IMG/VR virus record: IMGVR_UViG_3300042524_000214
Span: 102,663-131,453 of that record
DNA length: 28,791 nucleotides
Reading direction: 5' to 3' (one strand)
Origin: a virus
Taxonomy: Duplodnaviria; Heunggongvirae; Uroviricota; Caudoviricetes
Shown: positions 1 through 28,791 of the stretch, piece after piece
How positions within the stretch are numbered: the first letter of the stretch is position 1
How the letters are laid out: every line of letters starts with the position of its first letter
Notes under the pieces: model-generated
Told to the model about the DNA's origin: nothing
Database searches by the model: none
What the model saw: the letters and a program-made list of their open reading frames with translations, nothing else
Program-made: the position numbers and the translations under genes

Positions 1-3000
1 TGTGTTGATGTCTTCGTATCTCTCTTCCGGTAAAGGTAGTTCTAAACCTAAATTTTCGGAGATAATGTTGTACTCCGCTAATTCTTGTAGGAACCTTTCT
101 GGAACACTATTAACTGCTTCTACTTTTGATAACTCATCATTGTTTATTAATTCTATTCCTTTATTAGTTACTTTGAAATATGTGTTACCAGTTGTTAAAA
201 TCCACTTGTTGAAGTCCTTTACAAAAACATCTGTCAAGTACTCCTCAGAGTTAGTTATTTTATTGAAATTATCAACAGCAACTCTTGATTTTTGAGTGGA
301 CATAGGAAAGTCAAAAAACTTTTTGTATAGAAACATTTTTTCTAAATTGTCAACATCTATTTCATAATCAGAAATCTCTAATTGATTTGCATTTTTTTGA
401 ACATAAGATTTTAAATCCTCTACTGTTGCTATACCCTCTGGCAATAAGTTTTTGTATTCAAAAAAGTTTTCATAAAGTGTGTCTAAAGATTCCTCTTTAA
501 CTTGTCTATAAATACCCTCGTCTTTTTTAACTAAACCAAATTTTGAAAACATTTCGTAATCAGATAAAGGCTCCTCAACAATAACATCATTATCACTATC
601 GCTTTTTATAATTTCTGTTTTGGCTTCTTTATCCCCAAGTACTTCATAGTACATATCAGAAAATTCTCTTAGGCTTTCCGTGTCTCCGGTGTTTGTTATA
701 GCGTTCTCCATAGAATCCAAAAATCCTAAAAGTTCCCCCCTAGATAATTCTAAAGCTAGTGTTGGTAAATTCCTTAAATCAATACCGTTTAAAAAAGCAT
801 TCTTCTTAATTTTGTTAAGTACCTTTGATACGTTTTTTAAATTGCTACTAAAAACTTCTTCCCCAATTTCTTCTCTTAAAAACTTTATGTCTTCTGAAAG
901 AGTGTCATTAAAGTTGTCTGTAATTGTGTTCTCCAACATTCCCTCAACGTCTTCTGTTTTGTCTGTTAACTCTTCACCTATTACATTTTTTATAGGGGCT
1001 TTTTTATAATCCCTTGCAATAGAATCCACTGTATCTCTAAAATCAGAATCTGTATAGTATTTATTAGTGAAAGCTGTTGGTAATGCTTCGTCAATTTCTG
1101 ACTCTTTTAACCCGGCTACACTTTGCATCAAATCGTCCTCTACTACATTAGGGTTGATAACCTCTTGTTTACCAAATTGGTTAACCTCTCTTCCTTGAGG
1201 TACAATAAAGTTTTCATCGTACTCTATAGTAAAAGGTTCACTATTTCTTAGTGCCAAAAGACTTTCTTTTATTTGCTTTTGTAATTTAGGCGAGCTAAGA
1301 ATAGTGTTTATTTCAAAACTATTGTATAACTTACTTCTTTGTAAAGACAGTTTATCAAAAAGGACAATTCCATTCTTCATCAAAGCTTTTTCCATCTTTT
1401 CAATAAGCTCTTGTGAGCTTTTGACTTTTAGCCCCATTGCTGCATTTTTGGCAGCTTTTATACCTTCTAGCCCTAAAGGTTTTACTTTAGAGTTTGAAAA
1501 GTCCATAAGAGTATTTATAGATGGCTCTCCATTAGAGTCTGTTTCCTTTAAAGAAACTTTTTTGGCTCTTCTTACCATTTCAAAATCAGAAGTTTTTTCA
1601 AATCCTAATGAAGAGTAGAAAGACTCAAGTCTCTCTGGTTTTGTGTTGTTGTCTCTAGGGCTTACGATTAGATAAACATCTTTGCCTTGGGCATCCGTTC
1701 CTTGTAAAAAAACATTGGCTACTTTTCTAGCGTTACCTTTACCTCTATCTAAAGACTCTATAAGCTCCCATTCAATACCATCAAGCTTCTCTCCCGTTGC
1801 TGGGTTAGTTCTTTCTTTTGCAAATATTTTAACTCCATCTTTTTCTAAAGAAGGTTGTCTAGTTGAAACTGGTGCAGATGGTGGATTGAATATTGACATT
1901 CTTGAGCCATCTTGTCCATTAACTATCTCTTTATACTTATCTTTTAACCCTTGAGAAATATCAGAGTTTTGTATAATATCTGCTATTTCCTTCTGTGTCT
2001 TTTTATAATAACCTACATACAAATTGTATAAAGGGTCATACCTTTTTTGAGCATTTCTTTCGCTGTTTATTTCTAAATATAGGCTTTTTAGTTTTTCCTC
2101 TTTGGAAACTGGTATAATAGATTTATAACCTTTTGTGGTATTACTATCATAAGAGTTCTGAAAAGGTTTTGATATTACGTTACCGTTTAGGGTTTGTGAA
2201 TCAACTGGAGAAAGTTCTTTTATTGACTGTGCTCTAGTTATGTTTTTCCATTGGCTAACAACCATTTCATACCCTAAATCCCCTGCTATTTTTGTAATGT
2301 AAGCTACTTGACTATTCGGGTCAAAGCTTTTTCCTGGATTCTCTTTATCGTGTTGTTCTTTGGCTACATCGTATAGGTTTAAAACATCTGTATTAAAGTC
2401 ATATACTTTATCTGTAGCTACTTTAACCATATATTTTGAACTTCCTGAAACCATTGTTTCTCCGTCTTCCGGTCTAGTATAATACATAGCTACTCCACCA
2501 ACTTTTGATAATGCAAATGCTTCTTGCTTTGATGTAGCAGTAGTGGCTCCGGAATTTACTTTTATAGTTTCATACCCGTTGTTACCAACATGATAGAACA
2601 CATAATTACCTTCTCCATCTTCTGTTAAATTCGCATAATTAGAAGAGTTTTCCGGGCTTATGTTTTCCCCTTTTGGTATTGATGTCCACTCTGGTAGTAA
2701 GCCTATTTTTTGCTCTGCAAAAGACATTTCCTCATAAACTTGTTCAGTAAGCTTTTTGGCTTCATCTAGTTTACCTTGTTGTCTCAAAACTCTAGCTTTA
2801 TCTCTCTTTTTGAAGACTTCATCATTAACTCCTGAGAAATTAACAAATGAATTTTGCCCTCTAGTTTCGGTAGTCATTGCTCTTCTAGCTAACGGTGAGT
2901 ACATTCTTGCGTGTATATTCCAAGCATTTTCTTCACCAATTGCTCCAAAGCCATTACCAAACTTAGCGTGACCAAAAAAGTCATGTACAAACCTAAAAAT

Positions 3001-6000
3001 ATCATTGGCTAATAAAGGTAATCCATTAGCATCTTTGTACTTAGTTTCTTGTAACAAAGGGTTCTCTTTTCTTTGTTTATCTGTTATTGGCTCATCTCCA
3101 AATCCTGACTCTGTAGAAAAGATTTTCATACTTTTGTTTTCACGCAAGTCTTTAATCATATCAGCAGAGCTGTCGTATGGTTCTGAATTGTTTATCTCAA
3201 CTTGATAACCTTTGTTTATTATTTTTTGGTACTGTTCCAAAGTCTCATCAACCATCGCCTTATACGCAGCTTTAGTTTCAGAGTCATTAGGTGTAGCTTT
3301 CATTTTAACAAACTCTTGAGCTATTCTTTTACTGTTATCCGTATCTAATTTTGTTATTTTTTGGATAGGGTTAGTACTCATTCCTTTTTCAGACATGTAC
3401 TCATTAGCTATAACAGCTGCATCTTCTAAAGGTTCGTTAAAAAGCTTATTCCCAGCTACAATAGAAAAGTTTATGTTTGAACTTCCTTCTATATCCCCAA
3501 ACTTAGCTTTTGCTTCTTGGGTTTTCTCATAAACTTGTTTAAAGTCCTCGAAAGACATATCTTTTCTTCTGGCGTAAGCTCTTATCATGTACATACCACC
3601 AAAAGTACCTGCATCTAAATGTACAGGTTTACCTCCTTTTATTCCCCAATTTTCTATATTTGTTAAGTCACCATAGATTATATCATAGTTTAAAAATTCT
3701 TGCAAACCATAGCTTTTAAGAACTTCTATTAAATCGGGATTTCTGGTGTCGAAATCAGCTTGACCATAAGGTGTAAGCTCTTGTATCATAACATCTGCAT
3801 CCTCAGTGTCATACTGCTTTCCGGTGTTAATGTCGTAAACAGGTACTTTGGTTTTGCTGCCAAGGACTTCTAATTTTTCAACTACTACATAATTTAACCC
3901 AGTTTCATACACTTGTGGAAGTAAGCCTTTGTCTATCAACTCAGGGTCTCCTTCTTGCATATTTTGGGCTAATCCTCTAGCTGTATTAGCTACTTTTAAT
4001 ACTTTACCGTCTCCCAAATCAAATACAACTCGGTCAGAACCTGAGGATAACTTTTTTAAGTTTGGTATGTCAAATCTTTCTCTAGCCACTTGGTTAATAT
4101 CGTATTTATATCTGAGGTAAACGTTGTTTTCCCCCATATTTCTTGATATTCTGTTACCAGATAACATTTCTGTAGCAGAGGCTGTCCCAAAATCGGCTAA
4201 TGTCATATTAGATACTTCATCTGCTGTGTAACTTGTCAGACCTAATACGTCTTTTATAGATTCCCAAAAACTTCTTAACCAATCTGCTATAGATTGCTCT
4301 TCTTTTGATTGTATTAGTTTAGCACCTTGGTCGCCAATTACTTGAGCTAGTACTTCATTGTTAAATTTCTCAGTACCTTCTTTTAAATCTGGCTGAGTTT
4401 CTTTTACAATGTCTATGTATTGCTGAGCCTCTTCTTTATTTTTTCCAATCAAAGATACCCCGGCTTTGTATAAGTCGTTTCTATTTTCTTTTAACCAATC
4501 TATGTGCAAATGACCAAACTCGTGAATAGGGGTGTCTAATGTCATAGCATCTGTGTTTAGATACACATCTCCTTTATAGGTAAACCCGGCAGTTGTTTTT
4601 TCTACATTTTCTTCTCCAAGTTCTACTAACTTATCTTCTATCTCAGAGTTAGACATCTGGTAGACATTATTAGCCAAACCTGATTGTTTTAGACGGTCTG
4701 ATACTTCTGTTAGTACCTCTTTTTTATTTGTTACTATCTCATTAGAAGATTTTCTATTCTGAGGAATAAATATTTGGTTCTCTCTTGCTGCATCTTCTGT
4801 ATCTTGTAGCAAAGAGTATAGTCTCTCTTTAGGAGTCATCTTTAAACGCTTTTCTACGTTTCTAGCTTCTTCTTCCCCCATAGCAGAACGATACCTTTGG
4901 TATAAATAATTGCTAGGTGCGAATATAATATCTCGGATTTCAGAAGGTGCATCATACCATTTTTTACCATTTAGTTTTGCTTCTTCCTCTTTTTTCTTTT
5001 CAACTAAGTCTTTATATTCATTTTCCTGCTCTGTACTTAAAAAGTAATATATCCCCCTAGTATTGGCTCCTTTTGCAAATCCCTCTTTTTGTTGAATCCA
5101 GTGTTGTATTTCATGTAAAGTTACTGGCAGTAATACAGCATTCAAATTATTAAAATCTGATTTTTGTAATGTTTCATTTGAACCCTCTTTAAAATCCTTT
5201 ACTATTTTGTCAAAACTGTCATTCTCCATCAAAAACATTGAATTAGAGGAACTCATTTTTGTCATTTCAGCATATCCTAATCTTTCAAGAATTTGTAAAT
5301 CTGCTTGTCTTTTATCATACGGGTACTTTTCAAAAGCCATATCTAAAATGTCTGAATATGACATACCAGAATCTCTTAAAGACTCTTTATAAGCATCTAT
5401 CTCTAGGTGCTTATTAACTATCCTTAAAACTTCCGGGTCTAAATTTTTGTATTTTTCTAACCTTGATTTAGCTTCAAAAAAGTCTTTTAGTTTATTGCTT
5501 TCTATACCCAATACAATTTGGCTACCGTCAAAGAACCCCTCTGTGGTAGTACCTCCTTTTTTAGATACAGATATTTTTACATCATTTAATTCTGGGTAGG
5601 CTTGGAATAATTCCGGGTAATTTAGTATAGATTTTAGGCTGTACTTTTTACCAAGTTTGCCCATAGAGTCTATCTTAAAATTCAATGAAGCTTTTGAACT
5701 ATCTAATTCATACTTCCATTGATTATCAGCTCCTTTTTGCCAACCCGTTGCTATTTTTATTTTTAGAGGGTTTTCGTTTGCTTTCTCCATTTCTATAGCA
5801 ACCTCTAAATTGTCAACTACAATTGTGTCTCCAGAGATAGCATCTAAATTTTGTGCACCTTTTAGTCCAACTATCGAAAAGCTAACGTCAGCCGGAGCCA
5901 CTTTGACTATTTTTTTAAAACGTTCTTTTAAAGCATTTAACTTAGTATCCATAGCTTCTTTAAGCTCTTCTACTTCGGTTAGTGCATAAATGTTTAAGGC

Positions 6001-6126
6001 GGTATTTTTATTACCGCCTGTTATATCTACTAAGTTATCAAAAAGTTTACTTCTGTTACCATTGCTAGCATTAACAAAATCTATTTGACCTTTTTCATCT
6101 CTGAAAATTCTACATTTTAAACTCAT
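1..6126 (-). CDS. Giant polyvalent virion protein, 3'-partial (>2042 aa): LPD23-like + zincin (HEIQH) + zincin (HEFGH) + Ser/Thr kinase-like + HD-x3-H domain + ADP-ribosyltransferase-like + GNAT + large unassigned C-terminal region
   Basis: Not in the ORF track. Hand translation from ATG at 6126 (MSLKCRIFRDEKGQIDFVNASNGNRSKLF...) shows no in-frame stop down to base 1. Motifs: TGWQKGADNQWKYELD and LNYPELFQAYPEL (5580-5750); TLHEIQH..Q..EGF (5101-5115) with GEEEARNVEKR (~4846-4878); TPIHEFGH (4510-4524) with EVLAQVIG; GSDRVV/VLKVA/GDL..NWG/LDAG (3607-4041); FRFVHDFFGH (HDFFGH 2968-2985); FYHVG/YYT/LGYE (2266-2598); RGKG/FYSSLGF (1600-1746). Confidence 0.93.
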   Translation of the reverse strand, partial: MSLKCRIFRDEKGQIDFVNASNGNRSKLFDNLVDITGGNKNTALNIYALTEVEELKEAMDTKLNALKERFKKIVKVAPADVSFSIVGLKGAQNLDAISGDTIVVDNLEVAIEMEKANENPLKIKIATGWQKGADNQWKYELDSSKASLNFKIDSMGKLGKKYSLKSILNYPELFQAYPELNDVKISVSKKGGTTTEGFFDGSQIVLGIESNKLKDFFEAKSRLEKYKNLDPEVLRIVNKHLEIDAYKESLRDSGMSYSDILDMAFEKYPYDKRQADLQILERLGYAEMTKMSSSNSMFLMENDSFDKIVKDFKEGSNETLQKSDFNNLNAVLLPVTLHEIQHWIQQKEGFAKGANTRGIYYFLSTEQENEYKDLVEKKKEEEAKLNGKKWYDAPSEIRDIIFAPSNYLYQRYRSAMGEEEARNVEKRLKMTPKERLYSLLQDTEDAARENQIFIPQNRKSSNEIVTNKKEVLTEVSDRLKQSGLANNVYQMSNSEIEDKLVELGEENVEKTTAGFTYKGDVYLNTDAMTLDTPIHEFGHLHIDWLKENRNDLYKAGVSLIGKNKEEAQQYIDIVKETQPDLKEGTEKFNNEVLAQVIGDQGAKLIQSKEEQSIADWLRSFWESIKDVLGLTSYTADEVSNMTLADFGTASATEMLSGNRISRNMGENNVYLRYKYDINQVARERFDIPNLKKLSSGSDRVVFDLGDGKVLKVANTARGLAQNMQEGDPELIDKGLLPQVYETGLNYVVVEKLEVLGSKTKVPVYDINTGKQYDTEDADVMIQELTPYGQADFDTRNPDLIEVLKSYGLQEFLNYDIIYGDLTNIENWGIKGGKPVHLDAGTFGGMYMIRAYARRKDMSFEDFKQVYEKTQEAKAKFGDIEGSSNINFSIVAGNKLFNEPLEDAAVIANEYMSEKGMSTNPIQKITKLDTDNSKRIAQEFVKMKATPNDSETKAAYKAMVDETLEQYQKIINKGYQVEINNSEPYDSSADMIKDLRENKSMKIFSTESGFGDEPITDKQRKENPLLQETKYKDANGLPLLANDIFRFVHDFFGHAKFGNGFGAIGEENAWNIHARMYSPLARRAMTTETRGQNSFVNFSGVNDEVFKKRDKARVLRQQGKLDEAKKLTEQVYEEMSFAEQKIGLLPEWTSIPKGENISPENSSNYANLTEDGEGNYVFYHVGNNGYETIKVNSGATTATSKQEAFALSKVGGVAMYYTRPEDGETMVSGSSKYMVKVATDKVYDFNTDVLNLYDVAKEQHDKENPGKSFDPNSQVAYITKIAGDLGYEMVVSQWKNITRAQSIKELSPVDSQTLNGNVISKPFQNSYDSNTTKGYKSIIPVSKEEKLKSLYLEINSERNAQKRYDPLYNLYVGYYKKTQKEIADIIQNSDISQGLKDKYKEIVNGQDGSRMSIFNPPSAPVSTRQPSLEKDGVKIFAKERTNPATGEKLDGIEWELIESLDRGKGNARKVANVFLQGTDAQGKDVYLIVSPRDNNTKPERLESFYSSLGFEKTSDFEMVRRAKKVSLKETDSNGEPSINTLMDFSNSKVKPLGLEGIKAAKNAAMGLKVKSSQELIEKMEKALMKNGIVLFDKLSLQRSKLYNSFEINTILSSPKLQKQIKESLLALRNSEPFTIEYDENFIVPQGREVNQFGKQEVINPNVVEDDLMQSVAGLKESEIDEALPTAFTNKYYTDSDFRDTVDSIARDYKKAPIKNVIGEELTDKTEDVEGMLENTITDNFNDTLSEDIKFLREEIGEEVFSSNLKNVSKVLNKIKKNAFLNGIDLRNLPTLALELSRGELLGFLDSMENAITNTGDTESLREFSDMYYEVLGDKEAKTEIIKSDSDNDVIVEEPLSDYEMFSKFGLVKKDEGIYRQVKEESLDTLYENFFEYKNLLPEGIATVEDLKSYVQKNANQLEISDYEIDVDNLEKMFLYKKFFDFPMSTQKSRVAVDNFNKITNSEEYLTDVFVKDFNKWILTTGNTYFKVTNKGIELINNDELSKVEAVNSVPERFLQELAEYNIISENLGLELPLPEERYEDINT

Positions 6127-6145
6127 CGTTTTTATTTATTTTATG

Positions 6146-6177
6146 CAAAATTAAGAATTTATTTTTAAAAAAACAAA
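6146..6177 (-). promoter_or_regulatory. Bacteroidota primary-sigma promoter upstream of the polyvalent gene
   Basis: Minus strand reads TTTG (6174-6177), 20-nt spacer, TAATTTTG (6146-6153), then CATAAA. It matches the established Bacteroides/Flavobacterium -33 TTTG / -7 TAnnTTTG consensus and lies 19 nt upstream of the ATG at 6126. Confidence 0.72.
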
Positions 6178-6191
6178 TTTGTTAACTTTTT

Positions 6192-9100
6192 TTACTTACA
6201 AGGTTTGTTTTTTTCGCTGTTTGCATCATCTTGTGCTTCATCGTTTAACTCGTACATTCTGTTTAACGCTTCCGTAACTCTGTCGCTTTGTACAAACTGG
6301 GCTTCTTCTAAAGATATTTTCTTTCTAAAGAATATTTTAGTGGCTATTTCTATAGCTTTTTCTTCAGTCACATCCCCCGTTTTCTGTGCTTCTGCAAACC
6401 AATCTTTTATAAGGTCTTTCAAATCATCTAGTTCTATGATAGGTTTCGGTGAAGAGAACATGTTGTTTTCCATATCTAAACCTATGCTAGCATCATTGGC
6501 TAAGTCATTAGCTGTATGTTCTGGCAACATCCAATCTTTTACACTACCTACATTAGTAACACTAGCTAAAGCATTTACTGCTTTCAACAAGTCTTCTGTA
6601 GGTAAACCTTCTGAATCAAGTATATTTTGATTATTTTCGTCTACATAAAATAAATTGTAAGATGCAGGAGAAAATCCATTATCTGCCAAAAGCTGATTAA
6701 GTTTTAAGGCTGACTCAGCTCTGTTTTTAGAACTGTTGAATATCTCAGTAACTTGTTCTGCTAAATCAGTTCCGGACTCTTTTAATGCTATTGGGAAAGC
6801 TACTAAATACTTACCTTGTCTTACAACAATTATTGGTTGATTTGTTCTTCCTAATAAACCTTTTATAAAATCTTCTCTTACCCCTTTTGTATTGTTTTTT
6901 AATACTAATTTACCATTTTCTATGTAACCGTAATCTATAACTTGGTCTGGTATAATGTCAAACATTTTTATAGAACCATCTTCAAAAGTAAAATTAGGAG
7001 AGCCTAAAAATATGTGTTTTATATAACTTGCTTTTGACAACGAAGCTACGCCCATAATCCCAGATTCCATTCTGCTTTTGAATACTTGTAAAGCTTCTGT
7101 TCTTAAATCTAAATAGCCAGGAATACCTGCTATATCATAAGCCGCTTTTAAATCCCCTAGTTTTCTACCATTTGCATCTACTACGTTTACTTTTATGTTC
7201 TCAAAAAGCTCTTTTTCCAGTTCTTCTACACTTCTACCCTCTTCTAAGCCTTTTTCATAGTTTTGTATAAGTTTTAAGTTGTACTCATCGTTCATGTCTA
7301 AACTAAAAGTAACTTCTGCTGACTCTCCCGGCTCCATGTTGTATATCTCCCTAGGAGAATAATCAGATGCGTTTCTGTAGTCTGTTTTTAGCTTCTCTCC
7401 AGACTCTAAATCATAAACAGGGGAATACCCCCCATTTCTGTTTAAAGTGCCTTCTACGTGCTTCATATTAGCTTCAGCCATTACTTTAGGGAAGTCTTCG
7501 CTTCTTACAGATATAGCACCGCTTCTTTCTATTGTTAGATTAACTTTGCTTCCATCGGTAAGGGTAACTATAAAGTTTGCCCCCGGTAAAGAGTTATCTT
7601 CTACCTCTGCTTGTGTAATTACTTTGGCGGAACCTTTTACTTCTACGTTTTTACCTTTCTCCCATTTAGTTTGTACATAACCTATTTCACCAGTTATGCC
7701 CATTCTTTGTAAAAGTCCAGGTAAAGTAAAGTGTGATATTTGTACAGAGTTTCCTTTTTTCTTAACAAAAACATTCTCATAAACTTGTATGTACTGCTCG
7801 TTTCTAATACCTTTGCTGTTCTCTATTTCTAGAGGTTCATTATCAGATAAGTTTATTAAATCGGAATCTGTGAGTTTTTCTCTAATTATCGGCTCCACTG
7901 TTTGTTTTACCGCCACAGCTTGCATTATCATTTGTTGTAAAGATACCCCATTTTCATTTTGGTACCCCTCTATCAATTGCCAATTAGCCATTTTATCATT
8001 TAGCTCTTGTAATCTAATTACCTCAGCTTTTGTTAAAGATGGTCTTGTTGTAGGTGTAAACCTATTTGAGTTGTACGGGTTTTTGAAAGCAATTAACTCC
8101 GTGTCAATACGTGGGTCGTCAATAGCTCTAGCTGCTAGTTCATAAAACTCTTCTATCTCGGCTTGTGTTGGAACTAAATCTAAAATATTACTTCCAAAAT
8201 TTTCTAATAGATAAGGACTATTCTTAACCATATCTACTATAGAGTCTATCAATGACTTTTTCTCTTGGATTGGTTCTGCTGTTTTTTCTTCATACTTTTT
8301 ATCAATAGCATCTAACTTAGCTTGTTTTTCTTTTTCAAGTTTAGTTATTTCTTTAGTGTTGTCTGCTATTTTTGTAGTTTGTGTGTTTTTATTTTCTTTT
8401 AACTTGTTTATTTTTGTATCGTAACTATCATTAATCTCTTTTAATCTTGATTTTTCTATTACCGGAATAACCTCAGAACCTATAATATTCAATAGATTAG
8501 CTCTGTGATTGCCATCTTCAAATTGTATTGTGCCATCAGGTAAGCGAATTATTTCTGAAGGGTTTGTTTTTACATATTCTACTATTTTATCAACAATACT
8601 TTTATCTGATTTTATAAAATCAATTAGCGGTTTTAATTCTTCTTTGGATTTATCTAATAATTCAGATGGTATACTTAATCCTAATAAATCTGACATATAG
8701 GATACTAAATCTTTCATTTGCTCAGAGGCAAACCCTTGAGTACCTATTCCTCCATTAGGTCTTCTAACATCCTCTGTATTTAATAATTCAACCTGTGAAC
8801 TTATTTCTTTTTGTCTTTCAGCTTCTATATCAGATTGAGAAATACCGACCTGTTGATTATTTAGCAACGGTGTTATTAGGTTATCATATTTATCATAGAT
8901 TTCTTCAAACTTAGCTTTATCATCTGGATTAGTTAATTTGTTTTTGTCTACTTTACCATCTGTCAAAGCATTTTTTGCCTCCGGTATACTCGAAAGTAAT
9001 TCTTTTTGCTCTTGTTCTCTTAACTTAGCTATTTGTTTAGGGCTGTCCTCTTCATCAACTATCTCTTCAGTTGTAGTTTGTAGACCTGCAATCTTGGCAG

Positions 9101-11981
9101 CATACTCATCAATTACTTTTTGTTTTTCTGCTTCTTTTGCGGCTTGTTTTTCCTCAGCTGTAGGCTTAGGTATAGTATCCCCATTCTTTTCAGTTTCTCT
9201 TACGTCTTCCCCTTTATCTGTAACTTCTTGTACTTTTTCATTACCTTCAAGAGTAGCTAAAACAACTTGGTTTTTGGCTTGTACCATTCTAGGTAACAAA
9301 GTTTCAATCATTTCGATTGTAGCTTCATTAGGAGATTTATCTCTTTTTATTTCAGAGATTATGTTTCTCTTACCTCTAAGACCAAGTTTAGGGTCTGTAA
9401 TTTGTCTTGCTAAATCTGCATACCTTTCAAAAGCACCTAATGATTTACCATACTCTTCCGCCAATTTTTGTAGCTCTAAAGCATCTTGTGGGCTAACTTT
9501 TTCATAAGAAGATACTAATTCTTTTATAGCTTGCGATTGCTCTTTTAAAACCTCTAACTTAGCTGCTGTAATAATTATATTTGTGCCGCTTTTGTTAAAT
9601 GGGTTTTTTAATTTAGCTGTATTAAATAAAATATCTGCCTCCTTAGCTAAGTTAGTTCTTTCTTGTTCTAACTGTGCTTTTTTGGTAGTTATGGAATCCA
9701 TCTTACCTAATATACTTTTCTTCTGTTCTTCAGAAGTAGAGTTGTAGAAAGTAGTTTCTAATTTTTTGTATTCCTCGTCTAAAGACATCATCTCAGATTT
9801 TAATTTTGTTATCTGAGAAACTTTATTTTCAACTTGTCTTTTGGTGTCTTTACCAGCTTTTGCTAATACGTCTTCAATAGCCAAGGTGTCAGAAATATCT
9901 TGCCCTAGTATTGTATTACCTACTTTGTTTTTTATAGCCTCCAGTATGTTGCTTGAAAAAGTGTCCATTTCTGCACCCATTGTCAATTCATAAGCTAGAG
10001 CTTCTCTAAGGGCGGTTACATCGTGCCCTTTAAGCATTTCTTTTTCTTGTTTTGATAATTTTGAGTTTATAAAATAATTAGCAAAATCACTATTTTTTTT
10101 GTAGTTATTTGCTGTAGTTTTATACTCATCTATCATTTTTTGTTTTAACTCTTGTGCACCTTTCTCATCTACTCCGTACTCTTGCATCAAAGTTGCATCA
10201 TCCATATTTTTTATGGCTGTCTCGGTATCTGCAACAGCATCATCCATATAACCTAAGTTATAAGCAAAGTTTAACTGTGCTAAAGCTGCATCTTTTCTTG
10301 ACATTTCTTGTCCTACAAAATCCCCATCTGCCTCGGCTCTTTGAGAGTTTTCTTGTGCTTGTTGTACTCTATTACCGTAAGCCATTACTTCGGCAATCCT
10401 AGTCCCAGAGTATGTGTTTCTAGTATCTACAATAAGTTTGTTTTCGGCTACTGCTCTACTATAATCAGGGTTCCATTTTCCGGTAGAAATTCTGTTACCA
10501 GCGGTACCACCTATTAAACCAATAAGCATACCCATTTGTATCTCTTTCCAACCCTCAGCTGTACCATAGGTTTTAGCTAATCCGCTAGAAAAAGAGTCAA
10601 TTAAGTCTAACCCATTCTTAGTATATTTTGGGTCATATTTTGCTTCTACCCAATTCTTACCGGTATTTTGTACAGCGGACTGCATACCCTCTTCCCAAAC
10701 ACCCTCTACGAACATTGGTTTAGTAAAACCATAAGTTTTTCCTAAGGCTTTTTGAAATTTGTTTGCAGAAGTTTCTACAAATTCTTCCCCTACTTTTTTA
10801 TAACCTACTCCAAAAAGTTTAGAGTCTGCCCATTTTCCTGGTGCCGATAAAGGATTTTTTACGTTGAACCATTTACCCATTACAGCTAAGTTGGATGAAC
10901 CTACAATAGCCATATTAGTTGCAAATACCCCATTTGAGGCACTGCTTAGGTTTCTTCTAAACTCAGACTCTTCTTCAGCTGTAGGCATTCTACCATTTAG
11001 CCTTTCAAAGTCGGTATAGTAACCTTCTTCCATTTCTTTTTTGAAAGCATTTGCTTCAAATGCTGACTCAAAGCCTGCACTTGTAGCTGTAAATCTAGCT
11101 GTGTGTAACAACTCTCCTACTCTTCCAAAAGTGGTAGCTAGCTTGGTTTCTAACTGCCCCGTTGCAAAAACTTTTGCTGCTGGGTTCGCTAATGTTCTAG
11201 CTTTATTTAATGTGTTTAAAAATCTTTCTGACTGAGCTAATTTTGCTCCCCATCTTGCCCCTGCTGTTGAAGCTGCTGCTCCACCTGTAGCCCATTCTAT
11301 AGCAACCTCTGAAAGAATAGCTCCTCCAAAGAATGCCATACCATTAGCAAAATCATCTGCCCAAGTTGTAGCATTAGTAAAATAATCTAACCCCGTGGCT
11401 TCTCTGTCTGCTTTTGATTTATATGTTGTAAGTTTATTGTCTAAATATGTATTTACATCATTAACGTAATCCATAAATTTATTGTCATAAAGAGACTGCA
11501 TATTACCTGTCTGAGCCATGTCATACAGACCATACGCAACACCACCAATTTGACCTACTGTGTTGTTTAAAAGTTTTCCCCAATATTTTGGGAAAGCGTT
11601 CCCCCATATTTCACCAGAAGTTTGTTTACTTGCTGCATAATCCTCTTGGTCTAAGTTTACTGTAGAGTAAGTATCATACCTTGCTACTCTACTTCCGTCA
11701 GAGTAATCTCTATAAACATCTGAAGAGCTAACGTTAGAGTAGTCAACAAGCTTTACCTTGTTAGCCTCTTTCATACTAAGGCTAGCAATTGTATCTTGTT
11801 TTGGCATACTACCAACGCTTTGAAGATTACCTACGATTTCATCCATAGGAGTAACCACTGATAACGCTTTGTCATAGTTGGTTGCTCTGATGTCGTCTAC
11901 AATAAAATTTAACTCATCATTTCTTACGTCTGAAAGAGTTTTTGCTGGTGTGTCTATATCTGGAAGGTTTCCTGTTAACAT
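6192..11981 (-). CDS. Large virion cargo/ejection protein (1929 aa) with N-terminal hydrophobic Gly/Ala segments, long coiled coils and an inserted ParB/sulfiredoxin-like domain
   Basis: 1929-aa ORF starting 2 nt after the stop of the upstream gene. Hydrophobic stretches FFGGAILSEVAIEWATGGAAASTAG, MAIVGSSNLAVMG and MGMLIGLIGGTAG; E/K-rich helical middle; IIRLPDGTIQFEDGNHRANLLNIIGSEVIPV (DGNHR at 8502-8516) fits the ParB/Srx DGxHR signature. The ejection role is inferred from size and position. Confidence 0.75.
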   Translation of the reverse strand: MLTGNLPDIDTPAKTLSDVRNDELNFIVDDIRATNYDKALSVVTPMDEIVGNLQSVGSMPKQDTIASLSMKEANKVKLVDYSNVSSSDVYRDYSDGSRVARYDTYSTVNLDQEDYAASKQTSGEIWGNAFPKYWGKLLNNTVGQIGGVAYGLYDMAQTGNMQSLYDNKFMDYVNDVNTYLDNKLTTYKSKADREATGLDYFTNATTWADDFANGMAFFGGAILSEVAIEWATGGAAASTAGARWGAKLAQSERFLNTLNKARTLANPAAKVFATGQLETKLATTFGRVGELLHTARFTATSAGFESAFEANAFKKEMEEGYYTDFERLNGRMPTAEEESEFRRNLSSASNGVFATNMAIVGSSNLAVMGKWFNVKNPLSAPGKWADSKLFGVGYKKVGEEFVETSANKFQKALGKTYGFTKPMFVEGVWEEGMQSAVQNTGKNWVEAKYDPKYTKNGLDLIDSFSSGLAKTYGTAEGWKEIQMGMLIGLIGGTAGNRISTGKWNPDYSRAVAENKLIVDTRNTYSGTRIAEVMAYGNRVQQAQENSQRAEADGDFVGQEMSRKDAALAQLNFAYNLGYMDDAVADTETAIKNMDDATLMQEYGVDEKGAQELKQKMIDEYKTTANNYKKNSDFANYFINSKLSKQEKEMLKGHDVTALREALAYELTMGAEMDTFSSNILEAIKNKVGNTILGQDISDTLAIEDVLAKAGKDTKRQVENKVSQITKLKSEMMSLDEEYKKLETTFYNSTSEEQKKSILGKMDSITTKKAQLEQERTNLAKEADILFNTAKLKNPFNKSGTNIIITAAKLEVLKEQSQAIKELVSSYEKVSPQDALELQKLAEEYGKSLGAFERYADLARQITDPKLGLRGKRNIISEIKRDKSPNEATIEMIETLLPRMVQAKNQVVLATLEGNEKVQEVTDKGEDVRETEKNGDTIPKPTAEEKQAAKEAEKQKVIDEYAAKIAGLQTTTEEIVDEEDSPKQIAKLREQEQKELLSSIPEAKNALTDGKVDKNKLTNPDDKAKFEEIYDKYDNLITPLLNNQQVGISQSDIEAERQKEISSQVELLNTEDVRRPNGGIGTQGFASEQMKDLVSYMSDLLGLSIPSELLDKSKEELKPLIDFIKSDKSIVDKIVEYVKTNPSEIIRLPDGTIQFEDGNHRANLLNIIGSEVIPVIEKSRLKEINDSYDTKINKLKENKNTQTTKIADNTKEITKLEKEKQAKLDAIDKKYEEKTAEPIQEKKSLIDSIVDMVKNSPYLLENFGSNILDLVPTQAEIEEFYELAARAIDDPRIDTELIAFKNPYNSNRFTPTTRPSLTKAEVIRLQELNDKMANWQLIEGYQNENGVSLQQMIMQAVAVKQTVEPIIREKLTDSDLINLSDNEPLEIENSKGIRNEQYIQVYENVFVKKKGNSVQISHFTLPGLLQRMGITGEIGYVQTKWEKGKNVEVKGSAKVITQAEVEDNSLPGANFIVTLTDGSKVNLTIERSGAISVRSEDFPKVMAEANMKHVEGTLNRNGGYSPVYDLESGEKLKTDYRNASDYSPREIYNMEPGESAEVTFSLDMNDEYNLKLIQNYEKGLEEGRSVEELEKELFENIKVNVVDANGRKLGDLKAAYDIAGIPGYLDLRTEALQVFKSRMESGIMGVASLSKASYIKHIFLGSPNFTFEDGSIKMFDIIPDQVIDYGYIENGKLVLKNNTKGVREDFIKGLLGRTNQPIIVVRQGKYLVAFPIALKESGTDLAEQVTEIFNSSKNRAESALKLNQLLADNGFSPASYNLFYVDENNQNILDSEGLPTEDLLKAVNALASVTNVGSVKDWMLPEHTANDLANDASIGLDMENNMFSSPKPIIELDDLKDLIKDWFAEAQKTGDVTEEKAIEIATKIFFRKKISLEEAQFVQSDRVTEALNRMYELNDEAQDDANSEKNKPCK

Positions 11982-11983
11982 TT

Positions 11984-14788
11984 TTATCTTATTTTTGTTT
12001 GTAGTACTTGTTTTCTTCTTTCCATTATTTCATTTTCTAAGTAACTATTTATTAAAGACATAGTGTTAGTATTAAATGTATGGGTATTGTAATCAATAGC
12101 TACTGGAGGCATGTTTTTAATCATTTTACCGTTCTTCATAAGAGTTGGATAAAACGCTCCTGATTTTCTTTCCCAGTTAACTGAGTAGTTTGCCTCTAAT
12201 ACATTTGTAGAATAGTCTTGTAAGTATTCTTTTGGTAAGTACTTTGATGCTACGTCTAACAATTCGTCTTTTGTTTTAAACTCAGAAAAATTTGTTCTTT
12301 GTATTAATTCAGTTATCCCTTGAGGTAAAGAATTAGAGTAGTTGCCCAAATACTTATTAGAAAACTCATATCTTGAGTCTAAGTCTACAAAAGGTTTATA
12401 GTGTAACAACACTTTCATTTCTTGCGGATTGCTCTTAGAATAAGCCCATTCTGTTTTATTGGTCTGCATGCTGCTCATTAAGTTAGAAGGTAAGTTAGAA
12501 ACAGGTATTTGTACCGTGTCTCTTACTATTTCTTTTGTTTGTCCTCCTTTTTCTTTTGGTATTAGTAGTTCGTTGTCAAAAGAAACTGTGGCTATACCGT
12601 TCTCTACTTTTTGTATTAATATGTTTGTGCCTTTTTCTGGGCTTTTCCCTTGTGCATATAAAGCAGATTTAACTGCATCAATATACGGTACATCCCCTTT
12701 ATTACCTGAACTTAAAACTACAGACATTGTTTTATCTAAATTAGCTTCTTGTTGTTTTAGTATAAGGTCGAATTTTGAAGCTACTGATGTTTTTGTGTTT
12801 AATATTCTATCAGTTACTCCTTCTCCATTTTTTAGATTAATATCGTTTCCTTCAATCTCATTCAAATTAGTATCTGAACTAAACGTTCTACCTATTACTT
12901 TAGCTTGATTTAAAATTCCTTTGAAGCCTTTTGCAAAACCTTCTCTTGAATCTTGTGCGTATTTTGAGGCATCTGTATTAAATATTTTTGCTTTGGCACC
13001 CATAGTCATAGCAGACCATGTTCCTTGAGCAATACCTGACATAGTTTCCCAACCAGATTCCCAAAACCCTGGATTTTCTGTTTTGTATTTTTCTAGCTCT
13101 TTATCAGAAATTTTATTTTCTTGTTTTACTCCTTGTAGATAAAAGTCCATTCTTTTTTTATCGTCTTCATCATCAAGAACGTAATCCTTTATATTTTTGG
13201 CAATCTCATAAGAAGCCATTGCTTTTTCTTTTGGTGTTAACTGTGAAGCATTTTTGTATTTTTTAAGAAGTTCTGCTGTATATGGCATGCTGGTTGAAAG
13301 ACCACTTACATTTAAGTCTTTTGTTTTACCTCCAAATAAACCATTTAAAGTCTCATTAACATCTTTGCTATAATACTCGGTAGCGGCTTTCTTTAAGTTA
13401 TAAGAAATTTTATTATGGTATTCTACTTTTTTATAACTTTCTAATACCTCTGGACTAAATCCTTGGGCATTAATGTCTGTACCCTCTTTAGAAGTTTTCT
13501 TTAAGTTAATGTAATAGTTGGTTACATCCTTGTCTGTAGCACTCTTACCTTCTTTTTGTAACTGTTGTTTTACTACTTGTTTGAATTCGTTGTATGAAGT
13601 GTTTCTTCCTTTTTCATATAGTGCTAAAGGAGATTCTTTTTCTTTTTCATTAACTTTTTCTTCTACGCTTGTAAATGCAGTACCTGCTGGCAATCCTTGT
13701 GCTGCACCTGTACCTAAACCAGCACCTTTACCTGTTCCGGTTCCTTTTCCTGATTTGTAAAAATCATCGTTTTCTATGTCTGTTATTTCAGAATACCCAA
13801 AAGTTTTCTTGTAAGACTCAATTAAATTGTGTGTCTCATTTTTGTATAAAAAGCTATCTCTATTAAAATTTTTAGGGTCTAATTGAGATTCAAAAAATTC
13901 TTTTTGTTGACTTGTATAAGACTTCTTCTGATTAAGTGTTTCTAACTTAGCTTTATCATCTGGATTAGTATTTTTAATATCCGTGTCTATAGAAGACAAC
14001 GTTACATCGTACTTATTTAACAAAGGTTTAGCTTGGTCTTGGTACTCTTTTAATAAAGACTCATCTGGAACACCTCTATATTTATAGTGGGCATTAATCA
14101 TTAGCTGGTCTTTAAGTTTTGTATCAGATTGAATTCTATTATTTACAAAACTGTCTATCTCTTCCGGTTTTATCCTTTTTCCTTTTACTGTTTGGTAAAT
14201 GTAACCACCCTGTACACTAGTGTCTACAACTCTTTCAAAACCTCTTTCTTTAGCCCATTTATCTAATGGCTCGTTAAGGTTTTTTGTTACATCGTAGTAT
14301 TCTTTGTATTGTAAGTTACCTAAATCATCTGTTTCCCCTTTCATATAAGCAGCATAGCCCGACTTATCTAACGCATACGCATAATTGGCATCGTTATATA
14401 ATTCAGGCTTTTGTTTTTTAACTCTTGCAGCTTCTTGTTGAAAGCTTTGTATTTTTTGGGAATTTCCTATTTGTGTTTTTACATTCTCATCAATAGCAGT
14501 ACTAATATAGTTGTTTACTTGTCTAGCAACATTATTATTAGTCATATCTACTTTAGAGTTAGCATCTACCATTGATAATAGCCCATGGAGTCTATCCCCA
14601 AGATACTTTTTATCCTGTTCTCTAGCTAAAGGAACACTTGTTATTTTTTGTATTAAGTCGTCTACTTTAGCTACGTTGACATCAAATCTTTGTTGTAAAG
14701 CTGTTTGAACTTGACCCGTTAATTGCACCACATCCATAGTGGATATAGCGTGCCCGTAGTTTATAGGTGTAGAATATGCGTTTGCCAT
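11984..14788 (-). CDS. Putative virion cargo/ejection protein (934 aa)
   Basis: Long ORF with a helical N-terminus (QQRFDVNVAKVDDL...QDKKYL...VDMTNNNV) resembling crAss-like cargo proteins (recollection, not searched), a Gly/Thr/Lys linker (KSGKGTGTGKGAGLGTG) and its own upstream promoter. No catalytic motif recognised. Confidence 0.65.
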   Translation of the reverse strand: MANAYSTPINYGHAISTMDVVQLTGQVQTALQQRFDVNVAKVDDLIQKITSVPLAREQDKKYLGDRLHGLLSMVDANSKVDMTNNNVARQVNNYISTAIDENVKTQIGNSQKIQSFQQEAARVKKQKPELYNDANYAYALDKSGYAAYMKGETDDLGNLQYKEYYDVTKNLNEPLDKWAKERGFERVVDTSVQGGYIYQTVKGKRIKPEEIDSFVNNRIQSDTKLKDQLMINAHYKYRGVPDESLLKEYQDQAKPLLNKYDVTLSSIDTDIKNTNPDDKAKLETLNQKKSYTSQQKEFFESQLDPKNFNRDSFLYKNETHNLIESYKKTFGYSEITDIENDDFYKSGKGTGTGKGAGLGTGAAQGLPAGTAFTSVEEKVNEKEKESPLALYEKGRNTSYNEFKQVVKQQLQKEGKSATDKDVTNYYINLKKTSKEGTDINAQGFSPEVLESYKKVEYHNKISYNLKKAATEYYSKDVNETLNGLFGGKTKDLNVSGLSTSMPYTAELLKKYKNASQLTPKEKAMASYEIAKNIKDYVLDDEDDKKRMDFYLQGVKQENKISDKELEKYKTENPGFWESGWETMSGIAQGTWSAMTMGAKAKIFNTDASKYAQDSREGFAKGFKGILNQAKVIGRTFSSDTNLNEIEGNDINLKNGEGVTDRILNTKTSVASKFDLILKQQEANLDKTMSVVLSSGNKGDVPYIDAVKSALYAQGKSPEKGTNILIQKVENGIATVSFDNELLIPKEKGGQTKEIVRDTVQIPVSNLPSNLMSSMQTNKTEWAYSKSNPQEMKVLLHYKPFVDLDSRYEFSNKYLGNYSNSLPQGITELIQRTNFSEFKTKDELLDVASKYLPKEYLQDYSTNVLEANYSVNWERKSGAFYPTLMKNGKMIKNMPPVAIDYNTHTFNTNTMSLINSYLENEIMERRKQVLQTKIR

Positions 14789-14805
14789 ATTATATTAAAT
14801 TTATG

Positions 14806-14837
14806 CAAAAGTACAAACTTTATTTGTTTTTCGCAAA
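14806..14837 (-). promoter_or_regulatory. Bacteroidota primary-sigma promoter upstream of the 934-aa gene
   Basis: Minus strand: TTTG (14834-14837), 20-nt spacer, TACTTTTG (14806-14813), then CATAAA. The TTTTGCATAAA core is identical to the one at 6140-6150. Confidence 0.72.
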
Positions 14838-14846
14838 TTAATTAAA

Positions 14847-17066
14847 TTATTTTTTAAATCTACCTCCAAATTTTTTCTTTTCGGTCTTTTTTGTTTTAGC
14901 AGCCTCTTGTTCTTTTGAATAAAGTTCTTTTAAAAAGTTTGTTTCACCTTCATTAAAATTTGGTGTCTTATTTACTTCATAACCTTCTCCAGTAAACTGT
15001 ACATCTGGATTTAGTGCATTGTATCTATTAAACCCTTCTACTGTCTTCCAGTTATTCATCTGGTTTTCTTGAAGTCTATTATAAAAGTTATTTAAGTTTT
15101 GCTCATAAGCATTTTGTGCTGTATAAGTTCTTTTTTCGTAGTCTAAAGCATCTTGACCTGCTGCATTTTCTTCAGCATCGGATATTTTTGCATTGTATGT
15201 ATCAACTGCATTTCTACCTGCTGCATTAGACCTATTTACATCTGCAATTACTTTATTAGAATTCATATTGTAATTAGCTGTTACCCCTATAGAAGCTGCT
15301 GCTCTTTGTGCTGGGGTCATATCTTTTAGCTGGTCTTGTGTAGCATTTTCGGAACGATTCATCTCAGCTAATTGTTGTTCTGGAGATATATCATTGTACC
15401 CTATTCTACTGTATCTTCTTTGTAGTTTTAAACTAGGTTGTATAGAAGATGGCATTAATGGAGTTTGGTCAGGTAGTAACAACAAACCTCTTCTGTTTTT
15501 GTCTTTTACTATATCTTTTGTAGGTTCTTCTACAACATTGTTTTGTTTAAATTTAAAAGGGTTTTCCGCAAATCTAACAGTCCCTGTTGATGGTGTTTCC
15601 GGTGTTTCCCCTGGAGTAACCGGCTTATTCTCACCAGTAAGTTTTAAAAACTTATTTGTAGGGTTTTTTGCTGACTCATCTAAATCTTGTACTGTAACCC
15701 CATATTCATCTGCTATCATTTGCTTACCCCCTGGGGATTGCTTTCTATAAGCATCTAAATCTACATTACCTGATTTTTTAGCAGGTTTTGCTACTACAAA
15801 CCCAGGCTCTGAAGCTACTATGTTACCATAAGCATCTGTCTTTTGGTTTCTAAACGGTGCACCTTGGTACACTATCCCTTTTTCTTTTAAGGCAGGTATT
15901 ACTTCATTGTATATTAATTTAGTGTCCTCTGGGTTATTTGGATTAAAATCTCTACCTGTTTTTTGTTTGAATGTGGTATTATACAAATACCCATTTATTC
16001 TTGCTTCGTCTTGTCCTCCGTAAGAGCCATTAGGATTATCTTTGTGTTGTAACTGTATAGGCAGCACTTTTCCTGTACCTATTGTTTCTAACATACCTGG
16101 ATTAAATACTAACTCATTACTGTCAATTGCTTTGTTTAAATTGTCTAAACTCTTCTTATCTAATACAAATTTAGAATAGTGTTTTTTAATTGCTTCTTTT
16201 TCTTTATCCGTGTAAGTTCTAGCTTTACCTGTTACTTCCCCTAAAACACCTTTTTTAGCCTCTTTCTGGTAGTATTCTGCATCGGACATATTTTCGGGTC
16301 TCTCTGAACCTTTGTTAAGCCCTAACTGTTTTACTAAATCAGCAAATGGGTTTACAAATCCTGCATCTTGGTAATGTGGTAGGGTTTTTAAAAGTTCTTT
16401 AGCTCTTTCTGGGTCTATCTTATGTTTGGCGGCTAGTTCCAAGTAGTCTCCTCCCATTTGCATTTTATACCCAGATTGTTCTGTTTTAGCCTCCTCTTGT
16501 TTTTTAAATAGCATATCAAAAAATTTAGCTCTCTCTTTTTCAAGAGGTTCTTTTTCTTTACTTTTGCTGTTTACACTGTTGTTTAGGAATTGATTGTTTA
16601 AAGCAAAAGTTTCTTTATCTTTGCTCTTATCTTTCTGCTCATCCATAGATTTAATAAACTTTTCTAACTCTTCATTTACTTTAGTTAACCCCGAAGCATT
16701 AGTAAACCTATCTAAAGCTTTAGAGTAAGTGTCATTAGCTTTAAAAGGTAATTTTAATGATTTGTTTAATTCTTTAGCTAAGTCAACCCCAATTTTTAAA
16801 TGGTTACTTATAATTCTAGAGCCCTCTTCAAGTTTAACTGGCATACCTCCCTTTTCGTGGGATTTACCTTCAAACTTTCTTATGCCTTTAGAGTCAAGTA
16901 TGTATTCTCCACCTTCTACCTCTGCGTTAGGTTTTGCTATGGGTTTATCCATATCCAGTGCAAACTGGTACTCACCAGTCATAGCTTTATGCAAATCCTT
17001 TTTCTCGCCACCGTTTGCAAAGAAGATATTTTCAAAAACTTCTTTTGGTATTTCTATTTTATTCAT
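14847..17066 (-). CDS. Putative virion cargo/structural protein (739 aa) with an N-terminal EVEGGE...SHEKGG domain
   Basis: ORF overlaps the upstream stop by 8 nt. NAEVEGGEYI...FEGKSHEKGGMPV...IISNHLK is a motif I recognise from Bacteroidota phage virion proteins. The C-terminal third is Q/N/A-rich and helical, and the protein ends KKKFGGRFKK. Confidence 0.65.
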   Translation of the reverse strand: MNKIEIPKEVFENIFFANGGEKKDLHKAMTGEYQFALDMDKPIAKPNAEVEGGEYILDSKGIRKFEGKSHEKGGMPVKLEEGSRIISNHLKIGVDLAKELNKSLKLPFKANDTYSKALDRFTNASGLTKVNEELEKFIKSMDEQKDKSKDKETFALNNQFLNNSVNSKSKEKEPLEKERAKFFDMLFKKQEEAKTEQSGYKMQMGGDYLELAAKHKIDPERAKELLKTLPHYQDAGFVNPFADLVKQLGLNKGSERPENMSDAEYYQKEAKKGVLGEVTGKARTYTDKEKEAIKKHYSKFVLDKKSLDNLNKAIDSNELVFNPGMLETIGTGKVLPIQLQHKDNPNGSYGGQDEARINGYLYNTTFKQKTGRDFNPNNPEDTKLIYNEVIPALKEKGIVYQGAPFRNQKTDAYGNIVASEPGFVVAKPAKKSGNVDLDAYRKQSPGGKQMIADEYGVTVQDLDESAKNPTNKFLKLTGENKPVTPGETPETPSTGTVRFAENPFKFKQNNVVEEPTKDIVKDKNRRGLLLLPDQTPLMPSSIQPSLKLQRRYSRIGYNDISPEQQLAEMNRSENATQDQLKDMTPAQRAAASIGVTANYNMNSNKVIADVNRSNAAGRNAVDTYNAKISDAEENAAGQDALDYEKRTYTAQNAYEQNLNNFYNRLQENQMNNWKTVEGFNRYNALNPDVQFTGEGYEVNKTPNFNEGETNFLKELYSKEQEAAKTKKTEKKKFGGRFKK

Positions 17067-19194
17067 AGCTTACTTCGTATTTTCCGGTTGTACTATTAAA
17101 AGTATAATCTTTTATTGTTTTTCCTTTCAAAGAATTTAAGTATTCTCCTCCTTTTCTCATCTGTGGAGTACCTTGCTCTGGGGATTCCATTCCTGTTTCT
17201 CCCCCTTGTATTTCTTGTAGTATTTCTTGTATCATTTGCATAGCTTGCTCTTGAGGTATACCCATTTGAACTAATTGTTCTAATACTTGTTTAGGGTCTG
17301 CCCCTTGTTTAAGAGCTTGTTCAACTTGTGATTCAATTTGCTCCATACTTGGTGTTTCTCCTTCGGTTCCTTCATTTTCCCCCTCTGCTTTCTCATCCAT
17401 TGCTTCCCCACCTTCTTGGTAATATTTACCCCCTCTTTTCATTTGTGGGCTAGCTTGTGGTGCTTGTTGACCTCCTTGCATTTGTTGCATAGCTGCTTGC
17501 ACTATTTGTTGAGCTTGTTCTTGTGGAACACCTGCTTCAATGAGTTGTTGTAGTATTTGTTGAGGGTCGGCACCTTGCTGTAGCATTTGTGAAACTTGCT
17601 GCATGATAGCTTGCATTTGTTCGTTTTGTTGTGGTTCAGCTGCTTGTTCCTCACCACCTTCTTGATACATATAACCGCCTCTTTTCATTTGTGGGGTACC
17701 TTGTTCCATCTGCTCTTCTTGTGGGTTTGGCTGTCCACCTTCGGCACCTTCTTCCTGAGAACTTTGTCCTTGTTGTTGTATTTGCTGCATAACAGCTTGT
17801 ACAAGTTGAACTGCTTGTTCTTGTGGCATACCTGATTTTAACAACATCTGCATAACTTGTTGCGGTTGAGCTCCTTGTTGTAATGCTTGAGAGACTTGTT
17901 CTGCCATTTGTTGCTCTCCACCGTCTTGGTAGTACATCGTACCACCTCTTTTCATTTGTGGAGTGGCACCTTGAGATTGCTGCATCACTGTTTGTACCAT
18001 TTGAACTGCTTGTTCTTGTGGTATCCCCATTTGGACTAATTGTTGGATTACTTGTTGTGGGTCAGCTCCTTGTTGTAACATTTGTGCTACTTCTTGCATT
18101 ATTTGCTGTTCTTGACCTCCTCCTTGTTGTTCCATACCTTCTTCTTGTGAATTTGATGTTTGTCCTTCTAATCCTTCTTCCATTCCTGGTTGCATTCCTC
18201 CTTCTTGGTAATAGCCTCCAAATCTTGCCATTTGCTCTCTTCCTTGACCAGTCATACCTTCTCTTTGTTTTTCTGCGTATTGTTTTTTAACGTAATTTTC
18301 TCTTCTAGCTTGCCCCATACCTCCTAGTATATTTCTAGCTGTTCCTAAAGCAACTTTAGCTCCAGATGCAACTGCACCTAGGGTGTCTTTGTTTTCTAGA
18401 GATTGACCAAACATAACACTAGCAGATGGTATATCTACTCCTGAGTAAGGGTTGAAAAATTGAAATGGTTGTCCTTCTTTAATATCTGGTTTTTGTAATC
18501 CGGTTGTTTCTGTTTTTGCTTTTGCATCTTCTACTTCTGCACCAAACACATTGCTAGACATAGGTTTTTCTATACCTTGTGGTAAAGGATTTTTTGCAGC
18601 CCAATCTTTTCCTGCTGTTAGAGATTCTGGAGATAATGGACTTGGTTTATTTGGGTCTACTCCTAATCCATTTTCATTTGGATTTATTGCTGTTATTTTA
18701 TTTAAACTGGCTGAAAATTCTTCCGGAGAAGCTATGTTTGTGTTTTCGCCAAATTTAGGCTTAGGGAACGTACTACCTGGGAAATTCCCTGCAAACTGGT
18801 AGCTAGGTAGTTGATAACCACCCTCTCCATGAATATTATCATACATTTCGTATGCTACAGCAACTGCTTGTTTTTGGGGATAGCCCTCACGTACAAGTTT
18901 TGAAATTTTAGCACTTATCCAGTCATTCTTTTCACCACCGTGACCAAACATAGGGGTTTCCGCCACATAAGAAGCTCCACCAAATCTATACTCTTCTCCC
19001 GGTTGCATAACCACGCTATTACCAATTGGATTACCATTTTGGTCTAGAGGGGTTGCTTGCAATGGGTAAGGGGTATTAGCCATAGTTATATTCTCACTTG
19101 GTATAAAATTAACAGGGTTTTTCTCTGAGCTATACCCTGGAGTATAACCTGTTCTATTTACTAGGTTAGACTTTTTTTTGTACTTTCTTTCCAT
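17059..19194 (-). CDS. Putative virion/head-associated protein (711 aa) with four Gln/Met-rich helical repeats separated by MKRGG...YQ[DE]GG motifs
   Basis: N-terminal compact domain (IPSENITM...PYPL...MQPGEEYRF...ETPMFGHGG), a short ISKLVREGYPQKQAVAVA module, and four ~45-aa repeats. Function not assigned. Confidence 0.7.
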   Translation of the reverse strand: MERKYKKKSNLVNRTGYTPGYSSEKNPVNFIPSENITMANTPYPLQATPLDQNGNPIGNSVVMQPGEEYRFGGASYVAETPMFGHGGEKNDWISAKISKLVREGYPQKQAVAVAYEMYDNIHGEGGYQLPSYQFAGNFPGSTFPKPKFGENTNIASPEEFSASLNKITAINPNENGLGVDPNKPSPLSPESLTAGKDWAAKNPLPQGIEKPMSSNVFGAEVEDAKAKTETTGLQKPDIKEGQPFQFFNPYSGVDIPSASVMFGQSLENKDTLGAVASGAKVALGTARNILGGMGQARRENYVKKQYAEKQREGMTGQGREQMARFGGYYQEGGMQPGMEEGLEGQTSNSQEEGMEQQGGGQEQQIMQEVAQMLQQGADPQQVIQQLVQMGIPQEQAVQMVQTVMQQSQGATPQMKRGGTMYYQDGGEQQMAEQVSQALQQGAQPQQVMQMLLKSGMPQEQAVQLVQAVMQQIQQQGQSSQEEGAEGGQPNPQEEQMEQGTPQMKRGGYMYQEGGEEQAAEPQQNEQMQAIMQQVSQMLQQGADPQQILQQLIEAGVPQEQAQQIVQAAMQQMQGGQQAPQASPQMKRGGKYYQEGGEAMDEKAEGENEGTEGETPSMEQIESQVEQALKQGADPKQVLEQLVQMGIPQEQAMQMIQEILQEIQGGETGMESPEQGTPQMRKGGEYLNSLKGKTIKDYTFNSTTGKYEVSYE
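17146..18231 (-). repeat. Four degenerate intragenic repeats (Q/M-rich helical unit plus PQM[KR][RK]GG)
   Basis: The core [VI]xQxLxQGAxPxQ[VI]xxxLxxxG[IMV]PQEQAxQ occurs 4 times. At DNA level ttcatttgtgg recurs at ~17437, ~17684 and ~17951, with a variant at ~17156. Confidence 0.9.
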
Positions 19195-19206
19195 TTTATT
19201 TTTTTA

Positions 19207-19230
19207 TTTGAAATATTTTTATTAATTTTG
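19207..19230 (+). promoter_or_regulatory. Possible Bacteroidota promoter for the VanZ-like gene
   Basis: TAATTTTG (19223-19230) followed by CAC, 22 nt upstream of the ATG at 19253. The nearest TTTG (19207-19210) is only 12 nt upstream, shorter than the usual ~19-21 nt spacer. Confidence 0.45.
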
Positions 19231-19252
19231 CACTTTAATTAAACGATTTATT

Positions 19253-19618
19253 ATGAAAACTTTATTACTAGGAATTTTTAGTTTTATTTTTTACAACGGG
19301 TTTTTTACATTCTCAAAAAGTAATACTATTATTTTATCTATATTTACAGATAAGCAATTACATTTTGCTGTATTCTTTTTATACCCTTTGGTTTTTTTAT
19401 ATTTTCTTCCTAAAAATAAGATTATTACTATAATAACTCTTTTATTTTTTGGTACTATGACTTTTGGTATAGAAGTATTACAAAGAAAATATTTCCATAG
19501 AACTTATTCTATGCTAGATTTTAAATACTCCTTTTGTGGGTTTTTGTCCTCTTGCCTTGTATTACTAATCCTAAATACTATATCTTATTTTGGCTCTTTA
19601 AAGAAGTTCTCCATTTAG
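19253..19618 (+). CDS. VanZ-like family membrane protein (121 aa)
   Basis: Several hydrophobic segments plus the VanZ-type signature DKxxHF ... GIEVLQ...R..S.LD...G (FTDKQLHFAVFF; FGIEVLQRKYFHRTYSMLDFKYSFCG). It fills a gap with no minus-strand gene and has a -7 box upstream. Confidence 0.78.
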   Translation: MKTLLLGIFSFIFYNGFFTFSKSNTIILSIFTDKQLHFAVFFLYPLVFLYFLPKNKIITIITLLFFGTMTFGIEVLQRKYFHRTYSMLDFKYSFCGFLSSCLVLLILNTISYFGSLKKFSI

Positions 19619-22343
19619 CAACATTCTTTTGTAATAGTAAACTATCAGAAGTTGTTTTGTAAGATTTTTTATTATCCCCTACATCAAACATATTTGAGTA
19701 ATTCAAAACTTTATTAGTATAATCTACATCATAGTCTTTAGCCCAGTCTTCTATTTTCTTACCATTTACCACACGACCCATCGTACTATTATAAGTTGTT
19801 ATAGCTCTATACATAGCATCTTTTTTACTAAATCCTTTATCTAGAAATTTTTTATAGTCTTTAGATAATTTATACATAGTAGTCAATGATGCTTTATTTT
19901 CATCAGAAAAATTATCTTTTGTGATACCTAATTCTGTTACATCATCATTTCCAAAGTTAGATTCATATTTTAATTGTCCTGCTCCTTGGGATGCTTCGTC
20001 TTTTTTAAGCCCTACAGCATGTGCAGATTTAGCTACTGTTTGTTTTATACCGGTAGTGTATTTAGCACTTGTACCAAAACCTGTCTCTTGACCTAGTATG
20101 CCCAAGGATGCCTTAGCTAATGAGTTGTACTCATCGTCACCAAGGTTAAATACTTTTGAAAGTACTTTTTTATTCTTGTTATCATTCAAAGGTTTTATAA
20201 AAGAGTTCTCTAATTTACTTTTTGCAGAAGCTGATGTAAAAAAGTTATCATAATCCCCAGTGGATAAAGTGGCTGCTTTTTTAGGGTTTAGTTTTATAGC
20301 TAAGTCTTCTCTAACTATTTTCTTTTCCCCATTCTCTACAGAACCATAATTTGGTCTAAATATATGCTTTACTGTGTATGGGCTACTATGCCCTTGTATT
20401 TCACTTGCTTTAACTAAATCTCTATACTCTCTACCTTCAAAACCATCTTCTTTATTCCCTTTGTGCAGATTATGTAGTATGTAGTAACTTCCATCTGGGT
20501 TTACTTTATCTACTATACCTACGTGGGTTGTTCCGGTTCCTGCTGCATCGGCTTCTTTTTGGAAAGGGCTAATACCATGTGTGTAAACTGTGATTACATC
20601 TCCAGCTTGTACTTGTTTAGGTTTTACCTCTTGCCCACCTTTGCTTATTATATTTTTACCTATACTCCAAGCATCCCCTGTTATACCAGTCTTGGCATTC
20701 CATTCATCTCTCGATACATTAGGTTGCACGTTTCTAAATAGCTCATTTTGGCTATATTCTGAACACTGTGACTCTGTGCACTTGCCTAATAAACCTTTAC
20801 CCTCTTTTATGCTAGAGTATCCATTATTAGATAAGTTTTGGTTATACTGTTGTATTGCTTTTAATGTTACTTTACCTGCTTTACCATCTATACCTGAATT
20901 CTCAAACTTACCTTCTGGATTTAGATTATATCCTTTTTCTACTAAGAAAGACTGTAGTTTTTTTACTTGGTCTTGGCTTTTAAAATCAGATAGTTTTAAA
21001 TCTATATCTTTATTTTCTATAGAATCCTCTAAAGTAGCTTTGCTTGAAAGTTCCTTATTTATTTCAGATAAATTCAATCTATCTTTTTTATCTTCTATTT
21101 CTTTTAATATCTCTTTTTTAGTACCGTATTTTAATTCCTGTTTTTTTTCTAGTACTTGCTCTTGTATATTTCCAGTACCTTCCCTAACTCCGGTAAATTG
21201 TCTTCTGGGTAAATCCTTGAATACTACCTTTTCGCCTGGTTTAGAGCCATATTTAGATATTAACTCGTCTACTTTGCTAGTTGGTTCTGCTTTTTTTGTA
21301 GTTGGTTTTGCAGTCGGTTTCTGAGTTGTTCTTTGAGGTGTTCCAAAACCCTGAGATAACTGTTCTTGAAAAGTTTTAGGAGCCGCCCCGAAAGGGTTTT
21401 CTTCATCCTCTGCATAAGTTTCTGCAAAATCTCCACCTTCAGCAAATCTTTTTAGTTCTTTGTTGAACACCTCGTAATCAATACCCCCTTGTGTACCCCC
21501 TTGTGTACCACCATTTTCAAAATAGCTTGGTGCTTGTTGAGCTTGATATTCTGGAAGTTCTGGCATATATAATTCATAGCCTGATTGATTAGCTTGAGGA
21601 GCTTGTTGCTCTTCTTGTCTTGCTTGTAGTTCTTGGATAAAGTTTTGCTCTTGTTGAGATTTTTTTAGTTCTTCTTTTGCGGAGTCTCCTTCAATATCTT
21701 CTTGGCTTTTATCCGTTTCATAATAATCTTGTGCTGTTACGTAATCCCCAGAATTCTCTGTTAAGTTAAGAGTTGAATCTAAATAGTAGTCTTTTGGTTC
21801 AGACTTATCTGCATAATAGCTATCTCTAGACTCTGTGCTAGAAGGGTAATTATTGTTTTCCGGATTAGACTTATTTGAGCTAATTCCTATTTTTCCTAAA
21901 ATACTTTTTATTTTTACATCGTACTTATCATCTGTGGCATAACCTTCTCCGCTACCGGTTCTTGGGTTATACTTCCAAATTTTTCCTAATGCTTCGTCTA
22001 CGGTGCTTGCATTTTTGTATTTGCTACCCCATTTTTTTATTCTATCATCTACTGCTTCTTCTAGGGTATCATAATCTCTAAATTTGGCATTAGTTCTGTA
22101 AGACCTATTATTTGATACCTCTAATGTAGACTTATTGCTACCTTTTTGGGAGGCTGATGCTTTTTGCCCAAAATAGTTGTACTTACCGGCAGGGCTCTTA
22201 AACCAACCAGTTTCTAAAATTGCTTGGGCTAAGGTTAGCTCTGGGTGTCTATCTCCTCTATTTTTTGCTGTATCGTAGAGTTGTGTAGCTTTGCTCCACT
22301 GCTCATTACTTACATCTTTTGGTTTTATTAAAACATCTGCCAT
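19578..22343 (-). CDS. Multi-domain peptidoglycan hydrolase (921 aa): GH73 glucosaminidase + PG-binding-1 + NlpC/P60/CHAP-like amidase + lytic transglycosylase/lysozyme-like
   Basis: GH73: AQAILETGW (E at 22212-22214), NYFGQK, FRDY, YATDDKY. PG-binding: VKKLQSFLVEKGY...GIDGKAGKVTLKAIQQY (~20840-20985). Papain-like: QCSEY (C 20763-20765), GDAW, AGDVI, THVGIV (H 20523-20525), ILHN. SLT-like: ILGQETGFG (E 20085-20087), SQGAGQLK, TYNS, YTNKV. Confidence 0.88.
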   Translation of the reverse strand: MADVLIKPKDVSNEQWSKATQLYDTAKNRGDRHPELTLAQAILETGWFKSPAGKYNYFGQKASASQKGSNKSTLEVSNNRSYRTNAKFRDYDTLEEAVDDRIKKWGSKYKNASTVDEALGKIWKYNPRTGSGEGYATDDKYDVKIKSILGKIGISSNKSNPENNNYPSSTESRDSYYADKSEPKDYYLDSTLNLTENSGDYVTAQDYYETDKSQEDIEGDSAKEELKKSQQEQNFIQELQARQEEQQAPQANQSGYELYMPELPEYQAQQAPSYFENGGTQGGTQGGIDYEVFNKELKRFAEGGDFAETYAEDEENPFGAAPKTFQEQLSQGFGTPQRTTQKPTAKPTTKKAEPTSKVDELISKYGSKPGEKVVFKDLPRRQFTGVREGTGNIQEQVLEKKQELKYGTKKEILKEIEDKKDRLNLSEINKELSSKATLEDSIENKDIDLKLSDFKSQDQVKKLQSFLVEKGYNLNPEGKFENSGIDGKAGKVTLKAIQQYNQNLSNNGYSSIKEGKGLLGKCTESQCSEYSQNELFRNVQPNVSRDEWNAKTGITGDAWSIGKNIISKGGQEVKPKQVQAGDVITVYTHGISPFQKEADAAGTGTTHVGIVDKVNPDGSYYILHNLHKGNKEDGFEGREYRDLVKASEIQGHSSPYTVKHIFRPNYGSVENGEKKIVREDLAIKLNPKKAATLSTGDYDNFFTSASAKSKLENSFIKPLNDNKNKKVLSKVFNLGDDEYNSLAKASLGILGQETGFGTSAKYTTGIKQTVAKSAHAVGLKKDEASQGAGQLKYESNFGNDDVTELGITKDNFSDENKASLTTMYKLSKDYKKFLDKGFSKKDAMYRAITTYNSTMGRVVNGKKIEDWAKDYDVDYTNKVLNYSNMFDVGDNKKSYKTTSDSLLLQKNVAKWRTSLKSQNKI
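21483..21506. repeat. Exact 12-nt tandem duplication (acccccttgtgt x2) encoding GG-TQ-GG-TQ-GG
   Basis: Read directly from the sequence; in frame within the lysin gene, immediately after FENGG. Confidence 0.85.
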
Positions 22344-22381
22344 ATTAAAAAAATTAAGCCCCTAAAAGTTAAATTAGGGGC
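22344..22381 (-). terminator. Intrinsic terminator-like hairpin ending the tail transcript
   Basis: Minus strand GCCCCTAA-TTTAACTT-TTAGGGGC (8-bp stem, 22358-22365 / 22374-22381) followed by TTAATTTTTTT, 42 nt downstream of the stop at 22424. Confidence 0.65.
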
Positions 22382-22411
22382 AAAATTACTAAAAATTATT
22401 GTAACTTCAAA
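22381..22411 (-). promoter_or_regulatory. Bacteroidota primary-sigma promoter upstream of the lysin gene
   Basis: TTTG (22408-22411), 19-nt spacer, TAATTTTG (22381-22388). The final G is also the first base of the terminator stem. Confidence 0.62.
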
Positions 22412-22423
22412 ATTAGTTAAATT

Positions 22424-23359
22424 TTATGTGTTTTGGGATTCGTTTAGCACAAATTTAAGTGCTAAGCTAAATCTACTATCTTTATCATAAGAAAGCCTAT
22501 TTAAGAACCAATCTCCTTCCATTTTTCTAAGTGGGTTAATACCTTGGAATTTAATTACCGCTGGGTTAGGTTGTTTATCTATCTGATTCTTGTCTTGGAG
22601 TAAAGCTGGTATGTTTGTTGTATTGTACTTTACTCTGTTAAAAATATAATCATAAGAAAACTGAAAATTATCTTTATTAGTAATCAAAATATTTTGTGTA
22701 TTATTCGGATTTGTTTTTGGATAATTTTTTACAGTGGCTAGGTTAGGCTCTTGTATATCTAATAGTAGTTGCCCTGAACAACCTACGTTATTGTAAATCA
22801 AAGACTTGTTAAACGTTAGTGAAGGTGTTACAGCAAAATCATAATCATTGCTATATCTTTTTGCTTCTGTCCATAATTTTACACCTTTTAACCTTTTTGT
22901 CATATACTCAGATTTTATAGGGTACTCAACAGTGAAAATCTGTTTTTTACCATAAAATACTTGGTAGGACTTGTTTGTTAGTAAGTGTGACCATAAACCT
23001 AATTCTTGGCTATCTAAAGCATTATTTCTTCCTGTTTGGAAGTAACTGTTATGATTAATATAATAGTTAGGGTAGAAGCCATAAAAGCTTAACCAAGAGC
23101 CTGTGTTTAATGAAAAAGCTATCGTCCAAGATACCTCTTCAAAATATCTAACATCTGTTAAACTAGCAGGGGTTAATATGTCAACTACTGTTGGTGGTAT
23201 AGAATCTTCACAACTACAGTAAGCATTACCATTTTCTAATCTAATTAGCGTACAGCCTTCTGGGCAAAGCACGTTTGTAATAGTACCAGAACAGGAGCAG
23301 TATACTACTCCTAATTCTGTGTACTGTGTACAATTTGTTTGTGGGCAAGTGCAATTCAT
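22424..23359 (-). CDS. C-terminal part of a crAss-type tail-stabilisation-like protein (311 aa) with a Cys-rich N-terminus
   Basis: Start revised from 23404 to the ATG at 23359 (MNCTCPQ...), 10 A-rich nt after the upstream stop, which removes a 35-nt overlap. Motifs FEEVSWTIAFS, WLSFYGFYPNYYINHNSYFQTG, GLWSH, FYGK, TFNKSLIYNN, GDWFLNRL resemble the C-terminal half of crAss-like tail proteins (recollection). Confidence 0.68.
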   Translation of the reverse strand: MNCTCPQTNCTQYTELGVVYCSCSGTITNVLCPEGCTLIRLENGNAYCSCEDSIPPTVVDILTPASLTDVRYFEEVSWTIAFSLNTGSWLSFYGFYPNYYINHNSYFQTGRNNALDSQELGLWSHLLTNKSYQVFYGKKQIFTVEYPIKSEYMTKRLKGVKLWTEAKRYSNDYDFAVTPSLTFNKSLIYNNVGCSGQLLLDIQEPNLATVKNYPKTNPNNTQNILITNKDNFQFSYDYIFNRVKYNTTNIPALLQDKNQIDKQPNPAVIKFQGINPLRKMEGDWFLNRLSYDKDSRFSLALKFVLNESQNT

Positions 23360-23369
23360 ATTTTTATTT

Positions 23370-25580
23370 TTATAATACTGTAATATCAAATGTTGGTGGT
23401 ACAAGCCATAGTTGTGAATAGGTTGGTTCAGGTATTGCTAAATCTAATTCAAAAGTAGATACGCCAGTTGTAATAGGTGTCCCTAAGGCTTGCATAGTTA
23501 TTGTTTGAGAACCTAGTGTTGTAAAAGTACCTTTCGCTCTAAATGTTACTCCATTAGCATATCCTATAAAATCGTATGTTCCTAAGAATGTAACATTTAC
23601 TGTAATATTTTGTGTTACTGTGCTTGGTGTTATTGCAACACCTGCTGTTAAAGTTCCTGTTTGTGTGCCTATTGAAATACTATCTATTTTACTATTACCC
23701 CCAGTTGAACTTTCGTAAGTGGTTAAAACTTGCCCAGGTACAAAAGTACAAGGGTTTATTTCTAATACTTTAGAACCTATAACTCCATCATAAACGCTAA
23801 CTCCATTTATAAAGAACTGTAACCCTACTACATCACTGTGCTGGTTATAGTATTTTCCAATAAGGGTGACTCCTACAGTTGGTGTGGGGTTTGTTACTAC
23901 GTTTGTGCCTCTTAGTCTTATTTTTAGTGTGTTTGCGGTAGCTGATAAGCCCTCTTCTATAATACCTGATTTAATTACTGAATACTCTACAAAACTCTCT
24001 CTAGAACTTGTATCACCTGCTAATGGGGAAGTAGTAAATCTCCCGTATACTATTTTATTAAATTCGTCTGGTGTACTTGAATTATTTAAGCTGACATAAG
24101 TTGCAGGGGTTTCCACATTTGATGGGGATGGTAAAATGCTTGCTGATGGTAAATAATGGAAGCAATCTATTGGTACACCATTTGTCATAAAATTATATCT
24201 AGCCCTATTACAATTATGCCCAAACGTAGAACTAATAGGAGACCAAAAAGCTGTGTAATTTGCTTCTGTACTTGTTCCAGTAACATACGTTGTCCCATTC
24301 CAAGTATAAAAAAGGTTTGTATCAGATGCAACATAAACCTGACCTAATAATCCAGGAGTAGGGAATAATGCGTAGTTAAGATAATTATTTCCGCCTAATC
24401 TTTGAATCCCTGGAGTGGGTGAAAATACGCTACAGGATAAATTTACTGTAGTGTTTGAAAAAGTAACTACTGGTGCTGTTGCACTATACTTTAAAATACT
24501 TATATTATTTGCAGAGCCACCGAGTGTAATACCTAAAGCAAGTAATGTTGTATTGTGGGTATTTCTAAAATCAGTAGCTGTTTGTGTAGTACTTGAGTTA
24601 AATGATATAGCATAGGGTGTACCATCTATAATAATGTTACCTGAACCACTTGTACCAGATACACTAATACTTATACTTGTATATGGTAGAGTAAACTCTC
24701 TCAAATTGTCATAAAATACCCTAGCTGTAAGCACTGCTAAACATTCTTCTATTGTAGCTCCTATATTTATTGTGTAAACTAAAGTGTTTGTACATCCATT
24801 TGGGGCTGTTGCTACTATGGTGTAAACTACTGCGGCAGCATTAGGGCATGTTAGTGTGTCTGTTATTACACTGCCTGTTCCAGATGTTGCTCCAGTAACA
24901 CCTGCATCTGCTACAACAGTCCATGCAAAAGTTGTTCCTGGAACTCCACTACTAAGAGCTACGTTCAATGAATCACCGCTTGTAATTGTTTGTGGGCTAT
25001 TTGGCACTGCTATTATATTTGGTTTTGGGTTAACTGTAACTGTAACTTGTATAGGTGTTCCTGAACATCCTGACAAACCTTGTTCATAAGGTGTTATTGT
25101 GTATATTGCAGTCCCTGGTGTTGCACCTGTCGCAACTAAAGCTTGAGATATAGTATTACCTGATGCAATAGAGTTACCTGAAGTACCTCCATTAACACCC
25201 GTTTGTAAAACTACCCATGAATACACGACCCCACTAGGTAGTGTGGATGTAAGGGGTACAGATGTATTATCACCACTACAAATCGTTTGTGGGGATGCTA
25301 TTACATCAGCTAAACAGAGACAATCTGCTGGTATATCATTACTTGCTTCGCAATAAGAATCCTCTGGATTTTGTGCGACATACACGTATAAATAACCATC
25401 TGGACATAAATTTCCTGTGTTATACGCTAGAATACATTCTGTTTCATCTTCACTTAAAGTGTAGCCTGGTGGACAAGACTTTGGTTTACAAGATGGGGGT
25501 ACTGTAGTTGTTGTTTCACAGTATTTTACTCCTTGTATATCTACCAGTATGGCATTTTCGTTTTCACAATAGCAACTCAT
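23370..25580 (-). CDS. Adhesin/tail-fibre-like protein (736 aa): Cys-rich N-terminus, two PKD-like Ig-fold repeats, Thr/Gly-rich C-terminal beta domain
   Basis: CPPGYTL and CPDGYLY modules. Repeats QTICSGD...YSW...YTITPY...GCSG...VTVTVNPKP and QTITSGD...FAW...YTIVATAPNGC are typical of Bacteroidota PKD-like domains. C-terminal GTLTAG...VNVT..GTY....NGVTF...GTFTTLG.QT......GTP...G..TF resembles Flavobacteriia surface-protein repeats. Confidence 0.72.
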   Translation of the reverse strand: MSCYCENENAILVDIQGVKYCETTTTVPPSCKPKSCPPGYTLSEDETECILAYNTGNLCPDGYLYVYVAQNPEDSYCEASNDIPADCLCLADVIASPQTICSGDNTSVPLTSTLPSGVVYSWVVLQTGVNGGTSGNSIASGNTISQALVATGATPGTAIYTITPYEQGLSGCSGTPIQVTVTVNPKPNIIAVPNSPQTITSGDSLNVALSSGVPGTTFAWTVVADAGVTGATSGTGSVITDTLTCPNAAAVVYTIVATAPNGCTNTLVYTINIGATIEECLAVLTARVFYDNLREFTLPYTSISISVSGTSGSGNIIIDGTPYAISFNSSTTQTATDFRNTHNTTLLALGITLGGSANNISILKYSATAPVVTFSNTTVNLSCSVFSPTPGIQRLGGNNYLNYALFPTPGLLGQVYVASDTNLFYTWNGTTYVTGTSTEANYTAFWSPISSTFGHNCNRARYNFMTNGVPIDCFHYLPSASILPSPSNVETPATYVSLNNSSTPDEFNKIVYGRFTTSPLAGDTSSRESFVEYSVIKSGIIEEGLSATANTLKIRLRGTNVVTNPTPTVGVTLIGKYYNQHSDVVGLQFFINGVSVYDGVIGSKVLEINPCTFVPGQVLTTYESSTGGNSKIDSISIGTQTGTLTAGVAITPSTVTQNITVNVTFLGTYDFIGYANGVTFRAKGTFTTLGSQTITMQALGTPITTGVSTFELDLAIPEPTYSQLWLVPPTFDITVL

Positions 25581-25590
25581 ATTTTTGGTT

Positions 25591-25947
25591 TTATTTTATT
25601 AATACAGCTTCTTTTCCGAAACCATCTACCCTCAGCATAAATTTAAAATCTACTTTTACCGGGAATTTTATTTTATTGATTTCTAAAACTTGTTTTTGTG
25701 TTATATTTTTTTGTATGATAATATCATAATCACTTGAATCTATCCAATACCCTTTTACTCTTGACCCAAATAAATACATCTGACACTCTCCTATAGTAGT
25801 TTCTAGTAAGTCCTTTATAATGTGTAATACTTTTTTACAATCCTCTGGTAATTCTTTCCACTCTGTTATTAAAGGATGAACTGCCAGTCTTTTTACTGGC
25901 AGCTTAAATCCTAATGGGTTCCCTATGTATGGGTATTGTTTTCTCAT
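25591..25947 (-). CDS. Minimal nucleotidyltransferase (Pol-beta superfamily), 118 aa
   Basis: YLFGSRVKG....SDYDI = hG[GS]x9-13Dh[DE]h signature, with a probable third acid in VKVDF. The start is more likely 25947 (MRKQYPY, 5 nt after the upstream TAA) than the 25983 of the track. Confidence 0.8.
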   Translation of the reverse strand: MRKQYPYIGNPLGFKLPVKRLAVHPLITEWKELPEDCKKVLHIIKDLLETTIGECQMYLFGSRVKGYWIDSSDYDIIIQKNITQKQVLEINKIKFPVKVDFKFMLRVDGFGKEAVLIK

Positions 25948-25952
25948 ATTAT

Positions 25953-28791
25953 TTAATTCCACCATGTCCCTTTTGGTATACAACTATAAGCACCAAATCC
26001 AGTTGTTGGTTGTACATTTGGTAAAAAAGGACTTTCAATACTCATACCTAAATTTTTTGTCCACCAAAATATTACTGGAAAAGCTTCCCCAGATATTTGT
26101 CTGCTTATACTTATAGTAAAGGTAGAGCCTGAATATGGGCAATCTATCGTAGATAAATCGTCATGGAACACAAAACCACTTCCTGCTACACCTATTATGC
26201 TGTTTAACCAGTTGTTTATGTTTTGTACGTATGTTGTAACTCCATTAAGACCTACCCCAACCACTAAACCTGATGGTGCGTTTATTGTTAAAGTTTGCCC
26301 GGAAGCATACTCAGTGCCATCTAATTTTAGCTTATTTAGTGTAAAAGTGTATGTCGCACTAGCCCAATTTTTTTCAATACTTGAGTACTCTTGGTAACAT
26401 CTACTTGGAGATATTGTTGGACATATCGCTAAAACTCTATCTAATCTTTCACATAACCCTGTTTTTGAATTGTATGTAAAATCAGGAGGGCAATTAGTGG
26501 TTGTCTCTTCATTACAACATTTTGTCTCATTGTAAAAGTAACCTTGACCTGGGATATAATCTATACAAGGGTCTGGTATGTAATCTTTCTTAGTTATAAA
26601 AACTCTTCTATATCTACTGTCCCAACCCATTGTAATACCAACACCGTTGTACGGGTTGTCTACATCCACATTAGGTAAGTACTTTAGTATTTTGAATGGG
26701 AGCTGTTCTTTAAACCAGTTCCTCATTCCACTAGCTTTACTGCCGGCAGCTGTAGATATTTCTACAATACCTGAACTGTTAGGTGCCACCATTAAGACTT
26801 GACCTCTTTTTGCATCTGCCCAAAAATGACCAGCTTCACAAGATACTTGAGCAAAGTTTTGAGTTCCACCATATCCTAACTTAGCATTCACAAATGATGT
26901 AGATGCTCTTTGGAAGAACATATTACCTCCTAGGGTAGTTGCTGTTATAGCAGCCCCCGTGTCTATTTTAGTATCTACCTTATTGTACAGTACAGAAGTA
27001 TCCGAAAATCTAGCAAGTATTGCTCCACTTTCAACATCAATTACATCTTTTAATTTACCGTAGTTTGAAGGAAATTCAAATGTATCTAATGGTCTATAAA
27101 TCAACCATGGGTCATAAGAAGAGGTTTCAGAATTATCTGGTAAACTTGCTATGATACCATTTGGCATATTTTGTATAACATCATACAATCTCTTTTTGTA
27201 GATTTCTGGTATCGTTCTAGTTCTAATTCTAGAAACTTGATTAGAATAAGCACTGTTATATCTAAAGATGTTTGGTTCTCTTATAGGTACGTTTGTCTCT
27301 TGTGTCCACTCCCCTAAATCACCTACTTGGGGATAAAACCCTTCTCTTTTTTCTTTACCTGCGTATCTGTATGCAGTGTTTATCCTTGTTTCTGTTAAGA
27401 AATTTGGAACCCCGTAATGGTATAAATAAAATTTAGACGGTGGGGTATAATAATTACCGCTTGATGAAGGGGTATCAAAATTAAAATCACTAGATATATC
27501 GGGTAATAATCTATTACCTTGTCCAAAATCTTTATTTTCTTCGTAACTAACATAAAAATGAGGTCTTCTACCTATATTATTGTAAAAATAATAATTGTAA
27601 GGTGTAAGGTCTGCTTGTTTCATAGCTGTTACTAAGAACTGAGACATCTTTCTTTTTAAGCTATGTCTAGTAATAAAAGTGTCTCCTCCAAAAATTGATA
27701 TACAACTTGTTTGTGGATTTCTTAAATTCCCTCTATAACCTGTGCTTAGCCACTTAACTGAGCTTATTGTACCATACTGTGTGGGTAAATAATTCTTTAG
27801 TGCTGCATACGGTGATGCGATATTTTTTATTATCTCTTGGCTTCTTCCGGTTGTAATTAAGTTATTTTCCCCCAGATAAGTCATACTTGAATCATTAGAC
27901 GATTTATCATAGTTTGTATAATCAACAGGGTACTCTACAGGAAATTTACCAAAAGATAAAAATACAGATTTCTCTCTATCAATGTTATTTACACTTAGTC
28001 TTTCTCCGGTAGTTTCATTTGTAACAATATATCTACCATCTCCTAGGTATTTACCTATATTCGCTGCTCTAAGTTTATTACCTTCATCCCCCCAAATTCC
28101 TTGTGGGTTTGGAGAAGAGTGGCTTATATAATTGTAAAACCCTTCTGAAAAATAGTAGTACGCAAAATTATGTGGTGTTCCTAAATCTCTAAATATTTTT
28201 AACCACTCATATCTGTATCTACCATACTGAAAGTATGCTCCACTAATACCACCTATTGCTGCAATAGCTATGGAAGCTACTAGCCCCCCAGGAAAAACTG
28301 TACTAGAAAAACCTACTACTATATTGGTATTTGATAAGGCTTGTAATGCTTCAATCAAGACATTAAAAATGGTCTCTGCTATTGCTAAATCATTTGCTAA
28401 TGTATATGCTCTCTCTGTTAAAATTACCCATTTTGGGTGTTGTTTTACTTGGTCAAAATTACCTCTTGAATTGCCATATTGGTATCCTTGAAAACTCACC
28501 TCAGAAGGAAGTCCAACTTTTGTATAGTCCGTTTCTGGAGAATGAAAAGTATAATGCCTATTAGATTCTCCAAATATGGCACCTTCTCCTAAATTCTCTC
28601 TATTTGTCTCAGTTGCATAAGGCTCATTGAACTTATCGGTTGAAAATGTATTGTAAGGATAATTGGAATACAATATGTCTTTGTCAACAGTTTCTGTTTC
28701 TCTATACTTACGCATATCATATAACAGTCCTGAGGCTACTACACTTCTATCTAAACTAATATCTCCTCTAAATAGTTCGTAACCAACTATT
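25953..28791 (-). CDS. N-terminal/central part of a crAss-type tail-stabilisation-like protein (5'-partial, >945 aa)
   Basis: The frame stays open past the track start (28715) to the window edge: IVGYELFRGDISLDRSVVASGLLYDMRKY. Motifs FGGDTFI, YGVPNF, DLGEWTQE, WLIYRPLD, YGKL, LARF, LGYGGTQ, GHFWADAKRG, WFKEQLPF, DNP...G...GWDSRYRRVFITKKDY match my recollection of crAss-like tail proteins; a Cys-rich insert follows. Confidence 0.72.
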   Translation of the reverse strand, partial: IVGYELFRGDISLDRSVVASGLLYDMRKYRETETVDKDILYSNYPYNTFSTDKFNEPYATETNRENLGEGAIFGESNRHYTFHSPETDYTKVGLPSEVSFQGYQYGNSRGNFDQVKQHPKWVILTERAYTLANDLAIAETIFNVLIEALQALSNTNIVVGFSSTVFPGGLVASIAIAAIGGISGAYFQYGRYRYEWLKIFRDLGTPHNFAYYYFSEGFYNYISHSSPNPQGIWGDEGNKLRAANIGKYLGDGRYIVTNETTGERLSVNNIDREKSVFLSFGKFPVEYPVDYTNYDKSSNDSSMTYLGENNLITTGRSQEIIKNIASPYAALKNYLPTQYGTISSVKWLSTGYRGNLRNPQTSCISIFGGDTFITRHSLKRKMSQFLVTAMKQADLTPYNYYFYNNIGRRPHFYVSYEENKDFGQGNRLLPDISSDFNFDTPSSSGNYYTPPSKFYLYHYGVPNFLTETRINTAYRYAGKEKREGFYPQVGDLGEWTQETNVPIREPNIFRYNSAYSNQVSRIRTRTIPEIYKKRLYDVIQNMPNGIIASLPDNSETSSYDPWLIYRPLDTFEFPSNYGKLKDVIDVESGAILARFSDTSVLYNKVDTKIDTGAAITATTLGGNMFFQRASTSFVNAKLGYGGTQNFAQVSCEAGHFWADAKRGQVLMVAPNSSGIVEISTAAGSKASGMRNWFKEQLPFKILKYLPNVDVDNPYNGVGITMGWDSRYRRVFITKKDYIPDPCIDYIPGQGYFYNETKCCNEETTTNCPPDFTYNSKTGLCERLDRVLAICPTISPSRCYQEYSSIEKNWASATYTFTLNKLKLDGTEYASGQTLTINAPSGLVVGVGLNGVTTYVQNINNWLNSIIGVAGSGFVFHDDLSTIDCPYSGSTFTISISRQISGEAFPVIFWWTKNLGMSIESPFLPNVQPTTGFGAYSCIPKGTWWN

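What the first reader, a model, noticed from the sequence alone, without database searches (positions are those of the whole stretch)
1560..5880. Giant virion protein missed by the ORF track is a 7-module polyvalent effector array (peptidases, kinase, ART, GNAT)
Seen: one uninterrupted frame 6126 to <1 carrying, N to C, LPD23-like (~5520-5880), zincin HEIQH...GEEEAR (~4780-5130), zincin HEFGH...E (~4230-4600), kinase (~3560-4100), HD-x3-H domain (~2660-3400), ART-like (~2220-2620) and GNAT (~1560-1830). Established: phage and conjugative-element polyvalent proteins concatenate such domains and are proposed to be delivered with the DNA during host conflict. Inference: its position after the ejection genes suggests a virion-injected toolkit with three different post-translational writers (phosphorylation, ADP-ribosylation, acetylation) plus two proteases for host takeover or anti-defence. 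This density and order in a Bacteroidota phage may be new.
Basis: partly seen in the sequence, partly recalled or inferred. Interest (0 to 1): 0.8.

Follow-up and report, generated by a model that had tools for sequence, protein, structure and literature searches.

The report
Multi-enzyme polyvalent phage virion protein
This is a real 2,162-residue gene of a 131-kb marine flavobacterial-type phage that strings two zinc proteases, a stripped-down protein kinase, an unknown metal-site domain, an AcrIF11-like ADP-ribosyltransferase fold and a small acetyltransferase onto a conserved virion-protein tail. It is a good new example of the already described "polyvalent proteins" that phages are thought to inject with their DNA, not a new kind of system.

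Summary
One minus-strand frame runs from window 6126 off the left edge, and the full ORF is 2,162 aa.

- **Zincin 1:** LPD23 and the HEIQH zincin form one IrrE/M78/SprT/DUF6782-type metallopeptidase unit, so there are six enzyme-type units, not seven.
- **Zincin 2:** HEFGH plus an invariant Glu is a widespread polyvalent-protein zincin.
- **Kinase:** it keeps Lys/Glu/Asp/Asp and matches small Ser/Thr kinases by fold. It fits the truncated kinase clade Iyer et al. 2017 described for Bacteroidetes phages.
- **ART-like module:** it has no Pfam match, but a confident model (pLDDT 93) hits only ART-superfamily structures. The best is the anti-CRISPR ADP-ribosyltransferase AcrIF11.
- **GNAT:** supported.
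- **HDxxxH domain:** very conserved and common in phage giant proteins, but still unassigned. There are weak hints of a zincin variant.

Orthologues keep an N-terminal ~80 aa and a C-terminal GNAT plus ~600 aa, and swap the modules between them. The C-terminus and all neighbouring genes are collinear with mass-spectrometry-verified virion proteins of Cellulophaga phage phi4:1.

Verdict: new member of a known kind. This scan has already met close relatives on other DNA.

The parts
1..6126 (-). Window part (residues 1-2042) of the 2,162-aa polyvalent protein gene. The ORF ends 363 nt beyond the window's left edge.
5887..6126 (-). Conserved N-terminal head (residues 1-80). It is kept in orthologues whatever array follows. 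Its first ~50 residues resemble the N-terminus of the next giant virion protein (P0127).
   Evidence: BLASTP E 1e-4; HMM over genome ORFs E 6.5e-4
4717..5859 (-). LPD23 plus zincin 1 as one metallopeptidase unit (residues 90-470). LPD23 at 103-149, lineage-specific insert ~215-330, HEIQH 338-342, EGFAKG, GEEEARNV 417-424.
   Evidence: LPD23 47/47 members, DUF6782 25/47 best 4e-12, Peptidase_M78 10/47, SprT-like 9/47; IrrE 3dte E 0.029
4087..4689 (-). Zincin 2 (residues 480-680). H535, E536, H539 and E591 are invariant in 35 diverse relatives.
   Evidence: SprT-like 3/35, weak; weak hits on the N4 virion RNA polymerase region 2186-2346
3472..4101 (-). Truncated protein-kinase-like domain (residues 676-885). 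Gly-rich SSGSDRVV, then K711, E725, D820 and D838 (HLDAG).
   Evidence: AFDB small Ser/Thr kinases E 3e-5 to 1e-3; residues invariant including stand-alone homologues; PMC5512222 section 10
2647..3474 (-). Conserved HDxxxH domain of unknown function (residues 885-1160). R1045, H1048, D1049, H1053, E1065, E1066, N1067, H1072, R1089, Q1091 and N1092 are invariant.
   Evidence: (pLDDT ~90)
1927..2634 (-). ART-superfamily domain (core residues ~1171-1323) with a helical C-terminal extension to ~1400. H1179, Y1216, E1202, E1223, D1247, W1293 and R1298 are conserved.
   Evidence: 322 cluster representatives; pLDDT 92.9
1522..1830 (-). Minimal GNAT acetyltransferase domain (residues ~1433-1535), motif A RGKGNA at 1461-1466. 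It belongs to the constant C-terminal part.
1..1449 (-). C-terminal anchor (residues 1560-2162; residues 2043-2162 lie outside the window). Homologous to virion protein gp037 of Cellulophaga phage phi4:1 and to a 752-aa protein of csAssE-Sib.

Best explanation
The gene encodes a phage polyvalent protein. It is a virion-carried cargo or ejection protein built from three parts: a constant N-terminal head (~80 aa), a constant C-terminal part (a small GNAT plus ~600 aa related to a proven virion protein), and a swappable string of enzyme modules in between. In this phage the string has five units. The first is an LPD23-fronted IrrE/M78/SprT-type zincin. The second is another zincin. The third is a protein kinase that lacks the usual C-terminal lobe but keeps its catalytic Lys/Glu/Asp/Asp. 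The fourth is a strongly conserved HDxxxH/GEEN metal-site domain of unknown activity. The fifth is an ART-fold, NAD-using domain whose nearest solved relative is the anti-CRISPR ADP-ribosyltransferase AcrIF11. The inferred working model is as follows. The protein is packed in the capsid through its constant parts together with its giant neighbours. It is extruded into the cell ahead of or with the DNA. The zincins cut it into active pieces and/or attack host proteins. The kinase, the ART-fold domain and the GNAT then modify host proteins (defence, transcription or translation factors) within the first minutes of infection. What is shown here: the ORF, the module borders, the family or fold of five of the six enzyme units, conservation of catalytic residues, cassette swapping among orthologues, and homology and collinearity with MS-verified virion proteins. 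What is inferred: packaging in this phage, ejection, self-processing, substrates, and catalysis itself.
For: - **ORF and genome:**
- **Hallmark domain:** Pfam LPD23, E 9.5e-11.
- **Zincin 1:** 47 diverse relatives share LPD23 directly followed by HExxH...GE.EARNV. Of these, 25 hit DUF6782 (putative metallopeptidase), 10 hit Peptidase_M78 and 9 hit SprT-like. The best solved relative is IrrE.
- **Zincin 2:** H535/E536/H539/E591 are invariant.
- **Kinase:** K711/E725/D820/D838 are invariant down to 39% identity. Foldseek hits are almost all kinases, APH, NleH, OspG or RIO, with AFDB small Ser/Thr kinases at E 3e-5 to 1e-3. Iyer 2017 describes exactly such a truncated kinase clade in Bacteroidetes phage polyvalent proteins.
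- **GNAT:** PDB profile hits are nearly all GNATs. Orthologues hit Acetyltransf_1 (7.8e-5), Acetyltransf_CG, _7 and _10. Atlas features score 0.94 to viral GNAT clusters.
- **Cassette swapping:** 66 orthologues share GNAT plus ~598 aa but show at least 15 N-terminal architectures, some with true ART-PolyVal or a CCA-adding enzyme plus HD.
- **Virion link:** residues 1651-2161 match phi4:1 gp037, annotated from MS/MS. The window genes match phi4:1 gp042, gp040, gp039, gp038 and gp035 in the same order. The crassvirus cargo-ejection model is in PMC10172136.
Against: - No data on this phage's virion. The homology to phi4:1 gp037 is only 26% identity over the last 510 residues.
- The ART-fold domain is not Pfam ART-PolyVal (hhalign probability 1%). 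Its catalytic acid is not assigned. Its next-best structural neighbours are RES/MbcT-type NAD-degrading toxins, so transfer versus NAD breakdown is open.
- Zincin 2 has no significant link to a named zincin family.
- The most conserved module (HDxxxH) has no assigned function.
- Nothing shows self-cleavage or any host target.
Confidence: 0.72

Rival explanations
1. It is mainly an ejectosome or internal-core building block. The protein's job would be to form or clear the DNA channel through the envelope, with the zincins and the HDxxxH domain cutting peptidoglycan peptides or envelope proteins. The other enzyme-like modules would be secondary or structural.
For: It sits among giant virion genes next to a 921-aa glucosaminidase plus CHAP lysin. 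The HDxxxH module occurs inside a 4,012-aa 'lysin' next to a 'lysozyme' gene in Nostoc phage Nsp-JY18, and in other podophage giant proteins annotated as lysins. An ART-fold domain is present in a structurally resolved pre-ejectosome chain of cyanophage A4 (PMC12002296).
Against: Kinase, ART-fold and GNAT domains need ATP, NAD and acetyl-CoA, which are cytoplasmic. Their catalytic residues are conserved. The modules are swapped freely among orthologues, which fits effectors better than a structural channel.
Confidence: 0.13
2. It is a polyprotein made and used inside the infected cell. It would not be packaged, and its position among virion genes would be incidental.
For: No direct virion data for this phage. 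Only the last quarter of the protein is related to a proven virion protein.
Against: There is collinearity with seven consecutive phi4:1 genes, six of them MS/MS-verified virion proteins. The head motif is shared with the neighbouring virion protein homologue. The HDxxxH domain is fused to MuF head-morphogenesis domains elsewhere. Polyvalent proteins as a class are tied to virion contexts (PMC5512222).
Confidence: 0.08
3. For the ART-like module only: it is an NAD-degrading (RES/MbcT-like) or nucleic-acid-directed (DarT/Tpt1-like) enzyme, not a protein ADP-ribosyltransferase.
Against: The F-Y-H-x-[SG] and M-Y-Y-T motifs match the H...Y pattern of H-Y-[ED] ARTs such as diphtheria toxin, AcrIF11 and ART-PolyVal. 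The top hit in both searches is AcrIF11.
Confidence: 0.3

Closest known systems
Polyvalent proteins of phages and conjugative elements (Iyer, Burroughs, Anand, de Souza, Aravind 2017, J Bacteriol, PMC5512222)
   Same: A giant phage protein joining unrelated enzyme domains (zincin MPTases, truncated S/T/Y kinase, ART fold, GNAT, LPD domain). It is encoded among virion genes, shows extensive cassette mosaicism between orthologues, and has stand-alone versions of the same domains in phages.
   Different: The ART-fold and HDxxxH modules match no Pfam model derived from that work. Here LPD23 is shown to be the front half of a zincin. The carrier is a crAss-related or Lightbulbvirus-type virion protein, not MuF, portal or N4 RNA polymerase.
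Cellulophaga phage phi4:1 / phi17:2 (Lightbulbvirus) gp037 and its neighbours gp035-gp042
   Same: gp037 (517 aa, MS/MS-verified virion protein) aligns with residues 1651-2161. gp042, gp040, gp039, gp038 and gp035 match the window's neighbouring genes in the same order.
   Different: gp037 is only the anchor. It lacks the ~1,600-residue enzyme array, and identity is 26%.
AcrIF11 (PDB 6KYF, 8DWQ), anti-CRISPR ADP-ribosyltransferase
   Different: Sequence identity is 13%. The catalytic acid equivalent to D115 is not identified, no CRISPR target is known, and here the domain is embedded in a giant protein.
Crassvirus cargo proteins (crAss001 gp45-gp50; Bayfield et al. 2023, PMC10172136) and the cyanophage A4 pre-ejectosome (PMC12002296)
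   Same: Large proteins encoded after the muzzle or tail genes, stored in the capsid and proposed to be extruded partly unfolded before the DNA. The neighbour P0127 has crAss-phage homologues. An A4 pre-ejectosome chain carries an ART-like fold.
   Different: No sequence homology of this protein to crAss001 cargo proteins was detected. Those proteins are not described as multi-enzyme arrays.

Membership tests
Polyvalent proteins (Iyer et al. 2017) | Two or more domains of disparate biochemical activity in one polypeptide of a phage or conjugative element | tested here: met
   Zincins, kinase-like, ART fold and GNAT in one 2,162-aa ORF of a complete 131-kb phage genome
Polyvalent proteins (Iyer et al. 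2017) | Carries a hallmark LPD or MPTase domain | tested here: met
   Pfam LPD23 E 9.5e-11, above the curated cut-off
Polyvalent proteins (Iyer et al. 2017) | Encoded in a virion or DNA-delivery gene context | tested here: met
   Collinear with phi4:1 gp042-gp035 virion proteins
Polyvalent proteins (Iyer et al. 2017) | Packaged and transmitted into the host with the DNA | not testable with these tools
   Needs virion proteomics and infection experiments
Zincin metallopeptidase, IrrE/M78/SprT/DUF6782 type (zincin 1) | HExxH on a helix plus a downstream Glu-bearing helix, conserved across relatives | tested here: met
   H338, E339, H342, E348 and G417-E418 invariant in 47 relatives
Zincin metallopeptidase, IrrE/M78/SprT/DUF6782 type (zincin 1) | Sequence homology to a named zincin family | tested here: met
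   Met through relatives: DUF6782 25/47 (4e-12), Peptidase_M78 10/47 (2e-5), SprT-like 9/47; IrrE 3dte E 0.029. The window's own copy hits only LPD23.
Zincin metallopeptidase (zincin 2) | HExxH plus third ligand Glu, conserved | tested here: met
   H535, E536, H539 and E591 invariant in 35 relatives
Zincin metallopeptidase (zincin 2) | Homology or fold match to a known zincin | tested here: inconclusive
   SprT-like in 3/35 at E 0.02; N4 virion RNA polymerase 2186-2346 at E 0.7-0.9; hhalign to zincin 1 probability 8%; not folded
Protein kinase-like superfamily (truncated polyvalent-protein clade) | Gly-rich loop, beta3 Lys, alphaC Glu, catalytic Asp, metal-binding Asp | tested here: met
   SSGSDRVV, K711, E725, D820 and D838 invariant including stand-alone homologues at 39-49% identity
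Protein kinase-like superfamily (truncated polyvalent-protein clade) | Kinase fold | tested here: inconclusive
   [not shown]
ADP-ribosyltransferase superfamily | ART fold (split beta-sheet NAD-binding core) | tested here: met
   [not shown]
ADP-ribosyltransferase superfamily | H-Y-[ED] (or R-S-E) catalytic constellation | tested here: inconclusive
   H1179 57/58 and Y1216 57/58 are conserved. Candidate acids E1202, E1223 and D1247 are invariant, but none was assigned by superposition.
Pfam ART-PolyVal (PF18760) | Match to the family model | tested here: not met
   No hit in 58 members. hhalign against true ART-PolyVal modules from orthologues gives probability 1%. True PF18760 modules sit elsewhere in orthologues.
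GNAT acetyltransferases | Motif A R/Q-x-x-G-x-G/A and the beta4-alpha3-beta5-alpha4 core | tested here: met
   RGKGNA 1461-1466. PDB profile hits are GNATs, best 1u6m at E 0.004. GNAT-clan Pfam hits in up to 10 of 30 orthologues, best 7.8e-5. Atlas score 0.94.
GNAT acetyltransferases | Complete GNAT fold including the N-terminal arm | not tested
   The domain is only ~100 aa and matches cover the C-terminal half. No model was made.
HD-domain phosphohydrolases (PF01966), for the HDxxxH module | Match to the HD model (H...HD...D, all-helical) | tested here: not met
   No PF01966 hit in 35 members. The model shows a small beta-sheet before the motif helix.
Zincin variant (HExxxH type), for the HDxxxH module | Strand, then motif helix, then Glu helix, homologous to zincins | tested here: inconclusive
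   hhalign aligns strand plus HDFFGH with VYLN..HEFGH of zincin 2 (E 0.007, probability 5%) and GEENAW with GEVEARNV of zincin 1 (E 0.03). The secondary-structure order fits. The domain was not searched alone.

The most novel reading that the evidence does not exclude
The two unannotated modules could be new enzyme families of injected phage weapons. One is an AcrIF11-like ADP-ribosyltransferase family (over 300 sequence clusters). It may disable CRISPR-Cas or another defence the moment the protein enters the cell. The other is an HDxxxH metalloenzyme that ranks among the most conserved domains of phage giant proteins. Both would ride on a 'carrier plus cassette' platform in which a shared N-terminal head peptide and a GNAT-bearing tail load any enzyme string into crAss-related marine phage particles.
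Probability: 0.25. Interest if true: 0.7.

Novelty: new member of a known kind. Interest (0 to 1): 0.4.

Why it matters
Polyvalent proteins are predicted, but almost untested, first-strike weapons of phages. This one is a compact, well-delimited example in the abundant marine Flavobacteriia / crAss-related phage world. It has intact catalytic residues and natural orthologues that differ by whole cassettes. It yields three concrete, testable leads. First, an ART-fold family nearest the anti-CRISPR AcrIF11 that current domain libraries miss. Second, a very conserved metal-site domain with no known function. Third, the observation that Pfam's LPD23 is the front end of a zincin. It does not reveal a new kind of system.

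Tried and rejected
- **Virion RNA polymerase idea dropped.** I first took the split phrog_37948 gene at 22424-28715 for a crAss-type virion RNA polymerase. The csAssE-Sib record calls its homologue the muzzle protein, so I dropped that.
- **Sequence searches of solved structures.** These gave nothing significant for the kinase (best was the effector kinase SteC at E 0.2 on the Gly-loop/Lys region), the HDxxxH domain, the ART-like module (only calmodulin-like noise on the helical tail) or zincin 2.
- **Pfam on the whole protein.** It finds only LPD23. NCBIfam finds nothing.
- **ART-PolyVal membership rejected**.
- **Classical HD phosphohydrolase rejected** for the HDxxxH module.
- **Combined alignment discarded.** A combined HDxxxH plus ART-like alignment (A10) misplaced the first ~35 residues of the ART-only rows. 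Stand-alone kinase rows also misaligned in a kinase plus HDxxxH alignment and were left out. This left the kinase alignment shallow and its N-lobe poorly modelled.
- **HDxxxH fold barely tested.** VIA-align and Foldseek PDB searches with the two-domain model were filled by kinase matches, so the HDxxxH domain was barely tested against solved structures. I therefore do not claim it has no known fold.
- **Atlas feature searches for HDxxxH.** They gave only unnamed viral clusters, and nothing among named clusters.
- **No close DNA relative** in the phage collection.
- **No complex prediction** was attempted.

Full report
**The object.** The six-frame ORF list shows a minus-strand frame from window 6126 to 1 (2042 aa) that is open at the window edge. 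That open end is why a closed-ORF track missed it. The window is the last 28.8 kb of a single 131,453-bp contig whose two ends overlap by about 145 bp, so it is a complete phage genome. In the genome the frame runs 120 codons further, giving 2,162 aa (P0003). GC content is 31-41% throughout, with coding-strand skew.

**Module borders from comparative data.** A search of 5.8 billion proteins gave 179 long relatives. I mapped which parts of the query each one covers. This splits the protein into nine parts:
- a head, residues 1-80
- 80-480 (LPD23 plus zincin 1)
- 480-680 (zincin 2)
- 680-885 (kinase-like)
- 885-1160 (HDxxxH)
- 1160-1400 (ART-like)
- a constant C-terminal part from ~1400, made up of GNAT and a ~600-aa anchor

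I built profiles of each module and scanned 66 orthologues with them. Every orthologue ends in GNAT plus ~598 aa and most start with the same head. The middle, however, has at least 15 different architectures: modules are missing, reordered or replaced. Replacements include true Pfam ART-PolyVal, DUF3990, and a CCA-adding enzyme plus HD domain. At least twelve orthologues share exactly the present order. This is the mosaicism Iyer et al. 2017 describe for polyvalent proteins (PMC5512222).

**Zincin 1 and LPD23.** Pfam finds LPD23 at residues 103-149. A dedicated search and BLAST mapping show a consistent pattern in dozens of unrelated polyvalent proteins. There the LPD23 segment is followed directly by the HExxH, EGFAxG and GE.EARNV segment. 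In this lineage a ~115-residue insert (215-330) separates the two. In a 47-member alignment, W, YP, HExxH, E, F, G and GE are invariant. Scanning the members against Pfam gives LPD23 in 47/47, DUF6782 (putative metallopeptidase) in 25/47 (best 4e-12), Peptidase_M78/IrrE in 10 and SprT-like in 9. The best solved relative is IrrE (E 0.029), aligned over the strand and the HExxH.

**Zincin 2.** In 35 diverse relatives H535, E536, H539 and E591 are invariant. Links to named families are weak: SprT-like in 3/35, and E 0.7-0.9 to residues 2186-2346 of the N4 virion RNA polymerase. Iyer et al. identified that same N4 stretch as a zincin. I accept it as a zincin on motif conservation. Family placement is open.

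**Kinase.** No Pfam or PDB sequence match was found. Only 35 relatives are in hand, three of them stand-alone proteins. Across all of them the Gly-rich SSGSDRVV, K711, E725, D820 and D838 (HLDAG) are invariant. The Asp-to-Asp spacing of 18 equals that of classical kinases.

The AlphaFold model of residues 676-1165 is poor in the kinase N-lobe and good from residue ~755. Even so:
- Foldseek PDB rows are almost all kinases, aminoglycoside phosphotransferases, RIO, and the minimal effector kinases NleH and OspG, at E 0.06-0.2.
- AFDB clusters give small 'Ser/Thr protein kinase' entries at E 3e-5 to 1e-3.
- BFVD gives phage protein kinases.
- A profile search's best solved hit is the effector kinase SteC, on the Gly-loop/Lys segment (E 0.2).

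Iyer et al. describe a monophyletic kinase clade that has lost the C-terminal subdomain. [quoted passage not shown] This module fits that description.

**HDxxxH domain.** This is the most widespread module. It shows 50-68% identity across more than 100 otherwise unrelated giant proteins. It also occurs in isolated phages:
- a 4,012-aa 'lysin' of Nostoc phage Nsp-JY18
- Planktothrix, Microcystis and Synechococcus phages
- Octadecabacter virus
- 199 mycobacteriophages and 68 Flavobacterium phages

Invariant residues are R1045, H1048, D1049, H1053, E1065, E1066, N1067, H1072, R1089, Q1091 and N1092. No Pfam family and no solved relative by sequence were found. Atlas and AFDB give only unnamed proteins. 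BFVD shows it in polyvalent, ART-PolyVal-bearing and MuF-fused phage proteins.

The model is confident (pLDDT ~90). It shows a small sheet, then the HDFFGH helix, then the GEENAW helix. Profile-profile comparison aligns the strand plus HDFFGH with zincin 2's VYLN..HEFGH, and GEENAW with zincin 1's GE.EARNV. Both are at low probability. A zincin variant of the HExxxH type mentioned by Iyer et al. is my best guess, at about 45%.

**ART-like module.** A profile search of 1.84 billion representatives found 322 clusters, nearly all inside giant proteins. None of 58 diverse members hits any Pfam family. hhalign against true ART-PolyVal modules gives only 1% probability, although it lines up FYH with YHGS and YYT with FT.

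The model has pLDDT 92.9. Foldseek's top PDB hit is 6kyf (E 2.3e-3, prob 0.99), followed by PE-like, iota, cholix, diphtheria, pertussis, PltA, NatT and RES toxins. VIA-align against 48,161 representatives puts only ART-superfamily chains on core residues 7-159:

|---|---|
| 6kyf (AcrIF11), rmsd 3.9, 119 aligned | 7.0 |
| VPA0770 | 6.4 |
| MbcT | 6.2 |
| Xre-RES | 6.0 |
| cyanophage A4 pre-ejectosome chain, residues 1418-1625 | 5.8 |
| ParT | 5.7 |
| PltA | 5.6 |
| NatT, TreX | 5.2 |

**GNAT.** Motif A (RGKGNA) and the following strand-helix-strand align with GNATs. The evidence is:
- 35 of 42 PDB profile hits are GNATs (best E 0.004)
- GNAT-clan Pfam families hit up to 10 of 30 orthologues (best 7.8e-5; this copy hits FR47 at E 0.038)
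- atlas features point to small viral GNATs (0.94)

The domain is minimal (~100 aa).

**Context and delivery.** PHROG and tblastn matches tie the window's genes to consecutive genes of Cellulophaga phage phi4:1, as follows:

| Window gene(s) | phi4:1 gene |
|---|---|
| 25953-28715 and 22424-23404 | gp042 |
| 17059-19194 and 14847-17066 | gp040 |
| 11984-14788 | gp039 |
| 6192-11981 | gp038 |
| residues 1651-2161 of this protein | gp037 |
| the next gene (P0127, 1,908 aa) | gp035 (94% coverage, E 9e-92) |

All these phi4:1 proteins are annotated from MS/MS of virions. In csAssE-Sib the anchor homologue is a 752-aa protein and the gp042 homologue is called the muzzle protein. P0127 also has crAss-phage homologues. 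For crassviruses, capsid and tail storage and partly unfolded ejection of such cargo proteins has structural support (PMC10172136). The first ~50 residues of this protein resemble the N-terminus of P0127 (E 1e-4 pairwise; E 6.5e-4 over all genome ORFs). That similarity suggests a shared loading or processing signal. Packaging and ejection of this protein are therefore well-grounded inferences, not observations.

**Comparison and verdict.** Everything defining a polyvalent protein that can be tested here is met. The kinase, zincin, GNAT and ART themes are all in the 2017 description. The scan has already reported close relatives on other DNA (e1-1851407, e1-1869053) and many analogous proteins. 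This work adds four things:
- the LPD23-zincin unification
- fold-level assignment of an unannotated ART family nearest AcrIF11
- delimitation of the HDxxxH family as a major unknown
- the carrier-plus-cassette picture, with a head shared by neighbouring cargo proteins

It is a new member of a known kind, of moderate interest.

Noticed in passing
window 22424-28715: The homologue of phi4:1 gp042 / the csAssE-Sib 'muzzle protein' (phrog_37948, 2,289-aa profile) is in two ORFs. ORF 25953-28715 matches profile positions 1028-1749 and ORF 22424-23404 matches 2051-2288. Between them lie a 736-aa PKD-domain ORF and a 130-aa nucleotidyltransferase ORF.
   Followed up: partly
window 5887-6126 and L001:7060-7208 (genome ~102060-102210): The first ~50 residues of the polyvalent protein and of the next giant virion protein (P0127) share a motif of the form C-[RT]-I-x5-G-x-I-D-x-V-x3-N-G-x2-S-x-L-F. 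This may be a common loading or processing signal. The same head profile also gives a weaker internal hit at residues 664-719, at the start of the kinase module (E 5.9e-5), which I cannot explain.
   Followed up: partly
window 19578-22343: A 921-aa virion-block protein with an N-terminal glucosaminidase (PF01832, 6e-16) and a CHAP domain (1e-4). It is a multi-domain cell-wall hydrolase next to the cargo genes.
   Followed up: no
window 17059-19194: A 711-aa gp040-like protein gives many Pfam whole-sequence hits with no individual domain passing (DUF732, TSCPD, UBA-like and others, at residues 360-655). This suggests a repetitive or low-complexity linker region, not real domains.
   Followed up: no
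genome ends (G000:C1 1-145 and 131309-131453; the latter is window ~28647-28791): The two contig ends repeat about 145 bp with at least one mismatch. This is either a circular-assembly overlap or a terminal repeat.
   Followed up: no
L004 (Nostoc phage Nsp-JY18) 5839-17877: A 4,012-aa 'lysin' gene of an isolated cyanopodophage carries the same HDxxxH domain (37% identity) next to 'lysozyme' and 'acetyltransferase' genes. It could serve as a handle for experiments on this domain in a cultured system.
   Followed up: no
[not shown]
   Followed up: partly

Follow-up and report, generated by a model that had tools for sequence, protein, structure and literature searches.

Introduction

The protein that crass-type phages store and inject amounts to megadaltons. 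Among better described systems, the internal proteins of phage T4 carry a single N-terminal capsid-targeting peptide, which is removed by the S77 prohead protease gp21, and the disordered translocation domains of colicins contain linear binding epitopes (e.g., the TolB box and the OmpF-binding sites). Glycine pairs mark the sites of the adenovirus protease, (M/I/L)-x-G-G↓x, and of the ASFV protease pS273R, GG↓x, as well as the LRLRGG tail of ubiquitin and ISG15.

Closest to the locus described here stand Cellulophaga phage phi4:1 (NC_021788) and crAss001. The phi4:1 proteins gp040 and gp041 are true orthologues of the proteins discussed below and are virion proteins by MS/MS, annotated no further than "structural". 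[quoted passage not shown] Here we describe a conserved short linear motif that stands at nearly all module borders, near the N-terminus and at the C-terminus of such proteins; it is restricted to the genes that come first behind the muzzle gene, and it is under purifying selection at the protein level. A full-text literature search found no published description of it: the motif is not discussed in the crAss001 structural paper (PMC10172136), and FQEGG, YQEGG, YQDGG, FQDGG, FQxGG and YQxGG returned nothing concerning phages.

A cargo block of the crass type

The window, i.e., the whole stretch of 28,791 nucleotides that was analysed, forms the block of cargo and ejection genes in a marine phage of 131 kb; the phage is of the Cellulophaga phi4:1 (Lightbulbvirus) type and has a crAss-like muzzle protein. 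Its gene order (muzzle pieces, lysin, 711- and 739-aa ORFs, 934-aa ORF, giant proteins) is the same in csAssE-Sib and crAss001, and its muzzle protein is 36% identical to the annotated csAssE-Sib muzzle, which ties the block to crass-type virions. The genes concerned are the following.

19578..22343, minus strand: virion lysin P0001, 921 aa (Pfam, PHROG, orthologue phi4:1 gp041)
17059..19194, minus strand: 711-aa ORF P0002, N-terminal half of a C1-like cargo protein whose gene is split (phi4:1 gp040 alignment, phrog_36695)
14847..17066, minus strand: 739-aa ORF P0003, C-terminal half of the split cargo protein (phi4:1 gp040 alignment, phrog_36695)
11984..14788, minus strand: 934-aa cargo protein P0004, no motif; negative control within the same gene block

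Both the lysin and the split cargo protein are built as strings of small modules that fold independently, with disordered linkers between them. The lysin consists of a GH73 glucosaminidase domain (aa 22-151; 59.7 bits against Pfam Glucosaminidase, cut-off 30.2), a conserved linker that holds both of its motifs, a CHAP-like domain (aa 526-624; 23.2 bits against Pfam CHAP, under the 26-bit cut-off) and a putative C-terminal domain that by eye looks transglycosylase-like. PHROG annotates the protein as endolysin, and MS/MS confirmed its orthologue, phi4:1 gp041, as a virion "tail protein". The GH73 match and the MS/MS-detected orthologue qualify it as a virion-associated peptidoglycan hydrolase, presumably itself present in the virion. 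The peptidase-type domain varies among relatives, being CHAP-like here, whereas phi4:1 gp041 has two HExxH motifs in place of the CHAP-like and C-terminal domains.

By alignment, the 711- and 739-aa ORFs are two halves of one gene, which sits in the slot of crAss001 C1, after the muzzle gene and before the large cargo genes associated with RNA polymerase. In phi4:1 the gene is uninterrupted: gp040, a single 895-aa virion protein, corresponds to the N-terminal part of the 711-aa ORF plus the 739-aa ORF and has no three-helix repeats. P0002 aa 1-315 align with gp040 aa 1-318 and P0003 aa 45-696 with aa ~355-880; likewise, the two match phrog_36695 at positions 229-354 and 355-548, respectively. 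The start of P0003 overlaps the stop of P0002 in ATGAATAA. A complex prediction that paired the first 200 aa of P0003 with the split-specific C-terminal tail of P0002 (aa 664-711) gave no verdict (score 0.15, mark 0.34).

In P0002, which has 431 relatives at E<=1e-3, a beta domain (aa 29-81) is followed by a helical hairpin (89-122), a conserved core rich in Gly and Ala (255-314) and four three-helix modules rich in Q and M. In P0003 (AlphaFold2 model, mean pLDDT 75), an N-terminal helix pair precedes a beta domain (aa 45-90) with the signature G-x-S-H-E-x-GG; then come a coiled coil (93-194), a small helix-turn-helix (208-226), a C-terminal helical domain and a basic tail. For aa 1-262 of P0003, Foldseek against the PDB returned nothing at E<=0.001 and a wide VIA-align search only generic coiled-coil matches (Z<=5.9).

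The motif and its distribution

The features in the three neighbouring ORFs, all on the minus strand, are listed from the lysin to the end of the 739-aa ORF.

21507..21521, minus strand: FENGG, lysin aa 275-279, acidic type, immediately behind the N-terminal glycosidase with its Q-rich linker
21432..21446, minus strand: FAEGG, lysin aa 300-304, second lysin motif, of the form R-F-[EA]-E-G-G-D-F
18934..18948, minus strand: FGHGG, P0002 aa 83-87, border of beta domain and helical hairpin; family consensus TP-x-F-x-x-GG-[EK]
18817..18831, minus strand: HGEGG, P0002 aa 122-126, end of the helical hairpin
18787..18801, minus strand: variant YQFAG of the 711-aa ORF, after HGEGG
18196..18231, minus strand: MARFGG-YYQEGG doublet, P0002 aa 322-333, opening the repeat region; pLDDT <50
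17146..18117, minus strand: four three-helix "QGADP" modules of P0002 (aa 360-408, 426-476, 523-573 and 617-663; AlphaFold2 model)
17917-17961, 17653-17694 and 17407-17448, minus strand: PQMKRGG-x-Y(Y)Q[ED]GG doublets between the modules, in disordered linkers
17146-17166, minus strand: PQMRKGG, end of the module region (coordinates checked by script)
17007..17021, minus strand: FANGG, P0003 aa 16-20, between two short helices; pLDDT ~80
16845..16859, minus strand: HEKGG, P0003 aa 70-74, a regular-expression match inside the folded beta domain, not a linker motif
16449-16463, minus strand: MQMGG, which together with YQDAG brackets the small helix-turn-helix of P0003; pLDDT <50
16359-16373, minus strand: variant YQDAG of the 739-aa ORF, the other bracket of the helix-turn-helix; pLDDT <50
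14850..14873, minus strand: C-terminal KFGGRFKK, followed by the stop codon; end of the 739-aa ORF

Translation of the minus-strand ORFs with scripted coordinates located every motif of an earlier note on this DNA where that note had placed it, and yielded two more, YRFGG in the 711-aa ORF and HEKGG in the 739-aa ORF. In all, [FYMH]xxGG occurs 16 times in the 2,371 aa of the three ORFs (6.75 per 1000 aa) and 13 times in the 37,272 aa of the remaining phage proteome (0.35 per 1000 aa). The enrichment in these genes, suspected in the earlier note, is therefore ~19-fold, with a Poisson P of 1e-15, or of 2e-8 once the four-fold repeat is counted as a single unit, half of the copies (8/16) belonging to one ~85-aa unit present as four diverged copies. 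In composition-preserving shuffles P was <2e-4 for the 711-aa ORF and 0.007 for the 739-aa ORF; the lysin by itself reached only 0.11. Two of the 16 copies, HEKGG and YRFGG, lie within predicted beta domains and are not of the linker type (H70, G73 and G74 of HEKGG are invariant and sit in strands at pLDDT 75-90); the others are in linkers that AlphaFold2 predicts to be disordered, but FANGG reaches a pLDDT of ~80. The three-helix modules of P0002 are modelled at pLDDT 83-94 and their linkers at <50.

The 16 GG pairs are written with eight different codon pairs, GGTGGT being the most frequent, and this synonymous variation indicates that the motif is selected at the protein level. The codon usage also rules out an RNA-level origin, such as a Shine-Dalgarno-like GGAGG or a recombination linker. 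Recent tandem duplication of the DNA is ruled out as well, as Tandem Repeats Finder reported no long-period repeat.

Seven post-muzzle proteins together contain 6 Cys in ~9,300 aa, compared with 1.11% Cys proteome-wide, and this near-absence of Cys fits unfolded ejection. Four of these Cys-depleted cargo proteins (934, 1929, 2162 and 1908 aa) are motif-free. There are no matches in the 934-aa protein, in agreement with the earlier note, which had not seen the motif in a border role there, and in the 25,830 aa of its orthologues the strict motif has a density of 0.08 per 1000 aa; in orthologues of the giant proteins the strict motif is absent over 42,277 aa. The motif-free cargo proteins with their orthologues thus range from 0.00 to 0.08 strict motifs per 1000 aa, versus 1.9-6.4 for the motif carriers. 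Since these four proteins and their orthologues lack the motif, the general capsid-targeting cargo tag that had been suggested earlier is not supported; as a tag, the motif could serve at most one sub-class of cargo.

Conservation among relatives

In the family, the motif takes the extended form P-x-Φ-[QK]-x-G-G, where Φ is aromatic or Met. An alignment of 938 instances has Φ at P5 and Q/K/E at P4, and Φ is also at P5 in all 16 window copies. Two forms can be told apart: a basic one, PQ[ML][KR][KR]GG, closes a module, and an acidic one, YYQ[ED]GG-E, opens the next linker; among family representatives, doublets run basic-then-acidic in 33 cases and in reverse order in 2. The motif is conserved in hundreds of related phage proteins and averages 8.6 per 1000 aa over 147 cluster representatives of the family. 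In 27 related viral contigs its strict form occurs only in lysin, P0002-like and P0003-like ORFs and in co-located unclassified ORFs.

Motif positions are kept in orthologues that are only ~27-40% identical (phi4:1 gp040/gp041 and csAssE-Sib), where Φ, Q/K, GG and the upstream Pro are retained at the same sites while adjacent linker residues and lengths diverge. Together with the repeats being old at the DNA level and the GG codons differing, this retention points to purifying selection on the exact residues. The earlier description of the motif as a feature of module borders in low-complexity linkers, which lack of conservation in orthologues would have undermined, is in this respect borne out and can be extended: the motif is under purifying selection and limited to some virion proteins.

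Individual sites bear this out. In ~50 lysin homologues the first motif reads (APS)YF[QEK]xGG at aa ~260-290, and in most 880-940-aa orthologues RFEEGGDF follows ~21 aa further on; gp041 of phi4:1 has FLKEGG. The equivalent sites of the cargo protein read, in phi4:1 gp040, NFQAGG, SYQNGG...MLKSGG (the counterpart of MARFGG-YYQEGG), FQIGG...FQSGG (that of MQMGG...YQDAG, which is FRDGG...MAEGG in csAssE-Sib) and a C-terminal WGGKKR. At the HGEGG/YQFAG site relatives have H-x-x-GG-YQLP-x-YQ-x-[AG]G. Glycines G19 and G20 of FANGG are invariant across 21 aligned homologues, as are G205 and G206 of MQMGG. Within the P0003 family, a motif lies in the first 30 aa of 110/115 proteins, and 99/115 end in GG plus 2-6 mostly basic residues, by far most often as (A)KFGGRFKK. 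The tail lysozyme of csAssE-Sib, a gut epsilon-crAss phage, lacks the motif, which is therefore not obligatory for a virion lysin.

The three-helix modules number 0 to 5 per family member and are exchanged between relatives. Pfam UBA_7 scored 25.6 bits against the Q/M-rich module (cut-off 27 bits), with no single stretch over the cut-off, and a module profile searched against the PDB found the HUWE1 UBA at E 0.05, ranked under designed helical repeats; the ESM Atlas gave no match. The UBA likeness of the module is sub-threshold only. LysM homology of the MQMGG...YQDAG unit is not supported: P0003 aa 197-228 match the LytE LysM repeats (8i2e_B) weakly at the profile level (E 0.17), AlphaFold2 models the unit as two helices with disordered flanks, and Pfam LysM has no match in the genome at E<=10.

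Comparison with crAss001 C1

The gene of crAss001 gp45 (PDB 7QOG chain M; 842 aa) directly follows the muzzle gene, and the protein is close in size to the fused phi4:1 gp040 (895 aa). Shared traits run from a basic N-terminus through a hydrophobic helix rich in Gly and Ala, with a basic stretch behind it, and a domain containing S-H-E to a helical C-terminal region rich in Q, N and A and a C-terminus that is basic and contains GG. gp45 lacks the Q/M-rich three-helix repeats of P0002 and carries far fewer motifs, namely FDTGG at 17, FAEGG at 260 and FAYGG at 559. These motifs and the basic C-terminus flank the segments docked in the cryo-EM structure, just outside the resolved parts. Pairwise comparison of P0002/P0003 with gp45 gave E 0.34 by BLASTP and E 0.51 by hhalign (probability 0.1%); in a search of the family HMM against 163 sequences, gp45 had two collinear domains (i-E 0.005 and 0.57) at a full-sequence E of 0.12. 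7QOG was not among the Foldseek or VIA-align results for the N-terminal model.

Possible functions of the motif

Our tentative preference, to which we give somewhat less than an even chance, is that the motif is a docking or sorting element of first-ejected cargo, bound non-covalently in trans by a putative partner. It would hold the two elongated proteins in register in the portal/tail-barrel conduit, or to each other; it would set "first-out", envelope-acting cargo apart from the capsid-stored giant proteins; and its Gly-Gly might supply the hinge that lets the chain thread and, on ejection, come out rapidly module by module and refold. The enrichment, the conserved positions, the flanking consensus, the doublet order and the selection at the protein level argue for docking. 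So does the step from well-modelled modules to motifs at pLDDT <50, as is usual for motifs that take on order only with a partner, and so do the restriction of the motif to lysin-, P0002- and P0003-like ORFs (plus the co-located unclassified ones) and its absence from the giants, the near Cys-free post-muzzle proteins, the crass-type gene order and the gp45 motifs flanking docked segments. Several points speak against it: the crAss001 maps place the motifs just outside the resolved segments, not visibly docked, the homology of P0002/P0003 to gp45 appears marginal at the sequence level, the csAssE-Sib tail lysozyme does without the motif, and low pLDDT is likewise expected of a cleavage site or a plain flexible linker. 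The T4 capsid-targeting signal is similar in being a short N-proximal signal on packaged, later injected proteins, but the motif described here is also internal, repeated and C-terminal, and is absent from four of the seven cargo proteins.

The earlier note had proposed a protease-directed polyprotein maturation system. As a processing code, the motif would direct a protease of phage or host origin to cut at or after GG, either inside the virion or following ejection, so that short N- and C-terminal peptides are trimmed off and the small modules freed. Its place in exposed, disordered linkers at module borders would suit this, its occurrence in the first 30 aa and 2-6 aa from the C-terminus resembles pro-peptide trimming, and the same virion includes a peptidase-type domain, the CHAP-like domain of the lysin. 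Moreover, the cargo gene is naturally split at such a border, so that covalent continuity there is dispensable. The motif is also like the adenovirus, ASFV and ubiquitin sites in having a hydrophobic residue and often basic ones ahead of GG, in proteins that are virion precursors, and PQ[ML][KR][KR]GG superficially resembles LRLRGG. However, those adenain- and ubiquitin-type sites have their hydrophobic residue at P4, one residue out of register with the Φ at P5 found here, and the genome offers no candidate peptidase. Six-frame HMM searches of the 131-kb genome, which very remote homologues could escape, had no match at E<=1 to S78, S77, ClpP, S49, C5, C48 or C39, leaving neither a prohead protease (HK97 S78, T4 S77 or ClpP/S49 type) nor an adenain/Ulp-type clan-CE protease (Peptidase_C5, Peptidase_C48), so the prohead or Cys protease envisaged elsewhere in the genome was not found at that threshold. 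PHROG and Pfam searches of the head genes likewise gave no protease, the ORFs between portal and major capsid protein matching no PHROGs other than those labelled unknown function or "virion structural protein". For double-glycine leader export, which the N-proximal GG motif of the P0003 family brings to mind, Peptidase_C39 was absent at E<=1 and there was no transporter. In addition, the motif is missing from the polyvalent giant proteins, where the need for processing would be greatest, the peptidase-type domain of the lysin differs across relatives, and "cleav" and "proteolytic" occur 0 times in the crass-type virion structural paper (PMC10172136). Taken together, we consider processing rather unlikely; were it real, no earlier case of proteolytic maturation would be known for this type of virion. 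The related idea that the repeats act as ubiquitin decoys fares worse, as it presupposes cleavage after GG and the UBA likeness of the helical repeat is sub-threshold. In this scheme a phage or host protease that escaped recognition would free up to four acidic, Q/M-rich three-helix peptides of ~80 aa, each with a ubiquitin-like tail ending in PQM[KR][KR]GG, to act in the infected cell, e.g., as decoys or inhibitors of bacterial defences based on ubiquitin-like conjugation; it would also release the lysin and the C-terminal half of the cargo protein, each as an effector of its own. We regard the scheme as highly improbable.

An element acting within the chain is a further explanation, and one we also find fairly improbable: an acidic motif before and a basic one after a module, or the two members of an adjacent doublet, would pair as a beta clasp, hairpin or hinge and speed refolding. 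The complementary charges, the strong bias of the doublets towards basic-then-acidic order, the acidic...basic bracketing of modules, the modelling of FANGG as a helix-helix break at pLDDT ~80 and the faint LysM-like (beta-alpha-alpha-beta) pattern of MQMGG...YQDAG around a two-helix unit are in line with such pairing. Yet AlphaFold2, which models the modules at pLDDT ~90, leaves their flanking motifs at <50 with neither strand nor pairing, Pfam LysM finds nothing in the genome, and some motifs stand singly, others at chain ends, and those of the lysin bracket no module. Recognition might instead lie in the host, with the motif binding a periplasmic or cell-wall component after ejection and anchoring the lysin and a channel-forming cargo protein in a colicin-like manner. 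The motif is multivalent, lies in disordered regions and is found only in the lysin, which acts on the cell wall, and in the C1-like protein, whose crAss001 counterpart is the proposed envelope channel; like colicins, these proteins combine short conserved motifs with long disordered Gly-rich regions, would pass a narrow pore unfolded and act in the envelope, an analogy of principle only, with no sequence relationship. Against the motif-free tail lysozyme of the gut epsilon-crAss phage and the negative LysM test, we give a host receptor a slim chance. We think it very unlikely that the motif is a linker idiom with no specific reader, spread with its flanks by duplication and shuffling of modules and kept as a flexible, soluble joint: half of the copies do stem from one four-fold repeat, and module number varies with exchange among relatives, but Φ, Q/K, GG and the upstream Pro persist while the linkers around them diverge, and the repeats are old at the DNA level, with differing GG codons.

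Range of the motif and composition of related proteins

For the sorting of crass-type cargo between tail lumen and capsid, its competence for unfolding and its ordered release, the motif provides a concrete, mutable handle. It ranges from phages of marine Flavobacteriia to a human-gut epsilon crAss-like phage, possibly including crAss001 gp45, and can be tested in cultured systems, i.e., the Cellulophaga phages phi4:1 and phi17:2 and crAss001. In multi-module relatives, Pfam added only YkuD, DUF5754 and weak repeat-driven matches, and within the window the LPD23 domain of the 2162-aa polyvalent protein was confirmed.

Genomic Context of the Motif-Bearing Genes

The window closes a 131,453-bp phage record on its right-hand side, and all its large ORFs are carried on the minus strand. 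Along the direction of transcription, two ORFs of 920 and 326 aa (the latter 311 aa when counted from its first ATG) are followed by the 921-aa lysin, by ORFs of 711, 739 and 934 aa, and by three giants of 1929, 2162 and 1908 aa. The 920- and 326-aa ORFs and a 1164-aa ORF at the opposite end of the record match successive parts of phrog_37948, which corresponds to the 2289-aa gp042 of phage phi4:1, and the 920-aa piece shares 36% identity with the annotated muzzle protein of the epsilon crAss-like phage csAssE-Sib. Among cultured phages, the nearest relatives are the Cellulophaga phages phi4:1 and phi17:2 (Lightbulbvirus), in which the counterparts of the block genes are all annotated as virion proteins from MS/MS. 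The seven post-muzzle ORFs contain 6 Cys in ~9,300 aa (vs. 1.11% proteome-wide) and the 739-aa family 2 Cys in 79,504 aa, a scarcity that fits unfolded ejection through tail and periplasm.

Features of the block
Window 1-22343 plus genome 96481-102207, minus strand: near-Cys-free set of seven ORFs (lysin, 711, 739, 934, 1929, 2162 and 1908 aa)
Window 1-6126, continuing in the full genome: 2162-aa giant virion ORF with an LPD23 domain (41.8 bits), which marks large polyvalent proteins
Window 22424-28715 plus genome 2-3493: muzzle gene in three ORFs (1164, 920 and 326 aa), a single 2289-aa gene in phi4:1
Window 23370-25580: 736-aa Cys-rich ORF with a PKD domain, between the second and third muzzle pieces
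Window 25591-25983: 130-aa nucleotidyltransferase-like ORF, between the same two pieces

Enrichment and Distribution of the Motif

A scripted check of the translated ORFs recovered, each in its place, all the motifs that the earlier note had listed in the lysin, 711-aa and 739-aa ORFs under the pattern [FYMH]xxGG (Φ denoting its hydrophobic residue). A simple whole-genome ORF set of 39,643 aa holds 29 matches to this pattern, of which 16 fall in the three ORFs (6.75 per 1000 aa vs. 0.35 elsewhere; Poisson P = 1e-15). Four old, diverged repeats of a single ~85-aa unit account for eight of the 16, and P is 2e-8 with this repeat collapsed. In composition-preserving shuffles, P was <2e-4 with the 711-aa ORF, 0.007 with the 739-aa ORF and 0.11 with the lysin, which falls short of significance when taken apart from its orthologues. 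Two of the 16, HEKGG and YRFGG, are located within beta domains of the predicted structures.

A strict form, [FYM][QKE]xGG, was counted across 27 related viral contigs. The few motif-bearing ORFs of other kinds in these contigs adjoin a 739-aa homologue, nearly all directly upstream, in the lysin/cargo slot.

Strict motifs per 1000 aa in 27 related viral contigs
711-like ORFs: 6.4
Fused forms: 3.8
Lysins: 2.7
739-like ORFs: 1.9
934-aa orthologues: 0.08
Muzzle proteins: 0.05
1929-aa orthologues (42,277 aa): 0.00

The motif is confined to the first three ORFs of the post-muzzle cargo set, which rules out the general cargo or capsid tag that had been suggested. The top non-family match of the cargo-family HMM (E 0.017), probably by chance, is a 122-aa ORF of the early region (genome 87787-88155), which lies beyond the window and ends in ...VQYQDGGRTLKVFCK.

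Conservation Across Relatives

A single gene is divided here into the 711- and 739-aa ORFs, its two halves. The 895-aa gp040 of phi4:1 aligns with aa 1-315 of the former and aa 45-696 of the latter, and the two ORFs match consecutive parts of phrog_36695. Equivalents of the motif sites are present in gp040 (NFQAGG, SYQNGG/MLKSGG, FQIGG, FQSGG and a terminal WGGKKR), and gp041, the lysin orthologue, carries FLKEGG past its N-terminal muramidase.

G19/G20 and G205/G206 do not vary in an alignment of 21 homologues of the 739-aa ORF. Of 115 members of this family, 110 carry a motif within the N-terminal 30 aa, and in 99 the chain closes with GG and another 2-6 residues, in most cases as KFGGRFKK. 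In the lysins, YF[QEK]xGG is kept near aa 270 by ~50 homologues, RFEEGGDF follows ~21 aa beyond the first motif in most orthologues of 880-940 aa, and motif number is higher where there are more modules. Starting from aa 1-345 of the 711-aa ORF, an exhaustive search that used no profile retrieved 431 relatives, the best 147 cluster representatives of which hold 960 motifs in 111,456 aa (8.6 per 1000 aa), with the extended consensus P-x-Φ-[QK]-x-G-G and E as the most frequent next residue. A basic form, TPQ[ML][KR][KR]GG, and an acidic form, (GG)YYQ[ED]GG, are frequently neighbours, basic preceding acidic in 33 cases and following it in 2. The codons for GG vary freely, and therefore the constraint acts on the protein.

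Modules and Predicted Structure

AlphaFold2 models of the 711-aa ORF contain the following modules.

Predicted modules of the 711-aa ORF (AlphaFold2)
aa 29-81: beta domain
aa 89-122: helical hairpin
aa 255-314: helical core
Four three-helix modules, pLDDT 83-94
Terminal helix and hairpin

The linker motifs lie within or border segments of pLDDT <50. The model of aa 1-262 of the 739-aa ORF (mean pLDDT 75) opens with a helix pair broken by FANGG and continues through a small beta domain and a long coiled coil to a two-helix unit, which is flanked by disordered MQMGG and YQDAG. Such conserved islands in linkers predicted to be disordered are expected of linear motifs read in trans by a binding site or an enzyme. 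Searches of solved folds with the model of the 739-aa ORF and with a module profile returned no convincing match. At aa 202-226 of the 739-aa ORF (window 16389-16463), the sequence Y-K-M-Q-M-G-G-D-...-A-x-K-[YH]-x-I-x-x-E-x-A-x-E-L-L faintly resembles a LysM pattern, that of LytE (8i2e_B, E 0.17), but the Pfam LysM model does not match the unit.

Modules are also inserted between motifs. Five metagenomic homologues of the 711-aa ORF (P0119, P0123, P0124, P0133 and P0145) have an extra small module between the basic and acidic motifs, with the recurrent sequence ...KRADGSYS-RRGLWDNIRDN-x-GSGK-x-PT..., and in lysin relatives the inserts are DUF5754, YkuD L,D-transpeptidase and Zn-ribbon-like modules. 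In phi4:1 gp041 (L001 11717-13936), an N-terminal lysozyme-like domain is followed by two HExxH motifs (HEFTH and HELNH). This pair stands where the window's lysin has its CHAP-like and C-terminal domains, so that the conserved GG-motif linker can be followed by different, exchangeable enzymatic payloads.

The 711-aa ORF stops, and the 739-aa ORF starts, within the overlap ATGAATAA at window 17059-17066. Two special additions set split forms apart from fused forms, which have neither: at the C-terminus a tail, GG-x-Y-x3-L-x-GK-x-I..., forming a helix and beta hairpin (in 28 of 148 family representatives), and at the N-terminus a head, ...IPKEVFENIFFA[NE]GG. Tail and head may act as an adapter for reuniting the two halves.

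Comparison With the Cargo Protein C1 of crAss001

In Bacteroides phage crAss001, the muzzle gene is followed by that of the cargo protein C1 (gp45), twelve copies of which are bound by a helix (aa 214-245) within the tail barrel and by a domain (aa 425-552) to the portal wing. The proposal for gp45 is that it threads through the portal, exits first, moving N-to-C, and contributes to a trans-envelope channel (PMC10172136). Its layout is that of the fused gp040-type protein. Both have a basic N-terminus and finish in a basic end that contains GG, and in between they have a hydrophobic, Gly/Ala-rich helix with a basic stretch after it, a domain containing S-H-E and a C-terminal region rich in Q/N/A. 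Moreover, gp45 has motifs at 17 (FDTGG), 260 (FAEGG) and 559 (FAYGG), just outside the resolved docked segments. As its similarity to the 711- and 739-aa sequences is collinear but not significant, the pair is treated as a positional and architectural counterpart of C1, to which it is probably homologous. Epsilon crAss phages are said to have no gp45 homologue (PMC10172136); in them, a homologue of the 739-aa ORF occupies the gp45 slot.

Possible Functions of the Motif

The analysis confirms the original observation and extends it: the linear motif is found family-wide, selected at the protein level and placed at module borders in the first-ejected cargo of a crass-type podophage. A literature search found no paper describing it. 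Protease-directed maturation, as proposed in the earlier note, would be compatible with the terminal positions of some motifs and with the place where the gene is naturally split, at a border marked by a motif. However, six-frame searches of the whole genome with the Pfam models S78, S77, ClpP, S49, adenain C5, Ulp C48 and C39 gave nothing at E<=1, and head-module ORFs match only portal, terminase, structural or unknown PHROGs, none of them a protease. The CHAP-like domain of the lysin scores below threshold and is the one exchanged in phi4:1, the 2162-aa polyvalent protein and the other giants lack the motif, and Φ would stand at P5, whereas adenovirus- and ubiquitin-type sites have it at P4. 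Processing is therefore unsupported, and a cleavage site is an unlikely identity for the motif.

An intramolecular clasp appears about as doubtful as cleavage. A role in binding the host envelope is less probable still, and a neutral linker idiom, in which the motif would simply be a habitual way of joining modules, is the least probable of these readings. We tentatively favour a non-covalent docking or sorting element that doubles as a hinge, by which these proteins might be stored in the portal/tail conduit and released from it in order.

What the first reader, a model, noticed from the sequence alone, without database searches (positions are those of the whole stretch)
22424..28791. Tail-stabilisation-like gene appears split in two around an adhesin plus nucleotidyltransferase cassette
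Seen: the large ORF's conserved-looking sequence stops at RVFITKKDYIP (~26575-26605) and turns into a Cys-rich module and an unrelated tail. Conserved-looking sequence resumes ~3.4 kb later at YFEEVSWTIAFS (~23110-23145) in the 311-aa ORF, again preceded by a Cys-rich module. The 736-aa ORF between them also starts with Cys-rich modules. From recollection, TKxDY and F...SWT are parts of one polypeptide in crAss-like homologues. Inference: a hypervariable loop of the tail hub accumulated receptor-binding domains and was then broken into separate genes, so the hub must assemble from split subunits, with an exchangeable host-range module in between. All intervening stops are TAA and the frames differ, so simple read-through does not explain it.
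Basis: partly seen in the sequence, partly recalled or inferred. Interest (0 to 1): 0.7.

Follow-up and report, generated by a model that had tools for sequence, protein, structure and literature searches.

The report
Split tail-tip muzzle gene with adhesin cassette
A freshwater crAss-like phage encodes its normally single, about 2,300-residue tail-tip "muzzle" (nozzle) protein as separate pieces, cut at a hypervariable surface loop that now holds swappable adhesin-like modules and a small nucleotidyltransferase gene. The same split recurs in several related phage lineages and is kept by selection.

Summary
The 5'-open large ORF (P0001) and the 311-aa ORF (P0002) tile one family. On PHROG 37948 they cover positions 1002-1749 and 2051-2288. 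On an intact relative (L005) they abut within 4 residues.

The family is the crAss-type muzzle / podophage nozzle. A model of the intact relative matches crAss001 gp44 (Foldseek E 2e-15, VIA Z 18.8) and P22 gp10/T7 gp12-type nozzles. The break lies inside the C-terminal beta-propeller, at the tip of a two-stranded arm.

Most homologues are single 1,900-2,900-aa proteins. Their loop at this site is 27-595 aa long and holds VWA, PKD or beta-propeller inserts on Cys-rich stalks.

The split is real. Contigs from three other studies bridge all three junctions without indels. Six other loci show the same or a simpler split. dN/dS is 0.05-0.31 for all four ORFs.

There are two junction types: (A) domain X, stop, NTase, then an ORF starting MSCYCEN; (B) adhesin, stop, then an ORF starting MNCTC. 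The window carries both. The distal modules are mosaic between near-identical phages.

Reassembly of the pieces, and docking of the 736-aa adhesin (complex prediction: weak support only), are inferred. A split nozzle was described in 2026 in an unrelated podophage, so this is a new variant of a known kind.

The parts
25953..28791 (-). 3' part (945 codons) of the muzzle N-fragment gene. The whole gene is about 2,064 codons and continues at the start of the circularly permuted record.
   Evidence: PHROG 37948 positions 1002-1749, E 5e-218; 64% identical to residues 1944-2691 of intact P0009; N-terminal ~1,120 aa at G000:C1:86-3466, with a 143-nt overlap of the contig ends
26520..26606 (-). Last conserved core strands of the N-fragment (RVFITKKDYIP ... 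GQGYFYNETK). This is the outgoing arm of the two-stranded beta-arm.
   Evidence: Invariant K/D of TKKDY in alignment A1; strands E559-565 and E580-587 in the model of the intact relative; coordinates
26397..26519 (-). Cys-rich CPxD[FY]-type stalk module at the exit from the core
   Evidence: Six Cys in 41 residues; conserved in L009, L010, L016, L017 and L011; similar modules in unsplit relatives score as cEGF/CBM_14-like
25956..26402 (-). Domain X: a ~150-aa distal C-terminal domain of the N-fragment, fold unassigned
   Evidence: Conserved only in loci that have the NTase; AF2 model pLDDT 68, best PDB Z 5.2, no assignment; dN/dS 0.21
25591..25947 (-). Minimal Pol-beta-type nucleotidyltransferase, 118 aa from the ATG at 25947
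   Evidence: Pfam NTP_transf_2 21.1 bits (cut-off 21); Polbeta and MTPAP-like just under their cut-offs; G-S...D-x-D motif in the sequence; same position in L009, L010, L011, L016 and L017
23370..25580 (-). 736-aa adhesin-like ORF. Residues 1-95 hold the MSCYCEN hairpin plus two CPxGY modules, 96-280 two PKD-like domains, and 281-736 a variable distal part ending in an Ig-like repeat unit.
   Evidence: PKD_5 76.2 bits, E 1.9e-21; the homologue is fused in frame to the N-fragment in L004; the distal part is replaced in L010 and L016; the C-terminal unit is shared with Bacteroidota Fib_succ_major proteins
22424..23359 (-). 311-aa muzzle C-fragment. Residues 1-52 are Cys-rich (MNCTC hairpin plus a CPEGC module), 55-71 are the returning arm, and 72-311 are the last part of the beta-propeller.
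   Evidence: PHROG 37948 positions 2051-2288, E 4e-50; 86% identical to residues 2696-2946 of intact P0009; dN/dS 0.05
22358..22381 (-). Terminator-like hairpin (8 pairs followed by a T run) after the C-fragment. It is the likely end of the transcription unit.
   Evidence: It is a consensus match only; the total count of such sites in the region is not above the shuffles.

Best explanation
This is the tail-tip muzzle (nozzle) gene of a crAss-like phage of the Cellulophaga phi4:1 type, found in lake water. It is encoded as separately translated pieces in one operon.

The pieces are:
- An N-fragment of about 2,064 aa. It ends with the outgoing strand of a two-stranded arm that protrudes from the C-terminal beta-propeller, followed by a Cys-rich stalk module and a 150-aa distal domain X.
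- A 118-aa nucleotidyltransferase.
- A 736-aa adhesin-like protein that starts with a Cys-rich hairpin.
- A 311-aa C-fragment: a Cys-rich hairpin, a CPxGC module, the returning strand, and the remaining propeller blades.

Shown here: the pieces tile one family, the break lies at a hypervariable display loop, the split is real, it recurs, it is under purifying selection, and the distal modules are exchanged by recombination.

Inferred: the N- and C-fragments re-form the propeller by strand complementation, as in the split nozzle of phage A1002. The stalk hairpins, possibly disulfide-locked, hold the adhesin at the tip. Cutting the loop gives the distal domains free C-termini, so any binding domain can be swapped in without having to re-enter the core fold. 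That would make the loop a plug-in host-range module.

The window combines two junction designs found singly elsewhere. Type A (L011) is domain X, TAA, NTase, TAA, then an ORF starting MSCYCEN. Type B (L004, L012) is adhesin, TAA, about 10 nt of A-rich spacer, then an ORF starting MNCTC.
For: Tiling.

Single-gene homologues: phi4:1 gp042 (MS-verified virion protein), csAssE-Sib, L005 and L006. Most of the 150 best representatives are 1,900-2,900 aa with the P0002 region at their C-terminus.

Fold: a model of intact P0009:2100-2946 (pLDDT 81) matches the crAss001 muzzle, 7QOL_P/7QOK_A, at Foldseek E 2.4e-15 and 5e-15 and VIA Z 18.8 with 530 residues aligned. It matches P22 gp10, T7 gp12, SU10 and Pa223 nozzles at Z 8-12 over model residues 366-847. 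The split site, model residues 588-605, lies within that range.

Synteny: a CrAss_Ring_1 gene lies directly upstream in the window's own genome and in relatives.

Display loop: 27-595 aa in unsplit forms, carrying VWA, DUF5122 propeller or PKD domains plus Cys-rich modules.

Not an artefact: contigs from lake metagenomes of three other studies bridge all three junctions with no indels. The same four-gene layout is found in L009, L010 and L016, and its first three genes in L017, whose contig ends inside the third. Two-piece layouts are found in L004, L011, L012/L013, L014 and L015.

Selection, window against L009: dN/dS is 0.07 for the N core, 0.21 for domain X, 0.21 for the NTase, 0.31 for the middle ORF and 0.05 for the C-fragment.

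Mosaicism: the L017 N core is 95% identical to the window's but its NTase only 50%. The L010 middle ORF is 97% identical over residues 1-95 but only 25% in the distal part.

Recurrence: at least 4 changes of the split state on a quick ML tree.

Translation starts: the A-rich contexts resemble those of the other genes in the window.

Adhesin docking: weak support only. ipSAE is 0.32 against a best control of 0.00. That mark was reached by 58 of 80 solved complexes and 2 of 110 mismatched pairs, but scores of 0.60 or under came from only 7 of those 80 and from both mismatches. The runs agree in at least 72% of contacts and the partner's pLDDT is at least 68. I supplied my own alignments, and a three-chain job differs from the calibration set.

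Precedents from papers: a split nozzle whose propeller is completed by two proteins (PMC13730344), and inter-subunit disulfides and variable insertions in the crAss001 tail and muzzle (PMC10172136).
Against: There is no protein-level evidence that any fragment is in the virion or that the fragments bind. The N-fragment/C-fragment interface itself was not scored. Docking of the adhesin has only weak computational support. Domain X and most of the distal part of the adhesin have no assigned fold, so receptor binding rests on domain-family analogy (PKD, VWA, Ig-like). The fold model is of a relative (64% and 86% identical), not of the window's own chains. The quick tree may be distorted by recombination. 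The role of the NTase is unknown, and it may be unrelated to assembly.
Confidence: 0.8

Rival explanations
1. The split is a neutral by-product, not a host-range device. A selfish cassette (the NTase, with or without domain X) or a chance stop landed in a loop that tolerates breakage. The pieces still assemble, but the cut itself brings no benefit (constructive neutral evolution).
For: The NTase sits exactly in the type-A junction in all six loci that have it. It was not found in five records without that junction (weak). The loop already tolerates inserts of up to 595 aa without being cut.
Against: Type-B splits without any inserted gene recur in distant lineages (L004, L012/L013, L014, L015). 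Start modules and spacers are conserved. The distal domains next to the free ends are the parts that are exchanged.
Confidence: 0.2
2. The C-fragment no longer belongs to the muzzle. The N-fragment works alone with a truncated propeller, and the 311-aa ORF is a decaying remnant or has taken a new role.
For: No direct evidence of association was obtained here.
Against: dN/dS of the C-fragment is 0.05, the lowest of the four ORFs, at dS 0.61. It is 86% identical to the intact relative. Split C-fragments persist down to 41-45% identity with intact start modules. The cut lies inside the propeller.
Confidence: 0.05
3. One polypeptide is still made, through read-through, frameshifting, an intron, or protein splicing by inteins.
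For: The N-fragment and the 736-aa ORF share a reading frame.
Against: About 20 stops of all three kinds lie between them in that frame. Spacer lengths vary among relatives (roughly 1-25 nt). No Rfam intron was found. No Hint/intein family was found in Pfam. The C-terminal residues of the N-fragment are not conserved: WWN, NNA, PIA, VIQ, TPI. The intervening DNA encodes proteins under purifying selection.
Confidence: 0.02
4. The split is an assembly or sequencing artefact: a chimeric contig or frameshift errors.
For: L011 shows frame breaks in the N-part, but these coincide with scaffold N gaps.
Against: Independent contigs from three other studies bridge each junction without indels. The junction DNA is conserved in Logan, ENA and IMG/VR assemblies.
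Confidence: 0.01

Closest known systems
Muzzle protein gp44 of Bacteroides phage crAss001 (PDB 7QOK/7QOL; PMC10172136)
   Same: Same fold family by structure search on an intact close relative (Foldseek E 2e-15, VIA Z 18.8). Same gene position after the ring-protein genes. Length variation through insertions is described for gp44 as well.
   Different: gp44 is one chain of about 1,360 residues. Here the protein is about twice as long and is cut inside the C-terminal propeller into separate genes, with an NTase gene and an adhesin gene in between. phmmer finds no similarity to PDB chains.
Split nozzle of Pseudomonas podophage A1002 (nozzle-rope gp39 plus nozzle-base gp42; PMC13730344, 2026)
   Same: The platform and beta-propeller of a nozzle are reconstituted from two polypeptides by added strands. 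One of the two chains carries the fibre-docking extension.
   Different: It is an unrelated phage group. Homology to the A1002 proteins was not tested here. In A1002 there is no natural series of intact, two-piece and three-piece forms, no Cys-rich start modules and no embedded enzyme gene. For this window the assembly is only inferred.
gp042 of Cellulophaga phage phi4:1 (Lightbulbvirus) and the muzzle protein of epsilon crAss-like phage csAssE-Sib (PMC11054128)
   Same: Sequence homologues: 47% and 37% identity to the N-part, 39% and 34% to the C-part. phi4:1 gp042 is a proteomically verified virion protein.
   Different: Both are single ORFs. The loop is about 35 aa in csAssE-Sib and about 320 aa without cysteines in phi4:1.
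Modular exchange of C-terminal receptor-binding domains in phage tail fibres and tailspikes (general knowledge)
   Same: A conserved anchoring part plus freely exchanged distal domains, with a mosaic pattern between near-identical genomes.
   Different: Here the anchor is a loop of the nozzle propeller itself, not a fibre, and the exchangeable ends were created by cutting an essential single-chain protein.
Minimal nucleotidyltransferases (MNT) of HEPN-MNT toxin-antitoxin pairs
   Same: Small Pol-beta fold NTase with a G-S ... D-x-D motif. Pfam NTP_transf_2 is at its threshold.
   Different: There is no HEPN partner next to it. It sits between structural-gene fragments, and its function is unknown.

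Membership tests
crAss-type muzzle / podophage nozzle (crAss001 gp44, P22 gp10, T7 gp12) | C-terminal beta-propeller of nozzle type | tested here: met
   Tested on intact relative P0009:2100-2946 (64% and 86% identical to the window's halves): Foldseek E 2.4e-15 to 7QOL_P; VIA Z 18.8 with 530 residues aligned; nozzles at Z 8-12. The window's own chains were not modelled alone.
crAss-type muzzle / podophage nozzle (crAss001 gp44, P22 gp10, T7 gp12) | Sequence membership in the family of phi4:1 gp042 (PHROG 37948, virion structural protein) | tested here: met
   E 5e-218 for the N-part and 4e-50 for the C-part, at consecutive profile positions
crAss-type muzzle / podophage nozzle (crAss001 gp44, P22 gp10, T7 gp12) | Gene lies after the ring-protein genes of the tail module | tested here: met
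   CrAss_Ring_1 at G000:C1:3478-4359, directly upstream of the N-fragment start; the same arrangement in L009, L010, L016 and L017
crAss-type muzzle / podophage nozzle (crAss001 gp44, P22 gp10, T7 gp12) | One polypeptide per subunit of a hexameric tail tip | tested here: not met
   TAA stops and separate ATG starts, confirmed in independent assemblies. The oligomeric state cannot be tested with these tools.
Split nozzle (A1002 gp39/gp42 type) | Propeller completed by strands from two separately encoded chains | tested here: inconclusive
   The cut maps between two paired strands inside the propeller range of the model, but the N/C interface was not scored and no structure exists.
Split nozzle (A1002 gp39/gp42 type) | Homology to A1002 gp39/gp42 | not tested
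Intron- or intein-interrupted gene | Group I/II intron RNA, or a Hint domain with conserved splice-junction residues | tested here: not met
   No Rfam match in 22000-27000 at E <= 1 apart from a chance snoRNA hit. No intein family in Pfam. The fragment termini are not conserved.
PKD-like domain adhesin-type proteins (Pfam PKD_5) | PKD_5 domain above the gathering score | tested here: met
   P0003 scores 76.2 bits against a cut-off of 25, in two stretches
Minimal nucleotidyltransferase (Pfam NTP_transf_2 / Polbeta) | Pol-beta NTase domain with the G-S and D-x-D motif | tested here: met
   NTP_transf_2 scores 21.1 bits against a cut-off of 21; Polbeta 24.4 against 26.9; the motif FGSRVKG...DYDI is in the sequence. 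Membership is marginal.
HEPN-MNT toxin-antitoxin pair | Adjacent HEPN toxin gene | tested here: not met
   The neighbours are the muzzle N-fragment and the adhesin ORF in all six loci

The most novel reading that the evidence does not exclude
The short Cys-rich start hairpins (M-x-C-x-C ... G-V-x-Y-C) may be a portable docking code, possibly disulfide-locked. It would let separately encoded receptor-binding proteins plug into a deliberately cut nozzle propeller, making the tail tip a multi-chain exchangeable adaptor. The co-inherited, fast-evolving nucleotidyltransferase may be a functional partner of this junction, for example by modifying a fragment or the host receptor, rather than a passenger.
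Probability: 0.2. Interest if true: 0.8.

Novelty: new variant of a known kind. Interest (0 to 1): 0.62.

Why it matters
The muzzle is the most conserved and least understood tail-tip protein of crAss-like phages. It is thought to contact the cell surface and to gate ejection. This locus gives a natural series: intact with a short loop, intact with displayed domains, two pieces, and three pieces plus an enzyme. The series pinpoints one loop of the propeller as the display and host-contact site, and shows that an essential single-chain nozzle can be cut there repeatedly. That suggests where host-range determinants of uncultured crAss-like phages sit. It offers a natural design for splitting and re-targeting the tail tip in laboratory phage-host pairs. 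It also extends the just-described 'split nozzle' principle to a second, unrelated phage group.

Tried and rejected
- PDB by sequence: phmmer of P0001 and P0002 gave no hits.
- Pattern scans of viral contigs for the NTase and for domain X found no relatives.
- Domain X in proteins of 266-2000 aa: none found, which is weak evidence.
- Fold of domain X: the AF2 model has pLDDT 68. The best PDB match is Z 5.2 (outer domain of flagellin), which is below the noise level. BFVD gave E >= 0.03. The Atlas neighbours were PA14 domains at TM <= 0.40, from a poor model. I therefore assign no fold, and the PA14 lead is not confirmed.
- Atlas search for the distal part of P0003: nothing usable.
- Pfam at lenient thresholds for the Cys-rich pieces, domain X and the distal part of P0003: nothing.
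- NTase in five records that lack the type-A junction: no match. The tool warns that an empty answer proves little, and three of the records are fragments.
- PADLOC for the NTase: only weak PDC-S09 hits, best E 2.7e-4.
- RNA evidence: no RNA holder listed.
- Promoter and terminator scans: counts are not above the shuffles, and Bacteroidota promoters are not covered by the scan.
- The careful ML tree did not finish, so the quick tree was used.
- Intron, intein, read-through and artefact readings are rejected (see rival explanations).
- The frame breaks in the N-part of L011 are scaffold gaps, not further splits.


Full report
WHAT IS THERE. The window is the last 28.8 kb of a 131,453-bp IMG/VR virus record. 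All large genes are on the minus strand. In the finding's range lie four ORFs:
- a 5'-open ORF, 25953-28791 (P0001, 945 codons);
- a 118-codon ORF from the ATG at 25947 to 25591 (the NTase, within P0004);
- a 736-codon ORF, 23370-25580 (P0003);
- a 311-codon ORF, 22424-23359 (P0002).

The gaps between them are 5, 10 and 10 nt, and each upstream ORF ends in TAA. The big ORF is not truncated in nature. The two ends of the record overlap by 143 nt with one mismatch, and the first ~1,120 residues lie at G000:C1:86-3466. The N-fragment is therefore about 2,064 aa long, close to the 2,063 aa of the same gene in L009.

THE TWO CONSERVED PARTS BELONG TO ONE FAMILY. P0001 residues 1-754 match PHROG 37948 positions 1002-1749 (E 5e-218). 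P0002 residues 64-309 match positions 2051-2288 of the same 2,289-position profile (E 4e-50). On an intact relative from IMG/VR (L005, P0009) the window's pieces cover residues 1944-2691 (64% identity) and 2696-2946 (86% identity). They abut within four residues. Cellulophaga phage phi4:1 gp042 (2,289 aa, a virion protein by MS/MS) and the 'muzzle protein' of gut phage csAssE-Sib (2,257 aa) are single ORFs. So are L005 and L006. Among the 150 best of 848 representatives found with P0002, most are 1,900-2,900-aa proteins with the matching region at their C-terminus.

WHAT THE PROTEIN IS. An AlphaFold2 model of P0009:2100-2946 was built with 78 aligned relatives and has mean pLDDT 81. Its best PDB matches are the crAss001 tail muzzle gp44: 7QOL_P and 7QOK_A at Foldseek E 2.4e-15 and 5e-15, and VIA Z 18.8 with 530 residues aligned. 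Next come the nozzle proteins of podophages (Pa223, SU10, P22 gp10, VP1, GP4, T7 gp12) at Z 8-12 over model residues 366-847. A CrAss_Ring_1 gene lies directly upstream of the N-fragment in the window's own genome and in relatives. According to PMC10172136, gp44 forms the hexameric tail tip. It has a seven-bladed propeller like the T7 nozzle, and it varies in length through insertions. In the model, TKKDY lies on strand 559-565. An outgoing strand (580-587) and a returning strand (595-600) form a two-stranded arm, and YFEDVSWT begins the next strands. The split site is the tip of that arm, inside the propeller range.

THE SITE IS A DISPLAY LOOP. I could locate both flanking motifs in 51 unsplit homologues. 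In those, the linker is 27-595 aa long. The long versions carry CPxGY-type Cys-rich modules on the outgoing and returning sides, and between them adhesion-type domains: VWA (P0019, P0044), DUF5122 propeller repeats (P0035, P0045; E about 1e-45), and PKD_5/Ig_7 (L004). P0019 is 72% identical to P0002. It has the returning hairpin in frame (…VCTCPEGY…), where the split genes have their start M-N-C-T-C-P.

THE SPLIT IS REAL, CONSERVED AND RECURRENT.
- Contigs of lake-water metagenomes from three other studies bridge each of the three junctions, and no indel is reported. One of them is a variant about 97% identical.
- L009 and L010 (Logan) and L016 (ENA) have the same four-gene order. L017 (Logan) has its first three genes and the contig ends inside the third. 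NTase identity in these loci falls as low as 50%.
- L011 has the N-fragment with domain X, then the NTase, then a 279-aa C-fragment. That C-fragment starts MSCYCENESATLIIIDGVTYCEY and runs straight into …HFEEVSWT.
- L004 has a 2,537-aa ORF in which the homologue of P0003 is fused in frame to the N-part. After 11 nt comes a 312-aa C-fragment that starts MNCTC.
- More distant C-fragments (41-56% identity) also start M-x-C-x-C. Each is preceded by an ORF ending in a different distal domain, for example DUF285/BspA-like repeats in L015.
- A quick ML tree of the last 250 residues needs at least four changes of the split state. It is a quick search, and recombination could distort it.
- For the window against L009, dN/dS is 0.07 (N core), 0.21 (Cys module plus domain X), 0.21 (NTase), 0.31 (middle ORF) and 0.05 (C-fragment), at dS of about 0.5-0.8. 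These are working genes, not decaying remnants.

TWO JUNCTION DESIGNS, COMBINED HERE. Type A is domain X, TAA, NTase, TAA, then a short A-rich spacer (6-10 nt in the loci examined) and an ORF starting MSCYCEN. Type B is a distal domain, TAA, about 4-25 nt of A-rich spacer, then an ORF starting MNCTC. The junction DNA is conserved (…ATAAAATAAAACCAAAAATATGAGTTG… and …TAAAAAATAAAAATATGAATTG…). The A-rich start contexts resemble those of the other genes in the window. The window, L009, L010 and L016 carry A and B together. L011 has A alone. L004 and L012 have B alone. The simplest history is a B-type locus (L004-like) that acquired the A-type cassette by recombination within the Cys-rich modules. 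This order of events is an inference.

MOSAICISM.
- L017: the N core is 95% identical to the window's, but domain X only 68% and the NTase only 50%.
- L010: residues 1-95 of the middle ORF are 97% identical and the C-fragment 97-100%, but the distal part of the middle ORF is unrelated (25%).
- L011: the C-fragment core is 89% identical, but the NTase only 53%.

The exchanged units are exactly the parts next to the free chain ends. The last ~95 residues of P0003 are an Ig-like unit. It is found in tandem in Bacteroidota proteins that carry Fib_succ_major domains and, by the database's precomputed Pfam annotation, PTL_trimer domains.

HOW IT MOST LIKELY WORKS (INFERRED). The N- and C-fragments re-form the propeller. 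The last core strand of one chain pairs with the first core strand of the other, as was shown structurally for the split nozzle of phage A1002, where gp39 fills in the missing propeller and platform strands of gp42 (PMC13730344). The Cys-rich hairpins form a stalk. Inter-subunit disulfides are documented in the crAss001 tail (PMC10172136), so disulfide locking is plausible but untested. Cutting the loop frees the displayed domains from the need to return to the core, so any C-terminal binding domain can be recombined in.

Docking of the 736-aa protein was tested with one three-chain complex prediction, with P0003 residues 1-100 as the partner. The result was weak support. ipSAE was 0.32 against a best control of 0.00. 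The mark was reached by 58 of 80 solved complexes and 2 of 110 mismatched pairs, but scores of 0.60 or under came from only 7 of those 80 and from both mismatches. The runs agree in at least 72% of contacts, and the partner's pLDDT is at least 68. I supplied my own alignments, and the job differs from the calibration set. Replacing the N-fragment chain abolished the score. This raises my odds only modestly.

THE NTASE. It is a minimal Pol-beta-type enzyme: NTP_transf_2 scores 21.1 bits against a cut-off of 21, and the G-S…D-x-D motif is present. There is no HEPN neighbour. It lies in the type-A junction in all six loci that have it. It was not found in five records without that junction, which is weak evidence. 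It diverges much faster than its flanks. Its role is open. It could be a passenger or anti-defence gene that came with the cassette, or a functional partner of the junction.

RIVALS. An artefact, read-through or frameshift, an intron or intein, and decay of the C-fragment are each contradicted by direct tests. The serious alternative concerns the 'why'. The cut may be a tolerated, neutral consequence of insertions rather than an adaptation for module exchange.

NOVELTY. In the paper library I found no description of a split muzzle in crAss-like phages. A split nozzle in an unrelated Pseudomonas podophage was published in November 2026 (PMC13730344). This is therefore a new variant of a known kind. 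Compared with A1002 it adds a natural evolutionary series, recurrent origin, conserved Cys-rich start modules and an embedded enzyme gene. The scan's earlier notes on this stretch (the Cys-rich docking idea and the orphan NTase) agree with what I found.

Noticed in passing
window 28649-28791 and G000:C1:1-143: The two ends of the record overlap by 143 nt with one mismatch. The 'linear, 91% complete' record is therefore probably a complete, circularly permuted genome, and the muzzle gene runs across the junction.
   Followed up: partly
L005:~1560-4800 (P0009 residues ~520-1600); also L006: The intact muzzle of this relative carries a very long run of NHL-like repeats (…G.TIDS.GNLYV.D..N..IRKI…) in its N-terminal half. 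This is a second hypervariable display site in the same protein.
   Followed up: no
window 22400-26700: All public runs that hold this DNA are lake-water or freshwater metagenomes, from eight studies. Earlier notes of the scan call the phage marine.
   Followed up: partly
window 22358-22381 (-): A strong terminator-like hairpin lies right after the C-fragment, and none lies between the four ORFs. This is consistent with one transcription unit.
   Followed up: no
L011:1430-1960 and 3650-3770: The apparent frame breaks in the N-part of this ENA scaffold coincide with runs of N (X in the translation). They are scaffolding gaps, not further natural splits.
   Followed up: partly
window 23436-23714 (-): The last ~95 residues of the 736-aa ORF are an Ig-like unit (…GV.V.GVTQTITATV..GTY.I…ANGVTF.G.GTF…). 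It occurs in tandem arrays in Bacteroidota proteins that carry Fib_succ_major domains and, by the database's precomputed annotation, PTL_trimer domains.
   Followed up: partly
L001:~11240-12140 (phi4:1 gp042 residues ~1750-2050): The Cys-free ~320-aa insert of phi4:1 at the same loop has a D-T-T-S-M stretch that recalls a VWA metal site, but Pfam finds no family for it.
   Followed up: partly
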